Source: a virus
Reading direction: 5' to 3' (one strand)
Length of the DNA stretch: 64,000 bases
Virus record (IMG/VR): IMGVR_UViG_3300045988_183673
Position 1 is the stretch's first letter. The number at the start of each line of letters is the position of its first letter. This document shows positions 1 through 64,000 of the stretch, piece by piece. Both the position numbers and the translations under genes were made by a program. Below the pieces are notes generated by a model. It made no database searches. It was given only the letters and a program-made list of their open reading frames with translations, and was not told the DNA's origin.

Positions 1-13
1 TACGAATACTCCA

Positions 14-89
14 TGGAGCTTCTGACAGGACTCGAACCTGCAACCTGCTGATTACAAATCAGCTGCACTGCCAATTGTGCTACGGAAGC
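14..89 (-). tRNA. tRNA-Thr (anticodon UGU)
   Basis: The reverse complement folds as a 76-nt cloverleaf. Acceptor GCTTCCG/CAGAAGC (one C-A mismatch), D-arm GCAC/GTGC, anticodon arm GCTGA-TTTGTAA-TCAGC (U33, anticodon TGT, A37), T-arm GCAGG-TTCGAGT-CCTGT, encoded 3' CCA. Confidence 0.8.
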
Positions 90-154
90 ATGATGGCAGT
101 AAGAATACTGCCGCTGTTATGGAAAAGGATAGGAGAAGCGTTTTGTAAACGCCT

Positions 155-229
155 TGGTGACCTGTACGGGAATCGAACCCATGTTACAGCCGTGAAAGGG
201 CCGTGTCTTGACCGCTTGACCAACAGGCC
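155..229 (-). tRNA. tRNA-Glu (anticodon UUC)
   Basis: The reverse complement reads GGCCTGT-TG-GTC..GAC-A-CGGCC-CTTTCAC-GGCTG-TAAC-ATGGG-TTCGATT-CCCGT-ACAGGTC-A-CCA. This is a 75-nt cloverleaf with a canonical T-loop and anticodon TTC. Confidence 0.8.
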
Positions 230-342
230 ATATAAAGACAGACTTTTTCCCGTCTGTCATGGGTGCATGCAGCCTTTTACACTGCACATGCCGTCTTGCT
301 GCACAAATGCAGCAGTTACGTTTGGAAGGCTTGCAAGGTGTT

Positions 343-370
343 GAGTAAAAATGCTCGGGCCTTAAACCGA
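343..370 (-). terminator. Intrinsic terminator-like hairpin (CTCGG-TTTAAGGC-CCGAG followed by CAUUUUUAC on the minus strand)
   Basis: Inverted repeat and T-run read directly from the sequence. It sits at the 3' end of the ORF-less transcribed segment downstream of the promoter at 498-526. Confidence 0.45.
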
Positions 371-490
371 GGGCGGGGACTCAACCCTTGATTTCTCGCA
401 GCATGAGGTTGTGAAAGGAAATTCCCCGCCTCTACACGACTCTCCTAACAGGAAGCGCGATAACAACAAGGGAAGCGTTCCTCATTGCTA
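371..490 (-). ncRNA. Candidate small structured RNA (no ORF with an RBS). Long-range stem AGAGGCGGGGA...TCCCCGCCCTC encloses about 45 nt. Transcribed from the 498-526 promoter toward the tRNA pair.
   Basis: Strong promoter, then about 120 nt of GC-rich inverted repeats, then a terminator hairpin. It does not fold as a tRNA cloverleaf. Only a 17-codon ORF without an SD is present. Confidence 0.3.
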
Positions 491-497
491 TACTTAT

Positions 498-526
498 ATT
501 ATACCATAAAATCATTAGGTAGTCAA
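498..526 (-). promoter_or_regulatory. Sigma-A-type promoter, TTGACT-17-TATAAT with extended -10 (TGGTATAAT)
   Basis: The minus strand reads TTGACTACCTAATGATTTTATGGTATAAT, with perfect hexamers and 17-bp spacing. Confidence 0.6.
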
Positions 527-938
527 TCATAAATTTTCGAAGATTAAATCTCTGTTTGGTTCGTCTCGCAAAGGGGCTCTGGCGGCAGACATATAATATA
601 CCCGCAAGCAAAAACAGCCGAAATGCACACTAACTTCAGGATATCGACTATGATACTTTCGTCAGAATACATCCTTTCGCTCTGCGTTATCCGCATAAGA
701 AATACTTCCAGATAAACAATCGATAACCAGAAGAATGTGGCACAAAAGAGCTTGATTTTGCGTTTGGTTATAAAATGGATACCGTCTTTATCATTTCGTT
801 TGATTGTTAATGGTTTTGTAGATACAACACTACATTTTCCTTGTTTGAGTAAGATTCTGGCAGTGAAAGCCAAGCACGGGAAAAGGTGTTTTCCATCCTT
901 TCCCACTACTCGGACCAAAAACTTGGCTTTCATGACGA

Positions 939-1622
939 TTACCCGTTGATAGCTTTCAGCACATCATCAGCAAGGAACCCGGAGGAATCGTCAACGTCAG
1001 TAGCATCATTCACTCCGAACGATGCAGCAAACTCATCCTTTACCGGAGCGCTCTTCTCGGCTGTTTTCTTCTTCACTACAGGCGTGGGCGCGATGAGTTC
1101 ATCGATTACGGAAGAGACATTGGACGCGTCAACGGGAGAAACTTCCTCTGCGGGGTTTGCGCCCAACGCAGGGAGATTATCCTCTTTAATGCTGGGAATG
1201 TATCCCGTCTTTACGGAACAGTCAATCTGTGCGCCCGTCTCCACCGCAATGGACTGGCAATGAATGTACTGTCCGCTCACGACACTGTCTTTTCGAACGA
1301 TGACCTTATCTCCATCGACGGAGCCACCAACAGTGCCATCGATGTCAACAACGCTGTCTGCGACAATGCTGCCGTTCACGCTGCCCTTGCTCATATACAC
1401 CATCTTGGCTTTGACATTGCCGTCGACATGAGCACCGTGCAGGACGAGCATACCGTCAATAACGACGTTACCCATGACAGTGCCGCGAATCTCGATGTTG
1501 CCACTGGACTCAAAATCGCCATTTAGTTTGGAATTCTCGCTGATGACATCCGAGACAGCATCTCGTGCATCAGCGGTTTCCTGAACAGTGCCATTAAACA
1601 TACTCTCAATATCCTGATTCAT
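939..1622 (-). CDS. Bactofilin-like protein (repetitive beta-helix G-x-V-x-G pattern) with an acidic/Pro-rich C-terminal tail
   Basis: The sequence IEIRGTVMGNVVIDGMLVLHGAHVDGNVKAKMVYMSKGSVNGSIVADSVVDIDGTVGGSVDGDKVIV matches the periodic bactofilin (DUF583) pattern. RBS AAGGAG 7 nt before the ATG at 1622. Confidence 0.5.
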   Translation of the reverse strand: MNQDIESMFNGTVQETADARDAVSDVISENSKLNGDFESSGNIEIRGTVMGNVVIDGMLVLHGAHVDGNVKAKMVYMSKGSVNGSIVADSVVDIDGTVGGSVDGDKVIVRKDSVVSGQYIHCQSIAVETGAQIDCSVKTGYIPSIKEDNLPALGANPAEEVSPVDASNVSSVIDELIAPTPVVKKKTAEKSAPVKDEFAASFGVNDATDVDDSSGFLADDVLKAING

Positions 1623-1648
1623 ACAAAATCTCCTTAACTATGTGTGTT

Positions 1649-2161
1649 TTAATTATTATACTCTTCGCTCGAAAGCTCTTCCATACCGTTTTGCCGCAGC
1701 TTTTCGTACTCAACAGGACTGATTTCCTGAATGTCGTACGCATCAAGCCCGGTATTTTCTTTATAGGTATTGAACAGTTCCGAACGAATCGTTTCCTTTA
1801 TCTGACGATTAACCAGCAATGGATTTTTGCCCAAGTTTACAGAAAACAGAGCATCCGTTCTAAAGTCGATTTGCATATCCTTTACGCTTAGAGCAACAAC
1901 CCTGTAATAAAGATTGTGCCAGCTATGGATTTCGCCGCCCTCGACAATTTTCATATCCAGATTTTGTTCGGGGACAAAATCGATGCTTTCCAGCGTGTAA
2001 TCGTCTCCCCATTTTTGCAGCAGCTCGTCCTTCAATGATTCAAGAAGCTGCTCCGCTTTTTCATCGGTCATCGCTTCCGGGTGATGGATGGTAATCGCCA
2101 TATTCTGTTTTACACGATTCCCATCCTTATCAAGAAGCCATGCCTGCACGTATAATTGCAT
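1649..2161 (-). CDS. Hypothetical protein (170 aa)
   Basis: RBS GGAGG 7 nt upstream of the ATG. A canonical promoter lies at 2189-2217 and an upstream terminator at 2221-2251. Confidence 0.6.
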   Translation of the reverse strand: MQLYVQAWLLDKDGNRVKQNMAITIHHPEAMTDEKAEQLLESLKDELLQKWGDDYTLESIDFVPEQNLDMKIVEGGEIHSWHNLYYRVVALSVKDMQIDFRTDALFSVNLGKNPLLVNRQIKETIRSELFNTYKENTGLDAYDIQEISPVEYEKLRQNGMEELSSEEYNN

Positions 2162-2188
2162 TTCATTCCTCCCTCATTCGTATATTCT

Positions 2189-2217
2189 TATTATACCACA
2201 AATAGAGTAAATAGTCA
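2189..2217 (-). promoter_or_regulatory. Sigma-A-type promoter, TTGACT-17-TATAAT (extended -10 TGGTATAAT)
   Basis: Minus strand TTGACTATTTACTCTATTTGTGGTATAAT. Confidence 0.65.
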
Positions 2218-2220
2218 AAC

Positions 2221-2251
2221 AAAAAAGGCCCACAGCGCAAAGCTGTGGGCC
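2221..2251 (-). terminator. Rho-independent terminator (GGCCCACAGC-gcaaa-GCTGTGGGCC plus T6 on the minus strand)
   Basis: Perfect 10-bp stem. The U-run follows on the minus strand immediately after the stop of the 2261..4207 gene. Confidence 0.75.
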
Positions 2252-2260
2252 AATTTATTT

Positions 2261-4207
2261 TTAGACCAGTTTGCGAATTACTTCGCGAACCTTATTGATG
2301 CCTTCTTCGTCTGCTGTTGCAGAAGGAATGATGGTCATCTCTGCAGATTCCATATAGCTGCCTGTAATCATGTAGCTGCTAATCCAATCCGCCAGCGTAC
2401 GCAGGTCGACTGAACCATCCGTCAGATACAAGGTCTTCAGGGTGTTCAGTACAGCGTGGTATGCTTTCAGAATCTGAGGAACCCTGACGCTCTTCGGGCA
2501 GCCAGTCATAGAACGCAAACGCTCTGCGAGAATGGTATCCTCGGGCGCATGGATGTCCATTTTAATCTGGAAACGAGACAAAACGGACTGGTTCATATCC
2601 CGGCAACCCTCATAGGAGATGTTTGTAGTAGCAATGATAACGGCATCGGGATGGCGGCGAATCGTTTCACCGGTAGGAAGGTTTACGGCGCTGGTAGAAT
2701 CCAGCAAACCATTCAAACCGACAAGAACACCGGGCTTTGCAATGACGGTGGGTTCCTGAATCTCGCAGACCCAACCATTACGAATGGCCTGAATCAGAGG
2801 AGACTCAACATAGTGGAACCCATTCGCGCCGGAATCCGCACCGCCTGCCGCTGCACGCTGAATAATTGCAGCAAGACAATCGGCTTCTGTCGCATCGCGT
2901 TTTTTCTTGCCAGTGATAGCCTTGTACGCCATTTCGGGGTCATTGGAAATGTCCGTTGCGGTAGGCAGAGCGTTCAAGTCCAAATCGCCATAGGCATTCT
3001 GATACTCGTCAATGCTCATAGGCGTCTCGTTCGGCTTATTGGGCATCATCTGGCCGAGCAGGTCATAGATTTCCGTATCGCTCGAACAGGTAACAAACAC
3101 ATAAGGCAAGCCGAGACCGAGAGCAATATCCTTTGCGGTTTCCGTTTTACCGGTACCGGCCTCACCGCGCAGCAGAATGTTGCGGATGGGACGAGGCGTC
3201 TTGGAACTCTTCTGGATATGTTTGCAAAGCGAATAGGCTTCTACGCCGGGAATGTGCGAATCAGGAACGATAAGCAGTGCCTTCTCCGTATCAGTCAAAA
3301 CGCGCTTCTTATTGAGAAGGAACGCTTTTTCCAAGTCTGCGGCAGTTTTAGGCTTCTCAGACTCGGGTTCCGGCTCAGAAACAGCCATATCCTTGCCACG
3401 ACTATCCTTGAAAGGAGAAATGTTGCCGATAAAGGCGGTGGGGGCGGCTGCATCCGTGGCAACCAGAGTATCGTACAGACCGCCAACACTGTTGACAGTA
3501 GGATTGGGAATCACTCTGGACTCCAATTTGGAGTTTGCAACCTTATCTCTCGTGCTCATGAAGTAGGCAATATCTGCCAGCTTACATGCGCATTTTTTTG
3601 CTGCATCCACGTCATTTTTATTCACACTGGGCGTACTGGCCTTTGCAATAATTCTCTTGTAAAAAACAAGAAGTTTATTAAAGGTGTCGTGAAATTCCTT
3701 ATCCTGCATGTAGTAACCCCACATACAAAACAGGAAAGGCTCGCTGTAAACTTTAAGCGTTTTCTGGACATCAGCAAGACTCTTCGCATTCCCTTTCTCA
3801 TCACCAAGAAAAAATTTATTCGAGGAGAATTTGTAGAGGATGGAGAGCCGTGTTCCGAAACCGATTTTCTGAGAGTTGTATGTCGAGGAAACGGTATAAG
3901 CAGCAACACAGGTCTGATTGTCGATATCAGCGGTATTGTTGTAGCCGTAACCGTCACCACACATAGGCCATGTATGAACCTGCAAAGCACGGTTCAACGC
4001 TTTAGCAAAACCTGCGGTCATCATACCAGAGTTCGTGGGCATCTTCTTGTTGCCATTCGAGTAGTACAAGGAGCGGCGTGCAATCGCCGCAGTCTCGTCG
4101 TTGAAGGAACCGTAGTTCCCGGTGTATAAATCGCGGTCATTCAGAAAATCCACAAGACCATTGATGGGCAAGGAAGTGTTTCTGTGAAAATGAAAAATGC
4201 AATCCAT
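2261..4207 (-). CDS. AAA+ ATPase (AAA_5/MoxR-GvpN-like C-terminal half) with an N-terminal domain of unknown function
   Basis: Walker A LLRGEAGTGKTETAKDIALGLGLPYVFVTCS, hhhhE Walker B-like GWVCEIQE, sensor DAVIIATTN. Confidence 0.65.
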   Translation of the reverse strand: MDCIFHFHRNTSLPINGLVDFLNDRDLYTGNYGSFNDETAAIARRSLYYSNGNKKMPTNSGMMTAGFAKALNRALQVHTWPMCGDGYGYNNTADIDNQTCVAAYTVSSTYNSQKIGFGTRLSILYKFSSNKFFLGDEKGNAKSLADVQKTLKVYSEPFLFCMWGYYMQDKEFHDTFNKLLVFYKRIIAKASTPSVNKNDVDAAKKCACKLADIAYFMSTRDKVANSKLESRVIPNPTVNSVGGLYDTLVATDAAAPTAFIGNISPFKDSRGKDMAVSEPEPESEKPKTAADLEKAFLLNKKRVLTDTEKALLIVPDSHIPGVEAYSLCKHIQKSSKTPRPIRNILLRGEAGTGKTETAKDIALGLGLPYVFVTCSSDTEIYDLLGQMMPNKPNETPMSIDEYQNAYGDLDLNALPTATDISNDPEMAYKAITGKKKRDATEADCLAAIIQRAAAGGADSGANGFHYVESPLIQAIRNGWVCEIQEPTVIAKPGVLVGLNGLLDSTSAVNLPTGETIRRHPDAVIIATTNISYEGCRDMNQSVLSRFQIKMDIHAPEDTILAERLRSMTGCPKSVRVPQILKAYHAVLNTLKTLYLTDGSVDLRTLADWISSYMITGSYMESAEMTIIPSATADEEGINKVREVIRKLV

Positions 4208-4323
4208 GTTTTATTCCTTTCTGTAAGTAAAGGTTCCGTTAGAAACCAAGAGCGGGGGTAGAGGATTTTATTCCCCTATCCCCGCAGTATTTAATTTACC
4301 GTGTTATTTTGATTGTGCCTTAC

Positions 4324-4950
4324 TTAGAACGGCAGGTCATCGCTGTCCTCCAGCAGTTCCATATCGTCGTTCATAGACGGGGCCTGGAATGCAGGCTGAG
4401 GAGCGGCGGCAGCATGACTGGGAGCAGCGGATGCGGCAGGTGCAGCACCGCCACCGACATTGTCGCGCAGAGCAATGGGGGTGTTCTCCTTCTTTGCCCA
4501 GCGAGAAATGTCCAGCGTAGAAACATAAACGGTCGGGTTGCGATACGTTTTACCGTCGCGACCGGTGGTTTCACGAATCTCAGACAGACCAGTCAGGGTG
4601 AGTTCGGTGCCGGAACGCAGCATACCCTTGCGAAGCATGTTCGCGTAACGAGTAGCGGCGCTGCCGGAAATCATCAGCGTGTAGAACAGGCCAGCGCCGT
4701 CTTCCTTGTCAGACAGACCGGCGTAATGAGCTGCCTTATCGGCATAGTCCGCCACCACAGGAATGGTGACAAACTCCTTGCCGCTCTTGTTCATGCCAAT
4801 ATAGGCCGTACCCTTCGGGTTCAGGCGTGCAATGGCACAAACAAAGCGAGAGTTGGGGTTCTTGTTCAGTCGGTCAGACAAATACTGAAGGCCCTTGCTG
4901 TCAATAGAAGACATGGGCATGTTGAAACGGGTATTATTAGTGTTATCCAT
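4324..4950 (-). CDS. ssb: Single-stranded DNA-binding protein
   Basis: OB-fold-like N-terminus, a Gly/Ala/Pro-rich linker, and the acidic C-terminal tail ...MELLEDSDDLPF typical of SSB. Start set at MDNTNN (RBS GGAG 6 nt upstream). The ORF track begins 19 codons earlier. Confidence 0.8.
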   Translation of the reverse strand: MDNTNNTRFNMPMSSIDSKGLQYLSDRLNKNPNSRFVCAIARLNPKGTAYIGMNKSGKEFVTIPVVADYADKAAHYAGLSDKEDGAGLFYTLMISGSAATRYANMLRKGMLRSGTELTLTGLSEIRETTGRDGKTYRNPTVYVSTLDISRWAKKENTPIALRDNVGGGAAPAASAAPSHAAAAPQPAFQAPSMNDDMELLEDSDDLPF

Positions 4951-5009
4951 AACGTACTCCTTTTTTAAATAAAAAATGTTTCTTGTACGATTAAGAGAAA
5001 AAGCCACTC

Positions 5010-5040
5010 CTTTAATGTTAATAAAAGAGTGACCACGCTT
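5010..5040 (-). terminator. Leader hairpin plus U-run (GTCACTC..GAGTGGC-TTTTTCTC) between the box at 5046-5090 and the ssb start
   Basis: Inverted repeat read from the sequence. Same relative position as the conserved leader hairpins elsewhere. Confidence 0.4.
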
Positions 5041-5045
5041 TTTAT

Positions 5046-5090
5046 TTATCGTACTACTAATATAGTATTAACTTTGCAGCAACTTGCAAT
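5046..5090 (-). promoter_or_regulatory. TTGCTGCAAAGT-box promoter-like element (copy 1 of 12), upstream of ssb
   Basis: Minus strand TTGCAAGTTGCTGCAAAGTTAATACTATATTAG. Conserved core TTGCTGCAAAGT, then TACTAT about 4 nt downstream. Confidence 0.45.
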
Positions 5091-5130
5091 ACCTTTGTAG
5101 CCACTACAGCTATTTTAATTGGGCATTTGC

Positions 5131-5294
5131 ATTTCAATCTAACGCAACCCGTGTGGGTTGCAACGCATCCCATCGTCCTCATTCTTGATTTTATTTCAAT
5201 CTAACGCAACCCGTGTGGGTTGCAACACGACCTTTTCAATCAGGTACAGATTATGATGCAATTTCAATCTAACGCAACCCACACGGGTTGCAAC
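5131..5294 (-). CRISPR. CRISPR-like mini-array A. Three 34-nt repeats (5131-5164, 5193-5226, 5261-5294); unique spacers of 28 and 34 nt.
   Basis: Minus-strand repeat GTTGCAACCC-ACAC-GGGTTGC-GTTAGATTGAAAT (7-bp stem, 4-nt loop, ...ATTGAAAT 3' end as in type I-C repeats). In repeat 3 the loop is inverted (GTGT vs ACAC). No cas genes in the window. Confidence 0.5.
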
Positions 5295-5460
5295 AGCAAA
5301 CTTGTACAAACGAAACAACAAGTTGTCGTGCATTTTGCACAATGTTTGTCTGCTTTTTGACCAAACAATATGGTCAGATACTACTTACTGCAATGGAATC
5401 ATATCCTTTCTTTATAATATTTGGTGCGAAGCAATCGGCAAAACTATGCTCACTTATCAT
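5295..5460 (-). repeat. Leader-like segment, copy 1 (about 165 nt, roughly 85% identical to 6200-6350). Contains a TTGC(C/T)G-16-TATTATAAAG promoter-like motif and short palindromes.
   Basis: Direct duplication seen by eye. Sits immediately on the 5' side of array A on the minus strand. The (+) ORFs 5288..5644 and 6193..6417 are artefacts of this duplication. Confidence 0.55.
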
Positions 5461-5476
5461 TCGCACCTGTAGCAAA

Positions 5477-5511
5477 CAAAAATACCGTCACCTCATAATG
5501 AGATGGCGGTA
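5477..5511 (-). terminator. Conserved accgccatctc-type hairpin plus U-run (copy)
   Basis: Minus strand ATACCGCCATCTC-attatgag-GTGACGGTAT-TTTTGTT. Downstream of the box at 5546-5590 and upstream of leader copy 1. Confidence 0.5.
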
Positions 5512-5545
5512 TGTTGATTTTGAATATTTGTTTGCTTTTATTTTT

Positions 5546-5590
5546 GGAATGTATTCAGTATACCTACTTTGCAGCAAATTGCAAGAGAAC
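5546..5590 (-). promoter_or_regulatory. TTGCTGCAAAGT-box (copy 2), pointing toward the leader of array A
   Basis: Minus strand TTGCTGCAAAGTAGGTATACTGAATAC. Confidence 0.45.
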
Positions 5591-5662
5591 GCCCCACAAG
5601 GGCTTATAATTTCGTTTTTTCTGGGGATACTATATCCATCTTAACTTGAGGAGTGGTTTTTT

Positions 5663-6019
5663 ATGGCTGATTTCCCTTATTTGACAAAAACGGAGAAGAT
5701 TGTCATGCGTATTTTTTGGCATGCCGATAAGCCATTGACTCAATTGGATGTAATGGAAATCGCCAGACAGCGCGGTGAAATGAAATGGAACCCGCATTAT
5801 ATCTTCCTTGTTTTGGACTCGTTGGAGAAAAAGGGTGTTTTAATTGAATCCGGACACACCCGTGTCGGGAAAGCGTATGCGCGATTGTTTGAACCAGTCA
5901 TAAGCCATGTTGAATATGTCGTCCTTTATGTTTTCGAAGTGCTCCACGACAATGAAATTGAGGAATTCCTTGCCGCATTTACTGCCAAAAAAGAGGAAAA
6001 AGAAAAGAGCCTGCATTAA
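5663..6019 (+). CDS. BlaI/MecI/CopY-family winged-helix transcriptional repressor (orphan, no BlaR1 partner in the window)
   Basis: EKIVMRIFWHADKPLTQLDVMEIARQRG...WNPHYIFLVLDSLEKKGVLIE matches the penicillinase-repressor fold signature. RBS GAGGAG 9 nt upstream of the ATG at 5663. A (+) terminator-like hairpin lies at 6008-6036. This is the only solid (+)-strand gene between 900 and 32,000. Confidence 0.7.
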   Translation: MADFPYLTKTEKIVMRIFWHADKPLTQLDVMEIARQRGEMKWNPHYIFLVLDSLEKKGVLIESGHTRVGKAYARLFEPVISHVEYVVLYVFEVLHDNEIEEFLAAFTAKKEEKEKSLH

Positions 6020-6028
6020 GCAGACTCT

Positions 6029-6199
6029 TTTTTGATTTAACGCAACCCATGCGGGCTGCAACCGCCAAAGTTTTACGCTGATTCGCTCACTGCACAATTT
6101 CAATCTAACACAACCCATAAGGGTTGCAACGGTTCATCTACGATGGCACACGCTGGGCCCCCGATATTTCAATCTAACACAACCCATGAGGGTTGCAAC
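6029..6199 (-). CRISPR. CRISPR-like mini-array B. Repeats at 6166-6199 and 6097-6130 plus a degenerate terminal repeat at about 6029-6062; spacers of 35 and 34 nt.
   Basis: Repeats read atttcaatctaacacaaccc-ataa/atga-gggttgcaac (+). They differ from array A by a stem SNP and the loop sequence. The terminal repeat has degenerated, as at the distal ends of CRISPR arrays. Confidence 0.45.
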
Positions 6200-6350
6200 A
6201 GCAAACTTGCACAAACAAAGCAACAAGTTGTTATGCATTTTGTACAATGCTTGTCTGTTTTTTGACTATGCACAATAGTCAAATATCATTTACTATAGCT
6301 ATATCATATCCTTTCTTTATAATACTTGGTACGAAGCGACCAGCAAATTG
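6200..6350 (-). repeat. Leader-like segment, copy 2 (paralogue of 5295-5460). Contains the perfect palindrome TTGACTAT-gcaca-ATAGTCAA.
   Basis: Aligned by eye to copy 1. The conserved blocks are caacagcaaacttg(t/c)acaaac..., gcattttg(c/t)acaatg, and catatcctttctttataata(t/c)ttggt(g/a)cgaagc. Confidence 0.55.
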
Positions 6351-6355
6351 CAATG

Positions 6356-6850
6356 TCATTTTCCAAAGAAACCAAGAACAATCCCATTCACAAAATCAAC
6401 CAGAGGCTTATTGCTAATCACGCCAAGCAGCATCAGCGCAAATACGATTGCACCTGCGATTAAAACAATACGAAGGATTATAAATATAGGAAGACAGATT
6501 CGCCAATAGTATCCGCGTATCAGCCACAACCCACCATAGTTGCTTTTCAATCTATTGCAACGTTGACATGAGGGCACAAGGTTCTTTATGGAGTTGACTC
6601 CCTCTTTGGGTAATAGTCTTCTTGCAAGCCAATTCTTCTTCGCCATATCAACAGATATGATATGGTCTACTTGCATTTTGTCTGTATGGATTCGCCGCCC
6701 ACAATATACGCAATGATAATAGTTTCCGGGTTCGGGCGGCCAGTGTCTTATGAATTCTGTTCTGTAGTTTGTTGAACGAGTATATTTATCAGGAACGCGC
6801 AAAAACATCTTGCATCCAGTGATAGTGCTTATTCTTTGTTTCAAAAACAA
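6356..6850 (-). CDS. HNH endonuclease with a C-terminal transmembrane segment
   Basis: YHCVYCGRRI...MQVDHIISV...NLVPSCQRCNRLK gives the CxxC/H-N-H/CxxC motif. Hydrophobic C-terminus. The start may be internal (MFLRV, 6808), since the ORF overlaps the upstream gene. Confidence 0.7.
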   Translation of the reverse strand: MFLKQRISTITGCKMFLRVPDKYTRSTNYRTEFIRHWPPEPGNYYHCVYCGRRIHTDKMQVDHIISVDMAKKNWLARRLLPKEGVNSIKNLVPSCQRCNRLKSNYGGLWLIRGYYWRICLPIFIILRIVLIAGAIVFALMLLGVISNKPLVDFVNGIVLGFFGK

Positions 6851-7610
6851 AAGAAGATAGAAAGGTGTACTGTTTCAAAACCTCAGATGACTGAATGCCA
6901 TACTGTTCCCCGATATCATAAACCACAACGGTTTTCTTGTCGTGCAATCCGCGTTTCCGCTCATCTTCCTCCTGATTTGCCAGAGTAATAAGATGACGGA
7001 TGGGAACGAGAAGTCCGGTCCCATGATAGATGACATTCTTATTCTGTCCGTCTTTCCCGCCATAATTATCATTTGATGCCATGTAATCATAGGGGTAATC
7101 TTCCGTACACAGAATCTCGCGGCCCTGACTATCAACGCAGCGCCTTGCTGCCTCTCCCATATGATAATTATGGAGCCACTCGATAAAATCAAGGCGATTG
7201 ATACGGAAGATTTGATTGGTAGCCGGATAATAATAGAAGATGAATTTTGCCTTAGAGCCGTACAGCCAGCCAATCTTGGTCGATGCACTTTTCACATGAT
7301 AACCCTGCTTAACAAGCGTTACGACTTCCGTCTCAACATAAACGTTCCCCGAATCATTGAGGTCAGTCTTAACCTCAATAAGCCAAGACGACTGTTTAGC
7401 GGCAGGAATAGGATTCCCTTCACTGTTTTTTACTTGCCGAACACGGAAATCGACATCTTTGTCTTGGAATACCGCATCATCTCTCAGGTCATCAATTTCG
7501 CACTGCGGGGAATTTCCATAAATTTTCAAAAATAGATTTTCCCCGATTTTCCCGACCATCATCTGACTCTTCATATCAAAATGGTCATCATTATTGAACT
7601 CATAAGCCAT
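6789..7610 (-). CDS. Hypothetical protein (about 273 aa)
   Basis: Long ORF with RBS GGAAAGGA upstream of the ATG at 7610 (GTG alternative at 7619). Confidence 0.55.
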   Translation of the reverse strand: MAYEFNNDDHFDMKSQMMVGKIGENLFLKIYGNSPQCEIDDLRDDAVFQDKDVDFRVRQVKNSEGNPIPAAKQSSWLIEVKTDLNDSGNVYVETEVVTLVKQGYHVKSASTKIGWLYGSKAKFIFYYYPATNQIFRINRLDFIEWLHNYHMGEAARRCVDSQGREILCTEDYPYDYMASNDNYGGKDGQNKNVIYHGTGLLVPIRHLITLANQEEDERKRGLHDKKTVVVYDIGEQYGIQSSEVLKQYTFLSSFVFETKNKHYHWMQDVFARS

Positions 7611-7637
7611 GGGAATCACATCCTTTCCAATGTATCT

Positions 7638-8513
7638 TTACGCAGCCCAGTTCTCACCGGTTGCATAGTTAATTTCTACTCCCGGCTGCATATTGTAGCA
7701 GTATACGCAATACTCAATGCTTTCGCCGGAATCTTCTACGGAATACCCTTCCATGAGTACGCCGCTTGCTACAAGGTTATCTCCGTCATAGATAGGGGTA
7801 ACACGATATAATACATGTCCATCGGACTCGTGAACATAGTCTGCGACCATATTCTCAAACGGAAGCATTCCCTCAATATTCAGGTACCTTGTTCCCGTAA
7901 TGAGATTGCATTTGTTGGCATTTTCGGCGCTCAACTGAAATCCGATGAGGTGACATCTGTTGAAGACCCAGCCGCCATCCACGAAATCGTACTTCTGATT
8001 TTTCCACCCGCTTGGTTTTACTTCACTGATACTTTCTCTCCTCTCGGTCGGCATGGTTTCCTGACAGACAACGGCATAGGTAAGCCCGCAGCGACCAAGA
8101 GAATCGAAGTCTGAGTAATACTCGAAAGGCTCTGTAGAATAATCTTCATCGGTGAAATAAGGTACATTATCATTGACTGCAACATACGCATCGCCGGAAT
8201 ATGCCGGGATATCCGAAACAGAGATAAACTCGGAAGGGTTTGTCTTTATTGCATGAATACTATCCCCGACGCTTTCGCTGTTGTTGGTTTGCGAGGTACC
8301 CGTATTGCTGGTTTCAAAGTTATTTCTGTCGGGTTCCGTTTCGGCCATACTGGCGCTGGATGAAACGGTATTGAAAATTTCCTGTACAACATCGGAAATA
8401 TCAGCGTCCGGGCCCATCGAACTCTGTACGAGCCACAAAAACAGGATGATGGAAACAATCGGCATAAGCGCCCTGCCGAGTTTACCGGAAAACATTTTTC
8501 TTAAAAATCGCAT
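7638..8513 (-). CDS. Secreted DNA/RNA non-specific endonuclease (EndA/NucA-like) with an N-terminal signal/TM segment
   Basis: GWKNQKYDFVDGGWVFNRCHLIGFQLSAENANKCNLITGTRYLN resembles the DRGH-type active-site region of non-specific nucleases. N-terminal hydrophobic segment. Start set at MRFLRK (RBS GAAGGAG 7 nt upstream). Confidence 0.6.
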   Translation of the reverse strand: MRFLRKMFSGKLGRALMPIVSIILFLWLVQSSMGPDADISDVVQEIFNTVSSSASMAETEPDRNNFETSNTGTSQTNNSESVGDSIHAIKTNPSEFISVSDIPAYSGDAYVAVNDNVPYFTDEDYSTEPFEYYSDFDSLGRCGLTYAVVCQETMPTERRESISEVKPSGWKNQKYDFVDGGWVFNRCHLIGFQLSAENANKCNLITGTRYLNIEGMLPFENMVADYVHESDGHVLYRVTPIYDGDNLVASGVLMEGYSVEDSGESIEYCVYCYNMQPGVEINYATGENWAA

Positions 8514-8896
8514 TGGGATTCTCCTTCGTTTGGGGTGTTTGTTTCGGTTACTTTTATTGTACCTACTTTGCAGCAAGGGTCACGATACAGTTCGAAAATT
8601 GATGGAACTTTTATAATAGGAGATTCCCACGTCCCGGCATTTTCCTTTAATAGATGATACAGTAGGTTATGTGAAGCGGTCTTGTTCTGCCCTTTAACAA
8701 TCATTGAAATCAAAAGATTTCCATATTGCTCGTTGTTTGAATAGTCGCAATCCTTCTTCTCTTTAATGCCCACAGATGTATTACGGATAAATACATATAT
8801 GGGATTGTTTTTATAATAAATGACGCCCACGTCTTTTTGCTTATCTTTGGATGGGCGCACCTTAACGCTGAAATCCTCTTTATCCAGCGACAGCAA
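8501..8896 (-). CDS. Hypothetical protein (131 aa, TTG start). Overlaps the start of the nuclease gene by 13 nt.
   Basis: RBS GGGAGGTGAT 4 nt before the TTG. A canonical promoter at 8926-8954 lies immediately upstream. Confidence 0.5.
   Translation of the reverse strand: MLSLDKEDFSVKVRPSKDKQKDVGVIYYKNNPIYVFIRNTSVGIKEKKDCDYSNNEQYGNLLISMIVKGQNKTASHNLLYHLLKENAGTWESPIIKVPSIFELYRDPCCKVGTIKVTETNTPNEGESQCDF
8548..8585 (-). promoter_or_regulatory. TTGCTGCAAAGT-box (copy 3), embedded in the 3' end of the upstream ORF and driving the nuclease gene
   Basis: Minus strand TTGCTGCAAAGTAGGTACAATAAAAG. Confidence 0.45.
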
Positions 8897-8925
8897 TTAA
8901 ATCACCTCCCATACGACATATTTAT

Positions 8926-8954
8926 ATTATACCACAAATAGCAATAACGGTCAA
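8926..8954 (-). promoter_or_regulatory. Sigma-A-type promoter, TTGACC-17-TATAAT (extended -10)
   Basis: Minus strand TTGACCGTTATTGCTATTTGTGGTATAAT. Confidence 0.65.
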
Positions 8955-8959
8955 TCGAA

Positions 8960-8995
8960 AAGGCGACAAAAAAAGCGGCCCACAAACGTGAGCCG
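8960..8995 (-). terminator. Rho-independent terminator (GCGGC..GCCGC plus T7 on the minus strand)
   Basis: Hairpin gcggctcacgtttgtgggccgc followed by ttttttt, immediately after the stop of the 9007..10035 gene. Confidence 0.7.
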
Positions 8996-9006
8996 CAGAA
9001 ATTATT

Positions 9007-10035
9007 TTAACACGGAATCAAAAATTTAACTCTGAAAGAACCGTTCTTAACAGAACGCGAATACCTCTTTTCGTTCAATGCAGCGCACACTTTTTGTGCG
9101 GATGACTTATCTGCATATCGCTTTGCGCCTTCCTCATCCAGCGCAACGAAAAGGCTGGAGCGAGTATTTTTCGCAACAAACTTCTCTGTGCCATCAACAT
9201 CCTCGAAAGCAATAATCGCATCGAATGGTTTACTTTGAACTTTTGTGGATACGAGCCTCGTTTTTTTTAAAGATGGAAAAACCATCGAGAAATCGTGCTG
9301 AATCGCTGCTGCTTCCTCAAACGTGAATTCCTTCGCATCTTTTACATCAGATGTCATACAAACACGATTAGGAATATTCTTTCCTGCTTCGTTTTTATAC
9401 TCTATCTTTTCTACGTACCGCTTTCCTTCCTTAATCAGGACTTTTTCATGGCCGCGAGGCTTTCTGCTTGGCATCCGAATATCCTCAGACATAAAATTGA
9501 TTTCAAAGAAAACATCAGTCTTATTGTTTTTGTTCAACTCTTTCTCTTTGGATTTCGCACTTTCAGCCCATGCAAGAAACGACTTTGTGTCACGAACTAT
9601 GACTTCACATTCCGATGCAGATGTCAAACGCATATCTTCTGTATTTTTATAGTACAGAACACGACAGGAAAATCCGGTTCGATGATTCGCTTTTAGCAAA
9701 TCCTCAATGGTAACAGCAGAAGTCATACCGGAATCCAACCAGCGCCGAATATCCTTGCCGTATACCCACCGACTACCATTTTTCCACATCTCGCAATCGG
9801 CACGATTCGGCTGCATCATGTGTGCAAACTTGTCATAAAGTCCTTCCTTGTTAAGCGCCAATGCATTGAGCATCAAAGTCCAATCCCGACAACGACGCTC
9901 GCTGTAGTGATTGCCCGCCCAGTGTCGTTGCGTTACATTGTTGGGGCCTATAAGACACACGGGAGTATATAAATCAACTCCCATCTCGTCCGTTGCTTTT
10001 AAAAATACCTTCTTATACATGATTTCATATCCCAT
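9007..10035 (-). CDS. Hypothetical protein (342 aa)
   Basis: Long ORF with codon usage consistent with its neighbours. No motif recognised. Confidence 0.55.
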   Translation of the reverse strand: MGYEIMYKKVFLKATDEMGVDLYTPVCLIGPNNVTQRHWAGNHYSERRCRDWTLMLNALALNKEGLYDKFAHMMQPNRADCEMWKNGSRWVYGKDIRRWLDSGMTSAVTIEDLLKANHRTGFSCRVLYYKNTEDMRLTSASECEVIVRDTKSFLAWAESAKSKEKELNKNNKTDVFFEINFMSEDIRMPSRKPRGHEKVLIKEGKRYVEKIEYKNEAGKNIPNRVCMTSDVKDAKEFTFEEAAAIQHDFSMVFPSLKKTRLVSTKVQSKPFDAIIAFEDVDGTEKFVAKNTRSSLFVALDEEGAKRYADKSSAQKVCAALNEKRYSRSVKNGSFRVKFLIPC

Positions 10036-10052
10036 GAAAGTTTACCTCCTAA

Positions 10053-10595
10053 TCATGCAGCACCTTTCGTACCACACTGAGAACCGTTAGATTCTCCCTT
10101 GGTAATTTTTCCAGAAGTCCACGGCCCGGTGTATATGCCTACTTCTCCAAACTGCTCCAGCAAAATATCCTGAATTGCGTCCAGATAATGCCGGTAATGT
10201 TGTTTCTGCAGACCGGATAAATCTACATCGCCGTACTCGGACTCCTTCTGAATCAGTTCGACAGCCTCGGCCCATTCGTTATCCTCAACGATGATATAGA
10301 ACAACTTGTTTTCGAGAATAACCTTTCCGTTCCTGTGGTTAGGCAGCCAAGTCTGATTGGGCTCCTCGAAACTTGGGTAACGGCGCATCATCTCATTTAC
10401 AAGGTTTGTACGATACTCGTCCAGCAACAACTGGCTTGCATCATCATCGAATTCGAATTCCGGCATCTCCTCATAGGAAATATCCTTCAGCAGCCTTTGC
10501 TCGGAATCGTCCTTTTTGGTGTAACAGAGGACATTGTCATAGTCTACATAAACAACGCCTTCGTATTTCCCATCGGGACAAATATTACCTCTGCC
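10053..10595 (-). CDS. Hypothetical protein (about 180 aa)
   Basis: Start set at MGRGNICPDG (RBS GGAGG 9 nt upstream). The longer ORF-track version overlaps the upstream gene. Confidence 0.5.
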   Translation of the reverse strand, partial: GRGNICPDGKYEGVVYVDYDNVLCYTKKDDSEQRLLKDISYEEMPEFEFDDDASQLLLDEYRTNLVNEMMRRYPSFEEPNQTWLPNHRNGKVILENKLFYIIVEDNEWAEAVELIQKESEYGDVDLSGLQKQHYRHYLDAIQDILLEQFGEVGIYTGPWTSGKITKGESNGSQCGTKGAA

Positions 10596-10602
10596 CATAA
10601 AA

Positions 10603-11244
10603 TCAATCCTCCACAATAGTTTCAATTTGCAGAATTCGAGCATAGCAGGAACCGTGATTTCCGTAAATCCCGTAACCGCCATCCTCATATTCCTTGCTTT
10701 CATCTTCCGTAACGTCACAGACATCTTGTACACAGGGCATGGACTCCGCATGAAGAAAATCAACAGCCTTATCTACCGCGTCACAGGAATTTAATGCGCG
10801 AACAATGACATTCATAGGCCATGCAAGCCCACTATCTACAGTTACCTTGTAGATATTGTTGCCATCCCACGCATCGCCATTGGCAAGGTAAAGGTTTTCA
10901 CCGAAATACCATCCGTTGGCATACGGATAAATGGTCTCAAGGTCAAAATGCTTAGCAATTTCGCCAAGCCGTCCTTCCTGCATCACAAGACCATGACTGT
11001 CCTGCAAGTTGGTAAAGGACGAAATTCGTTTCAGCACAGCACTCTCGGAATGCATATCACAGATAGTCTCTTTGATAACCTCATCGATTTCATCCCATGT
11101 ACTGGCATCCACGATGAATATGGCGTTATCGCTGTACTCAAGTACCCAAATAGTGTGATTTTCTTTCTTTACATCCTTCGTAGGAAGGAAAACGACATTG
11201 TTGATTTTAAAAGTGTCATTACAAACAGAAATCGGCATACTCAT
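10603..11244 (-). CDS. Hypothetical protein (213 aa)
   Basis: RBS AAAAGGAGCG upstream of the ATG at 11244. Confidence 0.55.
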   Translation of the reverse strand: MSMPISVCNDTFKINNVVFLPTKDVKKENHTIWVLEYSDNAIFIVDASTWDEIDEVIKETICDMHSESAVLKRISSFTNLQDSHGLVMQEGRLGEIAKHFDLETIYPYANGWYFGENLYLANGDAWDGNNIYKVTVDSGLAWPMNVIVRALNSCDAVDKAVDFLHAESMPCVQDVCDVTEDESKEYEDGGYGIYGNHGSCYARILQIETIVED

Positions 11245-11276
11245 AAAATTACGCTCCTTTTTACTTGTTTGACAAC

Positions 11277-11312
11277 AAAAATACCGCCACCTCTTACGAG
11301 ATAGCGGTATAT
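11277..11312 (-). terminator. Conserved accgccatctc-type leader hairpin plus U-run (copy), 30 nt upstream of the 10603..11244 start
   Basis: Minus strand ATACCGCTATCTCGTAAGAGGTGGCGGTAT-TTTTGTTG. Confidence 0.5.
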
Positions 11313-11340
11313 CGATTTTGAATTTTTGCTGCCTTTTATT

Positions 11341-11380
11341 TATCGGATATACTTAGTATATTGACTTTGCAGCAAAAGGC
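11341..11380 (-). promoter_or_regulatory. TTGCTGCAAAGT-box (copy 4) with a 17-bp palindrome ATATACTAAGTATAT
   Basis: Minus strand TTGCTGCAAAGTCAATATACTAAGTATATCCGATAAA. Confidence 0.45.
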
Positions 11381-11400
11381 AAGAAGACTGCGCTGCAGGC

Positions 11401-12474
11401 TTATCTTGCGAACAGCTTTTTCACCATACTGGCAGCATTATCGCCTTCTGCCGAACCCTCTAACTTACTGGCAACGAAATCAACGACAGCCATTGCCATC
11501 CAATTTTCGGTTCCGTACATTTCAAATGCTTCTTTGCGTGCATCACAATAGGTGAACGCAACAGCGTTATTCAGAATCGCCATGCCCAGAACTTCATTGA
11601 CATCGTCTGTCGTGTAATTACGCAAAAATGTCTCTAAATCCGACGTTTCTTCGTCTGCCGTCTCCTTGATATTGTTTTCGAGCCAACGTTTCGAAATGGC
11701 TACGGTTTCCTCTACACTTTCATAGTCTTCATCGACGCAGCGGGTCAGAAATACGGCCTCATCCGGACCAAGATTTTCATCCTCACTACACGAACTTGTC
11801 ACGGACTTTTTGAAAAGCTCAGGAACTTTCTCCGTTCCCATTTCGCCGATGATGTACTGTTTGGCGTCGTCAAAACTCGAAAAAGACTTGTAAGAGCTCA
11901 CATACTCCAAAGACCTAAACTTGTTCTCAGCTATATCGATGATAGCTTCTGACAAGGAGGTTTTTTGGGGATGTTTTTCATCCTCAAGGGAAAGAAGCAG
12001 CAGTTTACGCAGTTCTCGGATATCGAGCGCATCAAGGTTTACGAATTCATGAACCGCCATAAAATCATGGTCAGTGATTTTGGTGATGGCATAAAATTCG
12101 AACTCTTCTGTGCCGAATTGACGACGGCACTCAAAATTGTCCGCATCAATCAAATACCACCGGGTAGCCTCACGTTCTACCTTACACAGTGCTTCCGAGA
12201 GCTCCAACAGCATACGCTTGATGGCATCTGCATCATCAAGAAGCTCTCGCAAACCCGGCGCACCAGACATGCCGAGGTTTTCTTTTGCGTGCTCTTCCGG
12301 GTCAAAGTCATTCGCGTAATCAAATACCTCATCACAGAAATTCAGTTTTGGAACGGTGAAATAGAAATCTTCACCAGCAGGACTGCCCTGACTTAATTCA
12401 ACGGTATCGTTGTCATCATAAGACACAGACCAACCAAGTTCCTCCCATTTTTCCTCAAACTGATACAAAAACAT
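11401..12474 (-). CDS. Hypothetical acidic protein (357 aa)
   Basis: RBS GGAAAGGGGA 6 nt before the ATG. Confidence 0.55.
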   Translation of the reverse strand: MFLYQFEEKWEELGWSVSYDDNDTVELSQGSPAGEDFYFTVPKLNFCDEVFDYANDFDPEEHAKENLGMSGAPGLRELLDDADAIKRMLLELSEALCKVEREATRWYLIDADNFECRRQFGTEEFEFYAITKITDHDFMAVHEFVNLDALDIRELRKLLLLSLEDEKHPQKTSLSEAIIDIAENKFRSLEYVSSYKSFSSFDDAKQYIIGEMGTEKVPELFKKSVTSSCSEDENLGPDEAVFLTRCVDEDYESVEETVAISKRWLENNIKETADEETSDLETFLRNYTTDDVNEVLGMAILNNAVAFTYCDARKEAFEMYGTENWMAMAVVDFVASKLEGSAEGDNAASMVKKLFAR

Positions 12475-12492
12475 ATTTTATCCCCTTTCCAA

Positions 12493-12527
12493 CAAAAAAC
12501 CGCCATCTCTCACGAGATAGCGGTATA
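12493..12527 (-). terminator. Conserved accgccatctc-type leader hairpin plus U6 (copy), 20 nt upstream of the 11401..12474 start
   Basis: Minus strand ATACCGCTATCTCGTGAGAGATGGCGG-TTTTTTG. Confidence 0.5.
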
Positions 12528-12555
12528 TCGATTTTGAATTTTTACTGTTTTTTAT

Positions 12556-12595
12556 CTATCGGATATACTTAGTATATCGATTTTGCAGCAAAAGG
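12556..12595 (-). promoter_or_regulatory. TTGCTGCAAA-box (copy 5) with the palindrome GATATACTAAGTATATC
   Basis: Minus strand TTGCTGCAAAATCGATATACTAAGTATATCCGATAGATAAAA. Confidence 0.45.
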
Positions 12596-12619
12596 CAAGG
12601 TGATTACAAAAAGAGCTTT

Positions 12620-12976
12620 TCACATCCCGATTTTCTCAAGATACGGGATAGCGGCACGCATCCTTTCGCACTCCCAACTCCTGCGTGGGTTGCGTTCGTG
12701 CTTCTTGATGAACTCCTTCATCTCGGCGGAGGTTTCGGCACCCAGTCCGATGGCGGCTAAGATTTCCCTTGCACCGTCACACTTCATGGCTTTCAGGGTA
12801 TCCGACTCAATTTCGCGTCCGCCCTCAAACGGCTGCATAAATTTGAGTCTGCAGAACGGGAGGTAGCCTTCCGGTGCATTATCGCCGATATTCCAAATGA
12901 TATAGCCGAGAGGCGGTTCCGTTACGACTTCGTAGGTATCGCATACGCCAAGCGCAGTAGTATGATGGATTTTCAT
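12620..12976 (-). CDS. Hypothetical protein (118 aa)
   Basis: RBS AAAGGGAG 7 nt before the ATG. Confidence 0.55.
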   Translation of the reverse strand: MKIHHTTALGVCDTYEVVTEPPLGYIIWNIGDNAPEGYLPFCRLKFMQPFEGGREIESDTLKAMKCDGAREILAAIGLGAETSAEMKEFIKKHERNPRRSWECERMRAAIPYLEKIGM

Positions 12977-12993
12977 TGTGTTGCTCCCTTTCT

Positions 12994-13473
12994 TTACAAG
13001 TTAAGTGTGACAGGACGTTCACTCAATTCATATTTCTTTGTCTCAACGCCGGAAATCCTGAACATGTGACGCGCTGCAATATTATTATTGGAATTTTTGT
13101 ACTTATCGTCCAGATAGACAATACGCTTGATTCCGCTTTGAATGATTGCTTTCGCACACTCATTGCACGGGAAGAGCGTGACATACATCGTAGACCCGTG
13201 CAGGTCTTTCCCGGCATTGAGGATAGCGTTCAGCTCCGAGTGACAGACATACATATACTTGGTTTCGAGTTCATTTCCTTCCCTGCCACAAGGCATGATA
13301 TCGTCGTCGCAGCCAATCGGCATACCGTTGTATCCCAGTGACAGGATTTTATTGTCACGCACAATGCATGCGCCTACCTGACTGTTAGGGTCTTTGCTGC
13401 GCATTGCAGATAACATCGCAATACCCATAAAGTATTCATCCCATGAGATATAATCTTTCCGTTTTTCACTCAT
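12994..13473 (-). CDS. dCMP deaminase (cytidine/deoxycytidylate deaminase family, ComEB-like)
   Basis: Zinc-ligand motifs CHSELNAIL (H-x-E) and PCNECAKAI (PCxxC). N-terminus MSEKRKDYISWDEYFMGIA as in dCMP deaminases. Start set at that M (RBS GAGGAG 7 nt upstream). Confidence 0.8.
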   Translation of the reverse strand: MSEKRKDYISWDEYFMGIAMLSAMRSKDPNSQVGACIVRDNKILSLGYNGMPIGCDDDIMPCGREGNELETKYMYVCHSELNAILNAGKDLHGSTMYVTLFPCNECAKAIIQSGIKRIVYLDDKYKNSNNNIAARHMFRISGVETKKYELSERPVTLNL

Positions 13474-13477
13474 GTAT

Positions 13478-13774
13478 TTACTCCTCTTCTTCTTTGATGA
13501 CCTTATACCGGCTTTCAATCTGATAATCATCGCCGTCCCAGCAACGAACCACAAAATCGAAGTCATCCGGGTCTTCATCGACCGCAAAGAACACGCTCTC
13601 TGCACTGCCGTTATTTTCCCGGTTGCTTAAATTCAGTTCCTGCGCGGCCGCAAAAGCATTCAGCTCTGCTGCCATATATGCCATATCCTCTGTCGGATAG
13701 GATGCAGGCAGATATTCATCCTCGGACTTATGCGCGGCGTTGTAATAGTATCCGCGTTTCAAAATCTTATACAT
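13478..13774 (-). CDS. Hypothetical acidic protein (98 aa)
   Basis: ORF abuts the deaminase start. Confidence 0.5.
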   Translation of the reverse strand: MYKILKRGYYYNAAHKSEDEYLPASYPTEDMAYMAAELNAFAAAQELNLSNRENNGSAESVFFAVDEDPDDFDFVVRCWDGDDYQIESRYKVIKEEEE

Positions 13775-13847
13775 TCTTCATACTCCTTTGTGTTTTAGAG
13801 TGTTTGATAAACGCTGCTCACCTGCATGAGCAAGCGGGTTTTAGGCA

Positions 13848-14288
13848 CTAAACCTCCGAAATGTGAATTGCGCCTTTCGCGGCCTCGACACATTCATCGA
13901 AGTGATTTTCAATGTATTGAGCAATCGCGTCAAGTCGGACATTTAGCGATGTTTGATTGAACGATGTTCCGGTTTTGCTTTTGAACGAATGCTCTGCTTT
14001 GCGATATACTTCGTTTAGATATTCGTCAATCGCTTCCAGTTTTTTCACGTCGTTCTGAGCATTGTGCAGGAGATATGTTTTGTTGTCCGTTTTAAGAAAC
14101 AATTTGCTCTTTCCTACAATGTCTCCGTACACACTGCAAGCAACATACCCGATTTTTGCATCAACGGGTAAATTGTTCCAAGTTCTGGTTGTTGTATGTG
14201 GTTGGAAATCACCTTTTCCGCCGTTGTACTCCCATTCGATAAACTCGCGAATTGTGAGCAAGTCGCCATCGTCATTTATGATAAGCAT
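13848..14288 (-). CDS. Hypothetical protein (146 aa)
   Basis: RBS GTGAGGT 6 nt before the ATG. Confidence 0.5.
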   Translation of the reverse strand: MLIINDDGDLLTIREFIEWEYNGGKGDFQPHTTTRTWNNLPVDAKIGYVACSVYGDIVGKSKLFLKTDNKTYLLHNAQNDVKKLEAIDEYLNEVYRKAEHSFKSKTGTSFNQTSLNVRLDAIAQYIENHFDECVEAAKGAIHISEV

Positions 14289-14297
14289 AGTAATACC

Positions 14298-14483
14298 TCA
14301 CACTTTGTAAATCCATGAACCAACTCGCACGACATCGCATTTGTAACCCCAGAAGAGTTTTCGCATTCCTCTTACGCTGCCACTAATGTGAATACACGGG
14401 TTGTTTTGGATGTACTTGGAGGATTTACCCGTTCGCTGTTCATATTCTTTGCGTGAACGGTAATAATGCCCTGTCGTTTTCAT
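14298..14483 (-). CDS. Hypothetical small basic protein (about 61 aa)
   Basis: Internal start MKTTGHYY chosen (RBS GAGAGGTG upstream). The longer ORF overlaps the upstream gene. Confidence 0.35.
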   Translation of the reverse strand: MKTTGHYYRSRKEYEQRTGKSSKYIQNNPCIHISGSVRGMRKLFWGYKCDVVRVGSWIYKV

Positions 14484-14493
14484 GCTGCACCTC

Positions 14494-15255
14494 TCAGTCT
14501 GCCGTATAACCGTTTTTGGCGTATTGTTTAAACGCATCATCCAACTGCATATTGAAACGCTCGCCGATGTCAGCGTCCTTGAATTTACGAATTTTGGCGA
14601 GAGCCTTGGCGTAATTGATGTCATACCCCTCTCCATAGTGCCACAAAGCGGGATGATTTCCACCCCAATTCATAGAACCGTTATTGAACGCCAAACATTC
14701 GTGTAAAGGAAAATCACGCGTATTATGCACGATATTAAAGCAGCTTAAAAAACTGCCGCCATTGGAAAAACCGGTTGATTCACGCATCGTAAAAAGACCG
14801 TTTGCTGGCACATAACAATTAACTGAGTTATAGCCTCGTTCTCCGTCTTGATTCCAAGTTTCGATGGTAATAAGTACGCCGGAATCCAGATTCGCCCATA
14901 CATCAAAGATATTGTCTTTATCAATGTCTTCTTTGTATTCATGTGCAAAACCGAGCTCCTGTAAAATACGAGTCAGTTCCTCATACGGAACAGCCTCTAC
15001 TTCACCAGTTTTTTCGTTGTATTCCTCGTAGAAGTCATAAGGAACATTCTTCATCGTGGCGAGAATGCAGTTTTCTCTGTTTTCAAAGGAAACCACTTTG
15101 CCATATCCTACATGAAGGCTCTTCCAATTTTTGATGATAATAACCTTCCCGTACTCGTTATAAGAAATGAGCTTACCATTCTTTTTGGACCTCCGGATAC
15201 GGTAGACATTATCTGCGCTGATTCCGCTCAGGTCAATAGTATCGTTCATATTCAT
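14494..15255 (-). CDS. Hypothetical protein (253 aa)
   Basis: RBS TGAGGTAAG 4 nt before the ATG. Confidence 0.55.
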   Translation of the reverse strand: MNMNDTIDLSGISADNVYRIRRSKKNGKLISYNEYGKVIIIKNWKSLHVGYGKVVSFENRENCILATMKNVPYDFYEEYNEKTGEVEAVPYEELTRILQELGFAHEYKEDIDKDNIFDVWANLDSGVLITIETWNQDGERGYNSVNCYVPANGLFTMRESTGFSNGGSFLSCFNIVHNTRDFPLHECLAFNNGSMNWGGNHPALWHYGEGYDINYAKALAKIRKFKDADIGERFNMQLDDAFKQYAKNGYTAD

Positions 15256-15280
15256 AAATCTTACCTCATTTCACTTTTTG

Positions 15281-15589
15281 TCAAGTTGTAGATACAACCG
15301 TTTGAATTTTCTCGGCAATCATAGTCGCCATATGCTTTGCTTCTTTTTCCGCACATGCGTCCCAGACCTCAAAATACTGGTAACCATAATAGCGACCATG
15401 AATTTCGGAATCACTCCCGCTTTGGTGGAACCAGATAGCTGAACCTTTTTTATCTTGCATTGCCTGCCGCACAGCGACCACAAAGTTCGTTGCATCAGCA
15501 TCCCAGAAGGGCCGCTCATAATTGAAGTCAATGCCCCAACCGTGGCAAGAATCTGGCTTGTGAATTCTAATAGGAGAAATAGCTGTCAT
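15281..15589 (-). CDS. Hypothetical protein (about 102 aa)
   Basis: Start set at MTAISPIRIH (RBS AAGGAA upstream). Confidence 0.45.
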   Translation of the reverse strand: MTAISPIRIHKPDSCHGWGIDFNYERPFWDADATNFVVAVRQAMQDKKGSAIWFHQSGSDSEIHGRYYGYQYFEVWDACAEKEAKHMATMIAEKIQTVVSTT

Positions 15590-15608
15590 TTTCAATTCAT
15601 TCCTTTCG

Positions 15609-15643
15609 CAAAAAATAGCGGCCATCTCTGACGAGATGGTCGC
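15609..15643 (-). terminator. Conserved leader hairpin (gcgaccatctc...gagatggccgc variant) plus U-run
   Basis: Minus strand GCGACCATCTCGTCAGAGATGGCCGC-TATTTTTTG. Confidence 0.45.
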
Positions 15644-15699
15644 AATGTAACTTGATTTTAAATTAAGATAATAGAAGCTAACAAATAGCGCTTTTTATT

Positions 15700-15740
15700 T
15701 ATCTTAGTGCTTTTATTGTAGCTACTTTGCAGCAGTTTGC
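15700..15740 (-). promoter_or_regulatory. CTGCTGCAAAGT-box (copy 6)
   Basis: Minus strand CTGCTGCAAAGTAGCTACAATAAAAG. Confidence 0.45.
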
Positions 15741-15758
15741 AAGAACGGTGTCGTCTTC

Positions 15759-17165
15759 TTAAGCATGTTCAGGCAACCACTGCTGCGGGTAGGCTCGAAG
15801 TTTGTTGCGTGGCACACAATCGTTCAGAGCGGAGTTTTCAGCGAGCGCCATATCGATGATGTAATAGTCATCACCATTACGCATCACATCAATACTCCAC
15901 TGCCCTACCAGTTCGACAGCAGGAAGAATCTTCTTAATTTCCTCCAGAATCATCCGAGCACTGTCATCGTATCGAGATTGCAGGATATCCTCGTGCATCT
16001 GATAGATGACATAGTCGTGGCGTTCCTGCGGAGTGCTTGCGTTCTTGAACTTACCCTTCATTACATCGGCTCGCCAATAAGGGCTGATACCCAGCACCTC
16101 ATCAGCGTCGAAATCGACGAATACGCGGTACTCAGTATGCAGCGGCAAACCGTTGTAGATGGTCGGGTTGTGTTCCTTGTCCTTGATATATTCCCTGAGC
16201 ACCCACTCGTTTGTGGTATTCGCACCATAGAAGCAGGTATTGTTCAAAGGCGAAGCCATAGAACAGGTCAGATGATTCAGGAACAGGAAATACTCGCCCA
16301 TCTCATTGATTTCCTTCGGGTCATGGATATGAGCGTTGCGAAACTCATACTTGGAAGAATAAGTTCCGGTCTTGATGAAGTAATCCTCGTGCTCATCCAG
16401 CTTGAATATCCGCTTGCAATAACGGTTTACGATTTCCTTGGTTACGGGATTCAGGGTTTCAAAACCAAGGCGAGTGAGCTGCAGCATCGGCAGCGGAACA
16501 CGCAAAATCTTGGTATCAGGAATCCTGAAGAATTTGTTCCCGTACAACGCTTTTGCCAGCGGCGGAAGCCAAAATCCCATCGTGTTGGGATTCATTTCGA
16601 GCATCTGGTAGGTGAAGTCGTCGAGGTCAAGAATATCAAGACCCTGACGGAACTGGTTGTAGTAGAACTTTTTCATGCGGTCATCGCGTACATCCTTGTA
16701 CTCGGCGTAATTCTGAAGCAGAATCTTATACGACGGCTCCGAAATATCGACCTTCACGAGATTTCCTGTCAGCTGAGGTCTGAGCTCTTCCGGGTATTTT
16801 TTCAGGTCATTGTTCGTTACCGGCACAGCGTATCGAGATGCTGCATAGTTTACATAATATCCGCCGCGTTTATCATTGTAGATGTACAGGCGAGTACCAT
16901 CTGTTAACTCACCTACGATACGGTCAATGAGTGTTTCAAGGTCCCGCGTAAACGGCACCCTCTTGTCAAACATAGCTTTGACAGTAGCGGTATCCCACTG
17001 TAAAAAGTTCTCGGATAATGCCCCGCTGTCCAGCACCTGTTTCTTGTAGGTGTCCTCGAATGTTTTGAGGGCATCAGGGCTGGTTTTCAGCATTGCGGCA
17101 AGTTCTTCGTAGGAAAACGATTTATCTTCCCTTTTGGTCATCATTTTACCAATTTTGGCAATCAT
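15759..17165 (-). CDS. Hypothetical protein with a possible ATP-grasp-like C-terminal region (about 468 aa)
   Basis: The C-terminal WSIDVMRNGDDYYIIDMALAENSAL resembles the ATP-grasp E-x-N strand. Start set at MIAKIGK (RBS AAGGAGG upstream). Confidence 0.4.
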   Translation of the reverse strand: MIAKIGKMMTKREDKSFSYEELAAMLKTSPDALKTFEDTYKKQVLDSGALSENFLQWDTATVKAMFDKRVPFTRDLETLIDRIVGELTDGTRLYIYNDKRGGYYVNYAASRYAVPVTNNDLKKYPEELRPQLTGNLVKVDISEPSYKILLQNYAEYKDVRDDRMKKFYYNQFRQGLDILDLDDFTYQMLEMNPNTMGFWLPPLAKALYGNKFFRIPDTKILRVPLPMLQLTRLGFETLNPVTKEIVNRYCKRIFKLDEHEDYFIKTGTYSSKYEFRNAHIHDPKEINEMGEYFLFLNHLTCSMASPLNNTCFYGANTTNEWVLREYIKDKEHNPTIYNGLPLHTEYRVFVDFDADEVLGISPYWRADVMKGKFKNASTPQERHDYVIYQMHEDILQSRYDDSARMILEEIKKILPAVELVGQWSIDVMRNGDDYYIIDMALAENSALNDCVPRNKLRAYPQQWLPEHA

Positions 17166-17191
17166 ATTTTCGATTTCCTCCTTTTTGGGAA

Positions 17192-18214
17192 TCAGGTGTT
17201 TGCAAAATTCGGATTCTTCCAAATCAACTTATTCCCGTAATAGACTTCGGGAATGTACTTGATGGGAATTCTGCGATTGTCTTCGAGTTGCGAATCGTTG
17301 TTCGCGATAAACTCCTCGATGCGATTTTCTTCACTGCGCGGGGTGATGTTGCAAGTCGAAAAACCTCCACCGTACAGGATATCACTGTTCATCATACCTT
17401 TGACCGGATACTTTACTTCGGTCGTTTTACCGTTGATGTTCAGGACAAGGCGAACGGTTTCGTATTGCTTAGCAAGTTCCACAAGAAGCCTGAACATGAT
17501 TTCCTGAGTGTTCGGACTATTGTACTTTCTCATATACTCTTCCGTCAACTCTTCCACCACAGCCAATGTAATCCCGTATAGGCGTCCAGACCGCCCGGAA
17601 TTTGCCTTTTTGATTTTCTCCATCGTCCGTTCAGCCCAGCCGGTGGGATTAGCAAGATAATCCACTACCAGTTCATCGGCATTTGTGGATGTCAGGCCAA
17701 AGCAAGACCCGTTTCCAATCTCATCGACAATGCTGTCAATAGGGCTGCGATAATTCTTATACCCCTTTATTATGCGACAGAAAGCGTTCTGCCGTGCTAT
17801 CTTGTCGTAATGACTGCCCTTGAGAATTTTCTTGTCTTCTTCCGTCACATTCTCTCGGAACATATCGAACAGCTTCTGTGCCATTTCCTCTATGACAGAA
17901 TCCGAGGTAAAAGAAGAACGGCAGAAAATCGTTTTGAAGTCCTGTGTTTCATTGACGGTTTTGGCATTGTCGACAACGAGGCAAAGGAAGCGTATCTCTT
18001 GGTTGAATGTTACGGGTTTCTTTTCCAAGGTTCCATAAAACCGCTGCCCGTACAAGGCATCTACCTTGTGTTCGCCATTGGCGAGCGGAACACGAATGAA
18101 ACGGTAGTAGCGCCCGGACGGTTTTCCGGTATCGGGAATTGTGTTGCCTTCGAACACGGATGCGCCGGATTTGATAGCCTGCTCAAAATCCTCACGAGTT
18201 AAATTGATAGTCAT
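17192..18214 (-). CDS. Hypothetical protein (340 aa)
   Basis: RBS GAAAGGAAG 5 nt before the ATG. Confidence 0.55.
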   Translation of the reverse strand: MTINLTREDFEQAIKSGASVFEGNTIPDTGKPSGRYYRFIRVPLANGEHKVDALYGQRFYGTLEKKPVTFNQEIRFLCLVVDNAKTVNETQDFKTIFCRSSFTSDSVIEEMAQKLFDMFRENVTEEDKKILKGSHYDKIARQNAFCRIIKGYKNYRSPIDSIVDEIGNGSCFGLTSTNADELVVDYLANPTGWAERTMEKIKKANSGRSGRLYGITLAVVEELTEEYMRKYNSPNTQEIMFRLLVELAKQYETVRLVLNINGKTTEVKYPVKGMMNSDILYGGGFSTCNITPRSEENRIEEFIANNDSQLEDNRRIPIKYIPEVYYGNKLIWKNPNFANT

Positions 18215-18243
18215 AATTTCTTCCTTTCTGTTTTTATTATTTT

Positions 18244-19008
18244 TTAGCTATTTTCTTCGATGCACAATTCGCTGCTACGAATGTTTTCCAACCATTTTTC
18301 ATCCATAACATTGCCAATACGATACTTCCTCTGGGATTCATAGGACCAGTCACAACCGACGACAACATCACCGATGGCATTCAGATACAGTTCTCCATCA
18401 GTGATATTGATTCCGGCTTCATTTCCCGGTTTACAATCTCTCTCATATTCAATCACAAGTTCCGAAACTATAGGTTCTCTCTTTAGAATCTGATTTGCGT
18501 TGATAGTTTTGGCACGACCCTCGTTAATGAGATATTGCTTGCGAAAATCCGTTACTTTATCATTACGATTATATCTCAAACCGCTAAGAATACTCGCACT
18601 TTCGCGGGGAATTTCTTCATGAAAATCATCGCTGCTGATACAAAGACCACACGAATAGTCATCCTTGTCATCGCAATAATTCCACCATTCGAGGCTCGCC
18701 AAAGCGAGTTCTACCATCTTATCGACGGCTTTCCCGTTGGTTACCATATAAAAACTCCCAACGGAAATGTTTCGCTCTCTTACGGCGTTCAAAGTATAGC
18801 GAATAGCAGGAATGTTCAAAGAAATTTCTCCACCCGTAAAGGTCAAGGAACTGATGTATCCTGCATTAGCAAAACTGTCAAGAAACGCATCGATATATCT
18901 TTCCTGAATATCGACCGCCTCCGCATCACCACGCAAACAATGCGCACAGCACATATTACAGCGACGGGTAATCTCAATTACCACATCACATGCACTCGAA
19001 ATATACAT
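18244..19008 (-). CDS. Radical SAM enzyme (CX3CX2C) with additional C-terminal Cys pairs
   Basis: ITRRCNMCCAHC (C-x3-C-x2-C) near the N-terminus, and a GGE SAM-binding motif (TFTGGEISL). Start set at MYISSA (RBS AAAGGAG 8 nt upstream). Confidence 0.65.
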   Translation of the reverse strand: MYISSACDVVIEITRRCNMCCAHCLRGDAEAVDIQERYIDAFLDSFANAGYISSLTFTGGEISLNIPAIRYTLNAVRERNISVGSFYMVTNGKAVDKMVELALASLEWWNYCDDKDDYSCGLCISSDDFHEEIPRESASILSGLRYNRNDKVTDFRKQYLINEGRAKTINANQILKREPIVSELVIEYERDCKPGNEAGINITDGELYLNAIGDVVVGCDWSYESQRKYRIGNVMDEKWLENIRSSELCIEENS

Positions 19009-19025
19009 TCTATTTACTCCTTTCA

Positions 19026-19337
19026 TCAATTCTCGTCCGCAAAGCTCTCATTGCGGTCAACGATGATATCCACATCAAGTGGTGTAATTTTACCCAGACC
19101 GTAATTCAAGAAGAACGAGCCGGGAATGTCATCGACATCGCCCCAGTTCCAGCAACCACAGTTGATTTCAAGCTGTCGTTTGCCTTCGTCCGTCTTGAGA
19201 TAATCTTTGATTGCGCCGCGCAGGACGCTTTCCGGGTCATAGATTTGCTCCGGATTATAGCTGAATTGCATCAGCGTGCATTCCGTTGTGGATAAGTCAA
19301 TAGCCTCATTGGCAACAATTGTAAAAACCTTTGTCAT
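19026..19337 (-). CDS. Hypothetical protein (about 104 aa)
   Basis: Start set at MTKVFTIV (RBS GAGGAGGA 5 nt upstream). Confidence 0.45.
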   Translation of the reverse strand: MTKVFTIVANEAIDLSTTECTLMQFSYNPEQIYDPESVLRGAIKDYLKTDEGKRQLEINCGCWNWGDVDDIPGSFFLNYGLGKITPLDVDIIVDRNESFADEN

Positions 19338-19359
19338 AGTAATCCTCCTCAATAAACAG

Positions 19360-19815
19360 TCAGGCACAACGAACGCGAATGACATTATCATCATTCGACA
19401 AGCAAACAATCACGTCCACATCTGGCCCCTCTTTCTCAAGAGCACCTTCAAGGATTGGCTTGATTTTGTGCCATTGATTTTCTGTGATTTTGCAGCCGGG
19501 GCTCATAAGCAGAATATTTGCTTCGGCCAGCTTTGCTTTCATGACCACTTGTAGGAAACAACCGTATAGGTATCCGTAATTCACCTTGTTACTTTCAAGA
19601 CAAATCATATCTGCTATTACGGTCCTTTTATTACCATAGCAGTTCACAACATGTCCCAAGTGATGTTCAGATTTGTCATACCGTACCTTGGCATCCGGAA
19701 ACATGCTTTCAATAGATTCGTTTTTGAAAACACCACTGCTATCACAAAAAACACAAACGATATTTTTGCCGGGAAACTCCTGACTTGATAAACAGCTTTT
19801 TGTCTTTTTTATCAA
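19360..19815 (-). CDS. Hypothetical Cys/His-containing protein (151 aa, TTG start)
   Basis: ORF with a TTG start. No in-frame ATG lies near the RBS. Confidence 0.4.
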   Translation of the reverse strand: MIKKTKSCLSSQEFPGKNIVCVFCDSSGVFKNESIESMFPDAKVRYDKSEHHLGHVVNCYGNKRTVIADMICLESNKVNYGYLYGCFLQVVMKAKLAEANILLMSPGCKITENQWHKIKPILEGALEKEGPDVDVIVCLSNDDNVIRVRCA

Positions 19816-19844
19816 TTTTTCTTCATCATCCTTTCGGCGATAAC

Positions 19845-19880
19845 AAAAAATACCGCCACCTCTTACGAGATAGCGGTATG
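19845..19880 (-). terminator. Conserved accgccatctc-type leader hairpin plus U-run (copy)
   Basis: Minus strand ATACCGCTATCTCGTAAGAGGTGGCGGTAT-TTTTTGTT. Lies 30 nt upstream of the 19815 start. Confidence 0.5.
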
Positions 19881-19904
19881 TTGATTTTGAATTGTAATTG
19901 TATT

Positions 19905-19950
19905 TTATCTATCGAATATACTTAGTATATCGATTTTGCAGCAATTTGCA
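19905..19950 (-). promoter_or_regulatory. TTGCTGCAAA-box (copy 7) with the palindrome TCGATATACTAAGTATAT
   Basis: Minus strand TTGCTGCAAAATCGATATACTAAGTATATTCGATAGATAAAA. Confidence 0.45.
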
Positions 19951-20008
19951 AGCGCAGCTATTTAGTGGCGCTTCAACTTTTTCCGGGGGTTTTATTTTTT
20001 CGCTTTAC

Positions 20009-20806
20009 TTACAGCAAACTCATCTCTGCACGATACGCATTGGCGTCGTAGCCCCAGATATTACAAGCAAAATCGATTGCTGCGTTACCTTTGCTGGGAT
20101 AACCGTCGTCAACAAAATCTCCTTTGCAAAGCGCATACCATCCACAATTACTTCCGATATCCTCATCCGCATATTTTACACGAATATTGGCGTGTGGAAA
20201 TTTACGGCTCAGTTCGACAATGGCGCATGCAGGTGTATTCCAAGGGGTTTTAAAATTGATGGCAATTTCCGTATCATTTATTCTACGGATATTCACATCA
20301 AAAACATCCCACTTTACGCCCCAGTTTGCGACACGCCAATAATACCATGAAGCATATCCATATTTTACGGCATTTTCCAAAGCACGCTCCGCTACAGTAT
20401 CGAACTCTTCGACATTATAGGGGATACGTTTCAGGTTGATGAGTTTGCTATCTTTCACATGTTCCAGTTTGGAGCGAGCTTCCGCAGCTTCCTTGCAAAC
20501 ACCAACCATATCTGATGCAGTAAGTTTTTCCTTCCTGTGCAGGAGAAAAGTTTCTCTGCAAATAGCCTTTCTTACGTTTTCCGGATACTTCTCCGGGTCA
20601 ATTCCGTATTTATTTACGGCCGCCCATGCGAGCATCCTGTCACATGGCGATACGATTTGCAGTGATTCCGGCATAGGAACAACAGACTGAAGCGAAAAAT
20701 CTTTTTCGCCATCATCGTCTTTTCCCTTGACACGATTCAGAAAATCCTCCAACTCTGCCTGAGAATTGAAAGAAACAGACATGATATTCATGATATTGTT
20801 TGCCAT
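20009..20806 (-). CDS. Hypothetical protein (265 aa)
   Basis: RBS AAGGAG 7 nt before the ATG. Confidence 0.55.
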   Translation of the reverse strand: MANNIMNIMSVSFNSQAELEDFLNRVKGKDDDGEKDFSLQSVVPMPESLQIVSPCDRMLAWAAVNKYGIDPEKYPENVRKAICRETFLLHRKEKLTASDMVGVCKEAAEARSKLEHVKDSKLINLKRIPYNVEEFDTVAERALENAVKYGYASWYYWRVANWGVKWDVFDVNIRRINDTEIAINFKTPWNTPACAIVELSRKFPHANIRVKYADEDIGSNCGWYALCKGDFVDDGYPSKGNAAIDFACNIWGYDANAYRAEMSLL

Positions 20807-20823
20807 TTATTTTCTCCTTTGTC

Positions 20824-21012
20824 TTACGCGGGTATGCGTACGCAAGAATAGTGGCAAGCTCCACAATTCAGGAACTTTGCCCGCTTCATCGCCTCATCCA
20901 AGCTGAACCGCGTCGCTTCGTTAATGTTGGCAGTATCACTCTTACACTCTACGTAAAAACGCACATCTCCAAAAAACGGGTCTTTACGGCTTAGCGCATA
21001 CATATTTTCCAA
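20824..21012 (-). CDS. Hypothetical small Cys-containing protein (62 aa, TTG start)
   Basis: RBS GAGGAGG 7 nt before the TTG. Confidence 0.45.
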   Translation of the reverse strand: MENMYALSRKDPFFGDVRFYVECKSDTANINEATRFSLDEAMKRAKFLNCGACHYSCVRIPA

Positions 21013-21024
21013 AATAAGTCCTCC

Positions 21025-21765
21025 TCAAATGTACCTCTCCCAGAACTTTTCGAATTCCTCGCTCGGCATCTGTGCTTCCGTTTCATCCAACAGTCTTTCG
21101 TAAGAATCACTGGAAACATCGGTGCCAATAAAATCGGCAACGGCATCATGACCGCGCTGCATCAAGGCGTCTTTCAGAATCGCCCAACGACATTCGTGAA
21201 TGGCATCATCCAGCGTTTTGTTGCCAGCAGGCTGCCAATACTCGCCTGTCTGCTGAATTCGATAAAACTCATCCAGCGCATCATCAACATTGTTTTCGCT
21301 AAGAATATCGTCAATAAAATTGACAGGATAATCCTTGCCGTTGATTTCCACTTCTGCATAACTGAAACAGTCGTCGTCACACGGCATTGCTGCACAGGTG
21401 ACATCGAAAATTTCGTGCGTTTTCTTGTTTACCTTGCAAGGCAACTGGAATGTTGCTCCGGACTCGAAGTAAGAAAAGACAACCGCTTCCTCAACATCGT
21501 TGTCGGGACATTTCGCAGACTGGATGAATTCCGGCATAGACAGCACATCAATACTCTCTCTTCGGTCGCCCATGGCAGGATAAACCTTCATGATTGTATA
21601 ACCATCATGCTGCAGCTTTCGGATAGCACGGCACAGGTCGAGATGCATTTCATGAAGACTGATGCCACTACCTCGTCCGTCTTTTTTGGTATAGATTTCG
21701 ACAACTACATCTTCAGAGGTGGTCTGAACAACATAATAAGTCTTATCATTACAAATCTTAAACAT
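21025..21765 (-). CDS. Hypothetical protein (about 246 aa)
   Basis: Start set at MFKICNDK (RBS GAAGGGAGA 8 nt upstream). Confidence 0.5.
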   Translation of the reverse strand: MFKICNDKTYYVVQTTSEDVVVEIYTKKDGRGSGISLHEMHLDLCRAIRKLQHDGYTIMKVYPAMGDRRESIDVLSMPEFIQSAKCPDNDVEEAVVFSYFESGATFQLPCKVNKKTHEIFDVTCAAMPCDDDCFSYAEVEINGKDYPVNFIDDILSENNVDDALDEFYRIQQTGEYWQPAGNKTLDDAIHECRWAILKDALMQRGHDAVADFIGTDVSSDSYERLLDETEAQMPSEEFEKFWERYI

Positions 21766-21786
21766 AGCACTTATCTCCCTTCTCAA

Positions 21787-21984
21787 TCAAACAAAAGCCA
21801 GAAAATCGTTGGCCGGAATCTGTCGCTGGGCATCGTAAGCGGTGCCGTAGACATCATCACCCCAACTGATTTGCACATCCTTCGTCCACAGAGCAAGCTC
21901 AGACATTTTTGCTGCCACGGCTTTTGCGGAGCTGCAGATATACTTCTTGACGGCGTTGTTTTCTTTTACGTTAATTGTAAACAT
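21787..21984 (-). CDS. Hypothetical small protein (about 65 aa)
   Basis: Start set at MFTINVKE (RBS AAGGAGG 8 nt upstream). Confidence 0.45.
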   Translation of the reverse strand: MFTINVKENNAVKKYICSSAKAVAAKMSELALWTKDVQISWGDDVYGTAYDAQRQIPANDFLAFV

Positions 21985-22003
21985 TTCAATTTCCTCCTTA
22001 ACA

Positions 22004-22036
22004 CAACAAAAAACAGCCATCTCGATTGAGATGGCT
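22004..22036 (-). terminator. Conserved leader hairpin (cagccatctc...gagatggctg) plus U6, 22 nt upstream of the 21984 start
   Basis: Minus strand CAGCCATCTCAATCGAGATGGCTG-TTTTTTG. Confidence 0.5.
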
Positions 22037-22084
22037 GCACGAACAGATTTTGAACTAAAACAAGTCAAGGAATTGATACTTTGA

Positions 22085-22128
22085 TTTATCTTAGTTCCTT
22101 AATTATATCTACTTTGCAGCAATTGACA
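22085..22128 (-). promoter_or_regulatory. TTGCTGCAAAGT-box (copy 8)
   Basis: Minus strand TTGCTGCAAAGTAGATATAATTAAGG. Confidence 0.45.
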
Positions 22129-22159
22129 AGATAGCCACAACAGGAATGCAACATCGTAT

Positions 22160-22381
22160 TCACGGTACTTTTTCAACGACATCTTCACCGTAAACCACGA
22201 ACAGACCAGAGCCGTTATCCCAGCAAACCATGATACTGCCGGTATCGTCTATACCTGAAACTGTGCCGAGTGTTTCAATAGGCGGAGCCTGAATATCATC
22301 CATTTTCAGCAGTTTCACGCGTGTCCCAGCTGGATATTCGGCACGGAGCGCAGCGACGATTTCTCGATTTGGGAAAGTCAT
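22160..22381 (-). CDS. DUF4314-like small protein
   Basis: GTRVKLLKMDDIQAPPIETLGTVSGIDDTGSIMVCWDNGSGLFVVYGED matches the DUF4314 pattern, which is often found on conjugative-element and phage anti-restriction (ArdC-type) proteins. Confidence 0.5.
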   Translation of the reverse strand: MTFPNREIVAALRAEYPAGTRVKLLKMDDIQAPPIETLGTVSGIDDTGSIMVCWDNGSGLFVVYGEDVVEKVP

Positions 22382-22397
22382 AAATGTACCTCGCTTC

Positions 22398-22937
22398 TTA
22401 ATATGTCACGGTGTCAAAGAACTCCTGACATTCCTCATCGTTCAACACAACACCAAAGTAGGCAACACGCTCGACGGTGGTTTCCCACACCTTAACGGTA
22501 CGCGTCATAGGCTGAACGACCCACGAATGCTGTCGCCAAAGGCCATCTTCGCTCAGGGCATATCCGGTCGCAATCTGACATCTGCCACGATTTGCATCCC
22601 ACAGATAAGCAGCGTTCTGATGGCAACGACAATCTTCGCCCTTCTTCATGTACTTGGAGCCATAGAAGAACTGTCCTCGTTCCAAAACTTTTTCCGCATC
22701 CTCATCACGGGTATTGAGCAAAACCTCATCGCCGCCGAAAGTTAAAATTCTATCACGCAGAGCACGCAAAGTCTTTTTCATTTCGTTTGTGAGCCAAGGC
22801 GCGGTAGCGTCCTCGTTGTACAGCTGCATTGCCTCCACTCGTTTTTTCCAGTCCTCACTCATCGGATTCCACTTGATAGGTTTCGCAACCATATCAGGAG
22901 AAGTCATAGGCGTTTTAGCGTTCCAACTATATTTCAT
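22398..22937 (-). CDS. Hypothetical protein (about 180 aa)
   Basis: Start set at MKYSWNAK (RBS GAGGAGGG 10 nt upstream). Confidence 0.45.
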   Translation of the reverse strand: MKYSWNAKTPMTSPDMVAKPIKWNPMSEDWKKRVEAMQLYNEDATAPWLTNEMKKTLRALRDRILTFGGDEVLLNTRDEDAEKVLERGQFFYGSKYMKKGEDCRCHQNAAYLWDANRGRCQIATGYALSEDGLWRQHSWVVQPMTRTVKVWETTVERVAYFGVVLNDEECQEFFDTVTY

Positions 22938-22953
22938 ATCGATTATGCCCTCC

Positions 22954-23301
22954 TCATTTACAAAGTGCGGTATCAATACTCTTCGTAATAATGACTGTCC
23001 ATTTGGGCGATGCGTTCTTGGCAATATCCACACCGTAGCTGATAAGTGCGCCGGGATTCAGCAAAGTGTCATCGGCGGCCGCCATAACATCATCAACATA
23101 GATAACAGCAGGCTTATCAGCCAACATCGCAAGAGAAAATGCAGCCATTCCGCTATCAGTTCCCTTTTCTTTTTCAATATGCCTTAACAACATACCCAAA
23201 AAAGAACCAGTGCCGAGAGACTTTCCCTTGACAGAGATATGAATAATCTCCGGCTGAACAGTCCCAAAATCACCATGCTGAATTGTAATATCTTTAAGCA
23301 T
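22954..23301 (-). CDS. Hypothetical protein (115 aa)
   Basis: RBS AAAGGAA 4 nt before the ATG. Confidence 0.5.
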   Translation of the reverse strand: MLKDITIQHGDFGTVQPEIIHISVKGKSLGTGSFLGMLLRHIEKEKGTDSGMAAFSLAMLADKPAVIYVDDVMAAADDTLLNPGALISYGVDIAKNASPKWTVIITKSIDTALCK

Positions 23302-23368
23302 TATATTCCTTTCTTATACTTTTTAATAAAAACCGCTCACCCGAAAAGGTAAGCGGTTGGGTTTTGAA

Positions 23369-24052
23369 TTATGCAAGCAAAGGATATATTTCTTTCTTTA
23401 CAGCTCTCATCAGTGCTGCAGCATGCGCTGCGTTTTGTGCATTTCCGGCACCGGCATGAGAAATCTTAGGATTGACATGCGTGATGAAATTCTTTTTGTA
23501 AGGAGAAGAAATTTTCTTTGCAGCATCGATAATCTTGTTTGTGTTTTCAGTGTTAATTTTTTGCTGAATACACAATTCTCGAAGTCGTGCGCAAAAAACT
23601 TCCTTACTTTTGCTATCAGTGATAGCAGAAATACTTTTCACCGTTTCCGGTGATTCTTTTTGTGCGGGTGCTGCATCACAAGTCATTCGACTAACACAAA
23701 ATCCATTTTCGCACATGGTCTGAATAAGCCCATCATATCCTTTATCTCCCGATACGATGATATAATGGCTTTTCTTCCCTGTTGTGCAAAGGCTTCCAAG
23801 CTTGGCCGCAATGTGAAAATCCATGCTGTTTTTTCCTGCATTGGAATTGCAGAACTCAACTTGGTTAGCTGGATATTTTGTCAGGAATACCTGCAACTCT
23901 TTGAGTGACATACAGGTGGCCTCTGGACCGAGAAAGATAATTAGTTTATCTCTTTTGGTCTTGAAATACACTGTCTTTACCCATTTTTTAGGGATATTCT
24001 CAGTGTCAATCAGCCAAACGGTTCGAGTGCAGCTCACACATTTCACCCCCAC
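23369..24052 (-). CDS. NYN/PIN-like (LabA-type) nuclease-domain protein
   Basis: VWLIDTENI...IIVSGDKGYDGLIQ matches the NYN-domain acidic-residue pattern. Start ambiguous (GTG at 24052 or ATG at 24040). Confidence 0.45.
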   Translation of the reverse strand: MGVKCVSCTRTVWLIDTENIPKKWVKTVYFKTKRDKLIIFLGPEATCMSLKELQVFLTKYPANQVEFCNSNAGKNSMDFHIAAKLGSLCTTGKKSHYIIVSGDKGYDGLIQTMCENGFCVSRMTCDAAPAQKESPETVKSISAITDSKSKEVFCARLRELCIQQKINTENTNKIIDAAKKISSPYKKNFITHVNPKISHAGAGNAQNAAHAAALMRAVKKEIYPLLA

Positions 24053-24339
24053 ACTTCGGTGACTTTCCGAGGGATGCCGTGCTTGTCGATTTTCCGTCGA
24101 TAAATCGTGAATTTGCTCTTGGGATGAGCATTCACATAATCGTTTCTTGCGACATCGGTGTTCGCAATCAACAGATTTTTATCGGCAATAAGAACGCTTT
24201 CCCATCCGGAATCGAGAAGCGTACTGGCAACATCCTTGAAAGATACGTCTGCAGGCGTATCGCACTTACAAACCCCTCGTGCGATAGGATGCGCAGTGGC
24301 AATGATTTTTGCTGCCGTCATCACAGTCTCGTAACTCAT
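24043..24339 (-). CDS. Hypothetical protein (98 aa)
   Basis: RBS GGAGG 7 nt before the ATG. Confidence 0.5.
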   Translation of the reverse strand: MSYETVMTAAKIIATAHPIARGVCKCDTPADVSFKDVASTLLDSGWESVLIADKNLLIANTDVARNDYVNAHPKSKFTIYRRKIDKHGIPRKVTEVWG

Positions 24340-24351
24340 AGTGTCCTCCTA

Positions 24352-24609
24352 TCACGCCACCTCGAAATACTTTTCGACATCGCTGTTGATAGAACGCGCA
24401 GGAACACCCTTGGTCTTCTCACTGTAGTAGCCACGCTTTTTCAGCGTGTTCTTAACAATAGAAATGCTCTTGTCGCTGCGCATGGTACGCTTTCTCTTTT
24501 CGATGCGTGCAGAACGAATGCGCTTTTCGTACTTCTGCATACGCACAACATCCATGATGATAGGAGCAGTAGTCTCCGCGATATACTCATTAAAAGTTTT
24601 CATGTTCAC
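24352..24609 (-). CDS. Hypothetical basic protein (85 aa)
   Basis: RBS GGAGGA 9 nt before the ATG. Confidence 0.5.
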   Translation of the reverse strand: MNMKTFNEYIAETTAPIIMDVVRMQKYEKRIRSARIEKRKRTMRSDKSISIVKNTLKKRGYYSEKTKGVPARSINSDVEKYFEVA

Positions 24610-24640
24610 ATATCCTCCGTAATATATTATTTTTCTAAAT

Positions 24641-24675
24641 AAAAAAGGCAGCTATTTTCTCAAAAATAGCTACCT
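24641..24675 (-). terminator. Leader hairpin plus U6 (GGTAGCTATTTTTGAGAAAATAGCTGCC-TTTTTT), 35 nt upstream of the 24609 start
   Basis: Read from the sequence. Sits about 100 nt downstream of the box at 24745-24790. Confidence 0.5.
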
Positions 24676-24744
24676 TTAGTACATTGTGATTGGCGATAAT
24701 TCAATCATGCACGCCCACAAAACTCTGGTACGATGCATTGTGTG

Positions 24745-24790
24745 ATTTTATTTATCGGATAACTATATATTATTAACTTTGCAGCAATTT
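24745..24790 (-). promoter_or_regulatory. TTGCTGCAAAGT-box (copy 9)
   Basis: Minus strand TTGCTGCAAAGTTAATAATATATAGTTATCCGATAAATAAA. Confidence 0.45.
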
Positions 24791-24850
24791 GCAAGTACAG
24801 GATACAATAAAAAGCGCCTCCCGTATTACGGGGAAGCGCCTTAGTGTTAT

Positions 24851-25450
24851 TTATTCTTTGTTATCCGAAGAAATTTTCGGAGACTTCTTCTTCTCAACGA
24901 AAGCATCAATCGTTCGGCCGAAACGATTAAGAAGCATTGCGCCAAGATAAAGAATGATGCCGCTAATCATGATACCAACATCAAGCGTCTCAAATCCTGC
25001 GAAACTCTTGCAATAAATAGAACTGACTGCGAGAGCGCCAAGCGTTGGCAGCGAAGCAATCGTTACCGTAAGTGCCGCATACACAACACTATTCAGAACA
25101 GTACCAATACTTGCAATGATGCCGCGCTTTTTAAATGTGCGCTGCTTATCGTAGGACATCTGATAAGCCCCGATAAGACTTGGTTCACGAATAATGTCGC
25201 GCAGATGCAGCAGGCACCACGCCAAAACAGCACACCCGATGCCGCAGCCGACCTTATAGGCACTCATGCGAGAACCCCACAGGTCATTTGCGTTGGCGGG
25301 AACGACGAACGCCAGAATGTTGAACAGGACGGCAAACAAGACGAACATTGCCATGTGGGGATTCTTGGCAGTGTTGCGAGCCTCGTTCTTTGCCTTACTG
25401 GCGACTTCCTCGGTCTGATTGTGAATTTTTACATTGAGAATCTTTTCCAT
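24851..25450 (-). CDS. Integral membrane protein (4 predicted TM helices)
   Basis: Hydrophobic segments. RBS AAAGGAAAGG upstream. Confidence 0.55.
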   Translation of the reverse strand: MEKILNVKIHNQTEEVASKAKNEARNTAKNPHMAMFVLFAVLFNILAFVVPANANDLWGSRMSAYKVGCGIGCAVLAWCLLHLRDIIREPSLIGAYQMSYDKQRTFKKRGIIASIGTVLNSVVYAALTVTIASLPTLGALAVSSIYCKSFAGFETLDVGIMISGIILYLGAMLLNRFGRTIDAFVEKKKSPKISSDNKE

Positions 25451-25495
25451 TTTTTTACCTTTCCTTTCGTGTGGACGATTTAGTTGTAAATCGTT

Positions 25496-25813
25496 TTAAT
25501 CTCTGTGATAGCGTTGCATCATACCGAACATAGCCGCAAGCGCCAATGCAAGGTAGATGTAAGTGTATCCCTTTTCAATCATGTTCAGAATCACGATGGT
25601 AAAGCTCGAAAAAGCACCACAATAAAAAGCGGCACCAAGTTTATCGACCAAAAACATCAACATCTGGGCAACGACTGCCGCAGGAACAAGAAGCTTGAGA
25701 CGCTTGGCCTCAATGATTCCGTCCCAGTCAAGAACAGCAATGAAGCTGGCTCCCATGCAGATGACCCAAACAAAAGCGAAAATAAGGGTTGCTGTGTCAA
25801 AAAAGTTACTCAT
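25496..25813 (-). CDS. Small membrane protein (3 TM), tandem paralogue 1
   Basis: About 45% identical to the 25869..26183 product (FFD...DWDG..EAK...YCG.F.S.TI..L.MIE.....Y...YLA...AAMFGM..RYHR). Start set at MSNFFDT (RBS GGAGG 8 nt upstream). Confidence 0.55.
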   Translation of the reverse strand: MSNFFDTATLIFAFVWVICMGASFIAVLDWDGIIEAKRLKLLVPAAVVAQMLMFLVDKLGAAFYCGAFSSFTIVILNMIEKGYTYIYLALALAAMFGMMQRYHRD

Positions 25814-25868
25814 ATCAGTTACCTCCAAAATTACTGATGGTTTACGGGTTTATGGACATCGAATCGCA

Positions 25869-26183
25869 TTATCTGTGATAGCGCTTTGTCATGCCAAACA
25901 TAGCTGCAATCATAATCGCCAAATATGCGTACAAATACAAGTTCTCAATCATTCCAAGAACTGAAATTGTAAGACTGGCGAACATACCGCAATACAGAAC
26001 AGCACCAATTTTTTTGATGATGAACAGCGTGGCTTGCGCAATGATGGCGACAACGAGAAAAACTTTGATGTATTTAGCCTCAAATAAACCATCCCAATCG
26101 ATGGCAAGGAAGATACAAGCCCCCACAGCGAGAGCCCAAACCAAAGCAGCAACAGATGCAACAGCGTCAAAGAAGCTTAACAT
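25869..26183 (-). CDS. Small membrane protein (3 TM), tandem paralogue 2
   Basis: See paralogue 1. Start set at MLSFFDAV (RBS GGAGGT 7 nt upstream). Confidence 0.55.
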   Translation of the reverse strand: MLSFFDAVASVAALVWALAVGACIFLAIDWDGLFEAKYIKVFLVVAIIAQATLFIIKKIGAVLYCGMFASLTISVLGMIENLYLYAYLAIMIAAMFGMTKRYHR

Positions 26184-26304
26184 AGCGAATACCTCCATGT
26201 TTTAAATTAGGTTAATGTTCGGACATCTATATAAACAGCAAAAAGCCGCCAATGGGACAATCCACTGGCGGCTCAGTTGCCGATTGCAATAATACAGTTA
26301 AATC

Positions 26305-26350
26305 ATTTGATTTATGTTATGTCTCAATTATATTAACTTCGCAGCATAAT
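26305..26350 (-). promoter_or_regulatory. Degenerate ATGCTGCGAAGT-box (copy 10)
   Basis: Minus strand ATGCTGCGAAGTTAATATAATTGAGACAT. Confidence 0.35.
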
Positions 26351-26362
26351 GCAAGAGCTTTT

Positions 26363-27334
26363 TCAGAAGACTTCGTCAAGTTTTGCACATACAATAAAAC
26401 GAGTATCGTAATTATCACTGCCTGAACAGGTGGACAAAATCAAAACCTTATCATTCAATCCAACTTCTGTGGCGTACTGATTGTAAGAGTAAGCTTTCAT
26501 ACTTGCAATCTCTGTCAGAAAATACGAATCATCCGGATTCGCAATGGTATAACTTGGGTCAATAGGATAATCGGCAACGGCAAAGATTTTCCATCGTGTC
26601 TGTTGTTCACCCAAAGTAAGATAAATATACCGATGTTCTTTTGCAAAGTTGACATCGCGGAAGTATTTCAAAACACTGAATTTCTTGTGCATACTGTTTC
26701 CGTTGCTATGTCCAAAAATAACAGTTACTCTGTACATATCGTCAACATTGCTGACATTCCATTCGGAGGGAACAAAATAAGCGCCCCAGATACTTTCCCT
26801 ATCGAACTCATTGTGAGTCAGGTAATAATCATCGTCTGTGGGATGCTGCAAAATGGGCTCATCTGTAACATCAACGCCGGGAACAGTTAAGTAACCAACG
26901 GTGTTCTTGGAATACGCTGGCTTTGGTGTCGGTTCCGGTTCTGAATCACTCTCACTTGAATTAGAAGACGGGATAAGAATCGAGGGGGTAGAAACGGGTT
27001 CTTCTACATCGTCGGAGATGTCTCCTGTTTCATATGCAGGAATATGATAGTAATCATACGCCTTCCATCCAATATAGCCAATCATGGCAATAAGAACGAT
27101 GCAGATTACGACCAACAAAACTGTCCAGATGGAAAATCGCCGTTTCTCTTTGCCCTCTGACGCGTCCATCGCATCCATCGATTCATTGTCATCCTCGTCA
27201 TGACTTGCCTTTTGATGAGGGAAGTTTTCACCAGTTCCATCATCCTCATCATTTGGAATGTAATTGTACGCACCAAGTTCCTGCTCGAAATGTTCTTCTT
27301 CAGGCAGTGGTGGAATAATAGGTGTTTTTGCCAT
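26363..27334 (-). CDS. srtB: Class B sortase (membrane-anchored, with an acidic N-terminal cytoplasmic region)
   Basis: Catalytic His in VIFGHS, catalytic Cys in LILSTCS, Arg in RFIVCAKL, and the sortase-fold motif YLTVPGVDVTDEPILQ. One TM helix. RBS AAGGTGATG upstream. Confidence 0.75.
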   Translation of the reverse strand: MAKTPIIPPLPEEEHFEQELGAYNYIPNDEDDGTGENFPHQKASHDEDDNESMDAMDASEGKEKRRFSIWTVLLVVICIVLIAMIGYIGWKAYDYYHIPAYETGDISDDVEEPVSTPSILIPSSNSSESDSEPEPTPKPAYSKNTVGYLTVPGVDVTDEPILQHPTDDDYYLTHNEFDRESIWGAYFVPSEWNVSNVDDMYRVTVIFGHSNGNSMHKKFSVLKYFRDVNFAKEHRYIYLTLGEQQTRWKIFAVADYPIDPSYTIANPDDSYFLTEIASMKAYSYNQYATEVGLNDKVLILSTCSGSDNYDTRFIVCAKLDEVF

Positions 27335-27345
27335 AATACATCACC

Positions 27346-28509
27346 TTATTCAGCTGCGGCAGACCGCTCGTACACATCAATGCAGTAGTTGCCCATAATC
27401 TTGTTGTACATGCACTCCTGTGCCAAAGGACCTGCCCCATAGGTATCAACGGCGTTATCATAGTTACTGCCAATATAAGCTTTCACTTCATCGACAGACG
27501 GTTTATAGTCCTGTTCCTCTGCCAGATACTGCGCAACAAGGCTCAGTAAAACATTTTCTTCCGTCTGACTACGAAGACTTTCTGAATACTCCTCCGAGGT
27601 CTTATAATTGCTGTATGTCTGAACGAATGTCTCCAAGTCCATATTGTAGGCAGTTGCTTCGTTTTCGACATACTTCAAGTTGGTTTCAAGACTCAGGTTG
27701 ACAAGGTCTGTCGTATCCTTTTTGAGTTTTACATTGTCAATGAAATACTGTTCAATCTCATTCTGAATCTTATTCATACGAAGATTCTCTTCAACATATT
27801 CACGAAGCAGGTCTACTGTAGTTACAGCAGTGCCGTCTTGCAGCTTGTAGCCACTCATGATACCGGCAACATCAGCATCTGTCATGCTATATTGAGAAAT
27901 CTTATTAAGCGTTACATGGAAAACAGCTTCCTTGTTGGCGAGCTCGATAGTCTGCTCGCCTGTGGTTCTATCTGTTGTACTGCTATATCCATCAGGGAAT
28001 GTTACTGTGACGTCAAACGAATCCCCCGTGTTATGCCCGACGATTTGCTCTTCAAATCCGTCAATAAAGGTATTGGAACCGAGTTCCAAATCGTAGTCTT
28101 CTGTTGTTCCACCGGTAAAAGCAACACCATCAACCGTACCCTCATAGTCAATGTTCACAACATCGCCTTCCTGTGCGGCGCGGTCTGTTACCTCTGTCGT
28201 CAGCTTGTAATTGGACTGAAAATAATCCAACTCGCTTTGAATCTCCTCGTCTGTAACGACGTATACATCTTTGCTGACCGTATACTTCTTATAATCCTTG
28301 GGCATCTTTATGTATTTGGACGCAGTCACATCACGAAAATACCCGTCATCATCAAGACCGAGGTCATACTCAACAGCGGAAGCTGTTTCGGAGGTGGCTG
28401 TTTCCGCAGTCTCAGATGCACTTGTATCGGCCGTATCTTTACTGCACGCGGTCAATGCAATACATGCAGCACTGATGACCGCCAGAATCATTTTTGCGTT
28501 TTTCTTCAT
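27346..28509 (-). CDS. Lipoprotein with a trigger-factor-like FKBP-type PPIase domain (extracytoplasmic foldase, PrsA-analogue)
   Basis: Lipobox ALTAC-S after a signal peptide. GDVVNIDYEGTVDGVAFTGGTTEDYDLELGSNTFIDGFEEQIVG matches the trigger-factor PPIase core. Start set at MKKNAKM (RBS AAGGAG 6 nt upstream). Confidence 0.65.
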   Translation of the reverse strand: MKKNAKMILAVISAACIALTACSKDTADTSASETAETATSETASAVEYDLGLDDDGYFRDVTASKYIKMPKDYKKYTVSKDVYVVTDEEIQSELDYFQSNYKLTTEVTDRAAQEGDVVNIDYEGTVDGVAFTGGTTEDYDLELGSNTFIDGFEEQIVGHNTGDSFDVTVTFPDGYSSTTDRTTGEQTIELANKEAVFHVTLNKISQYSMTDADVAGIMSGYKLQDGTAVTTVDLLREYVEENLRMNKIQNEIEQYFIDNVKLKKDTTDLVNLSLETNLKYVENEATAYNMDLETFVQTYSNYKTSEEYSESLRSQTEENVLLSLVAQYLAEEQDYKPSVDEVKAYIGSNYDNAVDTYGAGPLAQECMYNKIMGNYCIDVYERSAAAE

Positions 28510-28565
28510 GAAAATCTCCTTTATAAAAATACCCCGGCAGACAGGTTGCCTACCGGGGCAGTATT

Positions 28566-28817
28566 TTAAACGAACAGGAACGGAACGTGAAGCAACAGAG
28601 CGTATGCCGCATCCATAATGCCAATAATAACGGCGGATACAGCACTCACAACAAGAACTGCTCCGGTTCGATGGAGCGTGTTGTGCATACTCGGCCAAGT
28701 CACATTTTTGGGTGCAACCAAATTGTGAAGCTTCTTAGGCGTGCTCTTGACGAAAGAAGGAATTGCCTTCACGAAATTCGCAATAGCCGTTCCTACCTTT
28801 TTCAGTTTATCTTTCAT
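28566..28817 (-). CDS. secE: SecE-like small membrane protein
   Basis: KNVTWPSMHNTLHRTGAVLVVSAVSAVIIGIMDAAYALL matches the SecE K-V-x-W-P motif plus a single TM. Start set at MKDKLKK (RBS GGAGG 6 nt upstream). Confidence 0.6.
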   Translation of the reverse strand: MKDKLKKVGTAIANFVKAIPSFVKSTPKKLHNLVAPKNVTWPSMHNTLHRTGAVLVVSAVSAVIIGIMDAAYALLLHVPFLFV

Positions 28818-29068
28818 GCCGCACCTCCTACTCCGGTTACTACGAACATGATGATTGCGATAACAAGCAGAATAGCTGTACATACAGCAACCAGTTTATT
28901 TGCGGACGTTTTCGTGCTGTCTTTAGCATTCGAGCGCATTGTATCACTGATTCCGGTGATAACACTAAGACTGTTCTTGTCGGCCTTATCCATGGAAAGC
29001 GTAACCGCACAAACCAGAACAGAAACCAACAGAATCAAGATGCACAGAATGATTTCATAAATTGCCAT
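28814..29068 (-). CDS. secG: SecG-like small membrane protein
   Basis: An 84-aa protein with N- and C-terminal TM helices (MAIYEIILCILILLVSVLVCAV...LVAVCTAILLVIAIIMFV) separated by a polar loop, as in SecG. Confidence 0.55.
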   Translation of the reverse strand: MAIYEIILCILILLVSVLVCAVTLSMDKADKNSLSVITGISDTMRSNAKDSTKTSANKLVAVCTAILLVIAIIMFVVTGVGGAA

Positions 29069-29083
29069 TGTGTTGCCCTCCCG

Positions 29084-30424
29084 TCAATTCAAGAAACCCT
29101 TGTGATGGCGAACCACCAAATGGCTGTTAAGAGAATCGATAACTTCAAGCGTAACACCTGTGACAATCAACAGACTGGTACCGCCAAAGTGCATGTTCAG
29201 ACCTGTAACCGCAGTTGCCAAGATAGGCACACATGCAATAACCGAAAGAACAAATGCTCCCGAACCGGCGAGAGAATGGCAAGCATTGCGCAAATAATCA
29301 CTGGTAGCTTTGCCTGCTCGAATACCGGGGATACTGCCGCCGTTCTTGCGCAGGTTGTTTGCCATTTCGATGGGGTCGAATGTGATGTCGATGTAGAATA
29401 AGTTGAATGCGAAAATCAGGGCTACATACGCAACATCATAAATCCAATTCCGCGAATTCCAAGATGCCAGCGCCATATACAGGCTGGGGTGCTTGTTGTA
29501 ATCGAGGAACATCGTCACGAGAGACGGCATACTGCAAATGGTGGACGAGAAAATAATAGGCATAACACCCGACATAATCAGTTTGATGGGGATATAACTG
29601 GACTGACCAGTGGATGCTTTGTTCCCCACATTTTTACCGGCATACTGAACAGGAACGCGGCGCTCTGCATCGCTTGCGAAAACGACATAGAAGGTGGCCG
29701 CCAAAACAAAGAGGATGACGCCGGGAATCATCAGATAATACCACCATCCATTTTCTTTGCCCATTGCAATAGAGTTCTGGAACAACGAGATGACAGCATC
29801 CCATCTGGAAATGATACCGGTAAAGATGATAAGGGAAATACCGTTGCCAATACCTTTTTCGTCAATCAGCCATCCAAGCCAGATGACGATTTGAGAACCA
29901 GCAGTCAGAATGGCAATAACAGTAATGGCTTCCACGACCTGCGAAATGCCGGAAGTGTATTTCATCGCACCGTAGTTCTTCATAATAAAGAAGTACCCGA
30001 TAGCTGTTACGACCGCCAAACCACAACCAACATACTGCGTGATTTTATTGATTTGCTTCTGCCCGCCGATGTCCTTGCTGATTTCTTCCAGTTTCGGAAT
30101 CGCAACAGTCAAAAGCTGGATGATGATGCTTGCGTTGATGTATGCAGATACGCCAATCGCAAATACCGCACACTGAGAAAGTGCGCCACCGGAAACCAGA
30201 TTGTAATAATCCAGTACAGAGGTGCTTCCGAACATAGTCTGAAGCGCAGCGGTGTTTACGAACGGAATCGTAATACCGCAACCCAGACGATAAATCAGAA
30301 GACAAAGGATGGTGAAGAGAATCTTGTTGCGAACATCATCCACCATCAGCTTCTGGAAGATGGTGCTGTTCGAATAAGACTTTTTGAGTTTCGGCTTTTT
30401 CGCCGGATTTTTAATGTTGTCCAA
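29084..30424 (-). CDS. secY: SecY-family protein translocase subunit (paralogous/accessory; not in the rplO-secY-adk context)
   Basis: VRNKILFTILCLLIYRLGCGITIPFVN (SecY N-terminus), ten hydrophobic segments, and the conserved SASIIIQLLT plug/TM2 region. TTG start with RBS GGAAGGAG. Confidence 0.85.
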   Translation of the reverse strand: MDNIKNPAKKPKLKKSYSNSTIFQKLMVDDVRNKILFTILCLLIYRLGCGITIPFVNTAALQTMFGSTSVLDYYNLVSGGALSQCAVFAIGVSAYINASIIIQLLTVAIPKLEEISKDIGGQKQINKITQYVGCGLAVVTAIGYFFIMKNYGAMKYTSGISQVVEAITVIAILTAGSQIVIWLGWLIDEKGIGNGISLIIFTGIISRWDAVISLFQNSIAMGKENGWWYYLMIPGVILFVLAATFYVVFASDAERRVPVQYAGKNVGNKASTGQSSYIPIKLIMSGVMPIIFSSTICSMPSLVTMFLDYNKHPSLYMALASWNSRNWIYDVAYVALIFAFNLFYIDITFDPIEMANNLRKNGGSIPGIRAGKATSDYLRNACHSLAGSGAFVLSVIACVPILATAVTGLNMHFGGTSLLIVTGVTLEVIDSLNSHLVVRHHKGFLN

Positions 30425-30448
30425 TGCTTACTCCTTCCGCGACTGAGA

Positions 30449-30724
30449 TTATCGAGCAAAGAAAGCAACGATGATTCGCATCAGAAAGGCTACAACGGCC
30501 AACTTCGTTGCAAGCCACATGAACCAATCGAGTTTGTCGATACCTTCGTCGAATACATTTGTTGCGGCAGCATCTTTTTTGTTACTGTCGCAATCCCCGT
30601 CAACATGGTTTTTCTTGATTTTGTTGCGATTAAGCACAAACAAAGTTCGAAACAAAGCCCATGTTGCAATACAGAATCCGTATACGATTAGAAGCTCGAT
30701 ACAGAAACTGTGCAAAGACGACAT
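30449..30724 (-). CDS. Small membrane protein (2 TM)
   Basis: Start overlaps the stop of the upstream gene (translational coupling). Confidence 0.5.
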   Translation of the reverse strand: MSSLHSFCIELLIVYGFCIATWALFRTLFVLNRNKIKKNHVDGDCDSNKKDAAATNVFDEGIDKLDWFMWLATKLAVVAFLMRIIVAFFAR

Positions 30725-31401
30725 TAAGCGGATGCGCCGTTGGCGTCAGGAGTCGTATTGGAGGCGGTCTCGGCAACGGCCTCTACCGGAGTTTCCGTGA
30801 CAGTCTCTGCAGGAGAAGTGATATCCCCGGTGATTGTGGGGACGTTGGCATCTTCTGCGACCGACTCATTGACGGGCGCTTCAATAACCGCATCCTTGAC
30901 TCCATCAGCAGTCACTTTCTTTGCTGCGATTTTTGCGAAGTGCTCATTGCGCTTTTCACGGCAAGCCTTGCAGCGGGTGGGGAGCTTGTAGTCATGGACG
31001 ACATACCAGTACAGCTCGCGATTGGTAAACTGCAGCTTCTGACCGCAATCTGCGCAGGTGTCTTCCAGACCGATGTTATCCAGCCCACGCTTCACGAAGT
31101 CGCGATGAATCTTGCGGCATTCCGGGCAGCGGTTCGGCAGAGAATAACCGTGGCTCTCGAAGAAATCGCGGTCACGATTGGTGATGTCGAATTCATGACC
31201 GCAGTCAACGCACTTGCGGGTCTCAAACACCTCATTGCTCTTTGCATCAGCTTCCTTGCGAGCTTCATCCTCTGCGCGGCGCTTTGCGAAATCGTCACGC
31301 ATACGACACTCGCGGCACAACACCTCGCTCTCATTGGCGGTGCTGAACGGCTTGTTGCACTTCTCACAGGTCTTGCGGAATTTCTTTGCTGCATCTTTCA
31401 T
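30724..31401 (-). CDS. Zinc-ribbon protein with three C-x2-C...C-x2-C pairs and an Ala/Thr/Glu-rich tail
   Basis: CEKCNK..CRECR, CVDCGH..CPECRK, CADCGQ..CKACREK. RBS AAAGGAGA upstream. Confidence 0.55.
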   Translation of the reverse strand: MKDAAKKFRKTCEKCNKPFSTANESEVLCRECRMRDDFAKRRAEDEARKEADAKSNEVFETRKCVDCGHEFDITNRDRDFFESHGYSLPNRCPECRKIHRDFVKRGLDNIGLEDTCADCGQKLQFTNRELYWYVVHDYKLPTRCKACREKRNEHFAKIAAKKVTADGVKDAVIEAPVNESVAEDANVPTITGDITSPAETVTETPVEAVAETASNTTPDANGASA

Positions 31402-31445
31402 GGTTTAAGTCTCCTTTATGGTAAAAAAATTAAAATAATGATTGA

Positions 31446-31961
31446 TTAGGCGTTGGGACCAGAAAAAGAATCGATAATTTCATCAACGTGGACGTTCAAG
31501 TCGGACTTGTCATCATCTTTCTTGGCGGGCTGTTTTACAGGAACAACGATATCAGGCTCATTCTTCTTTTTCTCCGCCGCCTTTTCTTCAACAGGCTTCT
31601 CTGCGGATTCATCCTTGGCCTCAGTGACCTCGGACGCGCTATCGGAATCCACCTTGCCGGATTCATCCTTATCGGCATCAGGATTCGCCTCGGTTGCCTT
31701 ATCAGTATCCTTTTTCGTCTCATCATGCTTGCGTTCTACGCGGATGACATGAACGGCAGCCACGGGCGCGTGATGAATATCATCGATGCACTCATCGCAA
31801 CCGCAGCACTCATCACAGTCATCACAATCGTCGTCATCATAAAGATAACCGTCATCCTCCAACTCTTTGATGACCTCGTTCTTCACATACTTGGTCGTGA
31901 GTTTCAGGGCAACGGCTGCAACAGTGGCGGCACCAATAACGGACAGAATGTTCTTCTTCAT
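31446..31961 (-). CDS. Secreted acidic Cys-rich protein (signal peptide; DDCDDCDECCGCDEC cluster)
   Basis: N-terminal signal peptide, then a poly-Asp/Cys cluster, then a Lys/Glu/Asp-rich tail. Confidence 0.5.
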   Translation of the reverse strand: MKKNILSVIGAATVAAVALKLTTKYVKNEVIKELEDDGYLYDDDDCDDCDECCGCDECIDDIHHAPVAAVHVIRVERKHDETKKDTDKATEANPDADKDESGKVDSDSASEVTEAKDESAEKPVEEKAAEKKKNEPDIVVPVKQPAKKDDDKSDLNVHVDEIIDSFSGPNA

Positions 31962-32008
31962 AAATTTCTCCTTTGACTAAAAAGCAATGTTTCGCTTGGA
32001 ATATTTAT

Positions 32009-32037
32009 ATTATACCACATAAATATAATGTGGTCAA
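32009..32037 (-). promoter_or_regulatory. Sigma-A-type promoter, TTGACC-17-TATAAT (extended -10), for the secY operon
   Basis: Minus strand TTGACCACATTATATTTATGTGGTATAAT. Confidence 0.65.
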
Positions 32038-32179
32038 TACAAATTGCGAATAAAAAAATGCCCCGCCGAAGCAAGGCACGTAAAATATCAGAAGTGTCTT
32101 ATCAGATTGCGCCGTAAAACCCCTTGTTTTAGCTATGGGGATATAAGGCGCAGTGAAACTTAAGTTGTAATGTTTACAA

Positions 32180-33490
32180 ATCGCACAAGTATTGAATGGC
32201 GAGCTGTGATATAATAAATCAAAAAACTTCTCAACGGCAAAAGGATAAAATGGGATGACATTTCAAAAGGGTGTAAAATTTAGAATCTACCCAAATCGGG
32301 AGCAGCGCAATCTGATTGACCGCACTCTCGGTTGCAGCAGACTCATTTACAATAAAGGTCTTGCCATGCGGGAGGACGCTTTCAAAAGCGGGGAAAAGTG
32401 CGGCTACAAGCAAACTTCTGCTATGCTGACAGCGCTCAAGCAGGATGCGAACTACGCGTTTCTCAAAGAGGTGGATTCCATTGCTTTGCAGCAAGCGCTG
32501 CGAAACCTTGATGCCGGATACACAAACTTTTTCGAGCATAGAGCTGCACATCCAAAATTCAAAAGCAAAAAAAGCGCCAAACAATCATACCGCACACTCA
32601 ATATTGATAACGGTATACGCATTTCTAATAAGCGCATTCACTTACCGAAAATCGGTTGGGTAAAAGTTCATCAGTCTATGGAGATTGGCGCAATTCACAA
32701 CGCAACAGTAGCACGCACAGCCACCGGTAAATATTTCGTAGTTCTTAATGTGGAATATGACCCTCAGCCTATGCCAAACAACGGTTGTGTAGTAGGCATT
32801 GATGTTGGACTCAAAGAATTCTATTCCGATAGTAACGGTACTGTGGTTAATAACCCCAAATACTTGGAGAAAAAAGCCAAAAAACTTGCTCGCGAACAGC
32901 GGCGTTTGGCTCGCAAACAGAAAGGCTCACATAATCGTGAAAAGCAGCGTATAAGAGTCGCTGCCGCCCACGAAAAGATTGCTAATCAACGAAACGATTT
33001 CCTTCAAAAACAGTCTACTATGCTGGTGCGTGAAAATCAAACCATCTGCATCGAAGACCTTAATGTAAAAGGAATGCTTCATAATCATAAGCTTGCAAGA
33101 GCTATTTCCAGTGTTTCGTGGTCGTCTTTCTTTAGCATGCTGGAGTACAAAGCCTATTGGTACGGTTGTACAGTAATTCGTGTACCTACATTCTATCCGA
33201 GCAGCCAAACATGCAGTTGCTGCGGCTATAAGAATGTGGCTGTCAAGAACCTCAGCATCCGTCAATGGGAATGTCCGTCTTGTCACACGGTTCACAACCG
33301 CGATAAAAACGCTGCCGTTAATATTTTGCATAAAGGGCTTGAGCAAAAGTCCGCTTGATAAATACATACCGTACCGTGGGACACACGGGAAGTAACGCCT
33401 GTCTGACATCGTGTAAGACGCAACAACCTCGGTTGCTGTGCAGTGGTGGTTGATGCAGGAATCCCCCTGCTTTAGCCGTGGAGAGAATGT
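32180..33490 (+). mobile_element. IS200/IS605-family TnpB-only element (IS1341-like). Boundaries approximate.
   Basis: A single (+)-strand tnpB interrupts a purely minus-strand region. The structured 3' flank (33359-33490) is a candidate omega-RNA/right end. Confidence 0.55.
32255..33358 (+). CDS. tnpB: TnpB (IS605 OrfB-family RNA-guided endonuclease-like transposase accessory protein)
   Basis: RuvC-like GIDVGLK near residue 180, IEDLNVKGM, and the C-terminal zinc finger CSCCGYK...CPSCH. 367 aa. Confidence 0.85.
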
Positions 33491-34143
33491 CAACGAATAC
33501 CGTATCCCATATCTTGTCGTACAAGTTTTATTTCCGAAGTGTCTTTCAGACTGTTCGGGAACATCTCTTTAGCGTAATCCTGATAGCGTTTCGTAACATA
33601 CTTTACGCCGAGTTCTTCCGGTTTGATATCTGCTGCGGTTTTTCTGATACGTTGATTCGATGCGCGAGAAGAACATTTCTTGCATAAGCAAAGCGCGACA
33701 TTAGAAATGCCTTCATTCCCGCAGACGGCGCATTTTGCATGCGTCTTATCTCTATCCCATTCCTTTATTTCTTTTCCGTTTTCCGGGTCTATTACAAGGC
33801 GGTTGCGCTTACAGCGGCGCACATAGAACACGCTTTGGCAGCAGGCAACGCATAAGCCTAAATCTTTGCGGTAGTGAGAAGAGAGACCATCTGTGACTTC
33901 ACCGCACAAAAGGCATTTATTTTGAGAAACAATATTCTTGTACTTATTAGCCTTGTTCTCTAATAGCTTTTTTATGATTTCACCGGTCTTATCGGGTTCA
34001 GGAGGATACGCATCCCATCCGTTTACAGGAAAAAAGCTGGAAAAGTCGTTCCATTCATCATCAGAAAACGAACAGCCAACAGGTTTGAGTATCTTAGGGA
34101 GTTTATTGGACCATACTTTTTCTGCATTAGACTTCTTCGGCAT
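33490..34143 (-). CDS. Cys-rich zinc-ribbon protein (about 217 aa)
   Basis: Multiple CxxC pairs. Start set at MPKKSNAEK (RBS AAAGGAGGAG 5 nt upstream). The 3' end abuts or overlaps the IS right end. Confidence 0.5.
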   Translation of the reverse strand: MPKKSNAEKVWSNKLPKILKPVGCSFSDDEWNDFSSFFPVNGWDAYPPEPDKTGEIIKKLLENKANKYKNIVSQNKCLLCGEVTDGLSSHYRKDLGLCVACCQSVFYVRRCKRNRLVIDPENGKEIKEWDRDKTHAKCAVCGNEGISNVALCLCKKCSSRASNQRIRKTAADIKPEELGVKYVTKRYQDYAKEMFPNSLKDTSEIKLVRQDMGYGIR

Positions 34144-34174
34144 ACAGGCTCCTCCTTTGGAAGGAGTGACAGAA

Positions 34175-35599
34175 TCAATATTCTGCCACGATGTTATCAT
34201 CGGGTTTCTTCTTTATCAAAGAGTCCCCAAATCGATTTACATGTTCTTTCGGCGGTTCAATGACCTCGATGTCGGTATCCTCCACTTTTTCGATTTCGTC
34301 AGAGGAATCGTCGTCTTTTTCATTCTGAACCTTATCCGATGGATTGGTGATTTGTGCATCCTCTTTTGCAACATCTGAAAGCAAATCAAATGTCAACTGA
34401 GAATTTGAGGACGCTGGTTTCTTTTCTCTTTTCTTGGTTGTTTGGCGTTTTTTGGAAGTTCTTTTTGACTTTACAGGTTCATTGGAACCACCATTGCTTG
34501 TTTTTGCACTTGCTGTGTTTGAATCAGCAACCGCATCCGCTGAAGCCTTATCCTTGTTTGTTTCTGTGACGGGTTCCTGAACCTTTTTGTTTTTTGATAA
34601 ATCATCTTTGTCGGATTGTTTTGATTCCAAAGCAGAAGACTCTTGTGCGTTTGAGCCTTGTTCTTCTTGCACTACAGATTCTTCCTTTACTGGAACCTTG
34701 GCAGTTCCCTTCTGCAAAAGGCCATCGATTGCTACAACGGCCTCAGACTTCTTTTCTTCGGACTCCGCCTTTTGTACTGCACGGCGAATCGCCTCAGTTT
34801 TTTCTTTCTTTTCTTTTTCTGCTGATGCGGTATTTTCGCTTTCCTTTATCTCAGCAGGCACATTCATGTCAGATTTCGAATTCCACCACTTCTCAATAGT
34901 AGTAATCCTTCTTTCTACTAATATTATACCACAAAATTTGTGGTTTGACAACTTGCGGCTCGGCACAAAGCATACAATACCGCACAGAGAAACAACCAGT
35001 AAAACAATAGCAAGTCCTGCATCAAAAATAAAACAGATAAACGACACCGGAATCAGCAGCTCGCAGATACCGCGCATGATAAATACTGTTTTATCTCCTT
35101 GGTCTTTTCGGTTTTGCATAAAACTGTCTCTCCCCTTCTGCGGGTGATAAGACAAACCACTTGACAAGCCGTTTGTTGCCCAATCACAAGGTATCTCGTA
35201 AGTCTTTTCTCCTAAGCTGTCTGTGTACTGAATTACAGCAATATCAAAATACTCACCATTCTTCTGTGATGCCAAGAATGCACGTAAGAATTCATTTCCA
35301 ACAGACCGCGCAGGAACAATAATCGTTTCGATGCCGTCAGAATCTTTTGCGGCGATATCTACTACATAGGTATCATCTTCACCGCGCCATACGTTCTGCA
35401 CAATACCGCGCACCAATATACCGCGCTTATGAACACGCCTTCCCATAAAAGTAAAGGAGTTTTCAGAATACCACGTGTTTACCATGCAATACGCAGCAAT
35501 AATAAGCAATGTAAGGTACTTAACATTTATGGTGATAATGCTTAAAGAAAAAATATACGGAACGAGCATCAGCAAGACGAATGATACAAAGCTATTCAC
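34175..35599 (-). CDS. Membrane protein (2+2 TM) with a long low-complexity Lys/Glu/Ser C-terminal region. Possibly two genes (see findings).
   Basis: GTG start, translationally coupled to the upstream gene (GTGA overlap). An internal promoter-like TTGTCA-17-TATAAT lies at 34923-34951. Confidence 0.45.
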
Positions 35600-36270
35600 T
35601 TTGAATCACCGCCTTCGCCAAATCCGTCCAAAAAGACAAGATTTTCTTTTGTGTGTTTCTTTTTTTGTTCAATAACTTCTTTTTCAGCTTCTTGTTTGAC
35701 TTTATCGTACGCTTCCAACGGACTCATAGAAGGTACTGATTTCTGCGTATCAGCAGGGACGATAGTATCATCGTTTTTGACGGCTGTCGTTACACGACTG
35801 CAGGTTACGAGATTTCTGTCATTAAACGCAGTTACGCCATCCTCATTTGATTTAAAAATAAAGTCATACATAGCACCAACGAAGAAAGAGTTTTTAACGT
35901 TTTTCTTTGATTCGTTGACGCTGAGGAAAAAATCGTATTTTCCGTTTTTGTCGATAAACTCTCCATCCTCATTGACAGGGATGATTCGATAGGTTGAAAT
36001 CTGCTGGCGAATCATATTTTTGCTGGACTCATCGGATACAACAATTCCCTTAACAGTCTTATACCGTTCATTTTTTTCATCATTATGAATCTCATAAATT
36101 TGAAAAATAAAATAAGCGGCGCACATCAAGCCGATGAGAAGAATCTTCCACTCCTGCATTACAACAACACCGAAAATAGAAGCAATCAAGAACAGAATAG
36201 CGATAAGCCCATTCTTCACATACATAGATGTGATAAGAGATTTGCAATCCGGATGATAAATCTTAGACAT
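35596..36270 (-). CDS. Membrane protein (2 TM), about 224 aa
   Basis: Start set at MSKIYHP (RBS GAAGGCGGTG upstream). Confidence 0.5.
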
Positions 36271-36271
36271 T

Positions 36272-37258
36272 TTATTCACCGCCTTCTACGTTAGAATCTT
36301 TATCTGCGCTGTTTGTCGTACTGGCAGACTGTAAAATACTTGCACCCTGCTCATTCAAAACGTCCTCGATTGTCTTGTCGCGTAGTTTAATACTGGACAA
36401 AACAACATCGTAAGACTCCCCAGACGAAGTAGTTACCCGTGCGATATATTGAATGGTCGTATCCCCCGCAAGCAATGCGCCATCTATTGTTTGCTTCTGA
36501 CGATTTCCATCCTTATCTTCGGTCTCAACCACATACATATCCTGTGACGCTTTTTGTGCAGATACAGAAGACGTCATAACAATATCTCCGGCCTTCATAT
36601 CAGAGGTCGCAAACTTGTTTACGATGGAACCTGTTCTATCCACAAAGAACACGGGGGTATCCTGCTGCATCTTCCCGTCGCCATCTACAAAATGCGAACC
36701 GCATAAGGATTCGTATTCGTTGACACTCAAAGTCTTATAGCTGAGTTCTGAATCCTCGATGGTATCCCCAGAAGGAATATCCACATTTACGACAGCAACT
36801 TTATATTCTCCGGTAAGCTGCCCGCTGATTTGGACCCAGTTTGTGTATACGAAGAAGCCAATAGCGATGGCGACAACGGCAACAATGAACATTGCGATAC
36901 CGATATTACGCTTGTTATTGTTTTTGATGATTTGTGCCTGTTCTAGGATTTCCTTACTGGCATGCTTAGTATCTTTAAGCGTCTGGTTTGCTTCATCCAG
37001 TGTATCGCTTGTCTTTGTAAGCACTTCGTAAGCTTTGGTCTCTCTATGGCCGACATTCACATTCAGCCCTTTTGCGCCATTGTTGTTGGCAGACTTTGCG
37101 TTGTTGTATTCGGCGCGAAGCGTTTCCACAACGGAATCGTCAAGCGTCATCTGTTCCCCGTTAGGCAGAATTACCGTACCATCATCATAGACATCGAAAA
37201 CACGTTCCTTGCCTTCATACATGGCGCGTACCTGACCGATAACATAATGCTCATTCAT
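36272..37258 (-). CDS. Single-pass membrane protein (about 328 aa)
   Basis: Start set at MNEHYVIG (RBS AAGGGGTG 8 nt upstream). One TM near residue 130. Confidence 0.5.
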   Translation of the reverse strand: MNEHYVIGQVRAMYEGKERVFDVYDDGTVILPNGEQMTLDDSVVETLRAEYNNAKSANNNGAKGLNVNVGHRETKAYEVLTKTSDTLDEANQTLKDTKHASKEILEQAQIIKNNNKRNIGIAMFIVAVVAIAIGFFVYTNWVQISGQLTGEYKVAVVNVDIPSGDTIEDSELSYKTLSVNEYESLCGSHFVDGDGKMQQDTPVFFVDRTGSIVNKFATSDMKAGDIVMTSSVSAQKASQDMYVVETEDKDGNRQKQTIDGALLAGDTTIQYIARVTTSSGESYDVVLSSIKLRDKTIEDVLNEQGASILQSASTTNSADKDSNVEGGE

Positions 37259-37272
37259 GTTTATCACACCCC

Positions 37273-37767
37273 TTATCTCTTGTACTTTTCGAACACCTTG
37301 CGCGAAGGAGCTCTCGGACCGCACATCTTGCACTTTTTACTCTGCTCAACATAATCAATGAGCATCTGACGTTCCCATTCAAGGTATTCGTCCATATTTT
37401 TCTCTTTCCATGAATCGAATTTGCCGTATGAAACACCGAGATAACTGGCGAATATGCTGACAGCATTCAGCATATAATCATTCGGGATTACAACCCTTTT
37501 CCCGTCCAGATTGTAAGCATGTCCCGTAGTGATTTTATTTCTTGTCTGTCCTATCTTCATTCGCCTCGTTTCTGTGTTCTTCTTTACCTGAGTTTCTCTT
37601 CTTAGGGTACTGCAGGACTTGCAATATTGAATGTTTTTGGCGGTAGAATAAAAAATTCTGCCGCATTCCTTGCATTTGCGTTCGTACGTTATGGTTTTAG
37701 GAGTTGTACTTTGTTTTTGGGTTTCTGTATGGTTGCTGTTTTCAGAAGTACAATGATTCCGAGCCAT
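37273..37767 (-). CDS. Zinc-ribbon protein (CKECGR...CKSC; CKMCGP)
   Basis: RBS AAGAGGTA 6 nt before the ATG. Confidence 0.5.
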   Translation of the reverse strand: MARNHCTSENSNHTETQKQSTTPKTITYERKCKECGRIFYSTAKNIQYCKSCSTLRRETQVKKNTETRRMKIGQTRNKITTGHAYNLDGKRVVIPNDYMLNAVSIFASYLGVSYGKFDSWKEKNMDEYLEWERQMLIDYVEQSKKCKMCGPRAPSRKVFEKYKR

Positions 37768-37783
37768 AATCTGTACCTCTTAT

Positions 37784-38845
37784 TTAAACGCGAGCGTCAA
37801 TCAGGCAATTCAGCAGCCCGTTCGCGTCACAGCCAAACAATAAGCATCCGAACACACCAATGGCATGTCCTTTTCTGGTAGAGAATGTTCCTGCCGTAAC
37901 ACCAAGATGCCCGGCAATCTGCTCATCTGTCCAGTTGTACTTTTTCCCCTCAATCATTGCAAGGATAACGTCATAATAACGTTGACCAAGCGGGAACTGT
38001 TTCATGATTTCGATAGCCCCTCGTATGAGTTTCACATACTCCACAATGAGATAGGCATCGCTTCTGTTTTTATCAGAAACTTTGATTTTACTCAAATCTT
38101 CGTACGAAGAAGACCCAAGCAACTTCATGGCGGGGTCCTTTGACCGTGAGGCACGATACAGAATACGCGTGTATTCCGTAAGGAGCAGCGGAACATTATG
38201 ATAAAGGCTTGCTTCTTCTACCCCGTCCACATCACTGCTTGTCATCAGGATTTTATAATATTCCTTGATAACACTACCTGCTGTATTGTAAACGGATTCA
38301 ATGCACCGCTCGCAATACTTCATGATTTTGATGCGTCCATTCTTCGGAAGAACAGCGGGATTCAGAAAACAGTCAAATACCTCCCGCATGCTGGAACAGT
38401 AGTCGACTTCGTACAAAAGCTCTGACCGCGATTCCTCAATAGCATCGAGAAGCATCTGACAACTTTCGAAGTATTCTTTGCGTTTTCTGAAATGCAAAGA
38501 CTCTTCCTCAATGTTCGGAGCCAGCCAGCTCTGAATACGGCGCAGACGGGAAATGGCTTCGACATCACACATCTCATCGTCGTGAACGTCTTCACAGTTC
38601 TGCATCATAACATCAAGGTCTTTCGCCTGCATCATCCATTTGAGTGCCGGATACAATATCATCAGAACAGCAGCTTCTTTCAGTTCCGGCCGCTCTTCCA
38701 CGACACGATTTACACACTTCGTCAGCACATAAGAATTGGGGATGTCTCCGCCAAAGCTTCTACGCAGAACAATGTTGTCATGCATAATGGCATCGAGCAA
38801 TGCGTAAAGCTGCTGTTCTTGGGCTTTATTCAATGCTTCGGACAA
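37784..38845 (-). CDS. HTH protein with a sigma-70 region-4-like C-terminus (candidate alternative sigma factor or regulator)
   Basis: The C-terminal YNWTDEQIAGHLGVTAGTFSTRKGHAIGVF resembles a region-4 / LuxR-type HTH. TTG start with RBS AAAGGAGGG 5 nt upstream. Confidence 0.4.
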   Translation of the reverse strand: MSEALNKAQEQQLYALLDAIMHDNIVLRRSFGGDIPNSYVLTKCVNRVVEERPELKEAAVLMILYPALKWMMQAKDLDVMMQNCEDVHDDEMCDVEAISRLRRIQSWLAPNIEEESLHFRKRKEYFESCQMLLDAIEESRSELLYEVDYCSSMREVFDCFLNPAVLPKNGRIKIMKYCERCIESVYNTAGSVIKEYYKILMTSSDVDGVEEASLYHNVPLLLTEYTRILYRASRSKDPAMKLLGSSSYEDLSKIKVSDKNRSDAYLIVEYVKLIRGAIEIMKQFPLGQRYYDVILAMIEGKKYNWTDEQIAGHLGVTAGTFSTRKGHAIGVFGCLLFGCDANGLLNCLIDARV

Positions 38846-39285
38846 TTTGTCTTCCCTCCTTTCGCAAGATTCGTTTCGATGTAAATGCACGTGTTGTCAT
38901 GTACGGTTTCGGATAAAAGGCCACTGTAATAGAACATGACCTTGTATTTCTTTGCGGTACAGGCATATTTGAGTCGCGCCCAAAGGTCTTTGTTATGACT
39001 GGGCTCAGTGTCTCCGTCCTCTACCCCAAAAGAGGCACCGGTGCGTGCAATCACACTATCACTGCTGAATACTGCGATTTGAGACCCTGTCGGCAATCCG
39101 ATATTCTCAATAATGCGGCAAAGCTCTGCCAATTTCAGCCTCGTATAACCAATCGGAGCGGCCATAAAGTAAGTATCCTTCTGCCTATCCGACTTGGCGG
39201 AAGGATTTACGACAAAACTGTGGACGCACACCTCACCGTTCAACTCCGGCGTTTTGACGATATCAAGATAGATAATAGTGGCCAT
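38830..39285 (-). CDS. rnhA: Ribonuclease HI-like protein
   Basis: Order of motifs matches RNase HI: IIYLDIV (D10 region), YTRLKLAELCRIIENI (E48 helix), IAVFSSDSVIARTG (D70), NKDLWARL, and a C-terminal HD-like region. Confidence 0.6.
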   Translation of the reverse strand: MATIIYLDIVKTPELNGEVCVHSFVVNPSAKSDRQKDTYFMAAPIGYTRLKLAELCRIIENIGLPTGSQIAVFSSDSVIARTGASFGVEDGDTEPSHNKDLWARLKYACTAKKYKVMFYYSGLLSETVHDNTCIYIETNLAKGGKTNCPKH

Positions 39286-39311
39286 AAACTGCTCCCCCTA
39301 ACGTACAGTGA

Positions 39312-39340
39312 TTGACTTTTTCGCGTTTTTGTGGTATTAT
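39312..39340 (+). promoter_or_regulatory. (+)-strand promoter TTGACT-17-TATTAT (extended -10), followed by the 8-bp inverted repeat TTACCGGT-N16-ACCGGTAA (operator-like) at 39361-39392
   Basis: Read from the sequence in the divergent intergenic region 39286-39439. Confidence 0.55.
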
Positions 39341-39439
39341 ATAAGTGCAGTAAAGGTATAATTTATATTACCGGTTACAAAGATTGTTGCTACCGGTAAT
39401 TGTATGAACTTGTCTGTCAAACCAAACAGGAGGGAAATT

Positions 39440-40102
39440 ATGAGTAATAACATCAACGAGAACTCCAAGCCAGTAGAGAACATCTTCGACGCTTTCTCAA
39501 TGGGGAGCAAGATGAATACCGCTTCCAAACAAGAACGAGCCAAAATTGTGGCTGCATTTATGGAACAGGCAAAATCTTGCTTTGTTGACACGGAGAATAC
39601 CGTGAAATATCTGAATGTTCTGATGGAACGGACGAGACTCCGTTATGGGTTTACCGCTGATGAATTTGCAGCAATGTTGGGATACAGCAGCACTGCCGCT
39701 TACAACAAGACATTCATGCAACCAAATGCAAATTTTGGAACTGTAGTATTTCCTTATGTGGTTCAGTTTTGCTATCTGTTTGGCTATAATTTGTCAATTC
39801 CTGATTCCGTGTCTGCTCCGCAAACAGTGGCAGACCTATACTCTTTGGAACTGGCTTCTTTTCTGATTTCTCTTGGCCCCGATGCAATGGATGATATTTC
39901 AAGAACATTGGTCGGTGCCGAATACCTTGACCCGAATTTAAGAAAAACAAGTTCTCAAATACTTTCAAAGGCAAAGAAATACTTCTATGGTAATGATGGT
40001 GAAGCGTTACCCAATGAAGTTCAGTACCGCAACAGATTAGATAACGCTGAGAATAAGATTAAGCGTCTCGATAAAATAGAGAAAGCCAATCACGACAAAT
40101 GA
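39440..40102 (+). CDS. HTH-containing regulator-like protein (220 aa)
   Basis: RBS GGAGGG 5 nt before the ATG at 39440. FTADEFAAMLGYSSTAAYNKTF is HTH-like. Confidence 0.5.
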   Translation: MSNNINENSKPVENIFDAFSMGSKMNTASKQERAKIVAAFMEQAKSCFVDTENTVKYLNVLMERTRLRYGFTADEFAAMLGYSSTAAYNKTFMQPNANFGTVVFPYVVQFCYLFGYNLSIPDSVSAPQTVADLYSLELASFLISLGPDAMDDISRTLVGAEYLDPNLRKTSSQILSKAKKYFYGNDGEALPNEVQYRNRLDNAENKIKRLDKIEKANHDK

Positions 40103-40567
40103 TTAGCCGCCAAACATATCGGCTAACTGTAATGCAAGCATCGCTTCTTCTGAAATAGGAGGCGGTGCTTCTTCTGTTTTTGGAGTTGTATTGATGGTTT
40201 GTGTGTCTGTAATGTTTTGGGGGGAGTAATTTGAAGCTGGCGCAGCTACCGCAATCCCGTTTTTCTGAATGCTGCTTGTCACTGCATCTACAATCTGAGG
40301 GATACAGCTTCTGATTTCTTCTGCTATTGTGTTTTGCAGTTCCTCTTTTAAGATGGACTGCGCTTCTTGCATCTCATGTTGTTTTGTAGCCTTGTCGATT
40401 ATAGCATTTACAACCGCATCGGTTTTTCCGCCGCGTTGCAAACTGTTCAGATAATCATATACAAGTACATGATTGTCTTTGCTTAAATCAAAAACAAGTG
40501 TGGTTCGTACCGTCGTGCCAACGGTCTCTTTTTCTGTTTCATTCTTTTTGGGACGTCCACGCGGCAT
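40103..40567 (-). CDS. Hypothetical protein with an N-terminal AT-hook-like MPRGRPKK
   Basis: ORF convergent with the gene at 39440..40102. Confidence 0.45.
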   Translation of the reverse strand: MPRGRPKKNETEKETVGTTVRTTLVFDLSKDNHVLVYDYLNSLQRGGKTDAVVNAIIDKATKQHEMQEAQSILKEELQNTIAEEIRSCIPQIVDAVTSSIQKNGIAVAAPASNYSPQNITDTQTINTTPKTEEAPPPISEEAMLALQLADMFGG

Positions 40568-40600
40568 TCAGTGCTCACCACGCTTTCGAAAACGGTGCTC

Positions 40601-41560
40601 TTAAATTTCACCGCTCATGGTAAGCTTTGCACGAGCCATGATTTCATATCCTTTTGCATTTGCGGTTACATCCGTCAAGAAGAAAAGGTTCTTGGTGTCA
40701 ATGGCTCGCTCGATGCTTTCGCGCATCATAGCAGAACCACCGCCCATAAAGATGAAATAGGATGTTTTGAAGTCGTCCTTGATTTTTTCGGAAATCGTAC
40801 GAATCAATGCTGTTGCATAATTGTCTGCGGTTTCCTTGGCAATTTTCACGGCGTTTTCATCGACCAGCATGTTGTTGTTCCCTGCAAGGATTGCCTCAGC
40901 CATGTAGTCATCGACCGACAAGGAACAATGGACACGCAGCTCGCTCTCGACAGTGCTCAGGAGTTCAATGACTCCACGGTCATAGCTTTCGCAGAAAGAA
41001 AGGTCCGGAGCATAAGTGTTGCCACGACCAGAGAAACGAATCACATCCGTGGTATACCCGCCGATGTCTACGACATAAGAACGGGGATAGCGCTTGATTT
41101 CCTTCTGAATCTCGCTTGCTGCCGTAATAGAAAAGCCCTGAGGATAGACAAAGACATGCTTGACAGTAATCTCAAACGGGATATCTTTGTACATGAAATT
41201 GATGAGTTTCCCGCTTTTGCCGAAATACTCATCATACTTCGCTTTCAGGGACATATGCTGCGGGGGCAAGCCCATCGCGAGGCATACATCGTATTTGTAG
41301 AATTTCTGATTGGGATACTTCTTTATAAGGTTCTTTGCTACGGCAATCAGCGTCAGCAAAAAGTAAGTATCATCCTTCGTCTTATCCTGCTGATAAGGCG
41401 TGCGGCTGTCATTGAGAGAATAATACTTCCCCATATAGCACATCGTCTCTCCCTTGATAGCCGGTTCAGTCGTACCGTGACGAACAAGACCAGTGGGAAA
41501 CGGCTCACAGCCAGGCGTCTTCATTGCTTTGTTTCCGGTATCTACTCCAATAATCTCCAT
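40601..41560 (-). CDS. Actin-like ATPase (ParM/StbA/Alp family), candidate segregation protein
   Basis: N-terminus MEIIGVDTGNKAMKT (phosphate-1 loop), and later DIGGYTTD (phosphate-2 / DxGxxT). Start set at this M (RBS GGAGGA 6 nt upstream). The ORF track extends 100 codons upstream. Confidence 0.55.
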   Translation of the reverse strand: MEIIGVDTGNKAMKTPGCEPFPTGLVRHGTTEPAIKGETMCYMGKYYSLNDSRTPYQQDKTKDDTYFLLTLIAVAKNLIKKYPNQKFYKYDVCLAMGLPPQHMSLKAKYDEYFGKSGKLINFMYKDIPFEITVKHVFVYPQGFSITAASEIQKEIKRYPRSYVVDIGGYTTDVIRFSGRGNTYAPDLSFCESYDRGVIELLSTVESELRVHCSLSVDDYMAEAILAGNNNMLVDENAVKIAKETADNYATALIRTISEKIKDDFKTSYFIFMGGGSAMMRESIERAIDTKNLFFLTDVTANAKGYEIMARAKLTMSGEI

Positions 41561-41798
41561 AAAAAATCCTCCGAACGAGTCGCAATATAGTTGAAAGTAC
41601 GAATTTTGGGATACTCTGCGCGATAAAATATAAGTGTCTACCAGATAACAATGGGACTCACTGACTGATGTATAGCGGTTGTTAAAACGGAAAGAACAAC
41701 TAATATACAACTGCCTGTTGTTATCATGATACCACACATGCAGTTGTCCAGCAACGAACTTTTGTTCGCATAGACAACAAAAAAGAAAGGAGTTATTT

Positions 41799-42029
41799 AT
41801 GCCATCCACCTTTGATACCATGGTAGGAAAGCGAATCAAAAAGCAACGAATGGAAATCAATTACAGCCAAGAACAGTTGGCGGCAAGCACGAATTGTTCC
41901 TATCGCTGCATCCAAAAATGGGAGTCAGGAAAGACGATGCCGCGAGCACAAATGCTATGCAATTTAGCAAAAGCCTTACATGTTTCGTCTGACTGGCTGC
42001 TTGGTATTTCCAATGACAGGAACGGTTAA
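41799..42029 (+). CDS. XRE-family (Cro/CI-type) HTH transcriptional regulator
   Basis: GKRIKKQRMEINYSQEQLAASTNCSYRCIQKWESGKTMPRAQMLCNLAKALHVSSDWLLG is a canonical XRE HTH. RBS AAAGGAG upstream. Confidence 0.8.
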   Translation: MPSTFDTMVGKRIKKQRMEINYSQEQLAASTNCSYRCIQKWESGKTMPRAQMLCNLAKALHVSSDWLLGISNDRNG

Positions 42030-43375
42030 TTGTTTACCGGAAAAACCAGCGTCTTAGCGATTGTCTCAGCAAGGTCTTGAAACTCGCTCTCAACGTGCTC
42101 CGGGATAAAACCGATAGCAGCTTCCCTCTTCAAAACGTCGATAGCCTTCGTAAACTGAGAACGGGTGTACGAATACCCCCAACGAAGACCATCGGCGTTT
42201 TGCTGTAGAATTTCGCAAAGCGGGTCCAGTACAACAAACATGATTTCCTTCACGTTGTTTTCCGTGCAGATACGCATAGCCTCGATAGCTCCGGCAAAGC
42301 CGTACTCCCATTCATCGCTCGTGTGTCCACACATACCGTGGATGATTCGCTTGTCTCCCATATCTACCACGATACCGTAAGCGCCTTCACGCGTCTCGTC
42401 GTTGTAAACGCAAGTGAGGAATACATTCGTACGGAATGCATTCGAAGCCTTCATGGCGGAATCATATTTTGAACCACGGTCGCTCTTCATCGGAACAATG
42501 CCGGTAATAGAAAGCTTGTCTGTCTTAGGCTTCTCCATCTGCATACCGGACTGTCCACGAGCCATGATTGCACTATTCCCTTTCTGAGGAGATTCTGTGC
42601 GCTGTGCAGGCTGTGAAACAGGCTTCTGAACGGGTTTCGCCTCTGACTTCATTTCCGGCGCAGAAACCGTCTTATCCGTCACGGGCTTTTTATCCTTAAC
42701 CGGAATGACAGGAGGCTTGGGCTGTTCCGAAATCTGTTCGGAAACAGAAGGCTTTGCAATCACCGGAGCAACCTTCTTCTGTTCCGGTTCGGCATCTTTC
42801 GGCCCTTGTTCGTTTTCTTCCGTTTTGTTCAGAACCGTTTCAAAAACATGGAGCGCTTCCTTCGTTTTAGACTCGGTAGCCTCATTCTTGGATTCGTCCT
42901 TTACAGGAAGAGATTCTTCTTTTACGGGTTCATCCTTTGTTGCAGGCTTGACGACGGGATTTGATTGCGGTTTCGGCTCTTTCTTAGCGGTGACACCGAA
43001 AAGGTTTGCGAGACGTTCTTCCTCTTTCTTCTTCCTTTCAGCTTCCTGCTTCTTGCGTTCTTCCGCAAGCTTACGTTCCTGCTCTGCCTTTTCGGCTTCT
43101 TCTTTTTCAATTTGCTTGCGCATCTTTGCGCGGCGAGCCTCCTCGATGCGCTTTGCTTCTTCTTCTTCTTTCTTTTTCTTTTCGAGATACTCAGAGTGAA
43201 TCGGACGAGATGTCGTGGGAGCTGCCTGCAGAGGCTTCTTTGCTTCCACCTGTTCCACCTTATTCTCCTCCTTCTTGAGTTTTTCCTTTTCTGCGGCATC
43301 AACTTTGCGCTGTGTCATATTGTTGAACAGTTTATTCAACGCCTCAGACTCGGCGATATAAGACTCCTTACTCAT
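42026..43375 (-). CDS. Protein with a KEKE/charged coiled-coil N-terminal region and a C-terminal RNase H-like domain
   Basis: The C-terminal GAYGIVVDMGDKRIIHGMCGHTSDEWEYGFAGAIEAMRIC...EIMFVVLD shows the RNase H-like D/E/D order. Confidence 0.45.
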   Translation of the reverse strand: MSKESYIAESEALNKLFNNMTQRKVDAAEKEKLKKEENKVEQVEAKKPLQAAPTTSRPIHSEYLEKKKKEEEEAKRIEEARRAKMRKQIEKEEAEKAEQERKLAEERKKQEAERKKKEEERLANLFGVTAKKEPKPQSNPVVKPATKDEPVKEESLPVKDESKNEATESKTKEALHVFETVLNKTEENEQGPKDAEPEQKKVAPVIAKPSVSEQISEQPKPPVIPVKDKKPVTDKTVSAPEMKSEAKPVQKPVSQPAQRTESPQKGNSAIMARGQSGMQMEKPKTDKLSITGIVPMKSDRGSKYDSAMKASNAFRTNVFLTCVYNDETREGAYGIVVDMGDKRIIHGMCGHTSDEWEYGFAGAIEAMRICTENNVKEIMFVVLDPLCEILQQNADGLRWGYSYTRSQFTKAIDVLKREAAIGFIPEHVESEFQDLAETIAKTLVFPVNN

Positions 43376-45038
43376 TACCGGTTGCCTCCTTTTTCGTGAT
43401 GAGTGTATAGATTAACTCCTCTGTAAGAGGAATAGATGTAACATTGGGCAGATGCTCGAATCGAATACCACGAGCCTTACAAATCTGCTTCGCCTTTCCG
43501 TACAAAGAATGACTCATCTGTGTAACACGGAAAATAACAATGTCACTGTTTGCGATAAGCGCATCGCAGGTAGCCAGATTACACTGGTCAACATACGAGA
43601 TATCCGGCTGTGCATTACGAAGCATGTTGACAAAGTTCTGCTGTCCACCGCAGAAAACAATTTTCTTGTTCTTTGCCATCTGATTCAGCTCTTTATGATA
43701 GTCTATGACTTCTGTTTCCTGTTCACAGATACCTGCATCGGAATCATCAAAGTCATCAAACTCGGAAGTTTCTGGCCGAAGCTGAATGAGCTTTCGCTCT
43801 GCGTTCGCCAACAGCTTTTCCAGTTCATGGATTCTACTCTCGGCATCATCGTTCTTTTTGCGCAAAGCCGTTTCTCGTTTCATGGATGTGGCCTTGAAAT
43901 CGTAAAGTTCTTTCTTGACCTTTTCCAGTTTGGCGTTTGTACTTGCCTCAGCCACTTCCTTTTTGACTTCGGAAGCTTTTTGCTTTAGCTGCTCCTCGTA
44001 TTTTTTGTTTTCGAGTTCGCGTTTTCTCAGCTTTCTCTGGTTATAGATTGTAGTGCTCTTTTCGAGAATCGCATTCTTTTGCTGCTTTTCTCCAAAAGAA
44101 GAAACAACATATTGCCAGACAAGAGCAATATAAGCATCACGAATTCCTCTGTCGATAGACGCTCTATGTACCATCTTTCTCGGGTCTACTGTGCAGCTCA
44201 TTGCCATAATTGCGCAAATTCGCTCTTTCATTTTCTCCGTGATGGGGAACTTATAAAGCGAATGATGATTGACACCAATACTGGTAGAAATCCGAAAAGA
44301 ACTCATACACATATCGATACGCGGACGACTGGACATATTTAACGGAGGCGTTGGAGCAACGCCATTCTTGACGGCTTGCGTAAAGAAATCCGCCATTTCC
44401 GGCATATCCCAGCTGTTACAGTCACTGTCGTATCGCAGCGCATAAATCATATCGCCGAGTGTGGCGACATCCCAGATATCGGACACTGCTTCTTTCACAA
44501 AGGCCATCATCGCTTCCGTGCCGCTGTCAGAGAAGGAGTTATCGAAATCTTTGACGATTTTCCTGATACTGTCTCCGTCCTTCACGGATGCTGCCTGAAA
44601 AATGTCCAATGCAGCCTTAAATCCACGCGTAATGGTTCTCTTACTCAAATCATTCTCGTGGAACATCTTTTCGAATAGCTTATCCGATTCGCCGTCGATT
44701 TTCTTTACAATCTGGTACAGCGTGGGATTCGTTTTATCGGCTTTGATGACCAGATACGAAAGGATGTCAAGTGCCGTATCTGTCAATCCATCATTCCCTG
44801 CAAGAATGATGGTAAGGTCATTTTCGCCTTTAAGGATTTTCCTTTTCATCTTCTGGCAATCGTTGTCTGACTGAGCCAGTTCAATGATTTCCTTCCTCAA
44901 AGGGAAGCACTCGATTAGAAAAGCAATCCGCTGATACACAAAATCAACGGTGCTGATTTTAAATTCTCGCGGGAAATCCCTGATTTCAGCAATATCATCA
45001 GGAATCACAAAGCCGTTAATCACATTCTGTGTAACCAA
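43368..45038 (-). CDS. Hypothetical protein with a central coiled-coil (556 aa, TTG start)
   Basis: RBS GAAGGAG 8 nt before the TTG. Confidence 0.5.
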   Translation of the reverse strand: MVTQNVINGFVIPDDIAEIRDFPREFKISTVDFVYQRIAFLIECFPLRKEIIELAQSDNDCQKMKRKILKGENDLTIILAGNDGLTDTALDILSYLVIKADKTNPTLYQIVKKIDGESDKLFEKMFHENDLSKRTITRGFKAALDIFQAASVKDGDSIRKIVKDFDNSFSDSGTEAMMAFVKEAVSDIWDVATLGDMIYALRYDSDCNSWDMPEMADFFTQAVKNGVAPTPPLNMSSRPRIDMCMSSFRISTSIGVNHHSLYKFPITEKMKERICAIMAMSCTVDPRKMVHRASIDRGIRDAYIALVWQYVVSSFGEKQQKNAILEKSTTIYNQRKLRKRELENKKYEEQLKQKASEVKKEVAEASTNAKLEKVKKELYDFKATSMKRETALRKKNDDAESRIHELEKLLANAERKLIQLRPETSEFDDFDDSDAGICEQETEVIDYHKELNQMAKNKKIVFCGGQQNFVNMLRNAQPDISYVDQCNLATCDALIANSDIVIFRVTQMSHSLYGKAKQICKARGIRFEHLPNVTSIPLTEELIYTLITKKEATGNE

Positions 45039-45062
45039 GTTATCAACTCCTTCACCGGCAGT

Positions 45063-45344
45063 TTAAGTTCGATGAACTTTGTTTTTCATACAACAAGGAA
45101 GGCAACAGACACCGTATGTGTTATTGCCCCACTCGCAATGCGCTCGACTGCAAATAACACCGCGTTGGGCTTTGACGGTTTTCTTCTCTTCTTTCTTCTT
45201 TTCGATTTCGCCTTCCCGAAGAATGGTCTTTACTTCCTTTGTTGTGATACCATACTTTCTGGCAATCTGAACGACCGTTTTTCCTCCGTTGAATTCCTCT
45301 ACAGCCTGTTCATGTGTTACGCCACAGCCAAATTTTCCGTACAT
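45063..45344 (-). CDS. Small HTH plus Cys-cluster protein
   Basis: GGKTVVQIARKYGITTKEVKTILREG is HTH-like. C-terminal Cys/His-rich region (CSRAHCEW, CCLPCCMKNKVHRT). RBS GAGTGAGGG upstream. Confidence 0.5.
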   Translation of the reverse strand: MYGKFGCGVTHEQAVEEFNGGKTVVQIARKYGITTKEVKTILREGEIEKKKEEKKTVKAQRGVICSRAHCEWGNNTYGVCCLPCCMKNKVHRT

Positions 45345-45373
45345 GATTTAACCCTCACTCTAAATACGGCAAA

Positions 45374-45417
45374 AAGGCCATGCGCTCTATTTCCTATAAG
45401 AAATGGCGGTATGGCCT
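45374..45417 (-). terminator. Terminator hairpin (AGGCCAT...ATGGCCT with an inner stem) plus U-run, after the Dam gene
   Basis: Composite inverted repeat followed by TTTTT on the minus strand. Confidence 0.5.
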
Positions 45418-45428
45418 GTTTGCCTCGC

Positions 45429-45947
45429 TTAAATAATCGAGAACTTACGCTTTTTGTTTGTGAACTCAACAATCATAGAAGGACGACGACTGCCGATAGT
45501 CTCTTTCCGATTCTCAGAGTCAATGAACAGATAAGGGTTCGTCATCTTGATTCTGGCAGGCAGAAACTTTACCCTTACTCCCTGCTGTCCATAAATGTAT
45601 CTCTGGAACCAGTCAGAGTCCGTAGAAACGGGTAAAAGCATGACGACCGTGGTATTCTTTTTCCTTGACTCCTCGTACGCCTTGCGCACCCACAACTTAA
45701 AGGACTTATGCCCTGTCGGGGGATTGCAAAATACTGTTTCACCTTTCCAGTCCTGCAAGAGACCATCGACACGCTCCGTGTAATATTTCTTGCATTTATG
45801 ATTTTTGTCCGATGCAGCCGCATCCAGAGTGAAACCGTATTCCTTGTTCAGGTCATCGAAAAGCCCCTGAGGCGTCTCCCATTCCTGTTTGTGAGTATTC
45901 TTGACTGCATAAGTCTTATCCGTTGTTTTCGTTTCTACGCTGTTCAT
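45429..45947 (-). CDS. dam: DNA N6-adenine methyltransferase (phage-type Dam, PF05869-like), orphan
   Basis: TPQGLFDDLNKEYGFTLDAAAS and the catalytic NPPTG motif (VFCNPPTGH). No restriction-enzyme partner in the window. Confidence 0.65.
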   Translation of the reverse strand: MNSVETKTTDKTYAVKNTHKQEWETPQGLFDDLNKEYGFTLDAAASDKNHKCKKYYTERVDGLLQDWKGETVFCNPPTGHKSFKLWVRKAYEESRKKNTTVVMLLPVSTDSDWFQRYIYGQQGVRVKFLPARIKMTNPYLFIDSENRKETIGSRRPSMIVEFTNKKRKFSII

Positions 45948-45976
45948 GGCAATCTTCCCCTTACGATTGATGATGT

Positions 45977-46615
45977 TTATTTCGTGGTCTTTGGGCCTTT
46001 TAAAAGCCCCTTGGTTCTGAGAATGTTCCGCACATATGCAAGGCGTCTTCTGCCAAAGCCATGTGCATTCTGCTTACTTTTGTTTTCGGCATAAGCCATA
46101 TCAGAATACTTGATGCCGTCTTTGTAATGCTTCAAGAGATAATCTGTAACAGTCGTATCTCTGATTGCAAGAATAGCATCGACAATTCTCGCTTCTTCTT
46201 TTTTCGAATAAGGATAATCGTCGATGTTATACCTGACCCCGTCCAGCCCGCAAATGATATTCACGGGCCAACCCTTACGGAAGGCAATGTTTGCTTCGCG
46301 GATATTCCGTTCTGTCATGACATCGCCGGTCTTATCTCTTCTGTGCCTGTACAATGTTCGCTGCGCACAGGCTTTGCATACACCCCGCGCATATATGATA
46401 GAAAGCCTATTACAAATAGGGCATTCTTCGATTCGGACATGCTTTCCGGACTTAACGGTTTGATAATCCAATCCGTTGATGTAAGTCTTATTGTTAAAGG
46501 TGATTGTTTCCGCACCCTTGTATTCAGGAAACTCATCTCCCGTATAAGTTCCCTTCATCTCTGCGGGAAGGGTATCTGCGTCGCTTTGAAGTACGTAGAA
46601 TTTCTTTTTGCTCAT
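45977..46615 (-). CDS. Hypothetical Cys-containing protein (212 aa)
   Basis: CPICNR...CKACAQR zinc-ribbon-like. Confidence 0.5.
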   Translation of the reverse strand: MSKKKFYVLQSDADTLPAEMKGTYTGDEFPEYKGAETITFNNKTYINGLDYQTVKSGKHVRIEECPICNRLSIIYARGVCKACAQRTLYRHRRDKTGDVMTERNIREANIAFRKGWPVNIICGLDGVRYNIDDYPYSKKEEARIVDAILAIRDTTVTDYLLKHYKDGIKYSDMAYAENKSKQNAHGFGRRRLAYVRNILRTKGLLKGPKTTK

Positions 46616-46634
46616 GGTCTACCACCGTTTCTGC

Positions 46635-47354
46635 TTATCCTGCGATGCTGCTTTCAGCAACCTCGAATGGCTTTACATCAACAAGCCTTACAGAAACAAT
46701 GGTAGCAAGCAGGTCTTTGGTGCTATTGAAGATGATGTTCTTCTTCTCGCCAAAGGTATCATAGAACTGAGCAGAGCAGCGATTCGGATTGTCATCGGTA
46801 TCCAGCATTTTGAATCCACTCTCTCCTCTGCACAGCATCGTGGTAATATAACTACCCATGTTGCAGAAGAAATCGGTTGTAGTGAACCGGAATACCGGAG
46901 GCGTTTTCTTACGGATGGTGATGTACCGCTCGTAAAGCTCTCCGTTGATTTCCGTAACCATCAGAAGTTCAAAGGTACAGATGAACTGCCCTGCTGTCGG
47001 TGACGGAATTCCGTGCGTAGGAGTTCCCTTGTGCTGCGCCGCACTCTCTGCCTCGTACATGATTCCGTACTGTGTAACGTTGACGGTGCCGAGATTGTCA
47101 ATCTTCTTGACAGTCTGATGTTTGACGAGATAGCCGTCGTACATAAGACGGTCAATAATTCTCTCGCCCTTGGCTTTCAGATTGTCGCCCTCAATCGTTG
47201 AAACGACTTCGTCAGAACCCTCGTACTGATAGCCAACGACACGACCAAAACATGCAGGCGCATCGTTTTCACTTTCTACTTTCAGGGACATAACTGACCC
47301 GAAAGGGCAATACTCCGGAATTCTTTTCTTTGCTACATAACGTTTTTCTACCAT
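46635..47354 (-). CDS. Hypothetical protein (239 aa)
   Basis: RBS ACGGGGGAC upstream. Promoter at 47519-47547. Confidence 0.5.
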   Translation of the reverse strand: MVEKRYVAKKRIPEYCPFGSVMSLKVESENDAPACFGRVVGYQYEGSDEVVSTIEGDNLKAKGERIIDRLMYDGYLVKHQTVKKIDNLGTVNVTQYGIMYEAESAAQHKGTPTHGIPSPTAGQFICTFELLMVTEINGELYERYITIRKKTPPVFRFTTTDFFCNMGSYITTMLCRGESGFKMLDTDDNPNRCSAQFYDTFGEKKNIIFNSTKDLLATIVSVRLVDVKPFEVAESSIAG

Positions 47355-47518
47355 TGAATCTGTCCCCCGTGTTTGCTTGTTGATTCGTATGATATTGCCT
47401 ATTTATTCTAATATAGTCAACATCAAAAAACTGCGTAAAAAATCGCACAGATGTTCTTCTGCGCTGTTCCACCATAGAAATATCACCGATATTCCCTGTT
47501 CATCTTGAACATATCTAT

Positions 47519-47547
47519 ATTATACCACATTAAAACAAGGTAGTCAA
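47519..47547 (-). promoter_or_regulatory. Sigma-A-type promoter, TTGACT-17-TATAAT (extended -10)
   Basis: Minus strand TTGACTACCTTGTTTTAATGTGGTATAAT. Confidence 0.6.
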
Positions 47548-47615
47548 CGACAAAAACCGTCGCAAATGTTAGTTTTCGCATTTACGACGGCTGAAGTTAT
47601 ATTTTTTTGAGCAAA

Positions 47616-49151
47616 TTATTTTATATCGCTTGCGTTTTCGTCAGGTTCGATGTGTGCATTGTCATCAGCCTTCTCGATTACAGGCAAACCGTGAATGTTG
47701 ATATTGCGGTCAGTCTTAGCATTGATACTATTCGCACGAACGATATCGGCCATATCAATACCGGTAGCTTCCTTGACGGTCTGCATGGTCTGTGCCATCA
47801 GCACAGGAACATTCCCAGACACGCCGGAAACGCCAGATGCATCGCCGCCGATGATAGATACTTTATCGATTGCAGACAAGGGCTGAGCTACATTCTTAGC
47901 GACATCAGGCAGGACCTTGATAAGCATCTCGGCTACAGCAGCCTCGTTGTACTGCTTGTAAGCCTCCGCCTTTTGTTTCATAGCTTCGGCTTCAGCAATA
48001 CCCTTCTGACGGATAGCCTCAGCTTCTGCCTTACCTACAAGGGCAATACCTTCGGCTTCCTGCTGCTTTGCAAATTTCTGAGCCTCAGCAGCACGTTCGG
48101 CTTCGTATTTTTTTGCTTCTGCTTCTTTTTGGCGTTTATACAATTCGGCATCCGCAGCTTTGCGAACCTCTGCATCCAGTTTTCTCTGCTGAACCTCGGC
48201 TTCCTGTGCAGCAAGGTCGACCATCTTCTTCTGCTTTGCGATTTCCGCATCAGCTTCGGCTTCTTTGATTTCCTTGGCGCGAAGATTTGTCTGAATCTGT
48301 CCTGCAGCGTTGGCATCAGCAGCAGCCTTGTCAGCCTCGGCCTTCAATTTGGCCTTTGCCAGCTGCAATTCATTGTTGCGCTGTGCAATAGCAGTCTGGG
48401 CTTCAACTTCCTTTTCATTGGCTGCCATTTCAGCGTCAGCCTTTGCGCGAGCAATATCACGAGCGGCTTCGGCACGAGCAATCTCTGCACGTTTCTTAAC
48501 GGCTTCTTCCTGCTCAATACCAATAGCCTCAATGACGCCGTGATTGTGACCCTGCGCATCAACGGCGTCTTTTACATCCTGCACATTGAAGGTCACAACT
48601 TCGAGGCCCATCTTTGCAAGGTCGGGACGGGCATTTTCGATTACTGACAGCGCCATTTGTTTACGATTTGTGAGAATCTGGTCAACCGTCATATCCGAAA
48701 CGATTTCGCGTAGGTTGCCTTGCAAGACATCATTTACTTTGTCATTGATGCCTTTTTCGTCCATGCCAAGGAAGTTCGAAATAGCCGACTGCTGACGACC
48801 CGTAATATATTCCTTGACATCCTTTGCACCAGATGCCTGAACCTCAGAGTCGAGAACAGTAGAATTATCGCTGTATACCTGAATCGTTACAACAGAATCA
48901 ATCCAGAGCGATACTCCTTCTTTTGTCTTGACACCCGTCTCAGGGGTTTTGACATCAATTTTCAGAAGACGCATATTCAGCTTATCTGCACGCTGCAGCA
49001 CAGGGATGACGAATGTACCCTTTCCGCAAACGACTTTGGGCTTTTTCAAGCCAAATCCAGTCACAACGATGGCTGCTGTGGGAGGCGCTTTTTTGTAGCA
49101 TGTGAATGCAAACAAAACAAACAATACGACAATGATAATTCCTAAAAACAT
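47616..49151 (-). CDS. Flotillin-family SPFH/band-7 protein
   Basis: N-terminal TM, an SPFH domain, and a long Ala/Glu-rich flotillin-type coiled-coil (AEAARDIARAKADAEMAANEKE...). RBS AAAGGAG upstream. Confidence 0.75.
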   Translation of the reverse strand: MFLGIIIVVLFVLFAFTCYKKAPPTAAIVVTGFGLKKPKVVCGKGTFVIPVLQRADKLNMRLLKIDVKTPETGVKTKEGVSLWIDSVVTIQVYSDNSTVLDSEVQASGAKDVKEYITGRQQSAISNFLGMDEKGINDKVNDVLQGNLREIVSDMTVDQILTNRKQMALSVIENARPDLAKMGLEVVTFNVQDVKDAVDAQGHNHGVIEAIGIEQEEAVKKRAEIARAEAARDIARAKADAEMAANEKEVEAQTAIAQRNNELQLAKAKLKAEADKAAADANAAGQIQTNLRAKEIKEAEADAEIAKQKKMVDLAAQEAEVQQRKLDAEVRKAADAELYKRQKEAEAKKYEAERAAEAQKFAKQQEAEGIALVGKAEAEAIRQKGIAEAEAMKQKAEAYKQYNEAAVAEMLIKVLPDVAKNVAQPLSAIDKVSIIGGDASGVSGVSGNVPVLMAQTMQTVKEATGIDMADIVRANSINAKTDRNINIHGLPVIEKADDNAHIEPDENASDIK

Positions 49152-49166
49152 GGTATACTCCTTTTC

Positions 49167-49397
49167 TTATCTGCAATGGGATTTGCAATACTTTGACACT
49201 TTGCTGGCGACCTCTTTCTTGAATGCATATTCATCACATTGTGCCAAACGCATTTTATATATCTCCTGCTGTTTGGCAACACGAGCCGAATAGCCTTCGC
49301 ATACGGAATGACATCCAGCTTTGCGATGTGGGCATTGATAACAGGTTCTAAAAATGTCGTGTTCGCTCGCACTTCCAGTATTGCTGTTCGATGTCAT
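49167..49397 (-). CDS. Small Cys-rich protein (76 aa)
   Basis: Several Cys and His residues. RBS AGGGGGAA upstream. Confidence 0.45.
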   Translation of the reverse strand: MTSNSNTGSASEHDIFRTCYQCPHRKAGCHSVCEGYSARVAKQQEIYKMRLAQCDEYAFKKEVASKVSKYCKSHCR

Positions 49398-49435
49398 AAA
49401 TGGAATTCCCCCTATCTTTCCAATTGATATATTAT

Positions 49436-49464
49436 ATTATACCACAAATAAGCAAAAGAATCAA
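49436..49464 (-). promoter_or_regulatory. Sigma-A-type promoter, TTGATT-17-TATAAT (extended -10)
   Basis: Minus strand TTGATTCTTTTGCTTATTTGTGGTATAAT. Confidence 0.5.
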
Positions 49465-49516
49465 TTAAAAAAGGCAAGCAAGATACTTCTCGCTCGCCTT
49501 CTGCTTTTCTGTGTTG

Positions 49517-50605
49517 TTAGGTTTTTTCGCTGTCTTCGCTATCTTCTTCTTTGCGGCTATCTTTAGAGAACCCGACAAAACCGCATGCGCCTGCGGAAAT
49601 TCCGAAGATTACTGCCATGATGGGCATGATGAGTCTGTTTCGATATACAGCGCCTACAATGAAATTGGCGTTAGCTACCTGCTCCAATACATAGTGCGCA
49701 ATCGCGCAAATCGTAAGTTCAGAAGCGTTACCGAACGATTCATCAAGACCGATGCTGAGCAACGACATGGAATAGGTTGCGCTGGCTACATACTTAATTT
49801 CGATAGGTGCAGCGGTTTCATATACAGCTACATAACTCTTGCCGGTATTCTTTTGACCGTAGATAGACAGTGTGCGGTAGAATCCGCCTTCTGCCCTTGC
49901 TACTGGGTCGCTTGTCCACTTACCGCCTGTGATTTTATAGGAATCACTGTTCAGACCGATGGCAGACATCAAATCACGCTTATAACCATCCCAAAGCGGT
50001 GTGGCGGGATTGTATGTGTGGACTTTTCCGAGATAGACATATGCGGTGGCACCTTCCGGAATTACGACTTGTCCATCAATCGTGAAATCGACCCATGTAT
50101 CGGTGTCCTCGACTTCATTGACCTCTTTCAGAACGCCTTCAACTTCCGTACCATCATCAAGAGTGAAGGTCTTGTTTTGCGGGGCGTTCGGTTTCTTGTC
50201 TTCGCCTTTATACTCTACTGTCATTTCTGTGGGAATATCGGCTTGCTCTTCCGTGTACTGAACATCTTCGAGCGGCAATTCATACTGTTCTCCGCCCAGC
50301 GTTACAGTATAAGTCTGAGGAACTTCTTTTACAGTCAAATCCGTATATTCTACGGTTTCTTGATACTTGGTATTGAGTTCCCTTTGCTGATAATCTACGC
50401 TGTCTTCGTCGAGGACATAGGTATTACCGTTCTCCTCAATTTCCTTCGGAAGAGGATTGGCATCGGCTTCTTCTTGGTCCTTGTAATTGAACTCACGAGT
50501 GATATCAATATCAATATCACCAAGAGAAGTCAACGCTTGTGTAGAAATACATCCTACACAAAGCAGCGCACTTACAAAAGCAAGCACTCTCATTACATTT
50601 TTCAT
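49517..50605 (-). CDS. Lipoprotein (signal peptide LLCVGCIS), about 363 aa
   Basis: Start set at MKNVMRVLAF. No good SD is near it, so the start is uncertain. The ORF track extends 85 codons upstream through the promoter box. Confidence 0.45.
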   Translation of the reverse strand: MKNVMRVLAFVSALLCVGCISTQALTSLGDIDIDITREFNYKDQEEADANPLPKEIEENGNTYVLDEDSVDYQQRELNTKYQETVEYTDLTVKEVPQTYTVTLGGEQYELPLEDVQYTEEQADIPTEMTVEYKGEDKKPNAPQNKTFTLDDGTEVEGVLKEVNEVEDTDTWVDFTIDGQVVIPEGATAYVYLGKVHTYNPATPLWDGYKRDLMSAIGLNSDSYKITGGKWTSDPVARAEGGFYRTLSIYGQKNTGKSYVAVYETAAPIEIKYVASATYSMSLLSIGLDESFGNASELTICAIAHYVLEQVANANFIVGAVYRNRLIMPIMAVIFGISAGACGFVGFSKDSRKEEDSEDSEKT

Positions 50606-50659
50606 AGCTTTTTTGGGCGTCTTAGCAGCTTGTCTGCCTGTACGCCGCCTCCTTTCGAA

Positions 50660-50700
50660 TTCTCCTTTTATTGTATCTACTTTGCAGCAAATAGCAAAGA
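50660..50700 (-). promoter_or_regulatory. TTGCTGCAAAGT-box (copy 11). Here it is preceded, not followed, by a terminator (50705-50738).
   Basis: Minus strand TTGCTGCAAAGTAGATACAATAAAAGGAG. Confidence 0.45.
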
Positions 50701-50704
50701 AAAA

Positions 50705-50738
50705 AGCCGAGCGGCTTATCACCGCTCGGCGTCCCCAT
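50705..50738 (-). terminator. Rho-independent terminator (GCCGAGCGG-tgataa-GCCGCTCGGC plus T6 on the minus strand)
   Basis: Perfect 9-bp stem after the stop of the 50745..51296 gene. Confidence 0.7.
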
Positions 50739-50744
50739 CTTATT

Positions 50745-51296
50745 TCAATTTTCGTTTGAATCTTCATCGAAGCTTGTGCTGACCCGTTCCTCTTTCGGAA
50801 TGTACTTGGGTGTGGGTTCACAGCGACATTTAAGTACATACTCACTGTCTCCAAATGCAAGCTCCATCAATGCTAACGGGTAGGCAAAAAATAGTTTCTT
50901 AGCAAACGCTTCATCTTTATCAAATGCTCTGGCAAGCTTCTTGTAAAAAAACCAGCAATAAATCGCCAATGCAATGGTACAGACTACATAATCGCAATCC
51001 AAAATCGTAAAGCGTGGATGTTGAACTCTATCCATAAAGAACGCAATCCAAAAGAACGATGGAATGCATGGGGCAATAGAACCGACACCGTATACTATGG
51101 GATATACACCGTAAGAGCCGTATGCGAAAATTAACGGCGATGCGCCTTTCTTGTACGCTTTATAAGACATTTTCATAACGCATACAAAAACAGTTATGAG
51201 CACGGCGTAAATCGGGAGCATGGCAATAACATGGAAAATACCGAGCTCTCTTGTAAAGGTGTACAAAAGTGTGCTTAAAAATAAAATAACTGGCAT
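50745..51296 (-). CDS. Integral membrane protein (4-5 TM)
   Basis: RBS GAGGAGG upstream. Promoter at 51319-51347. Confidence 0.55.
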   Translation of the reverse strand: MPVILFLSTLLYTFTRELGIFHVIAMLPIYAVLITVFVCVMKMSYKAYKKGASPLIFAYGSYGVYPIVYGVGSIAPCIPSFFWIAFFMDRVQHPRFTILDCDYVVCTIALAIYCWFFYKKLARAFDKDEAFAKKLFFAYPLALMELAFGDSEYVLKCRCEPTPKYIPKEERVSTSFDEDSNEN

Positions 51297-51318
51297 TCTT
51301 ATTCCTCCTCTTTTTTAT

Positions 51319-51347
51319 ATTATACCACATTTTGTTTTAATGGTCAA
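51319..51347 (-). promoter_or_regulatory. Sigma-A-type promoter, TTGACC-17-TATAAT (extended -10)
   Basis: Minus strand TTGACCATTAAAACAAAATGTGGTATAAT. Confidence 0.6.
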
Positions 51348-51544
51348 CTTGTATAATACAAAAAAGATAGCCACCCATTTCTGAGCGGCTATCTGAAGAT
51401 TTGAGGTTCGCATTCAGTGCCTAAACACTGTTTTGCTTCCCTGATGACTGGTTTTATCGTTGCTCGCCAACCGCAGGTCTATACATCCTGCATCGCACTT
51501 TGAGAAAATAATCGAGTTTATGTGCCAGCCTCACAAGGCGTCTT

Positions 51545-52204
51545 TTAGCCTACTGCGGTTTCGTCAGCAGGGGCCTCGGACTCAGCAGCAGAATCGGCCT
51601 CGGCAGTATCCTCAGAGGAAGCCTCCTCAGTGGATTCGGCGGCATCGCCATCAGTCTCGGCGCTTTCAGCCTCGCTGTCGGAAGCCTCACTGTCAGCAGC
51701 TTCGGATTCAGCAGTGCTCTCAGCCTCGGATGCGGCCGCTTCCTCAGCAGGCACGGAGGTAGCCACCAGCAGATTGCCCTCGGCATCAGCCTGACCACAG
51801 TTGTACAGATATGCGAACGCGGCGCTCAGATTGTCGAACTTGGACAGGTCAGGAACCTCAACAGTAGAACCGTCATCAGCGGTCTTGGTACCGTCGAAAT
51901 GAACGCTGCCATCCTCGTCATAGCGAACGGTGACGGTATAGCCATCGCTTGCCAGAGCCTCGGTCATATAAGCGGCATAAGCGTTCATGGTGGTCTTCAT
52001 CTGGTCCTCACTCAGAGAAACACCATCGGGCATCTCAGTCAGCTTGCTGTTATCCAGAACCTCAACTGCGGACTCACTGGTCGCGCCGCTTGCACTGGCA
52101 GCATCATCCTTCTTGCCACAACCAACAAATGCAGTGCAGGCCATTGCCATAGCGAGACACAGCGCAGCACCCTTCTTTACAGAACTCTTGTTAACCTTCT
52201 GCAT
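51545..52204 (-). CDS. Lipoprotein (lipobox FVGCG) with an acidic Ala/Glu/Ser-rich C-terminus
   Basis: Start set at MQKVNKSS (RBS AAAGGAGAAG 6 nt upstream). Confidence 0.55.
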   Translation of the reverse strand: MQKVNKSSVKKGAALCLAMAMACTAFVGCGKKDDAASASGATSESAVEVLDNSKLTEMPDGVSLSEDQMKTTMNAYAAYMTEALASDGYTVTVRYDEDGSVHFDGTKTADDGSTVEVPDLSKFDNLSAAFAYLYNCGQADAEGNLLVATSVPAEEAAASEAESTAESEAADSEASDSEAESAETDGDAAESTEEASSEDTAEADSAAESEAPADETAVG

Positions 52205-52272
52205 GAGTAACTTCTCCTTTTTCATGTGTGTTTGTTTGATGTGCATAAACAAGCTTCATGCACTATGCTTAT

Positions 52273-52301
52273 ATTATACCACCAAAAGCGTAAATAGTCA
52301 A
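52273..52301 (-). promoter_or_regulatory. Sigma-A-type promoter, TTGACT-17-TATAAT (extended -10)
   Basis: Minus strand TTGACTATTTACGCTTTTGGTGGTATAAT. Confidence 0.6.
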
Positions 52302-52380
52302 CAAAGAATAGCGCCCCACAGATTTACCTGCGGAGCGCTATATGTTATCTCTTACGCGGAGTAGAGATTATTTCAGTTGG

Positions 52381-55300
52381 TTACTGCTTCTTTTCCTCGG
52401 TTTTATCCTCGGTCTTTTCAGCAGTTTTTTCTTCGCTATCGCCCTTCTTCTTCTTGACGATGACAAATGCGCCAACGCCAATCAGAGCAACAACAACGAT
52501 AACAGGAACGATGATGTCTGCGCCAAAACCAACGCCAGTCTTGTAGTTAACTACAACAGGTGCCGGAGTGGGAGCAGGTTCATTCTTGACTACAGGAGTC
52601 GGAGTCGGTCTGCTTTCTTCCGGAGGATTCTCCAGCTTAACACTTGCTACCCGAACATCACCGTAGTTGCCTGCCTTATCGACTGTACGGGTCACAATGT
52701 AACCAGTCCAATCGGGGCTCAGCTTGAAGGTAACGTAACCGTTGTCCTTATCAATGTTTGTGACATCGACAGTCTCGAACTTGGTTTCGTCGAAGGTGTA
52801 ATCGCCCTTAGCACTCTTGGCAATAGCAGAACCATTGACCTTGTAATACTGAATCTTAGCGACACCGGAGTTGTACTCGCCATCCAGAGCGGAAATAGCA
52901 GGAACGGAATCCTTGACCTTTACAACAGGCACGAAGTCAGGGTCTTCGGTATCGTCCTTATCACCGTTTTCGTCGGGAGTAGCAACGACATCGTTACCGT
53001 TTTCATCACCGGTCTCGTCGCCGGTTGTGAAGAGAGCGGGCTTACCATGAGCAATACGAAGCGTAGTGGCTTCGGTCTTGTCATCGGTCGTTTCGGTCTT
53101 CTCGGACTCGCTGGGAACTTTCTCCTCGGTACCGGATTCGGTTTCATCCTTCTTGTCGGAATCTTCCTTCTTATCGGTATCGTCGGTATCGTCCTTCTTG
53201 TCGTCTTCCTTCTCAGGTGCCTTGCCGGTCTCTTCACCAGTAATGAACACATTGATGGTGCTCTCGAACTTGACGAACTTCTCGTTCAGCAAATCGGTCT
53301 TATTGGTGGAATCAACCTTATCGGCAGCGAAAGCAGAAGCAACGACAGGAGCTTCGGTATCAACAGATGTGGTGATAGTTCCCATCTCGGTAATGGCACC
53401 TGTCTTCAGGTCAATCAGGTAATAGGTAGAAGTAACCTTCTCACTATTAGCGGAAATGACCATCTTCTCGGCCCACTCAGCATCGGTCAGGGAATCGCTG
53501 GTTCCGATTGCGTAACCCTTAGGAGCGATAACTTCAACCTTAGAGTTGAAGTACAGGCCACTCAGGTCATCAGTCGTCTTCTTGGTAACCTCAACAGGCT
53601 TGCCGGTCTTTTCGTCAGCCACAGTACCAACGATAGTTGCAGGTTCTACATCGGCAAGATGCAGACGCTGAACTTCGAGGTCTCCTGTGGTAGGCAGGTA
53701 ATTGTAGTTGTCGTAAGCGCCGCCAACATACTTGAAAGCGTCCTTCGTCAAGCCAACATTACCGAAGATACCATCGATGCTGGAAGCAACAATGAGTTCG
53801 AAGGAAGGCAGCTTAACGGTTTCAGCAGTCTCGTCGAAAGCGTAACCGCTGGTCTTGATTTCGGGAATCTCCGTCTTAGTGCCATACAGCTTGACGACGG
53901 GGTTCGGGTCGAGAGTAACCGTCAGGTCTTTGCGAGCGATAACAAACTGACCATCGGCTTCGTTCTTATCGGCATCGACGACATTGATTGTTACTGCGTA
54001 ATTCTGCTCAACAGCAGCATCGTAATCAGAGGTAACGGTGTAGGTGTAAGTACCAGCGTTCTTGACATTCTCAGTCTTGAACTGGCTGTCGCTCTCCACG
54101 CCGTCATCGCCGCTGGCGATGTCAGGAGTCAGAGTCGCCTTTGCATCAGCAGTCAAGGGAGCAGTCTGTGCATTGTCGGTGGTCTTGTCGTTCTCGAAAG
54201 GAGTATAAACAAGTGCCATCTTCAGGCCCAGAGAATCAGGTTTGACAGCTGCACCGTGTGTACCGTCGCCATTGGTGGCAACAGCATTTACGGTGAAGTC
54301 GGGGTTAGTGGTATCGCCATAGACGATATCCTTGGGCTCGGTGACAGTGACTTCGACCAGACGTTCGCCAATGGTATAAACGCCATTAACAATCGTAATC
54401 AGGTAATCGTCATTGTCGTAAGAACCGACCATGTCGTATGCACCGTAATTCTTGACAGATTCGGGCACGCTCTCCGCAACCAGAGAAGCAGCACCGTCAG
54501 CAGACTTCATGGAAATCTCTTCGGCAACCGCATTCTCAACATCCTTCTGAGTGATGCTGATAATAGCTTTCAGGTCATCGCCATTTACGATGGTCTTCTT
54601 ATCGGCATCGCCAGTATAGGTAAGAGTATTGCTCAGTTCAGCCATTTCATTGCCGTAGACAGAACCAACAGTGCCGATGGTCCAAGTCAGAGGACGCTGA
54701 GTGACCGTGTAAGTGCCGTTCATAGCAGTTACCAGATAATCCTGATAAGAAGCCTGACCGACGCGGTGAGCCAGACCGGAGAAGGAAGGAACAATGTCAT
54801 AGCCTCCGACATGGCTTGCAGAAGTGACGAGGCACAGGTTCGTGCCTTCCAGAATATCACCATTGACCAGAGCTGCCTTGGCAGTGTCACCAGTGTATTC
54901 CAGAACGTTCACGGTACCGTAATCAGACCAATCTTCAACAGCAACATCGTCGCCATAGATAGAAGTCTGGGGTTTAGCGGTGACAGTGATGGGACGCTTG
55001 TCGATAACAAAATCAACGGGAGCGTAAACAAAGGTGTAGTTGTTTGCTGCGGCATTCTCAACATTTGCAGGAACGACCTTGCCGGTACCAGCGTGAGAAG
55101 CTACCGTTGCGGGAGCTCCCTCAGCATCGGTAAAGTTGAAGGTCAGGTTTGCAATGCTCAGGACACCAGCATCATCGGGAGTGGTGTTGCCCTTGACGGG
55201 TTTCACAACGAATCCATCGAAAATCAGGTCATCGCCGGAGAGAACAGGGTTCTCATCGCCGTAAATCTTGCTCTGAGCTGCCAGAGTGACATTCAGAGTA

Positions 55301-58300
55301 GCAGGAGTGATTTCGAAGGTGTTGTTTACGCGGGTGATGTTGAAGTTGACATCGTCGCCCTCGATAATCATCGGGTGCTTGCCGACATCTTCACCAGCAT
55401 CGGTGCCAGCGTCAGGACGAACAACCTTCAGGTTTGCAAGGTCACCTGCATCTTCGCTTACATAGTAAGCGCCGTCGCCAGTTGCAGTCCAAGTCAGTTC
55501 GGGGTCAGCCTCGCCGTAGACCTTCTTCTGGCCTTCGTCAACAACCACGATTACATCGCGCTTATCGACATGCAGAGAACCATCAACAAAGACGATGGGG
55601 TCATAGTTCTTTGCGCCCTTGTTTTCCAGACCGCTCATGGTGATGACATAATCGCCAGCAGCAGGACGAGCAGGAATCTCGGACAGAGAACCGTCAGCAT
55701 TCTTGATGTTGTAGACAACCGAGCCAGTGAATGCGGAAGCAACGGTGTCATTGTTCTTCAGGCCAGTAACGGTGTAGCTGAACGTGGGAACGGTGCCGCC
55801 ATAAATCATGGAGTAACCGCCAGCCACGGTAAAGGTGACCTTAACGGGCTTGATGGTCAGAGTAGCAACTTCCATAGCTTCGGGCTCGGTGGTGGAAGAA
55901 CCAACGTCGACGGAAGTGCCGGAGCCAGTCACGATGGTGATGGCGTAGTTACCGTACTTGTTGTACAGAGTAGAGCTGATGGGGTATTCACCGACATCCT
56001 CACCGGCTTTGCGAGTAACAGAGCCGCTCAGAGCACCAGTAGTCAGTTCCAGCGTATTCTTCTTCAGACCATCGTTGGAAATGTTGCCGGAAATCTCGCT
56101 GTAAGAGAATGCGGGGTCTGCATCGCCGTAATCCTTCTCGTAGTTGGAGAAAGTCAGGGTGATGGGACGAGGAGTGATGGTGATGGTAGAATCAATCACC
56201 GTCAGGTCGTAGTTGGCAGGCTGTGCGTAGATAGCTTTCAGAGCATAAGTGCCAACGCTTGCGGAAGCAGAAGTTGCACCGGAAGTCAGGGTAATGCCCT
56301 TAAGAATCTTTTCGGCTTCTGCTGCCTGAACATCAGTAGTAGTCAGCAGACCAGTGCCGCCCTTGATGTAATCCTTCACGTTCATAGAAGTGAGGGTCTC
56401 ACCATAGGTCTTTTCGGTTTCGAGCAGGTTGATAACGGCAGTACGCTTATTGATGGTGAAGCGAACATCATTGGTGAAGCTGATACGATAGTTCTTTGCC
56501 ATCGTCTGCTCATAGATGTTACCGCTGTAAATCGGATAAGTGCCAGCGTTCTCGCCTGCTTCACGGCTCAGACGAGCCTGTGCGAAGTCGGCCTTGGGTT
56601 CTGCGAAGCTGGTGGTGTTGTAGTCGAAGATGACATAGGTATCGTTGACTGCAAAGCTGGGGTCAGTCTCGCCGTAAGTCTTGGACAGGCCATAGCGAGG
56701 AGTGATGGTCAGGGGCATCTGATGAACAATCAGCATGTTCTTGCCATCGGGCTCAGACAGCTTAACGCTGTTTGCGGGCTGGTTATCCAGACGGAAGGTC
56801 AGGTTGTAAGAACCTGCATCGTACAGACCAGAAGCGTTCGCAGTAGCCTCAACGGCGATACGAACAACACCCAGAGAAACATCCTTGCCGTCCATCTTGA
56901 TATTGACGGTTTCGCCATCGTGGTAAATCTGAGTGCCATCGGAGGTATTCACGTTGACGGAAACTTCCTTGGCGATGGTATCGGGCTTCTTCTCACCGTA
57001 AGTAGTCTGCAGTGCGTTGAAGGTGACAGAGACATCAGCCTCGGTGACTTGGAACGTGGCCTGCGGGGCAATCGTTACGATGTAGTTGGGGTTCTCATCA
57101 TAAGAGATGGTAGCCTCATAGTTGCCGACAACCGTAGTGGGGTCTTCCCACTTGGTCAGGTCGATGTGGATGTTCAGCGGGCTGCCCTGCGGGTCAACCA
57201 CATTGATAGCCTGAGAACCGGTCTCGTCATACAGCGCATAGCTGGGAGTGTTCTTACCGGCAACGCCGTACTTACGGACGCTGTTGGTAGTACCCTTGAT
57301 GGTGACAGGCAGTGCATTGATAGTCAGTGTACCGCTTGTACCATCGCTGTAAGTACCGGTGTAAACGATGTTGTAGTTGGGGTTGGTGTAACCGGAAACA
57401 ACAATAGGATAGGTACCGACACCAGTCAGCTTGCCAACGGTATTGTCAACGCCATACTTGATGGTGACAGTACCGCCCAGAGAAGCGACAGTATCATGGA
57501 TGCCAATTTCATCGTTGCTTGCGAAGTTCTTGTATTCCAGTGCGCCGGTAATGTCGGCATCGCTGGGATTCTCTGCGCCATACAGACGCTCACGGTTCGG
57601 AACGGTGATGGTCAGAGTACGCTTGGTGATAGTGTACTTATCGGGAGCATTGAAGGTGATGTCGTAGTTCTTGGCGATTTCAGCAGTCTGGAACTGTGCA
57701 TCGCTGTAAGCGTAAGAGCCAACAGTCTCGCCGACCTCACGAGTCACAACGCAGCCAGCAAAGTCGGAACCAACACGGCCGCCCTTGCCATTGACGGGGT
57801 CAAGAGTAAAGGCAACGCCGCCCTTGGCATCACTGTCGCCGTAAACCTTCGTCTGACCACCCATCACATTGATGGCGATAGGACGCTTGGTGACGGTCAG
57901 CTTGCTGTTGACAAAACGAACCAGATAGTTGTCGTAACGGTCGTAGTTCTTGCCATCGGCATTGGGGTCCCAGTCAGAAGACCAACGCTCCTGAGAAGCA
58001 CCCTGCACAGATGCGCTGACGGTGTATTCGCCAACATTGGCAGTTGTAGGAGTGCCGCTGTTGCCAGCCGCATCCACCATGGTAAAGCCAAGCTTATCCT
58101 CGGTCAAACCGATGCTTGCCTGTGTATCGTTCAGCTTGAAACCTTCGATGGATTTAATCTTGCCGGAACGAGCAGCGCCATACATTGCGGACAGGTCATC
58201 GAGAGTGACAGTCAGCATTGCAGGATGGATGATGTACTTGCTGTTGATGACCTTGACGTCATAGTAAGCAGTGCATGCAGGGGGAACTTCGACAGTCATC

Positions 58301-60333
58301 GGATATTCGCCAACATTCTTATTGTCGATATCCTGACGCTGTGTTGTCAGAACCATGCTGACCAGCTTGTTCACACCGTCATCAGCGGTGATGTCAGAAC
58401 CGGCGACAATACGCTTATCGGAGGCCACTGCCTGAGCAGCACCGTTATAAGCAACAGCGTCGAAGGTGATGGTGGAAGACTTGCCCTTTTCAGCCTCACC
58501 ATAGATGGCATCAATCTGGTCATTGGTGATGGTTACGTTACGCTTGGTAATTTCAAACGTTGCGGTAGCAAGGTTGATGTTATAACCATTGATAGGCGCA
58601 TTCGTCTGGATATTGCCGATTGTAACAGTGTAGCCACCGGGAGCAGAGGTGATGCTGGGCAGAACAACGGTGGGTTCACCGCTCAGACCAAGCATCTCTT
58701 TCAGAGCAACTGCGTTGGATTTGTGCTCGTTGTTGGTCTTATACTCGAAATTCGTCTTATCGGTATCAGACCAGCCGGTAATCACGAAGTCAACCTGAGG
58801 ATTCTGCTGACCATACTGACGAGTGGCTTTGCTGCCGGTCGTCTGTACGCCATCATTGCCCTTGAAGACAAATACAGGAGTCAGGGTCAGAGTCTTTTCA
58901 GAAACGACAACATACACATCGCCGGTATTGGGCTGAATGTCGATGTTGTAGTTCGTGTTGCTCTTCGCGGAGGAACCTAAGATGATTTTGTAAGAACCGG
59001 TAGTGTCCTTATCAAAGTTCTCTGTGGTCAGAACATCCGCAGGAAGCAGGTCGCCGTCAACCAGACCACCATTGGTATCCATAACGGTGTAGTTAATCTG
59101 GCTGATGGTATTGCCCTTCGTAACATAGGTGGTATGAGGGACAATGTAAATCTGACGCTTGTTAATAGTCACACCCGTGTCATTGCGGATGTTTTTGGAA
59201 GAATCCAAGTTGGAACCGTCAATGATGGTGTAATTCAGACCATTCACAGTAACGCTTGTGGCACCTGTATCAACATAAGTCGGATAAGTACCGGCATTGC
59301 AATGAATGTCTGTGGGATTCTGGCCGTCGCCGTCAGCCGGAGCATACATGATGAAGCTCAGACCGTCGATAGCTGCCTGAATATCCTTTTCGACTTCCTG
59401 AGAAGTACGGGAATCAGCAGTGCTGTATTCGATGGTCAGACCCTTAGACTTGAAAGAGTCACCGTAGGTGTAGGTAACAGTCTGAGGCAGAATGCGAATA
59501 ACATTCTCCTGACCGCTAATCTTGGTATACTGAATACCAGTGCCTGCGGCAATCTGCTTACCAGTCTCAGCAGCGGTGATTGCCTGATAGTCCCCGATGA
59601 CAGTCGTAGAACCGCCGCCATCAAACGCGCTGGCACCGCTGTTGTCTACAGGGTTTTCCTGACGGTCGCAAACCTGCAGATACAGGTCAGACATGTCAAG
59701 GTATGCATTCATGACGGGCTCTGCGACCTGCTCATCCTCGCTCAGAGAATAATACATGTCCTCAATGGGTTCCCAGTCATAAACTGCATCCAGTTCCTCA
59801 GTACGACGCGTGACCATCGCATCAAGAACCGCATTTTCCTTGTCAGCCTGCCATGCCTTGCTTGCAAGACCGAAGTTGTTTGCAGCAGTCAGAATTTCAT
59901 CTTTACGGCTTACAAGGGCGTTAGCCGCATCGATAAATGCCTGTGCTGCTTCACTGATGCTGCCAGTGGTAGAAGCTTCGCTGGAAGTGCTGGTGCTTGC
60001 ACCAGTATCAGAGGCAGCACTGTTTGCGTAGGCAGTGGTCGTTTCAGACCCCGCCTGACTTGTAGCCTCAGAAGAAACATCGCTCGTCACAGAAGTGTCG
60101 CTGGACGCGGAACTTGCTGTGTCGGTAACATCGCTTTTCGGCGCGGGAGTAGTAGCGGAAGAGTCGGAGTTTGTTGTCGTAGTGCTGAGTGCATCAGTTT
60201 CCTTCGGAGCTTCTTCACTCTGCGTGATTCCACTCGCGCTCTCTACTGCATAAGCAGTGACAGGAGCAAACTGAGACAGGCACATTGCTACGGCGACAAT
60301 CGCACTCAAAAACCGCTTACGAGGTTTCTGCAT
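52381..60333 (-). CDS. Giant cell-surface protein (about 2650 aa). Signal peptide, many MBG-type (YG-x3-P) Ig-like repeats, and a C-terminal sorting signal NYKTG + TM + KKKKGD.
   Basis: Start set at MQKPRKRFLSAIVAVAMCLSQFAPVTAYA (RBS AGGAGGG 8 nt upstream). Repeated ...TITKRxLTIT..xxKxYGxxDP... modules. The C-terminus is a classic cell-wall sorting signal. Confidence 0.7.
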   Translation of the reverse strand: MQKPRKRFLSAIVAVAMCLSQFAPVTAYAVESASGITQSEEAPKETDALSTTTTNSDSSATTPAPKSDVTDTASSASSDTSVTSDVSSEATSQAGSETTTAYANSAASDTGASTSTSSEASTTGSISEAAQAFIDAANALVSRKDEILTAANNFGLASKAWQADKENAVLDAMVTRRTEELDAVYDWEPIEDMYYSLSEDEQVAEPVMNAYLDMSDLYLQVCDRQENPVDNSGASAFDGGGSTTVIGDYQAITAAETGKQIAAGTGIQYTKISGQENVIRILPQTVTYTYGDSFKSKGLTIEYSTADSRTSQEVEKDIQAAIDGLSFIMYAPADGDGQNPTDIHCNAGTYPTYVDTGATSVTVNGLNYTIIDGSNLDSSKNIRNDTGVTINKRQIYIVPHTTYVTKGNTISQINYTVMDTNGGLVDGDLLPADVLTTENFDKDTTGSYKIILGSSAKSNTNYNIDIQPNTGDVYVVVSEKTLTLTPVFVFKGNDGVQTTGSKATRQYGQQNPQVDFVITGWSDTDKTNFEYKTNNEHKSNAVALKEMLGLSGEPTVVLPSITSAPGGYTVTIGNIQTNAPINGYNINLATATFEITKRNVTITNDQIDAIYGEAEKGKSSTITFDAVAYNGAAQAVASDKRIVAGSDITADDGVNKLVSMVLTTQRQDIDNKNVGEYPMTVEVPPACTAYYDVKVINSKYIIHPAMLTVTLDDLSAMYGAARSGKIKSIEGFKLNDTQASIGLTEDKLGFTMVDAAGNSGTPTTANVGEYTVSASVQGASQERWSSDWDPNADGKNYDRYDNYLVRFVNSKLTVTKRPIAINVMGGQTKVYGDSDAKGGVAFTLDPVNGKGGRVGSDFAGCVVTREVGETVGSYAYSDAQFQTAEIAKNYDITFNAPDKYTITKRTLTITVPNRERLYGAENPSDADITGALEYKNFASNDEIGIHDTVASLGGTVTIKYGVDNTVGKLTGVGTYPIVVSGYTNPNYNIVYTGTYSDGTSGTLTINALPVTIKGTTNSVRKYGVAGKNTPSYALYDETGSQAINVVDPQGSPLNIHIDLTKWEDPTTVVGNYEATISYDENPNYIVTIAPQATFQVTEADVSVTFNALQTTYGEKKPDTIAKEVSVNVNTSDGTQIYHDGETVNIKMDGKDVSLGVVRIAVEATANASGLYDAGSYNLTFRLDNQPANSVKLSEPDGKNMLIVHQMPLTITPRYGLSKTYGETDPSFAVNDTYVIFDYNTTSFAEPKADFAQARLSREAGENAGTYPIYSGNIYEQTMAKNYRISFTNDVRFTINKRTAVINLLETEKTYGETLTSMNVKDYIKGGTGLLTTTDVQAAEAEKILKGITLTSGATSASASVGTYALKAIYAQPANYDLTVIDSTITITPRPITLTFSNYEKDYGDADPAFSYSEISGNISNDGLKKNTLELTTGALSGSVTRKAGEDVGEYPISSTLYNKYGNYAITIVTGSGTSVDVGSSTTEPEAMEVATLTIKPVKVTFTVAGGYSMIYGGTVPTFSYTVTGLKNNDTVASAFTGSVVYNIKNADGSLSEIPARPAAGDYVITMSGLENKGAKNYDPIVFVDGSLHVDKRDVIVVVDEGQKKVYGEADPELTWTATGDGAYYVSEDAGDLANLKVVRPDAGTDAGEDVGKHPMIIEGDDVNFNITRVNNTFEITPATLNVTLAAQSKIYGDENPVLSGDDLIFDGFVVKPVKGNTTPDDAGVLSIANLTFNFTDAEGAPATVASHAGTGKVVPANVENAAANNYTFVYAPVDFVIDKRPITVTAKPQTSIYGDDVAVEDWSDYGTVNVLEYTGDTAKAALVNGDILEGTNLCLVTSASHVGGYDIVPSFSGLAHRVGQASYQDYLVTAMNGTYTVTQRPLTWTIGTVGSVYGNEMAELSNTLTYTGDADKKTIVNGDDLKAIISITQKDVENAVAEEISMKSADGAASLVAESVPESVKNYGAYDMVGSYDNDDYLITIVNGVYTIGERLVEVTVTEPKDIVYGDTTNPDFTVNAVATNGDGTHGAAVKPDSLGLKMALVYTPFENDKTTDNAQTAPLTADAKATLTPDIASGDDGVESDSQFKTENVKNAGTYTYTVTSDYDAAVEQNYAVTINVVDADKNEADGQFVIARKDLTVTLDPNPVVKLYGTKTEIPEIKTSGYAFDETAETVKLPSFELIVASSIDGIFGNVGLTKDAFKYVGGAYDNYNYLPTTGDLEVQRLHLADVEPATIVGTVADEKTGKPVEVTKKTTDDLSGLYFNSKVEVIAPKGYAIGTSDSLTDAEWAEKMVISANSEKVTSTYYLIDLKTGAITEMGTITTSVDTEAPVVASAFAADKVDSTNKTDLLNEKFVKFESTINVFITGEETGKAPEKEDDKKDDTDDTDKKEDSDKKDETESGTEEKVPSESEKTETTDDKTEATTLRIAHGKPALFTTGDETGDENGNDVVATPDENGDKDDTEDPDFVPVVKVKDSVPAISALDGEYNSGVAKIQYYKVNGSAIAKSAKGDYTFDETKFETVDVTNIDKDNGYVTFKLSPDWTGYIVTRTVDKAGNYGDVRVASVKLENPPEESRPTPTPVVKNEPAPTPAPVVVNYKTGVGFGADIIVPVIVVVALIGVGAFVIVKKKKGDSEEKTAEKTEDKTEEKKQ

Positions 60334-60639
60334 GTTAGTTGCCCTCCTAATAATGTGAGTGTTCTGTGGTTTTACCACAGCCGGATTTATATACACCCTT
60401 ACCTACTCCCTAGTGTGCAGCCTCGATTGTAGATAAGAAAGTATATCAAAACACAAGCAATCAAATCGCATATTTACAATATGCCACAAAAAGACAGAAA
60501 AGTCAATCAAAAATTTTGGCACAAAAATGCCACCCATGAACGCATTCTCATATTTCATATGGACATGGATGGTTGAAACATTAACGCAAAACCTGCTTGA
60601 CTATAGCTATTATTTGTTCTGAGAAATTTGATGCTGTAT

Positions 60640-60672
60640 TTATATCTATTATATTACTTACTTTGCAGCAAC
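60640..60672 (-). promoter_or_regulatory. TTGCTGCAAAGT-box (copy 12), upstream of the roughly 300-nt leader of the giant gene
   Basis: Minus strand TTGCTGCAAAGTAAGTAATATAATAGAT. Confidence 0.45.
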
Positions 60673-60717
60673 GGTCAATAATTATTCTGAAAATTAGAAG
60701 TTTTTTACGCAAAAAAA

Positions 60718-60756
60718 AGAGCGGCAGCTCTTTCGAACCACCGCTCTATTGTTTTA
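60718..60756 (-). terminator. Rho-independent terminator (AGAGCGG...CCGCTCT plus T8 on the minus strand)
   Basis: 7-bp stem plus a long U-run immediately after the stop of the DUF11-repeat gene. Confidence 0.65.
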
Positions 60757-60760
60757 CCGC

Positions 60761-63700
60761 TTATTCAGCGGAATCATCCTTATGGTTATCTTTGTTGTCG
60801 TTTTCGTCCTTCTTGCGCTTGTGGTTTACTACCACCAGAGCAGCGACGCCAATGCCAACCATTGCTACCAGACCAACAATGCTCTGTGCAAATCCGATAC
60901 CCGTCTTCTTGTTGCTCGTGAAGATAGAGAAGAGGGAGAAGGGCTTGCCGTCTACCTTGAAGATATCGAGCCAGCCAATCGGCGGGGTCTTGGGCTTCTC
61001 AGTAGGAACAGGGGTCGGAGTGGGCTTCGGGTTGTCAGGAGTCGGAGTCGGCTTAGGCTCGTCAGGCGTTGTGGGAGTAGAGGGTTTCACAACAGGGACT
61101 TTCACCTCGTTGGAAGGTTTCTCTACATCTTCATCAATCGGCTTGGACGGGTCCTTACCATGACCCGGATTCTCGGGGTCTTCGGGATTCTGACCCGGAG
61201 CCTTAGCGACAGCCACGTTAATGACATCGTGTCCGGCATCTGCGTCAACGGCAACATAAGAATAGGTCAGAGTGAAGGATTCGCCAACAGGGATACGAGC
61301 AATAGTGAACGTTGTCGTTGCGCTATTGTAAGTATATCCATCACCGTTCTGGGCTTCAATATGGCTTGCGCCATCATTGTTGTCCTTTACGGTTACATTG
61401 ACAAGGTCTACTTCACCGGTATTGGTTACTACCACACGATAATTGATGGTTTCACCGACATTGACTTTCGTCTTGTCAGCACTCTTCACAATCGTGAGGC
61501 TCTTTTCGAGCGGAACATCCGTTTCCGTACCGGAGCCCGGAACTTCCACATCAACCTTGTTGGACGGAATATCCGTATCAGGGTCAATCGGTTTCGTCGG
61601 GTCTTTACCCTGTCCGGGATTCTCCGGGTCTTCAGGGTTCGTACCGGGAACATGAATCGTCGCTACGTTTTCAAGAATGTGCGTGGTCACATCGGCGATA
61701 CCGACAGTATAAGCGTAGTGGACAACCACATCGCCGCCAGCAGGAATCGTGTCGATGGTGAATACACCATTCTCATAGTGATAACCAGCGCCATCCACTG
61801 CGAAAATGCTTCCGGAGAAGTTATTCTCATCAGTCAGAGCAGCATTCTGAATATCGTGGTCTTTACCATTGTGTACCGTTACGGTATAGGTGACAGTCTC
61901 ACCCGGCTTTGCGACAGTCTTGTTTGCAGACTTCCAGATGGTGACAACGCCATCATCAGGCTTCTTCACATCGACTGTATTGGACGGGATATTATACTGC
62001 TCGCCATCGTGCGTGTACTTAATGGTTGCGGTATTTTCCATAACGCTCTCATCGGTCGTCTCTACCGTATAGGTATAAACGATATCAAGAGCCTCACCGG
62101 CATCCAGATAACCGATAGTCCAAGTGCCGTCTCCGTTATAGGTATAGCGGTTAGAACTCTCAGCCGTAACATCACCCGCAAAGTTGTTATGGTCTGCGAC
62201 AGTGATATCGTTTACGGTTTCGTCTGTCGTATTCTTCACCGTAATGGTGTAGGTCACAACATCCGTTACCTTGGCAATATACTTATCGGCATCCTTTTCA
62301 ACATCGATAGGCGGTGTCGGGTCTTTCACAACAGCAGCGTTCAGAACCTTAGGAGCATCAGCGGTAACTACCACATAGGTGAAGTTAAGCGTTACGCTCT
62401 CGCCAGCCTTTACAGTGCTGATGGTATAGGAGTTGTCGCCGTTATCCGCAACACCATCCATAGGTACGAAGTTGAGCGTTCCGTTGCCATCGAAGAAGTC
62501 TTCGACAACAACATTTTCCGCATCAACCTTGCCCTTGTTGGCGACAGTAACCGTATAGTTGAGCGTATCGCCAACCTTGGCTTCTGCCTTATCAACGGAC
62601 TTGGTGATTTCAATTACAGGAATCTCTGTTTCGGTTTCAGAGCCGGGAACTTCCACATCAACCTTATTGGACGGAATCTCCGTATCGGGGTCAATGGGCT
62701 TCTCGGGGTCTTTGCCGTGACCCGGATTATTCGGGTCTTCGGGATTCGTACCGGGAACATGGATTGTTGCAATGTTTTCGAGAATCTGCGTGGGCACATC
62801 ACTGATTTCAACCGTATAGGTGTAGTGGATAACCACATCACCACCTGCGGGAATCTTATTGATAGTGAATTCACCGTTCTCGAAGGTGTAATCCGCACCG
62901 TCAACGCCTACGATTTCACCAGCAAAGTTGTTGGTATCAGTCAAACGAGCGTTCTCGATGTCGTGATTCTTTCCGTTATGCACCGTGACAGTGTAGGTAA
63001 CGACTTCACCCGGCTCAGCCTTCGTCTTATCGGCAGCCTTACGAATGGTGACAACACCATCGTCTGGCTTCTCAACATCAACGGGGTTAGAGGGGATGTT
63101 GTAGTCGGTGCCGTCCTTGCTGTAAATCACCTTTGCAGTGTTTTCGATGACGGTGGCATCCTCAGCCTGCATCGTATAGGTGTAGGTGATGTTGATGGTC
63201 TCGCCAGCAGCGATGGACGGGATAGTCCACGTCTTGTCGCCATTGTAAATGTAATTATCAGCGTTTTCGGCCTTGATTTCGCCCTTGAAGTTGTTGGTAT
63301 CAGTAACCGTTACATTGTCAACAGATTCGGAAGTGGTATTCTTCACGGAAATCGTGTAGGTTACAACCTCGTCTACCTTTGCAATGTGCTTGTCGGCTTC
63401 CTTCTCAACATCAACAGGCGGTGTCGGGTCTTTAATTACTGCGGCGTTCAGCACGAGAGGTTCGTCTCCTTCAACTACAACATAGCTGAAACGAAGCTTT
63501 ACGCTCTCCCCTGCCTTGACCGTAGAAATGTTGTAGGTGTTATCTCCGTTATCTGTCACGCCGTCCATGGCCTTGAAGTTCAGCGTTCCGTTTCCGTCAA
63601 AGAAGTCCTTAATCAGAACATTCTCGGCATCCGCGTTACCGCCGTTCTTGACAGTAATCGTGTAGTTCAGAGTATCACCAATCTTGGCGGTAGGCTTATC

Positions 63701-64000
63701 TACAGACTTGGTAATGGAGATTTCCGGAATCTCGGTCTCAACTTCGGAACCGGGGACTTCCACTTCGACCTTGTTGGACGGAATATCCGTATCGGGGTCA
63801 ATGGGTTTATCCGGGTCCTTGCCGTGTCCGGGATTCTCAGGGTCTTCCGGATTCGTGCCGGGCACATGTGCCGTGGCAACGTTTTCCAGAATGTGAGTGG
63901 GTACATCTGCAATCTGCACCGTGTAGGTGTAGGTCAGAACAGCGTCTGCATCAGCAGCAATCTTATCGATTACAAAGTGTCCGTCAACGAACTTGTAGCC
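60761..64000 (-). CDS. DUF11 (conserved-repeat-domain) surface protein, partial; the N-terminus lies beyond the window end. C-terminal sorting signal SNKKTG + TM + HKRKKDEND.
   Basis: At least three tandem modules of about 330 aa (...ADVPTHILENVATIHVPGTNPEDPENPGxGKDPxKPIDPDTDIPSNKVDVEVPGS...). The reading frame stays open to position 64000. Confidence 0.7.
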   Translation of the reverse strand, partial: GYKFVDGHFVIDKIAADADAVLTYTYTVQIADVPTHILENVATAHVPGTNPEDPENPGHGKDPDKPIDPDTDIPSNKVEVEVPGSEVETEIPEISITKSVDKPTAKIGDTLNYTITVKNGGNADAENVLIKDFFDGNGTLNFKAMDGVTDNGDNTYNISTVKAGESVKLRFSYVVVEGDEPLVLNAAVIKDPTPPVDVEKEADKHIAKVDEVVTYTISVKNTTSESVDNVTVTDTNNFKGEIKAENADNYIYNGDKTWTIPSIAAGETINITYTYTMQAEDATVIENTAKVIYSKDGTDYNIPSNPVDVEKPDDGVVTIRKAADKTKAEPGEVVTYTVTVHNGKNHDIENARLTDTNNFAGEIVGVDGADYTFENGEFTINKIPAGGDVVIHYTYTVEISDVPTQILENIATIHVPGTNPEDPNNPGHGKDPEKPIDPDTEIPSNKVDVEVPGSETETEIPVIEITKSVDKAEAKVGDTLNYTVTVANKGKVDAENVVVEDFFDGNGTLNFVPMDGVADNGDNSYTISTVKAGESVTLNFTYVVVTADAPKVLNAAVVKDPTPPIDVEKDADKYIAKVTDVVTYTITVKNTTDETVNDITVADHNNFAGDVTAESSNRYTYNGDGTWTIGYLDAGEALDIVYTYTVETTDESVMENTATIKYTHDGEQYNIPSNTVDVKKPDDGVVTIWKSANKTVAKPGETVTYTVTVHNGKDHDIQNAALTDENNFSGSIFAVDGAGYHYENGVFTIDTIPAGGDVVVHYAYTVGIADVTTHILENVATIHVPGTNPEDPENPGQGKDPTKPIDPDTDIPSNKVDVEVPGSGTETDVPLEKSLTIVKSADKTKVNVGETINYRVVVTNTGEVDLVNVTVKDNNDGASHIEAQNGDGYTYNSATTTFTIARIPVGESFTLTYSYVAVDADAGHDVINVAVAKAPGQNPEDPENPGHGKDPSKPIDEDVEKPSNEVKVPVVKPSTPTTPDEPKPTPTPDNPKPTPTPVPTEKPKTPPIGWLDIFKVDGKPFSLFSIFTSNKKTGIGFAQSIVGLVAMVGIGVAALVVVNHKRKKDENDNKDNHKDDSAE

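Follow-up and report, generated by a model that had tools for sequence, protein, structure and literature searches.

The DNA analysed here (the window, 64,000 nucleotides) encodes a complete SecYEG channel of canonical type. This is probably a second channel that serves giant adhesins together with a trigger-factor-like (TF-like) foldase and a class-B-like sortase, and the window itself is likely to come from a conjugative megaplasmid of the Hodor type, found in human gut Bacillota. The module is real and biologically unusual, yet it is already known from a preprint of February 2026, in which the Hodor surface module is given as hyp-SecY-SecG-SecE-trigger factor-sortase B, lies beside giant proteins of >7,300 and ~2,642 aa, and is assigned the same export-and-anchoring role (Yuan et al., bioRxiv Feb 2026, PMC12934698).

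All eight minus-strand ORFs of the original prediction are present (Table 1), although not as the single operon that had been proposed, since a strong terminator between secE and the TF-like gene leaves at least two transcription units. The promoter-like site is likely the start of a unit extending through secE, in which secE, preceded by the Shine-Dalgarno sequence GGAGG, shares its first 4 nt with the end of secG. The predicted promoter and terminators are placed consistently with two units and with metatranscriptome data, in which secYGE and TF-srtB are separate transcripts (PMC12934698).

Table 1. Coordinates of the module, its candidate clients and the predicted transcription signals in the window.
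Feature	Position	Strand	Evidence
DUF11 giant, C-terminal 1,078 aa	60761..64000, extends beyond window	-	seven DUF11 repeats, DUF7507 repeats, NKKTG + TM + HKRKK
MBG surface protein, 2,671 aa	52381..60396	-	seven MBG_2 repeats, signal peptide, NYKTG + TM + KKKK
Terminator-like hairpin	32079-32058	-	close upstream of promoter-like site
Promoter-like site, TTGACC-17-TATAAT + TG extension	32009..32037	-	11/12 matches, best in region; precedes acidic gene
Acidic Cys-rich protein, 171 aa, N-terminal hydrophobic anchor, segment DDDDCDDCDECCGCDEC	31446..31961	-	no Pfam family; strong Shine-Dalgarno AAAGGAG
Triple zinc-ribbon/treble-clef protein, 225 aa, cytoplasmic	30724..31401	-	three CxxC...CxxC units; PF13451 2.6e-10
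Two-TM small ORF, 91 aa, doubtful	30449..30724	-	no Shine-Dalgarno sequence, no family match
SecY, canonical bacterial type, 446 aa, TTG start	29084..30424	-	TIGR00967 330 bits (cutoff 253.6); PF00344 7e-87
SecG, 84 aa, two TM segments	28814..29068	-	PF03840 E=1.8e-3; TIGR00810 E=3.9e-4, full-length alignment
SecE, 83 aa, single TM	28566..28817	-	PF00584 33.4 bits (cutoff 22.7); TIGR00964 30.9 (cutoff 27.55)
Intrinsic-terminator-like hairpin	28530..28560	-	14-bp stem + T run; separates secE from foldase gene
TF-like lipoprotein, 387 aa	27346..28509	-	FKBP_C 61 bits; TIGR00115 172 bits (cutoff 180)
Class-B-like sortase, 323 aa	26363..27334	-	TIGR03064 best family, 78 bits (cutoff 153.75)
Terminator-like hairpin	26243..26274	-	13-bp stem, 8 GC pairs, T run; behind sortase gene

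The proposed grouping of secY, secG and secE is confirmed, SecY and SecE by scores above the model cutoffs and SecG through its family. The window SecG alone is under threshold (PF03840, 18.8 against 29.2), while 17 of the 19 family members match PF03840 (best E-value 3.4e-7, no competing family) and the top PDB match of a five-member SecG profile is Aquifex SecG (E=0.07). SecY aligns end-to-end with its counterparts from Aquifex, Thermotoga and Geobacillus. A check of its plug residues found the plug (GGAL) retained, as are Arg357 and a pore ring (V/I/I/I/I/I) that is hydrophobic at six of six positions. In the tree, it belongs to a clade of element-borne SecYs with 100% bootstrap support, which nests within the Oscillospiraceae housekeeping SecYs and is distinct from the rplO-secY-adk copies compared, a set that does not include the host's own secY. 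The nearest of these, from Gemmiger and Subdoligranulum, share 45-49% identity with the window SecY, and its clade-specific changes include P84A and E176W.

The genes upstream of secY differ in their conservation. The triple zinc-ribbon protein, correctly recognised in the original prediction, is the "hyp" of the preprint (PMC12934698) and is conserved directly 5' of secY, with homologues of 63% (L002), 48% (L005) and 56% (L107) identity and with pN far below pS. The acidic Cys-rich protein is lineage-variable, with no counterpart detected in L002 or L005 and a 149-aa positional counterpart in L107; its acidic and Cys-rich character stands, while the description "secreted" gives way to membrane-anchored or secreted, its topology being uncertain. 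The two-TM peptide exists as an ORF but is doubtful, as it is conserved by position only in L107 (88 aa, same architecture, same place) and has no counterpart in L002 or L005.

The lipoprotein with a trigger-factor PPIase domain is also as predicted. Its signal peptide carries the lipobox LTAC22 and is followed by ~25 disordered linker residues, a PPIase domain of the FKBP type and the C-terminal "arms" of trigger factor; the protein aligns to trigger factor residues 125-395. Its match to TIGR00115 covers model positions 108-371 only, and neither the profile nor the trigger factor alignment reveals a ribosome-binding N domain. Among 20 homologues, at least 90% keep A21 and C22. The AlphaFold model (pLDDT 85, residues 1-44 disordered) retrieves full-length trigger factors as top structural matches. 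Given the lipobox and the absent ribosome-binding domain, the protein is expected to work on the outer side of the membrane, like PrsA. Its chromosomal relatives occur in Faecalibacterium, Gemmiger and Lachnospiraceae, and "trigger factor" is the name given to the gene in one or more records of Faecalibacterium prausnitzii.

In the sortase, a single TM segment separates the catalytic domain from an acidic N-terminal extension of ~65 aa on the cytoplasmic side. Profile HMMs place it as class-B-like, the best family being class B though far under the curated cutoff; all nine PDB matches are sortase B, with the GHSNG, LSTC and TRF motifs (His/Cys/Arg) aligned. The presumed clients of the module are the two giant proteins, which do carry the matching N-x-K-T-G sorting signals noted originally; their genes, which had been placed 20 kb downstream, are in fact upstream on the minus strand. 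The MBG protein, whose probable ATG start gives MQKPRKRF..., corresponds to the ~2,642-aa protein of the preprint, and the DUF11 giant to the >7,300-aa one (PMC12934698). The MBG protein of the G1-like lineage has QAPTG and not NxKTG at its end, so that motif and sortase share no simple signature; we infer the pairing of sortase and substrates.

The linkage of the module is kept in four diverged lineages. Identities to the window are 90% for SecY, 72% for the TF-like protein, 72% for SecE, 73% for SecG, 62% for the sortase and 84% for the MBG protein in L002 (G1-like, GC 48%); 59%, 59% and 69% for SecY, the TF-like protein and the sortase in L005 (a 295-kb contig), with synteny from ParM onwards; and 73%, 62% and 66% for the same three proteins in L107. 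Co-occurrence with the MBG giant holds in L002, where the locus extended far enough. Compared with two lineages, pN is far below pS in six of six genes (SecY of the window and L002: pN 0.058, pS 0.605), reflecting purifying selection. Three more distant relatives, L006, L008 and L109, share other backbone genes with the window and possess the trio of secY, secG and secE, but neither a foldase nor a sortase lies within 10 kb of it.

The window is not chromosomal, and its parent element measures ~350 kb. Over the 21 kb compared, it is ~97% identical in DNA to two contigs in IMG/VR, 240,696 and 345,980 bp long; its relatives span 240-389 kb, the G1-like one being 389,222 bp, and none of 185,579 GTDB species genomes holds the element. 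The Hodor group is probably G2, whose GC content is 44.6% against 45.5% in the window. Beyond the module, most of the genes are unknown, with a ParM-like partition gene and a TnpB gene among the others. The megaplasmid nature of the window had been missed in the original prediction.

In the mechanism that we favour, the giant MBG and DUF11 adhesins would bear ordinary signal peptides and be driven by host SecA through the plasmid-encoded SecYEG. The lipid-anchored TF-like foldase would receive and fold them on the outer face of the membrane, in a PrsA-like role, and the sortase would then cleave them at N-x-K-T-G and link them to the cell wall. Once displayed, the adhesins would probably aid cell contact for plasmid spread. 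Like the original prediction and the preprint, we infer a dedicated role of the channel for the giant proteins. An additional, paralogous translocon, as originally suggested, is supported by the mobile-element location, the separate SecY clade, the conserved linkage and the independent reading of the preprint, and all of the originally proposed checks that were run favoured it.

It is unlikely, but deserves weight, that the plasmid SecYEG is a general booster of capacity or compatibility with no special tie to the adhesins, the foldase or the sortase: a very large element that encodes numerous secreted and membrane proteins would bring extra translocons, and thereby avoid jamming of the host channel or suit varied hosts. 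The fully canonical type of SecY and the separate transcription of secYGE and TF-srtB fit this, as does the trio alone in L006, L008 and L109, from which it follows that the benefit of the channel may not depend on the foldase and sortase. However, the trio directly adjoins both in four lineages despite saturated synonymous divergence, and the module and the giants are among the few genes common to both Hodor groups (PMC12934698). Counted against a dedicated channel are these trio-only relatives, the low sortase score, the QAPTG ending and an absence of SecA that comes from a single scan.

That these sec genes are the only housekeeping copies of an uncultured bacterium, rearranged on its chromosome, or that a huge phage takes over host secretion with them, is very improbable. 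The relatives are deposited in IMG/VR as viral contigs, and the window contains two tRNA genes and a few ORFs matching phage protein families without known function, but among ~60 window ORFs scanned (Pfam, NCBIfam, PHROGs) there is no ribosomal-protein or other core housekeeping family. The near-identical DNA on 240-346 kb contigs and the ParM-like gene place the genes on a large mobile element, and Hodor megaplasmids carry Rep_3, ParA/B/M and a type IV secretion system, with terminase confined to sites of prophage insertion (PMC12934698). Scarcely credible is an accessory Sec system (aSec, SecA2/SecY2) of the streptococcal/staphylococcal kind with Asp4 and Asp5 as the small proteins; the likeness is superficial and goes no further than an additional SecY, a pair of small membrane proteins and large adhesins close by. 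Judged by its sequence, the window SecY is not a SecY2, scoring 146-147 bits with the SecY2 models (cutoffs 249.6 and 353) against 330 bits with the SecY model, and it falls among Oscillospiraceae housekeeping SecYs in the tree, while the small proteins match SecE and SecG. The predicted lack of SecA2, Asp1-3 and glycosyltransferases is upheld: a single exact-motif scan of the related contigs found no SecA Walker-A or SecA2-type motif, and no Asp1-3 or glycosyltransferase family appears among the window ORFs scanned. Nor does the Hodor preprint mention a plasmid SecA (PMC12934698).

Compared with the housekeeping SecYEG of Bacillota, the window SecY is likewise full-length, with pore ring, plug and the SecA-contact residue Arg357, and SecE and SecG are of typical Gram-positive size. 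The arrangement differs, as the window trio sits in one plasmid operon, whereas housekeeping secY lies in rplO-secY-adk, secE normally sits with nusG, and secG is solitary on the housekeeping contig L108. With accessory Sec (SecA2/SecY2, Asp1-5, Gtf), the window shares an extra translocon beside very large wall-anchored adhesins, but the clients of that system are serine-rich glycoproteins and those proposed here are MBG and DUF11 repeat proteins. The TF-like protein resembles PrsA as a lipid-anchored PPIase and chaperone predicted on the outer membrane face near the translocon, and differs in joining an FKBP-type PPIase to a trigger-factor C-domain body, where PrsA has a parvulin in an NC-domain frame.

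Known class B sortases recognise NPQTN (S. aureus SrtB), NPKTG (B. anthracis SrtB) or (S,P)PxTG (C. difficile SrtB). The window enzyme is like them in its best HMM, all PDB matches, the His-Cys-Arg motifs and candidate substrates ending in N-x-K-T-G, and departs from them in its low score, its acidic extension and the QAPTG of the G1-like substrate. From the Hodor module, the window shows no difference in kind, having the same gene set and order, giant neighbours and two units, a matching GC content, and ParM and TnpB. The present analysis refines that description with an intact SecY that is not SecY2 and with the SecA scan of related contigs. Beyond the main text of the preprint (PMC12934698), it identifies the "trigger factor" as a lipoprotein without a ribosome-binding domain, traces SecY and the foldase to Oscillospiraceae-type genes, and adds two further lineages with the whole module, L005 and L107, alongside others with the trio only.

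The SecY encoded in the window is a full-length protein with ten transmembrane (TM) segments, which aligns end to end with the SecYs of Aquifex, Thermotoga and Geobacillus and scores 330 bits against the equivalog model TIGR00967 (curated cutoff 253.6). When residues are numbered on the E. coli scheme through the genuine E. coli sequence (L017), each residue of the six-membered pore ring is hydrophobic (V, I, I, I, I, I); the GGAL plug, whose retention had been in question, and Arg357 of the C5 loop are likewise in place, and all of this holds for the element-borne relatives as well. Between the window and L002, a G1-like locus of the Hodor megaplasmids, secY has a pN of 0.058 and a pS of 0.605; for all six genes compared with two lineages the result is given only as pN far below pS, because synonymous sites are saturated and an exact dN/dS is not computable. 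In a neighbour-joining tree (200 bootstraps), the window SecY falls inside a clade of element-borne SecYs with 100% support. A second element clade, of the type found at loci L008 and L109, is its sister with 68% support, and both nest among the housekeeping SecYs of Oscillospiraceae (Gemmiger, Subdoligranulum, Vescimonas) with 90-100% support. The context rplO-secY-adk or secY-adk-map is found for five record-annotated housekeeping copies and for the housekeeping contig L108. As the SecY is intact, selected and nested among Oscillospiraceae housekeeping SecYs, the secY-secG-secE cassette is, on sequence grounds, a canonical SecYEG that was captured and has since diverged, and it does not belong to a SecY2 lineage.

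The original prediction had seen a likeness to the accessory Sec system (SecA2/SecY2), while remarking that SecA2, Asp1-3 and glycosyltransferases were missing. That absence holds among the window ORFs scanned, and the accessory reading is rejected on HMM scores and on the SecY tree: the window SecY passes neither SecY2 model (TIGR02920, 147.1 vs 249.6; NF009082, 146.2 vs 353) and groups with the Oscillospiraceae housekeeping proteins. A scan of IMG/VR for the SecA Walker-A motif M-x-TGEGKT gave 84 matches, none of them on the seven related contigs, which is a weak negative, being a search with one exact motif. The simplest reading is that the captured channel would depend on the SecA of the host.

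Four metagenome proteins recorded as SecY (P0084-P0087) were considered as a housekeeping SecY 66% identical to that of the plasmid, and hence as a host clue; this was dropped, as they are hybrids with a Hodor 5' half. The first ~199 residues of P0084 match the window SecY (597 nt, 98.8% identity), and the remainder comes from a housekeeping SecY, the switch lying at the conserved GIGNGIS motif. The contig (L108, 1-1354; secY-adk-map-infA-rpmJ-rpsM) is from Oscillospiraceae and has a GC content of 60% and a coverage of 2.75x. The other three have the same housekeeping middle segment, diverge from P0084 again beyond the PIIF motif, and differ from the window SecY at scattered positions in their N-terminal parts; the junction mapping covers P0084 only. 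These proteins are probably assembly chimeras; the joints may instead reflect real recombination, in which case they would indicate a host.

The two small partners of SecY differ in how readily they are recognised. SecE, with a single C-terminal TM segment, lies over both the Pfam (PF00584) and NCBIfam (TIGR00964) cutoffs. The SecG-like protein of 84 residues, taken alone, is under cutoff (PF03840, 18.8 vs 29.2; TIGR00810, 20.4 vs 30.85). When the members of its family are scanned singly against Pfam, 17 of 19 match PF03840 at E <= 0.01 (best 3.4e-7), and no rival Pfam family recurs among the 19. Against the PDB, a five-sequence profile finds Aquifex SecG marginally (E=0.07) and a 19-sequence profile finds no match, while a search of a large protein set returned family members alone. 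The protein has two TM segments, resembles SecG in size and position, and is accepted as a putative SecG.

The trigger-factor (TF)-like protein carries an FKBP domain (61 bits) and aligns with residues 125-395 of trigger factor, without the ribosome-binding N domain; it does not pass the TIGR00115 equivalog (171.9 vs 180.2), of which only model positions 108-371 are matched. Its N-terminus, MKKNAKMILAVISAACIALTAC22, is a typical lipoprotein signal that fits the lipobox [LVI][ASTVI][GAS]C, and Ala21 and Cys22 are kept in at least 90% of 20 homologues. An AlphaFold model (pLDDT 85) is disordered over residues 1-44 and well folded in the remainder, with full-length trigger factors as its top structural matches. 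Given the lipobox and the missing N domain, the protein is predicted to be a post-translocational, PrsA-like foldase outside the membrane rather than a cytoplasmic chaperone. Its closest chromosomal relatives (36-40% identity) are from Faecalibacterium, followed by Gemmiger and other Clostridia; the F. prausnitzii copy (L022, 8001-9143) also has a lipobox, is solitary amid unrelated genes and is annotated plainly as 'trigger factor'. Genes for such proteins (L110-L189) are widespread on the chromosomes of Faecalibacterium, Gemmiger, Lachnospiraceae and other Clostridia, and in seven of seven sequences inspected a lipobox or membrane anchor replaces the ribosome-binding domain.

The sortase had been assigned to class B. 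TIGR03064 is indeed its best family, at 77.9 bits well under the curated cutoff of 153.75; its PDB matches are sortase B in nine of nine cases, and its catalytic motifs GHSNG, LSTC and TRF (His, Cys, Arg) align with C. perfringens SrtB (5b23) and are kept in L002 and in two further lineages, L005 and L107. It is best called class-B-like. Residues 1-66 form an acidic cytoplasmic extension of ~65 residues ahead of the TM anchor, also found in these three lineages, though poorly conserved; an extension of this kind is unusual among class B sortases. The presumed clients had been described as MBG and DUF11 proteins with N-x-K-T-G signals. They do contain MBG and DUF11 repeats, and their sorting signals are NYKTG and NKKTG, with a TM segment and then a basic patch behind each. 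The window contains the whole MBG protein of 2,671 residues but just the final 1,078 residues of the larger protein, with seven DUF11 repeats. The MBG protein of G1-like loci (~2,623 aa; L002 1-4230, same gene in L013 and L015) ends in AAQAPTG, a TM segment and KKK. Since the adjoining sortase is just 62% identical to that of the window, this end suggests that sortase and sorting motif changed together between the groups.

The eight minus-strand ORFs between 31961 and 26363 had been described as one operon. All eight are there, and all but the two-TM ORF have a Shine-Dalgarno sequence, but the positions of promoter and terminators divide the predicted transcription into two units, the acidic gene through secE, and foldase plus sortase. 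Against the PDB, the zinc-ribbon protein matched generic zinc fingers only. Positions of all features are collected in the table.

Features of the export module, its surroundings and the trio-only relatives (window positions unless a locus is named)
Feature	Position	Strand	Remarks
tRNA-Thr(TGT), tRNA-Glu(TTC)	14-229	-	at one edge of the window; plasmid-like element
Gene shared with L006	12997-13626		82% in L006
Gene shared with L008	15762-17228		48%; directly after secE in L008
Membrane protein, 199 aa	24851-25450	-	follows the tandem pair
Tandem paralogous membrane proteins, ~110 aa each	25496-25828, 25869-26198	-	just downstream of the sortase terminator; no family match
Terminator	26274-26243	-	after sortase gene
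Sortase gene	26363-27334	-	
TF-like lipoprotein gene	27346-28509	-	
Terminator	28560-28530	-	14-bp stem, exactly between secE and foldase gene
secE	28566-28817	-	
secG	28814-29068	-	
secY	29084-30424	-	
Promoter-like site	32037-32009	-	strong
TnpB unit, IS200/IS605-type	32104-33493	+	TnpB ORF 32255-33358; just upstream of module promoter
447-aa ORF	49517-50860	-	N-terminal signal or lipobox, C-terminal TM segment
Multi-TM protein	50745-51296	-	183 aa
Acidic lipoprotein	51545-52252	-	235-aa ORF, lipobox FVGC
secY-secG-secE only, L006	10001-11834		SecY 70%
secY-secG-secE only, L008	7652-9416		SecY 52%
secY-secG-secE only, L109	6737-8525		SecY 49%

The linkage of the module is conserved in other lineages. 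L002 (SecY 90%, TF-like protein 72%, SecE 72%, SecG 73%, sortase 62%, MBG protein 84%) retains the order zinc ribbon-SecY-SecG-SecE-TF-sortase together with the MBG giant, though its neighbourhood differs. The 295-kb contig L005 (SecY 59%, TF-like 59%, SecE 41%, SecG 35%, sortase 69%) matches the gene order of the window from ParM through to the sortase, and L107 (SecY 73%, TF-like 62%, SecE 49%, SecG 51%, sortase 66%) is also collinear, with an 88-aa two-TM ORF in the place of the 91-aa ORF of the window. In L004, a variant of the third lineage (11879-12517, against 11879-13983 in L005), the TF-like gene is shortened to 212 aa, no sortase follows and SecY is identical, so the foldase-sortase unit can be lost. 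Three other large gut elements (L006, L008, L109) have secY-secG-secE without foldase or sortase, beside replication and repair genes, and all three share further genes, of the backbone, with the window. The trio seems to predate the full module and to occur more widely, and the elements that carry it alone may be undescribed relatives of Hodor.

No ribosomal or core metabolic genes were found among ~60 window ORFs scanned, which include genes for a ParM/Alp-like partition protein, a Dam methylase of phage type, a flotillin, one PIN-domain and one radical SAM protein, an AAA_5 ATPase and TnpB; there are also two tRNA genes and many ORFs without a family. The TnpB insertion is polymorphic: L010 and L012, IMG/VR relatives of 97% identity, lack it and show a clean junction at 32103|33494, and L011 has it. 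Near-identical SecY copies number in the thousands in gut metagenomes, on contigs of up to 382 kb. In IMG/VR, seven contigs encode a SecY of this kind: three of the window type (88,901, 240,696 and 345,980 bp; ~97% DNA identity over 21 kb) and four with the 90% SecY relative, the largest of 389,222 bp. When a 25-kb part of the window was compared by megablast with phage and plasmid collections, there was no match, and tblastn of SecY against them gave housekeeping secY only, at most 45% identical, on pieces of chromosome that had been entered as plasmids or phages. A scan of 185,579 GTDB species genomes with the window SecY gave no relative, and no host is assigned for this reason. The SecY tree and the closest foldase relatives suggest that both genes came from Faecalibacterium, Gemmiger or Subdoligranulum-like bacteria, which are perhaps also the hosts.

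The gene assignments of the original prediction stand (SecY, SecE, a putative SecG, an FKBP/trigger-factor match, a class-B-like sortase and the sorting signals), and its interpretation as an accessory export and anchoring module is supported as far as sequence analysis reaches. It is unusual for a transmissible plasmid to encode a complete SecYEG channel, and this suggests that mobile elements can come with an export route of their own for surface proteins whose size or number exceeds what the host channel can handle; such proteins may govern how cells make contact and how the plasmid spreads in the human gut. A more speculative proposal, on balance doubtful, is that plasmid SecYEG, extracytoplasmic TF-like lipoprotein and sortase would form an orthogonal, SecA2-free export line specialised for adhesins of 2,600 to >7,300 residues, in which the tethered foldase would catch the chain as it comes out and bias it towards the outside. 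On the same proposal, a wider and as yet undescribed family of mobile elements in the gut would have acquired the secY-secG-secE cassette from Oscillospiraceae, and the cassette would be one of its hallmarks of long standing.

The system, with the same interpretation, is not novel, as it is already described in a 2026 preprint; a literature search for further reports of plasmid- or phage-encoded SecY found nothing. Yuan et al. (bioRxiv, February 2026, PMC12934698) report "Hodor" conjugative megaplasmids of the human gut, circular, 211-389 kb in size and originally filed among huge phages, which form two groups with a GC content of 47.1% and 44.6%. The window (45.5%) fits the second group, G2, and L002, L013 and L015 (48-49%) fit G1. 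The Hodor backbone consists of Rep_3, ParA, ParB, ParM/StbA and a type IV secretion system (PMC12934698); only the ParM/Alp-like gene lies in the window, with Rep_3, ParA/B and the secretion system falling outside it. Near the Hodor surface module are proteins of 7,309-7,704 aa and ~2,642 aa with MBG/S-layer domains, a signal peptide and sorting signals, for which the authors propose secretion via the plasmid Sec pore, trigger factor chaperoning and sortase anchoring (PMC12934698). The gene set of the window is that of the described surface module, its two giant proteins with sorting signals correspond to the two giant sortase substrates of Hodor, and its two-unit layout agrees with the metatranscriptome result of the authors (PMC12934698). 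The three minus-strand genes directly after the 2,671-aa gene probably correspond to the neighbours that the preprint mentions as co-transcribed (PMC12934698). A lipoprotein and SecA both go unmentioned in the main text of the preprint (PMC12934698). To this account, the present analysis adds a predicted place outside the cytoplasm for the foldase, an Oscillospiraceae origin for SecY and foldase, module lineages beyond the two Hodor groups, the trio-only relatives and the difference between NYKTG and QAPTG.

Follow-up and report, generated by a model that had tools for sequence, protein, structure and literature searches.

Candidate proline-less sorting signals on two giant adhesin-like proteins of a Hodor megaplasmid that also encodes a class B sortase

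Two giant adhesin-like proteins encoded on a human-gut megaplasmid both end in an N-x-K-T-G pentapeptide followed by a hydrophobic span and a K/R cluster, the three-part layout of a sortase signal, and the stretch of DNA that encodes them also carries a class B sortase gene. We give a probability of about 0.55 to the reading that the class B sortase encoded on the plasmid anchors both giants to the cell wall through this proline-less signal. The DNA analyzed, called the window throughout, is a stretch of 64,000 nucleotides filed as virus record IMGVR_UViG_3300045988_183673.

The window belongs to a conjugative megaplasmid of the ‘Hodor’ type from human-gut Bacillota, an element described in a preprint from Hadza and other human-gut samples (Yuan et al., bioRxiv 2026, PMC12934698). 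The Hodor gene set is present, comprising the hyp-SecY-SecG-SecE-trigger factor-class B sortase block, the >7300-aa giant followed by the ~2642-aa MBG protein, and genes for ParM and TnpB are also in common with the Hodor module. Size and origin agree as well (>200 kb, human gut, formerly filed among huge phages): IMG/VR contigs 99% identical to the window measure 346 kb and 241 kb and are filed as ‘viruses’, and Hadza gut contigs of 149–207 kb match the origin of Hodor. Rep_3, ParA/ParB, a T4SS (VirB4, VirD4, VirB6) and a class A sortase are further Hodor features, encoded beyond the window and the fetched loci. In the preprint, both giants are putative sortase-anchored proteins with signal peptides that fit the CWSS paradigm (motif, TM helix, K/R tail), the hyp-SecY-SecG-SecE-trigger factor-class B sortase module is described, and the anchoring enzyme is left as ‘class A and/or B’ (PMC12934698). 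The system has been known since February 2026, including both giants, the layout of their sorting signals and the SecYGE-trigger factor-sortase B module. The preprint's main text does not name the motif, whose sequence is given here; also added are a motif census, the invariance of T-G alone, a switch to QAPTG in a sister group and the lipobox of the foldase. The features of the two giants, all read from the translation, are as follows.

52381..60333, minus strand: MBG_2-repeat giant, 2650 aa, starting MQKPRKRF; the ‘~2642 aa’ Hodor protein
60247..60333, minus strand: Sec-type signal peptide of the MBG giant, MQKPRKRFLSAIVAVAMCLSQFAPVTAYA followed by VES, read by eye
52534..52548, minus strand: NYKTG pentapeptide of the MBG giant, proposed scissile bond between T and G
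52381..52533, minus strand: remaining MBG sorting signal, with VGFGAD, hydrophobic span IIVPVIVVVALIGVGAFVIV, KKKK, a 20-aa K/E/D/T-rich extension and the stop
60761..64000, minus strand, running off the window: last 1079 aa of the giant with DUF11/CLIPPER repeats, which corresponds to the Hodor protein of ‘>7300 aa’
60899..60913, minus strand: NKKTG pentapeptide of the DUF11 giant, proposed scissile bond between T and G
60761..60898, minus strand: remaining DUF11 sorting signal, with IGFAQS, hydrophobic span IVGLVAMVGIGVAALVVV, NHKRKKD, a 14-aa acidic/basic extension and the stop

The MBG giant matches Pfam MBG_2 over seven stretches (8e-49), and its signal peptide is typical of Sec, ending in ...APVTAYA before VES. 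The second giant matches Pfam DUF11 (1.9e-79) and DUF7507, NCBIfam TIGR01451 and the isopeptide D2 domain TIGR04226 (50.7 bits; cutoff 30). Its reading frame leaves the window, as the first-pass annotation had stated, and, followed onto an IMG/VR contig with 99% identity (merged loci L035 and L015), it spans 7166 aa or more, a lower bound, as the frame still leaves the fetched DNA before the N-terminus is reached. The DUF11 modules, previously described as near-identical units of about 330 aa, have a period of 1107 nt (369 aa), and adjoining modules are 55–75% identical at the protein level.

Translation reproduced both C-termini as the first-pass annotation quoted them, with motif, hydrophobic span and charged tail in the order of a cell-wall sorting signal, though its quotations stop early. 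The MBG giant continues after ...KKKKGD- with SEEKTAEKTEDKTEEKKQ to the stop, and the DUF11 giant after ...NHKRKKD- with ENDNKDNHKDDSAE. The tails therefore run on for 14–20 residues past the K/R cluster, placing the start of the motif 55 residues (MBG) and 50 residues (DUF11) before the protein end, with 50 and 45 residues after the G, respectively, which is longer than in classical signals. Both motifs fall outside a published screening rule of 17–45 residues from the C-terminus (PMC4155245). The curated C-terminal sortase-signal models, such as TIGR01167 (LPXTG anchor) and NF033846 (‘Rumino_NPXTG’), describe signals like the window tails in kind, and neither tail passes them or similar models: TIGR01167 gives the MBG tail a score of 14.4, short of its cutoff of 15.9, over the hydrophobic part only, with the motif outside the match, and the DUF11 tail has no match among the NCBIfam sorting-signal models. 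NF033846 weakly matches the tail of a DUF11 relative that carries PSKTG (16.9 bits, cutoff 23.5).

Within each giant, N.KTG occurs once, immediately before the hydrophobic span, against ~0.39 occurrences expected in the 9817 residues of both proteins combined. A six-frame scan of the window for x-x-x-T-[GNSA] with a C-terminal hydrophobic span found no further open reading frame, once frame artefacts and a SecG-like reading frame had been set aside. The conservation of the signal was followed in 15 aligned sorting tails from relatives of both families (32–100% identity). T and G are the sole motif residues invariant in all 15, across two unrelated passenger families, while the Pro-rich linkers flanking T-G vary freely. 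N stands at position 1 in eight tails and K at position 3 in ten; seven carry strict N-x-K-T-G (NYKTG, NKKTG, NWKTG, NSKTG), and the others read PSKTG, IPKTG, IPQTG, QSQTG, NPPTG, LPATG or QAPTG. The shared N-x-K-T-G proposed from the two giants extends to clade C, with N and K not invariant over the set. NKKTG of the DUF11 giant is kept in the sister clade, where the MBG motif is QAPTG; clade C, a third clade only 50% identical, has N-x-K-T-G on both proteins, as NWKTG in the DUF11 giant and NYKTG in the MBG giant. Absence of the motif from orthologous giants, which the first-pass annotation had named as evidence against its reading, applies in part, with QAPTG in the sister-group MBG protein and IPQTG, IPKTG, QSQTG, NPPTG and canonical LPATGD in remoter orthologues. 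LPSTGA is carried by a DUF11 relative, and PAKTG also occurs among relatives of the giants. In some orthologues the textbook signals LPATGD, IPKTG, IPQTG and LPSTGA occupy the same position, which identifies it as a sortase site. Judged from the aligned tails, the motif is best expressed as [N>P,I,Q]-x-[K>Q,P]-T-G-[V/I]-G.

On sequence grounds, the motif of the giants is a proline-less relative of class B NPXTG signals. Class B sortases recognize NPXTG or NPQTN (PMC11987632), and NYKTG and NKKTG agree with the class B pattern NP(Q/K)(T/S)(N/G/S) at positions 1, 3, 4 and 5; N at position 1 and K at position 3 fit that pattern (PMC11987632, PMC8225981). The Pro at position 2, a residue that matters in most sortase signals, is replaced by Y or K in the window and by W or S in relatives. 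A close known signal is NPKTG of Bacillus anthracis IsdC, cleaved between T and G (PMC8225981), which fits N-x-K-T-G except at position 2. Listeria monocytogenes SrtB reads NAKTN and NPKSS (PMC8225981), and NAKTN, itself devoid of proline at position 2, is a precedent for N-x-K-T-, although in Listeria the last residue of the signal is N or S where the giants have G. The motif is less unusual than first described, amounting to the IsdC signal with a relaxed proline. Sortase recognition extends past the pentapeptide, with which the conserved G-[V/I]-G-[F/L] of the giants agrees (B. anthracis SrtB/IsdC, PMC11987632). The substrates differ: IsdC is a small haem-binding NEAT protein and the Listeria substrates are small, iron-related and encoded in the sortase operon, in contrast to the giant adhesin-like repeat proteins considered here. 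The candidate enzyme and the genes around it are listed below.

26363..27334, minus strand: class B sortase, 323 aa (TIGR03064 at 7e-22, triad, PDB profiles, fold)
27346..28509, minus strand: FKBP/trigger-factor-like protein, 387 aa, lipoprotein signal peptide (...ALTAC before S), start from the 387-aa gene call in locus L001
28566..28817, minus strand: plasmid-encoded SecE (Pfam SecE 33.4 bits; same gene called in locus L001)
28814..29068, minus strand: SecG-like 84-aa membrane protein (Pfam SecG 18.8 bits, below cutoff), named SecG in PMC12934698
29084..30424, minus strand: plasmid-encoded SecY (TIGR00967 330 bits; Pfam SecY 7e-87)
40601..41860: ParM/Alp7A-like gene, seen in the window

Catalytic triad, PDB profiles and predicted fold all place the enzyme at 26363..27334 in class B, as the first-pass annotation had proposed. 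From its N-terminus it comprises an acidic cytoplasmic region, a transmembrane helix (hydrophobic stretch WTVLLVVICIVLIAMIGYIGW; residues 69–96 in the AF2 model), a linker and a catalytic domain (approximately residues 140–323) modeled at pLDDT ~90. The catalytic residues H209 (IFGHSNGN), C303 (LILSTC, a cysteine motif of T-L-x-T-C type) and R312 (TRF) are invariant in 24 homologues. All 15 matches in the PDB profile search are class B, the best being B. anthracis SrtB (1rz2, E 3e-38), and Listeria SrtB also matches (5jcv, E 2.7e-33; Foldseek TM-score 0.84, target-normalised). With the AF2 model as query, class B sortases fill Foldseek ranks 1–19 (E 1e-16 to 1e-11), whereas matches of class A begin only at 1.6e-7. 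The sequence scores 77.9 bits against TIGR03064, below the cutoff of 153.75, and has no match to Pfam Sortase (PF04203) at E<=0.01, with a weak PF04203 match in some homologues. It is ~27% identical to B. anthracis SrtB, from which it also differs by a long acidic N-terminal extension, and represents a divergent class B subfamily.

The sortase gene travels with the giants over part of the family. Sortase, SecYGE, foldase and both giants occur together in the clade of the window and in its sister clade; the sortase-SecY-SecE-FKBP block is kept in a clade with a 70%-identical sortase; and the MBG-ParM-SecY-SecG-SecE order persists down to 34–37% MBG identity, with the sortase no longer adjoining the MBG-SecYGE block in distant relatives. 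The linkage between sortase and giants proposed earlier is loose in the window itself, where 25 kb separate the sortase from the MBG stop codon, and tighter in the sister clade (~8.7 kb). The FKBP/trigger-factor-like lipoprotein is probably an extracytoplasmic foldase.

We propose a pathway in which both giants would be exported by Sec, possibly through the plasmid's SecYEG and with assistance from its FKBP lipoprotein as a foldase. Held in the membrane by its hydrophobic C-terminal span and K/R cluster, the precursor would then meet the class B sortase (26363..27334), which would cut the T-G bond within [N>P,I,Q]-x-[K>Q,P]-T-G-[V/I]-G and transfer the protein to a host peptidoglycan precursor, so that the adhesins would be displayed covalently on the wall. 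Once displayed, the giants would probably serve cell–cell contact or plasmid spread. A bolder version, which we put forward tentatively, is that the plasmid carries a self-contained, orthogonal display kit made of its own SecYEG, a membrane-tethered, extracytoplasmic FKBP foldase, a divergent class B sortase and a private, proline-less N-x-K-T-G-[V/I]-G-[F/L] signal that host sortases and standard annotation models would not recognize. Such a kit would show adhesins of 2650 aa and >7000 aa on varied Bacillota independently of host sortase specificity, and would keep host LPXTG proteins out of the pathway.

The first-pass annotation suggested that the giants form a substrate pair specific to the linked class B sortase. 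Assigning them to this enzyme is an inference, since a class A sortase is also found on Hodor plasmids, beyond the present window, and the preprint speaks of ‘class A and/or B’ for the anchoring (PMC12934698). The signals could be genuine and yet be read by another enzyme, the class A sortase of the plasmid, the class C sortase of group G1 or a host housekeeping sortase, leaving the class B sortase of the SecYGE operon with a different substrate or role; we consider this rather unlikely. LPATGD of the MBG orthologue is a canonical class A signal, and LPSTGA in the DUF11 relative points the same way, as does the separation of the class B-type sortase from the MBG-SecYGE block in distant relatives. 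According to PMC12934698, group G1 has an additional class C sortase, outside the window, and it is the MBG motif of this group that has turned to QAPTG; a single enzyme would need to accept both this QAPTG and the NKKTG of the giant. Against another enzyme, the window motifs lack the L and P of LPXTG and start with Asn, a class B hallmark (PMC11987632), and the class B sortase is, in the preprint, among the few genes common to both Hodor groups and co-transcribed with the foldase beside the region of the giants (PMC12934698). The window and the fetched loci around the module (~65 kb of the closest IMG/VR contig) yielded no sortase other than this one.

The unusual length of the tails bears on a different explanation, in which the protein stays in the membrane for good by a single-pass C-terminal anchor that escapes sortase cleavage, T-G-[V/I]-G is conserved as the extracellular helix boundary and the long charged tail has a function of its own in the cytoplasm. 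Consistent with this, MBG orthologues as little as 38% identical share a tail stretch like ‘KTEDK(T/P)EE’, the curated sorting-signal models are not passed, and C. difficile SrtB does not cleave the proline-less NVQTG in vitro (PMC4155245). The tail similarity is, however, of low-complexity K/E/D/T type and may reflect composition only. Orthologues with short tails carry unmistakable signals at the same position (LPATGD then RRRKNFLRK; NSKTG then KKKRKADK), T-G stays invariant while its surroundings drift, and a dedicated sortase is co-conserved with both giants, all of which makes a permanent anchor improbable. That the class B sortase is instead a pilin-type polymerase joining the giants into fibres, like streptococcal class B pilus sortases, which read QVPTG/EVPTG, is very improbable: the DUF11 giant has the isopeptide-forming fimbrial D2 domain, 3psq and 4y4q of that group are among the structural matches, and QAPTGV of the sister clade seems to resemble the QVPTGV class of signals (TIGR03065), but both searches rank the housekeeping-type SrtB enzymes (B. 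anthracis, Listeria, C. difficile, S. aureus) above the pilus enzymes, and giants of 2650 aa and >7000 aa do not resemble pilins.

Anchoring of both giants by the plasmid's class B sortase would have a functional parallel in PrgB/Asc10 of pCF10, where large plasmid-encoded adhesins, covalently wall-anchored, promote donor–recipient contact. Gram-positive aggregation substances of this kind use LPXTG and the host sortase A, whereas here the plasmid itself encodes a sortase, SecYEG and a foldase, and its giants exceed those adhesins 2 to 5 times in size. If the class B sortase reads N-x-K-T-G-[V/I]-G, class B specificity would be widened to proline-less signals, a new orthogonal sortase/tag pair would become available for protein ligation, and it would become clear how a gut megaplasmid of broad host range puts giant adhesins of its own on different hosts. 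Both giants escape the NCBIfam sorting-signal models and the usual screens at 17–45 residues from the end, so similar substrates in gut Clostridia and on their mobile elements are likely under-annotated.

Among clostridial enzymes, C. difficile SrtB reads (S/P)PXTG (SPKTG, PPKTG, SPQTG; NVQTG was also proposed) and cuts between T and G (PMC4155245). Its requirement for proline calls for caution with NYKTG and NKKTG, while its x-x-K/Q-T-G signals are close to the IPKTG, IPQTG, PSKTG and PAKTG found among relatives of the giants. In an Acetatifactor MAG with a distant homologue of the window sortase, a neighbouring protein ends in SPKTGE, a hydrophobic span and RREK.

Both giant genes lie on the minus strand, and their products share the C-terminal layout of a sortase cell-wall sorting signal (CWSS), consisting of a short motif, a hydrophobic span and a K/R cluster:

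52381..60333, minus strand: MBG protein, 2650 aa by translation, with seven Pfam MBG_2 stretches
60761..>64000, minus strand: DUF11/DUF7507 repeat protein (Pfam), last 1079 aa, directly upstream of the MBG gene

In translation, the MBG protein opens with a Sec-type signal peptide (MQKPRKRFLSAIVAVAMCLSQFAPVTAYA/VES) and ends ...PAPVVV-NYKTG-VGFGAD-IIVPVIVVVALIGVGAFVIV-KKKK-GDSEEKTAEKTEDKTEEKKQ-stop, and the DUF11 giant ends ...SIFTS-NKKTG-IGFAQS-IVGLVAMVGIGVAALVVV-NHKRKKD-ENDNKDNHKDDSAE-stop. The first-pass annotation had both C-termini right as far as it quoted them, stopping 18 and 14 residues short of the ends. Its picture of the DUF11 giant as a series of near-identical modules of about 330 aa was only roughly right: a repeat search gave a period of 1107 nt (369 aa), with neighbouring modules 55–75% identical, a period to which Tandem Repeats Finder, with a longest period of 500, is blind. 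Followed onto a contig of 99% identity, the ORF of the DUF11 giant measures at least 7166 aa without ending inside the fetched DNA, and so corresponds to the ‘>7300 aa’ giant of the Hodor preprint (bioRxiv, February 2026, PMC12934698). The pattern N.KTG occurs once per giant, exactly at the tail position, with ~0.39 occurrences expected in the 9817 residues of both proteins. Frame artefacts and a SecG-like ORF excepted, a six-frame scan of the window found no other ORF with x-x-x-T-[GNSA] followed by a hydrophobic span near the stop.

In both giants K/E/D/T-rich sequence carries the sorting signal on for 14–20 residues past the K/R cluster (52381..52470 and 60761..60820, minus strand); a ‘KTEDK(T/P)EE’-like stretch recurs in the tails of MBG orthologues down to 38% identity. 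Such tails are unusually long for a piece discarded after cleavage, and the cause may be compositional.

Orthologues were collected from IMG/VR and by an exhaustive HMMER search in which the C-terminal 519 aa of the MBG protein served as query (15 clusters at 50% identity); relatives of the DUF11 giant came from a database search with its last 266 aa, and neighbouring ORFs on the relatives’ contigs were also read.

Motif and following residues at the conserved tail position, by group of relatives.
Window clade: MBG NYKTG-VGF; DUF11 giant NKKTG-IGF
Sister Hodor clade: MBG QAPTG-VGL; DUF11 giant NKKTG-IGF
Clade C (50% identical): MBG NYKTG-VSL; DUF11 NWKTG-IGF (gene upstream of the clade C MBG gene)
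More distant MBG relatives: IPQTG-ITA; NSKTG-VGP (two clusters); QSQTG-VSI; IPKTG-IGF; NPPTG-IEL; LPATG-DTF; RPETG-DRS
More distant DUF11 relatives: PSKTG-VG (two clusters); PAKTG-VGL; LPSTG-ADV

In an alignment of 15 of the collected tails, whose consensus is NxKTGVG, only T and G are invariant, and the steadiest core is K-T-G-[V/I]-G. Some relatives carry a textbook LPXTG or [SI]P[KQ]TG signal at the same position. An invariant T-G on a hydrophobic span, together with these textbook signals, argues strongly on comparative grounds that sortase cleaves here. The proposal that the two proteins share a strict N-x-K-T-G motif held in part: the motif is present on both proteins in two separate clades, but occurs in only seven of the 15 tails and gives way to QAPTG in the sister group, which partly refutes the strict form by the criterion that the first-pass annotation had set. 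Judging from the alignment, its N and K are preferences, not rules.

The motif switch was seen in the higher-GC sister group (L025–L028 and L008, loci from IMGVR_UViG_3300045988_181067 and its relatives), in which QAPTG-VGL replaces NYKTG on the MBG protein and the >7300-aa giant keeps NKKTG. This group is probably G1, one of the two Hodor groups; GC content puts the window clade in G2. The change of motif may accompany the extra class C sortase of G1.

Set against characterized signals, the window motifs match the class B pattern at four of five positions, with only the proline missing. B. anthracis SrtB cuts IsdC at NPKT/G, and the signals of Listeria SrtB are NAKTN and NPKSS (PMC8225981); C. 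difficile SrtB cuts SPKTG, PPKTG, SPSTG and SPQTG between T and G and leaves the proline-less NVQTG uncut (PMC4155245). Listeria NAKTN is a class B signal without the proline, and NVQTG serves as a warning; class B sortases also read residues outside the pentapeptide (PMC11987632). Standard models did not detect the signals: with NCBIfam sorting-signal models run on eight tails (E<=10), only TIGR01167 on the LPATGD orthologue scored above cutoff. Both window motifs lie at or past the outer edge of the usual search range of ‘17–45 residues from the end’. A search of the accessible literature did not find NYKTG, NKKTG, NSKTG, NWKTG or NxKTG as sortase motifs, and an alignment of the two tails gave no match at E<=10 in a database of 5.8 billion proteins because the query was too short. 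Sorting of the PEP-CTERM, archaeosortase or rhombosortase type was rejected; the matches were weak and confined to the hydrophobic span, and no such enzyme is present.

A candidate enzyme is encoded in a secretion block on the same strand, with the same layout as in the Hodor preprint:

29084..30424, minus strand: SecY (TIGR00967, 330 bits)
28814..29068, minus strand: SecG-like ORF, 84 aa (Pfam SecG, 18.8 bits, below cutoff)
28566..28817, minus strand: SecE (33 bits)
27346..28509, minus strand: FKBP/trigger-factor-like gene, next to the sortase gene
26363..27334, minus strand: sortase, with an acidic N-terminal region, one transmembrane helix, a linker and a catalytic domain

The sortase residues H209, C303 (in LSTC) and R312 are invariant in 24 homologues. 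A profile of these homologues matched only class B enzymes in the PDB, from B. anthracis (3e-38), Listeria (3e-33), C. difficile (5e-33) and S. aureus (4e-29). The catalytic domain of an AlphaFold2 model has a pLDDT of ~90, and a structure search with this model placed class B enzymes at ranks 1–19, with class A appearing only from E 1.6e-7. By its sequence the sortase is a divergent enzyme, scoring 78 bits against a TIGR03064 cutoff of 153.75 and lacking a Pfam Sortase match. Its relatives number 43 among 5.8 billion proteins, all metagenomic, and a profile scan of genome contigs for GTDB species representatives returned a single one, at 24% identity, in an Acetatifactor MAG; binned genomes essentially lack the clade. 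The only matches in plasmid and phage collections were ordinary class B sortases, at ~25–34% identity.

In the Acetatifactor sp. MAG (locus L004, JAFLRM010000018.1, ~10001..11780), the sortase adjoins a 291-residue ORF ending ...VSPKTGE, a hydrophobic span and RREKFTK; the two make up a sortase-substrate pair of the classical clostridial class B kind. In locus L044 (GCA_020047415.1, JAHZTL010000674.1, 10001..20091), a sortase of the window’s clade, 42% identical, has an IS200/IS605 TnpA-TnpB pair just upstream; after it come two Peptidase_M73 (camelysin/TasA-like) genes and a >2165-aa giant ORF running off the contig, which may represent an alternative set of substrates for this sortase family. 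Directly downstream of the window sortase (24851..26198, minus strand) are genes for small multi-pass membrane proteins of 199 and 109 aa, without a family. A 199-aa gene with the same C-terminus occupies the same place in three relatives’ loci (L001–L003), where the other small ORFs are of 104 and 105 aa.

The ‘trigger factor’ beside the sortase starts with a lipoprotein signal peptide and lipobox (MKKNAKMILAVISAACIALTAC/S), and its TIGR00115 match spans only profile positions 108–371, so that the ribosome-binding N domain is missing. These features suggest an extracytoplasmic FKBP foldase tethered to the membrane and PrsA-like in role, rather than a cytosolic trigger factor.

Most window ORFs have no Pfam or PHROG family, and the assigned ones (ParM/Alp7A-like actin, PIN7, DUF1281_C, TnpB, SPFH/flotillin protein, radical SAM enzyme, non-specific nuclease) point to a mobile element. 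Contigs 95–99% identical come from the human gut and measure 149–207 kb (Hadza) and 241–346 kb (IMG/VR). According to the preprint, Hodors are conjugative megaplasmids of the human gut, 211–389 kb long, which fall into two groups (G1 and G2) and were originally catalogued with huge phages (PMC12934698); this explains the window’s presence in IMG/VR. The idea of a huge phage, which that presence had raised, was dropped; the window has no phage structural genes, and PHROGs gave one family of unknown function (ten window proteins). The system itself is already described in the preprint: according to its Methods, both giants ‘conform to’ the CWSS paradigm (motif, TM helix, K/R tail), and the main text does not name the motif (PMC12934698). 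New in the present analysis are a census of the motifs, their reading as class B signals without proline, the observation that standard models miss them and the motif switch of G1.

The tails are thus almost certainly sortase signals, as the first-pass annotation had read them, and assigning them to class B is reasonable; that they form a specific substrate pair for the plasmid’s class B sortase is unproven. The layout of the tails, their pattern of conservation, the class of the enzyme and the conservation of the genes together are shown directly. We favor, at a probability of roughly 0.55, a scheme in which the giants would be exported by Sec and held as precursors by the hydrophobic span and K/R cluster, after which this sortase would cleave between T and G and attach them covalently to the host wall, with the plasmid SecYEG and lipoprotein foldase as putative dedicated helpers. 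Anchored giants might then act in mating or adhesion.

Gene order tempers the idea of a specific pair. MBG orthologues at 34–37% identity still lie upstream of the ParM-like gene and the SecY-SecG-like-SecE block (L042, L047, L048), and the place of the ParM-like gene between MBG and SecY is kept in distant relatives (L034, L042, L048). The related sortase in those distant elements sits elsewhere, beside DNA polymerase III alpha and topoisomerase, and the link between adhesin and SecYEG is therefore deeper than that between adhesin and sortase. From the sortase to the MBG stop codon is ~8.7 kb in the sister clade versus 25 kb in the window; sample SRR14298095 holds an NSKTG-bearing MBG contig and a separate contig with a sortase of the window’s clade.

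Anchoring by another enzyme, either a plasmid class A sortase, the class C sortase of G1 or a host sortase, is a weaker but serious possibility, at about half the weight of the favored scheme. According to the preprint, all Hodors carry a class A sortase and an extra class C enzyme is present in G1 (PMC12934698), which is also the group whose MBG motif became QAPTG; a search of all ORFs in the window and fetched loci, with S. aureus SrtA and a class B profile as queries, found no second sortase. That the span is a permanent membrane anchor, never cleaved, is unlikely; the long, compositionally conserved tails and the uncut NVQTG (PMC4155245) are in its favor, but orthologues with LPATGD or NSKTG have short tails. 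It is highly improbable that the sortase joins the giants like pilins.

An IS605-family TnpB (OrfB_IS605, Cas12f1-like TNB, HTH; 32255..33358, plus strand), the only clear plus-strand gene in a long minus-strand run, is inserted between the secretion block and the genes upstream of it. Between the sortase block and the giants are the ParM/Alp7A-like actin (40601..41860, minus strand; MreB-like_C, 3e-12) and the SPFH/flotillin protein (47616..49151, minus strand). The preprint puts the giant and the genes downstream of it in one transcript (PMC12934698). Just downstream of the MBG gene, 51545..52252 (minus strand) encodes a probable lipoprotein (…CTAFVGC/GKK) whose C-terminal half is very acidic and rich in S/E/A. 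The product of 49517..50860 (minus strand), also downstream, ends in a hydrophobic span and a KDSRKEEDSEDSEKT tail without a T-G motif, and in clade C (L034) a gene downstream of MBG codes for a protein that shares this C-terminal span.
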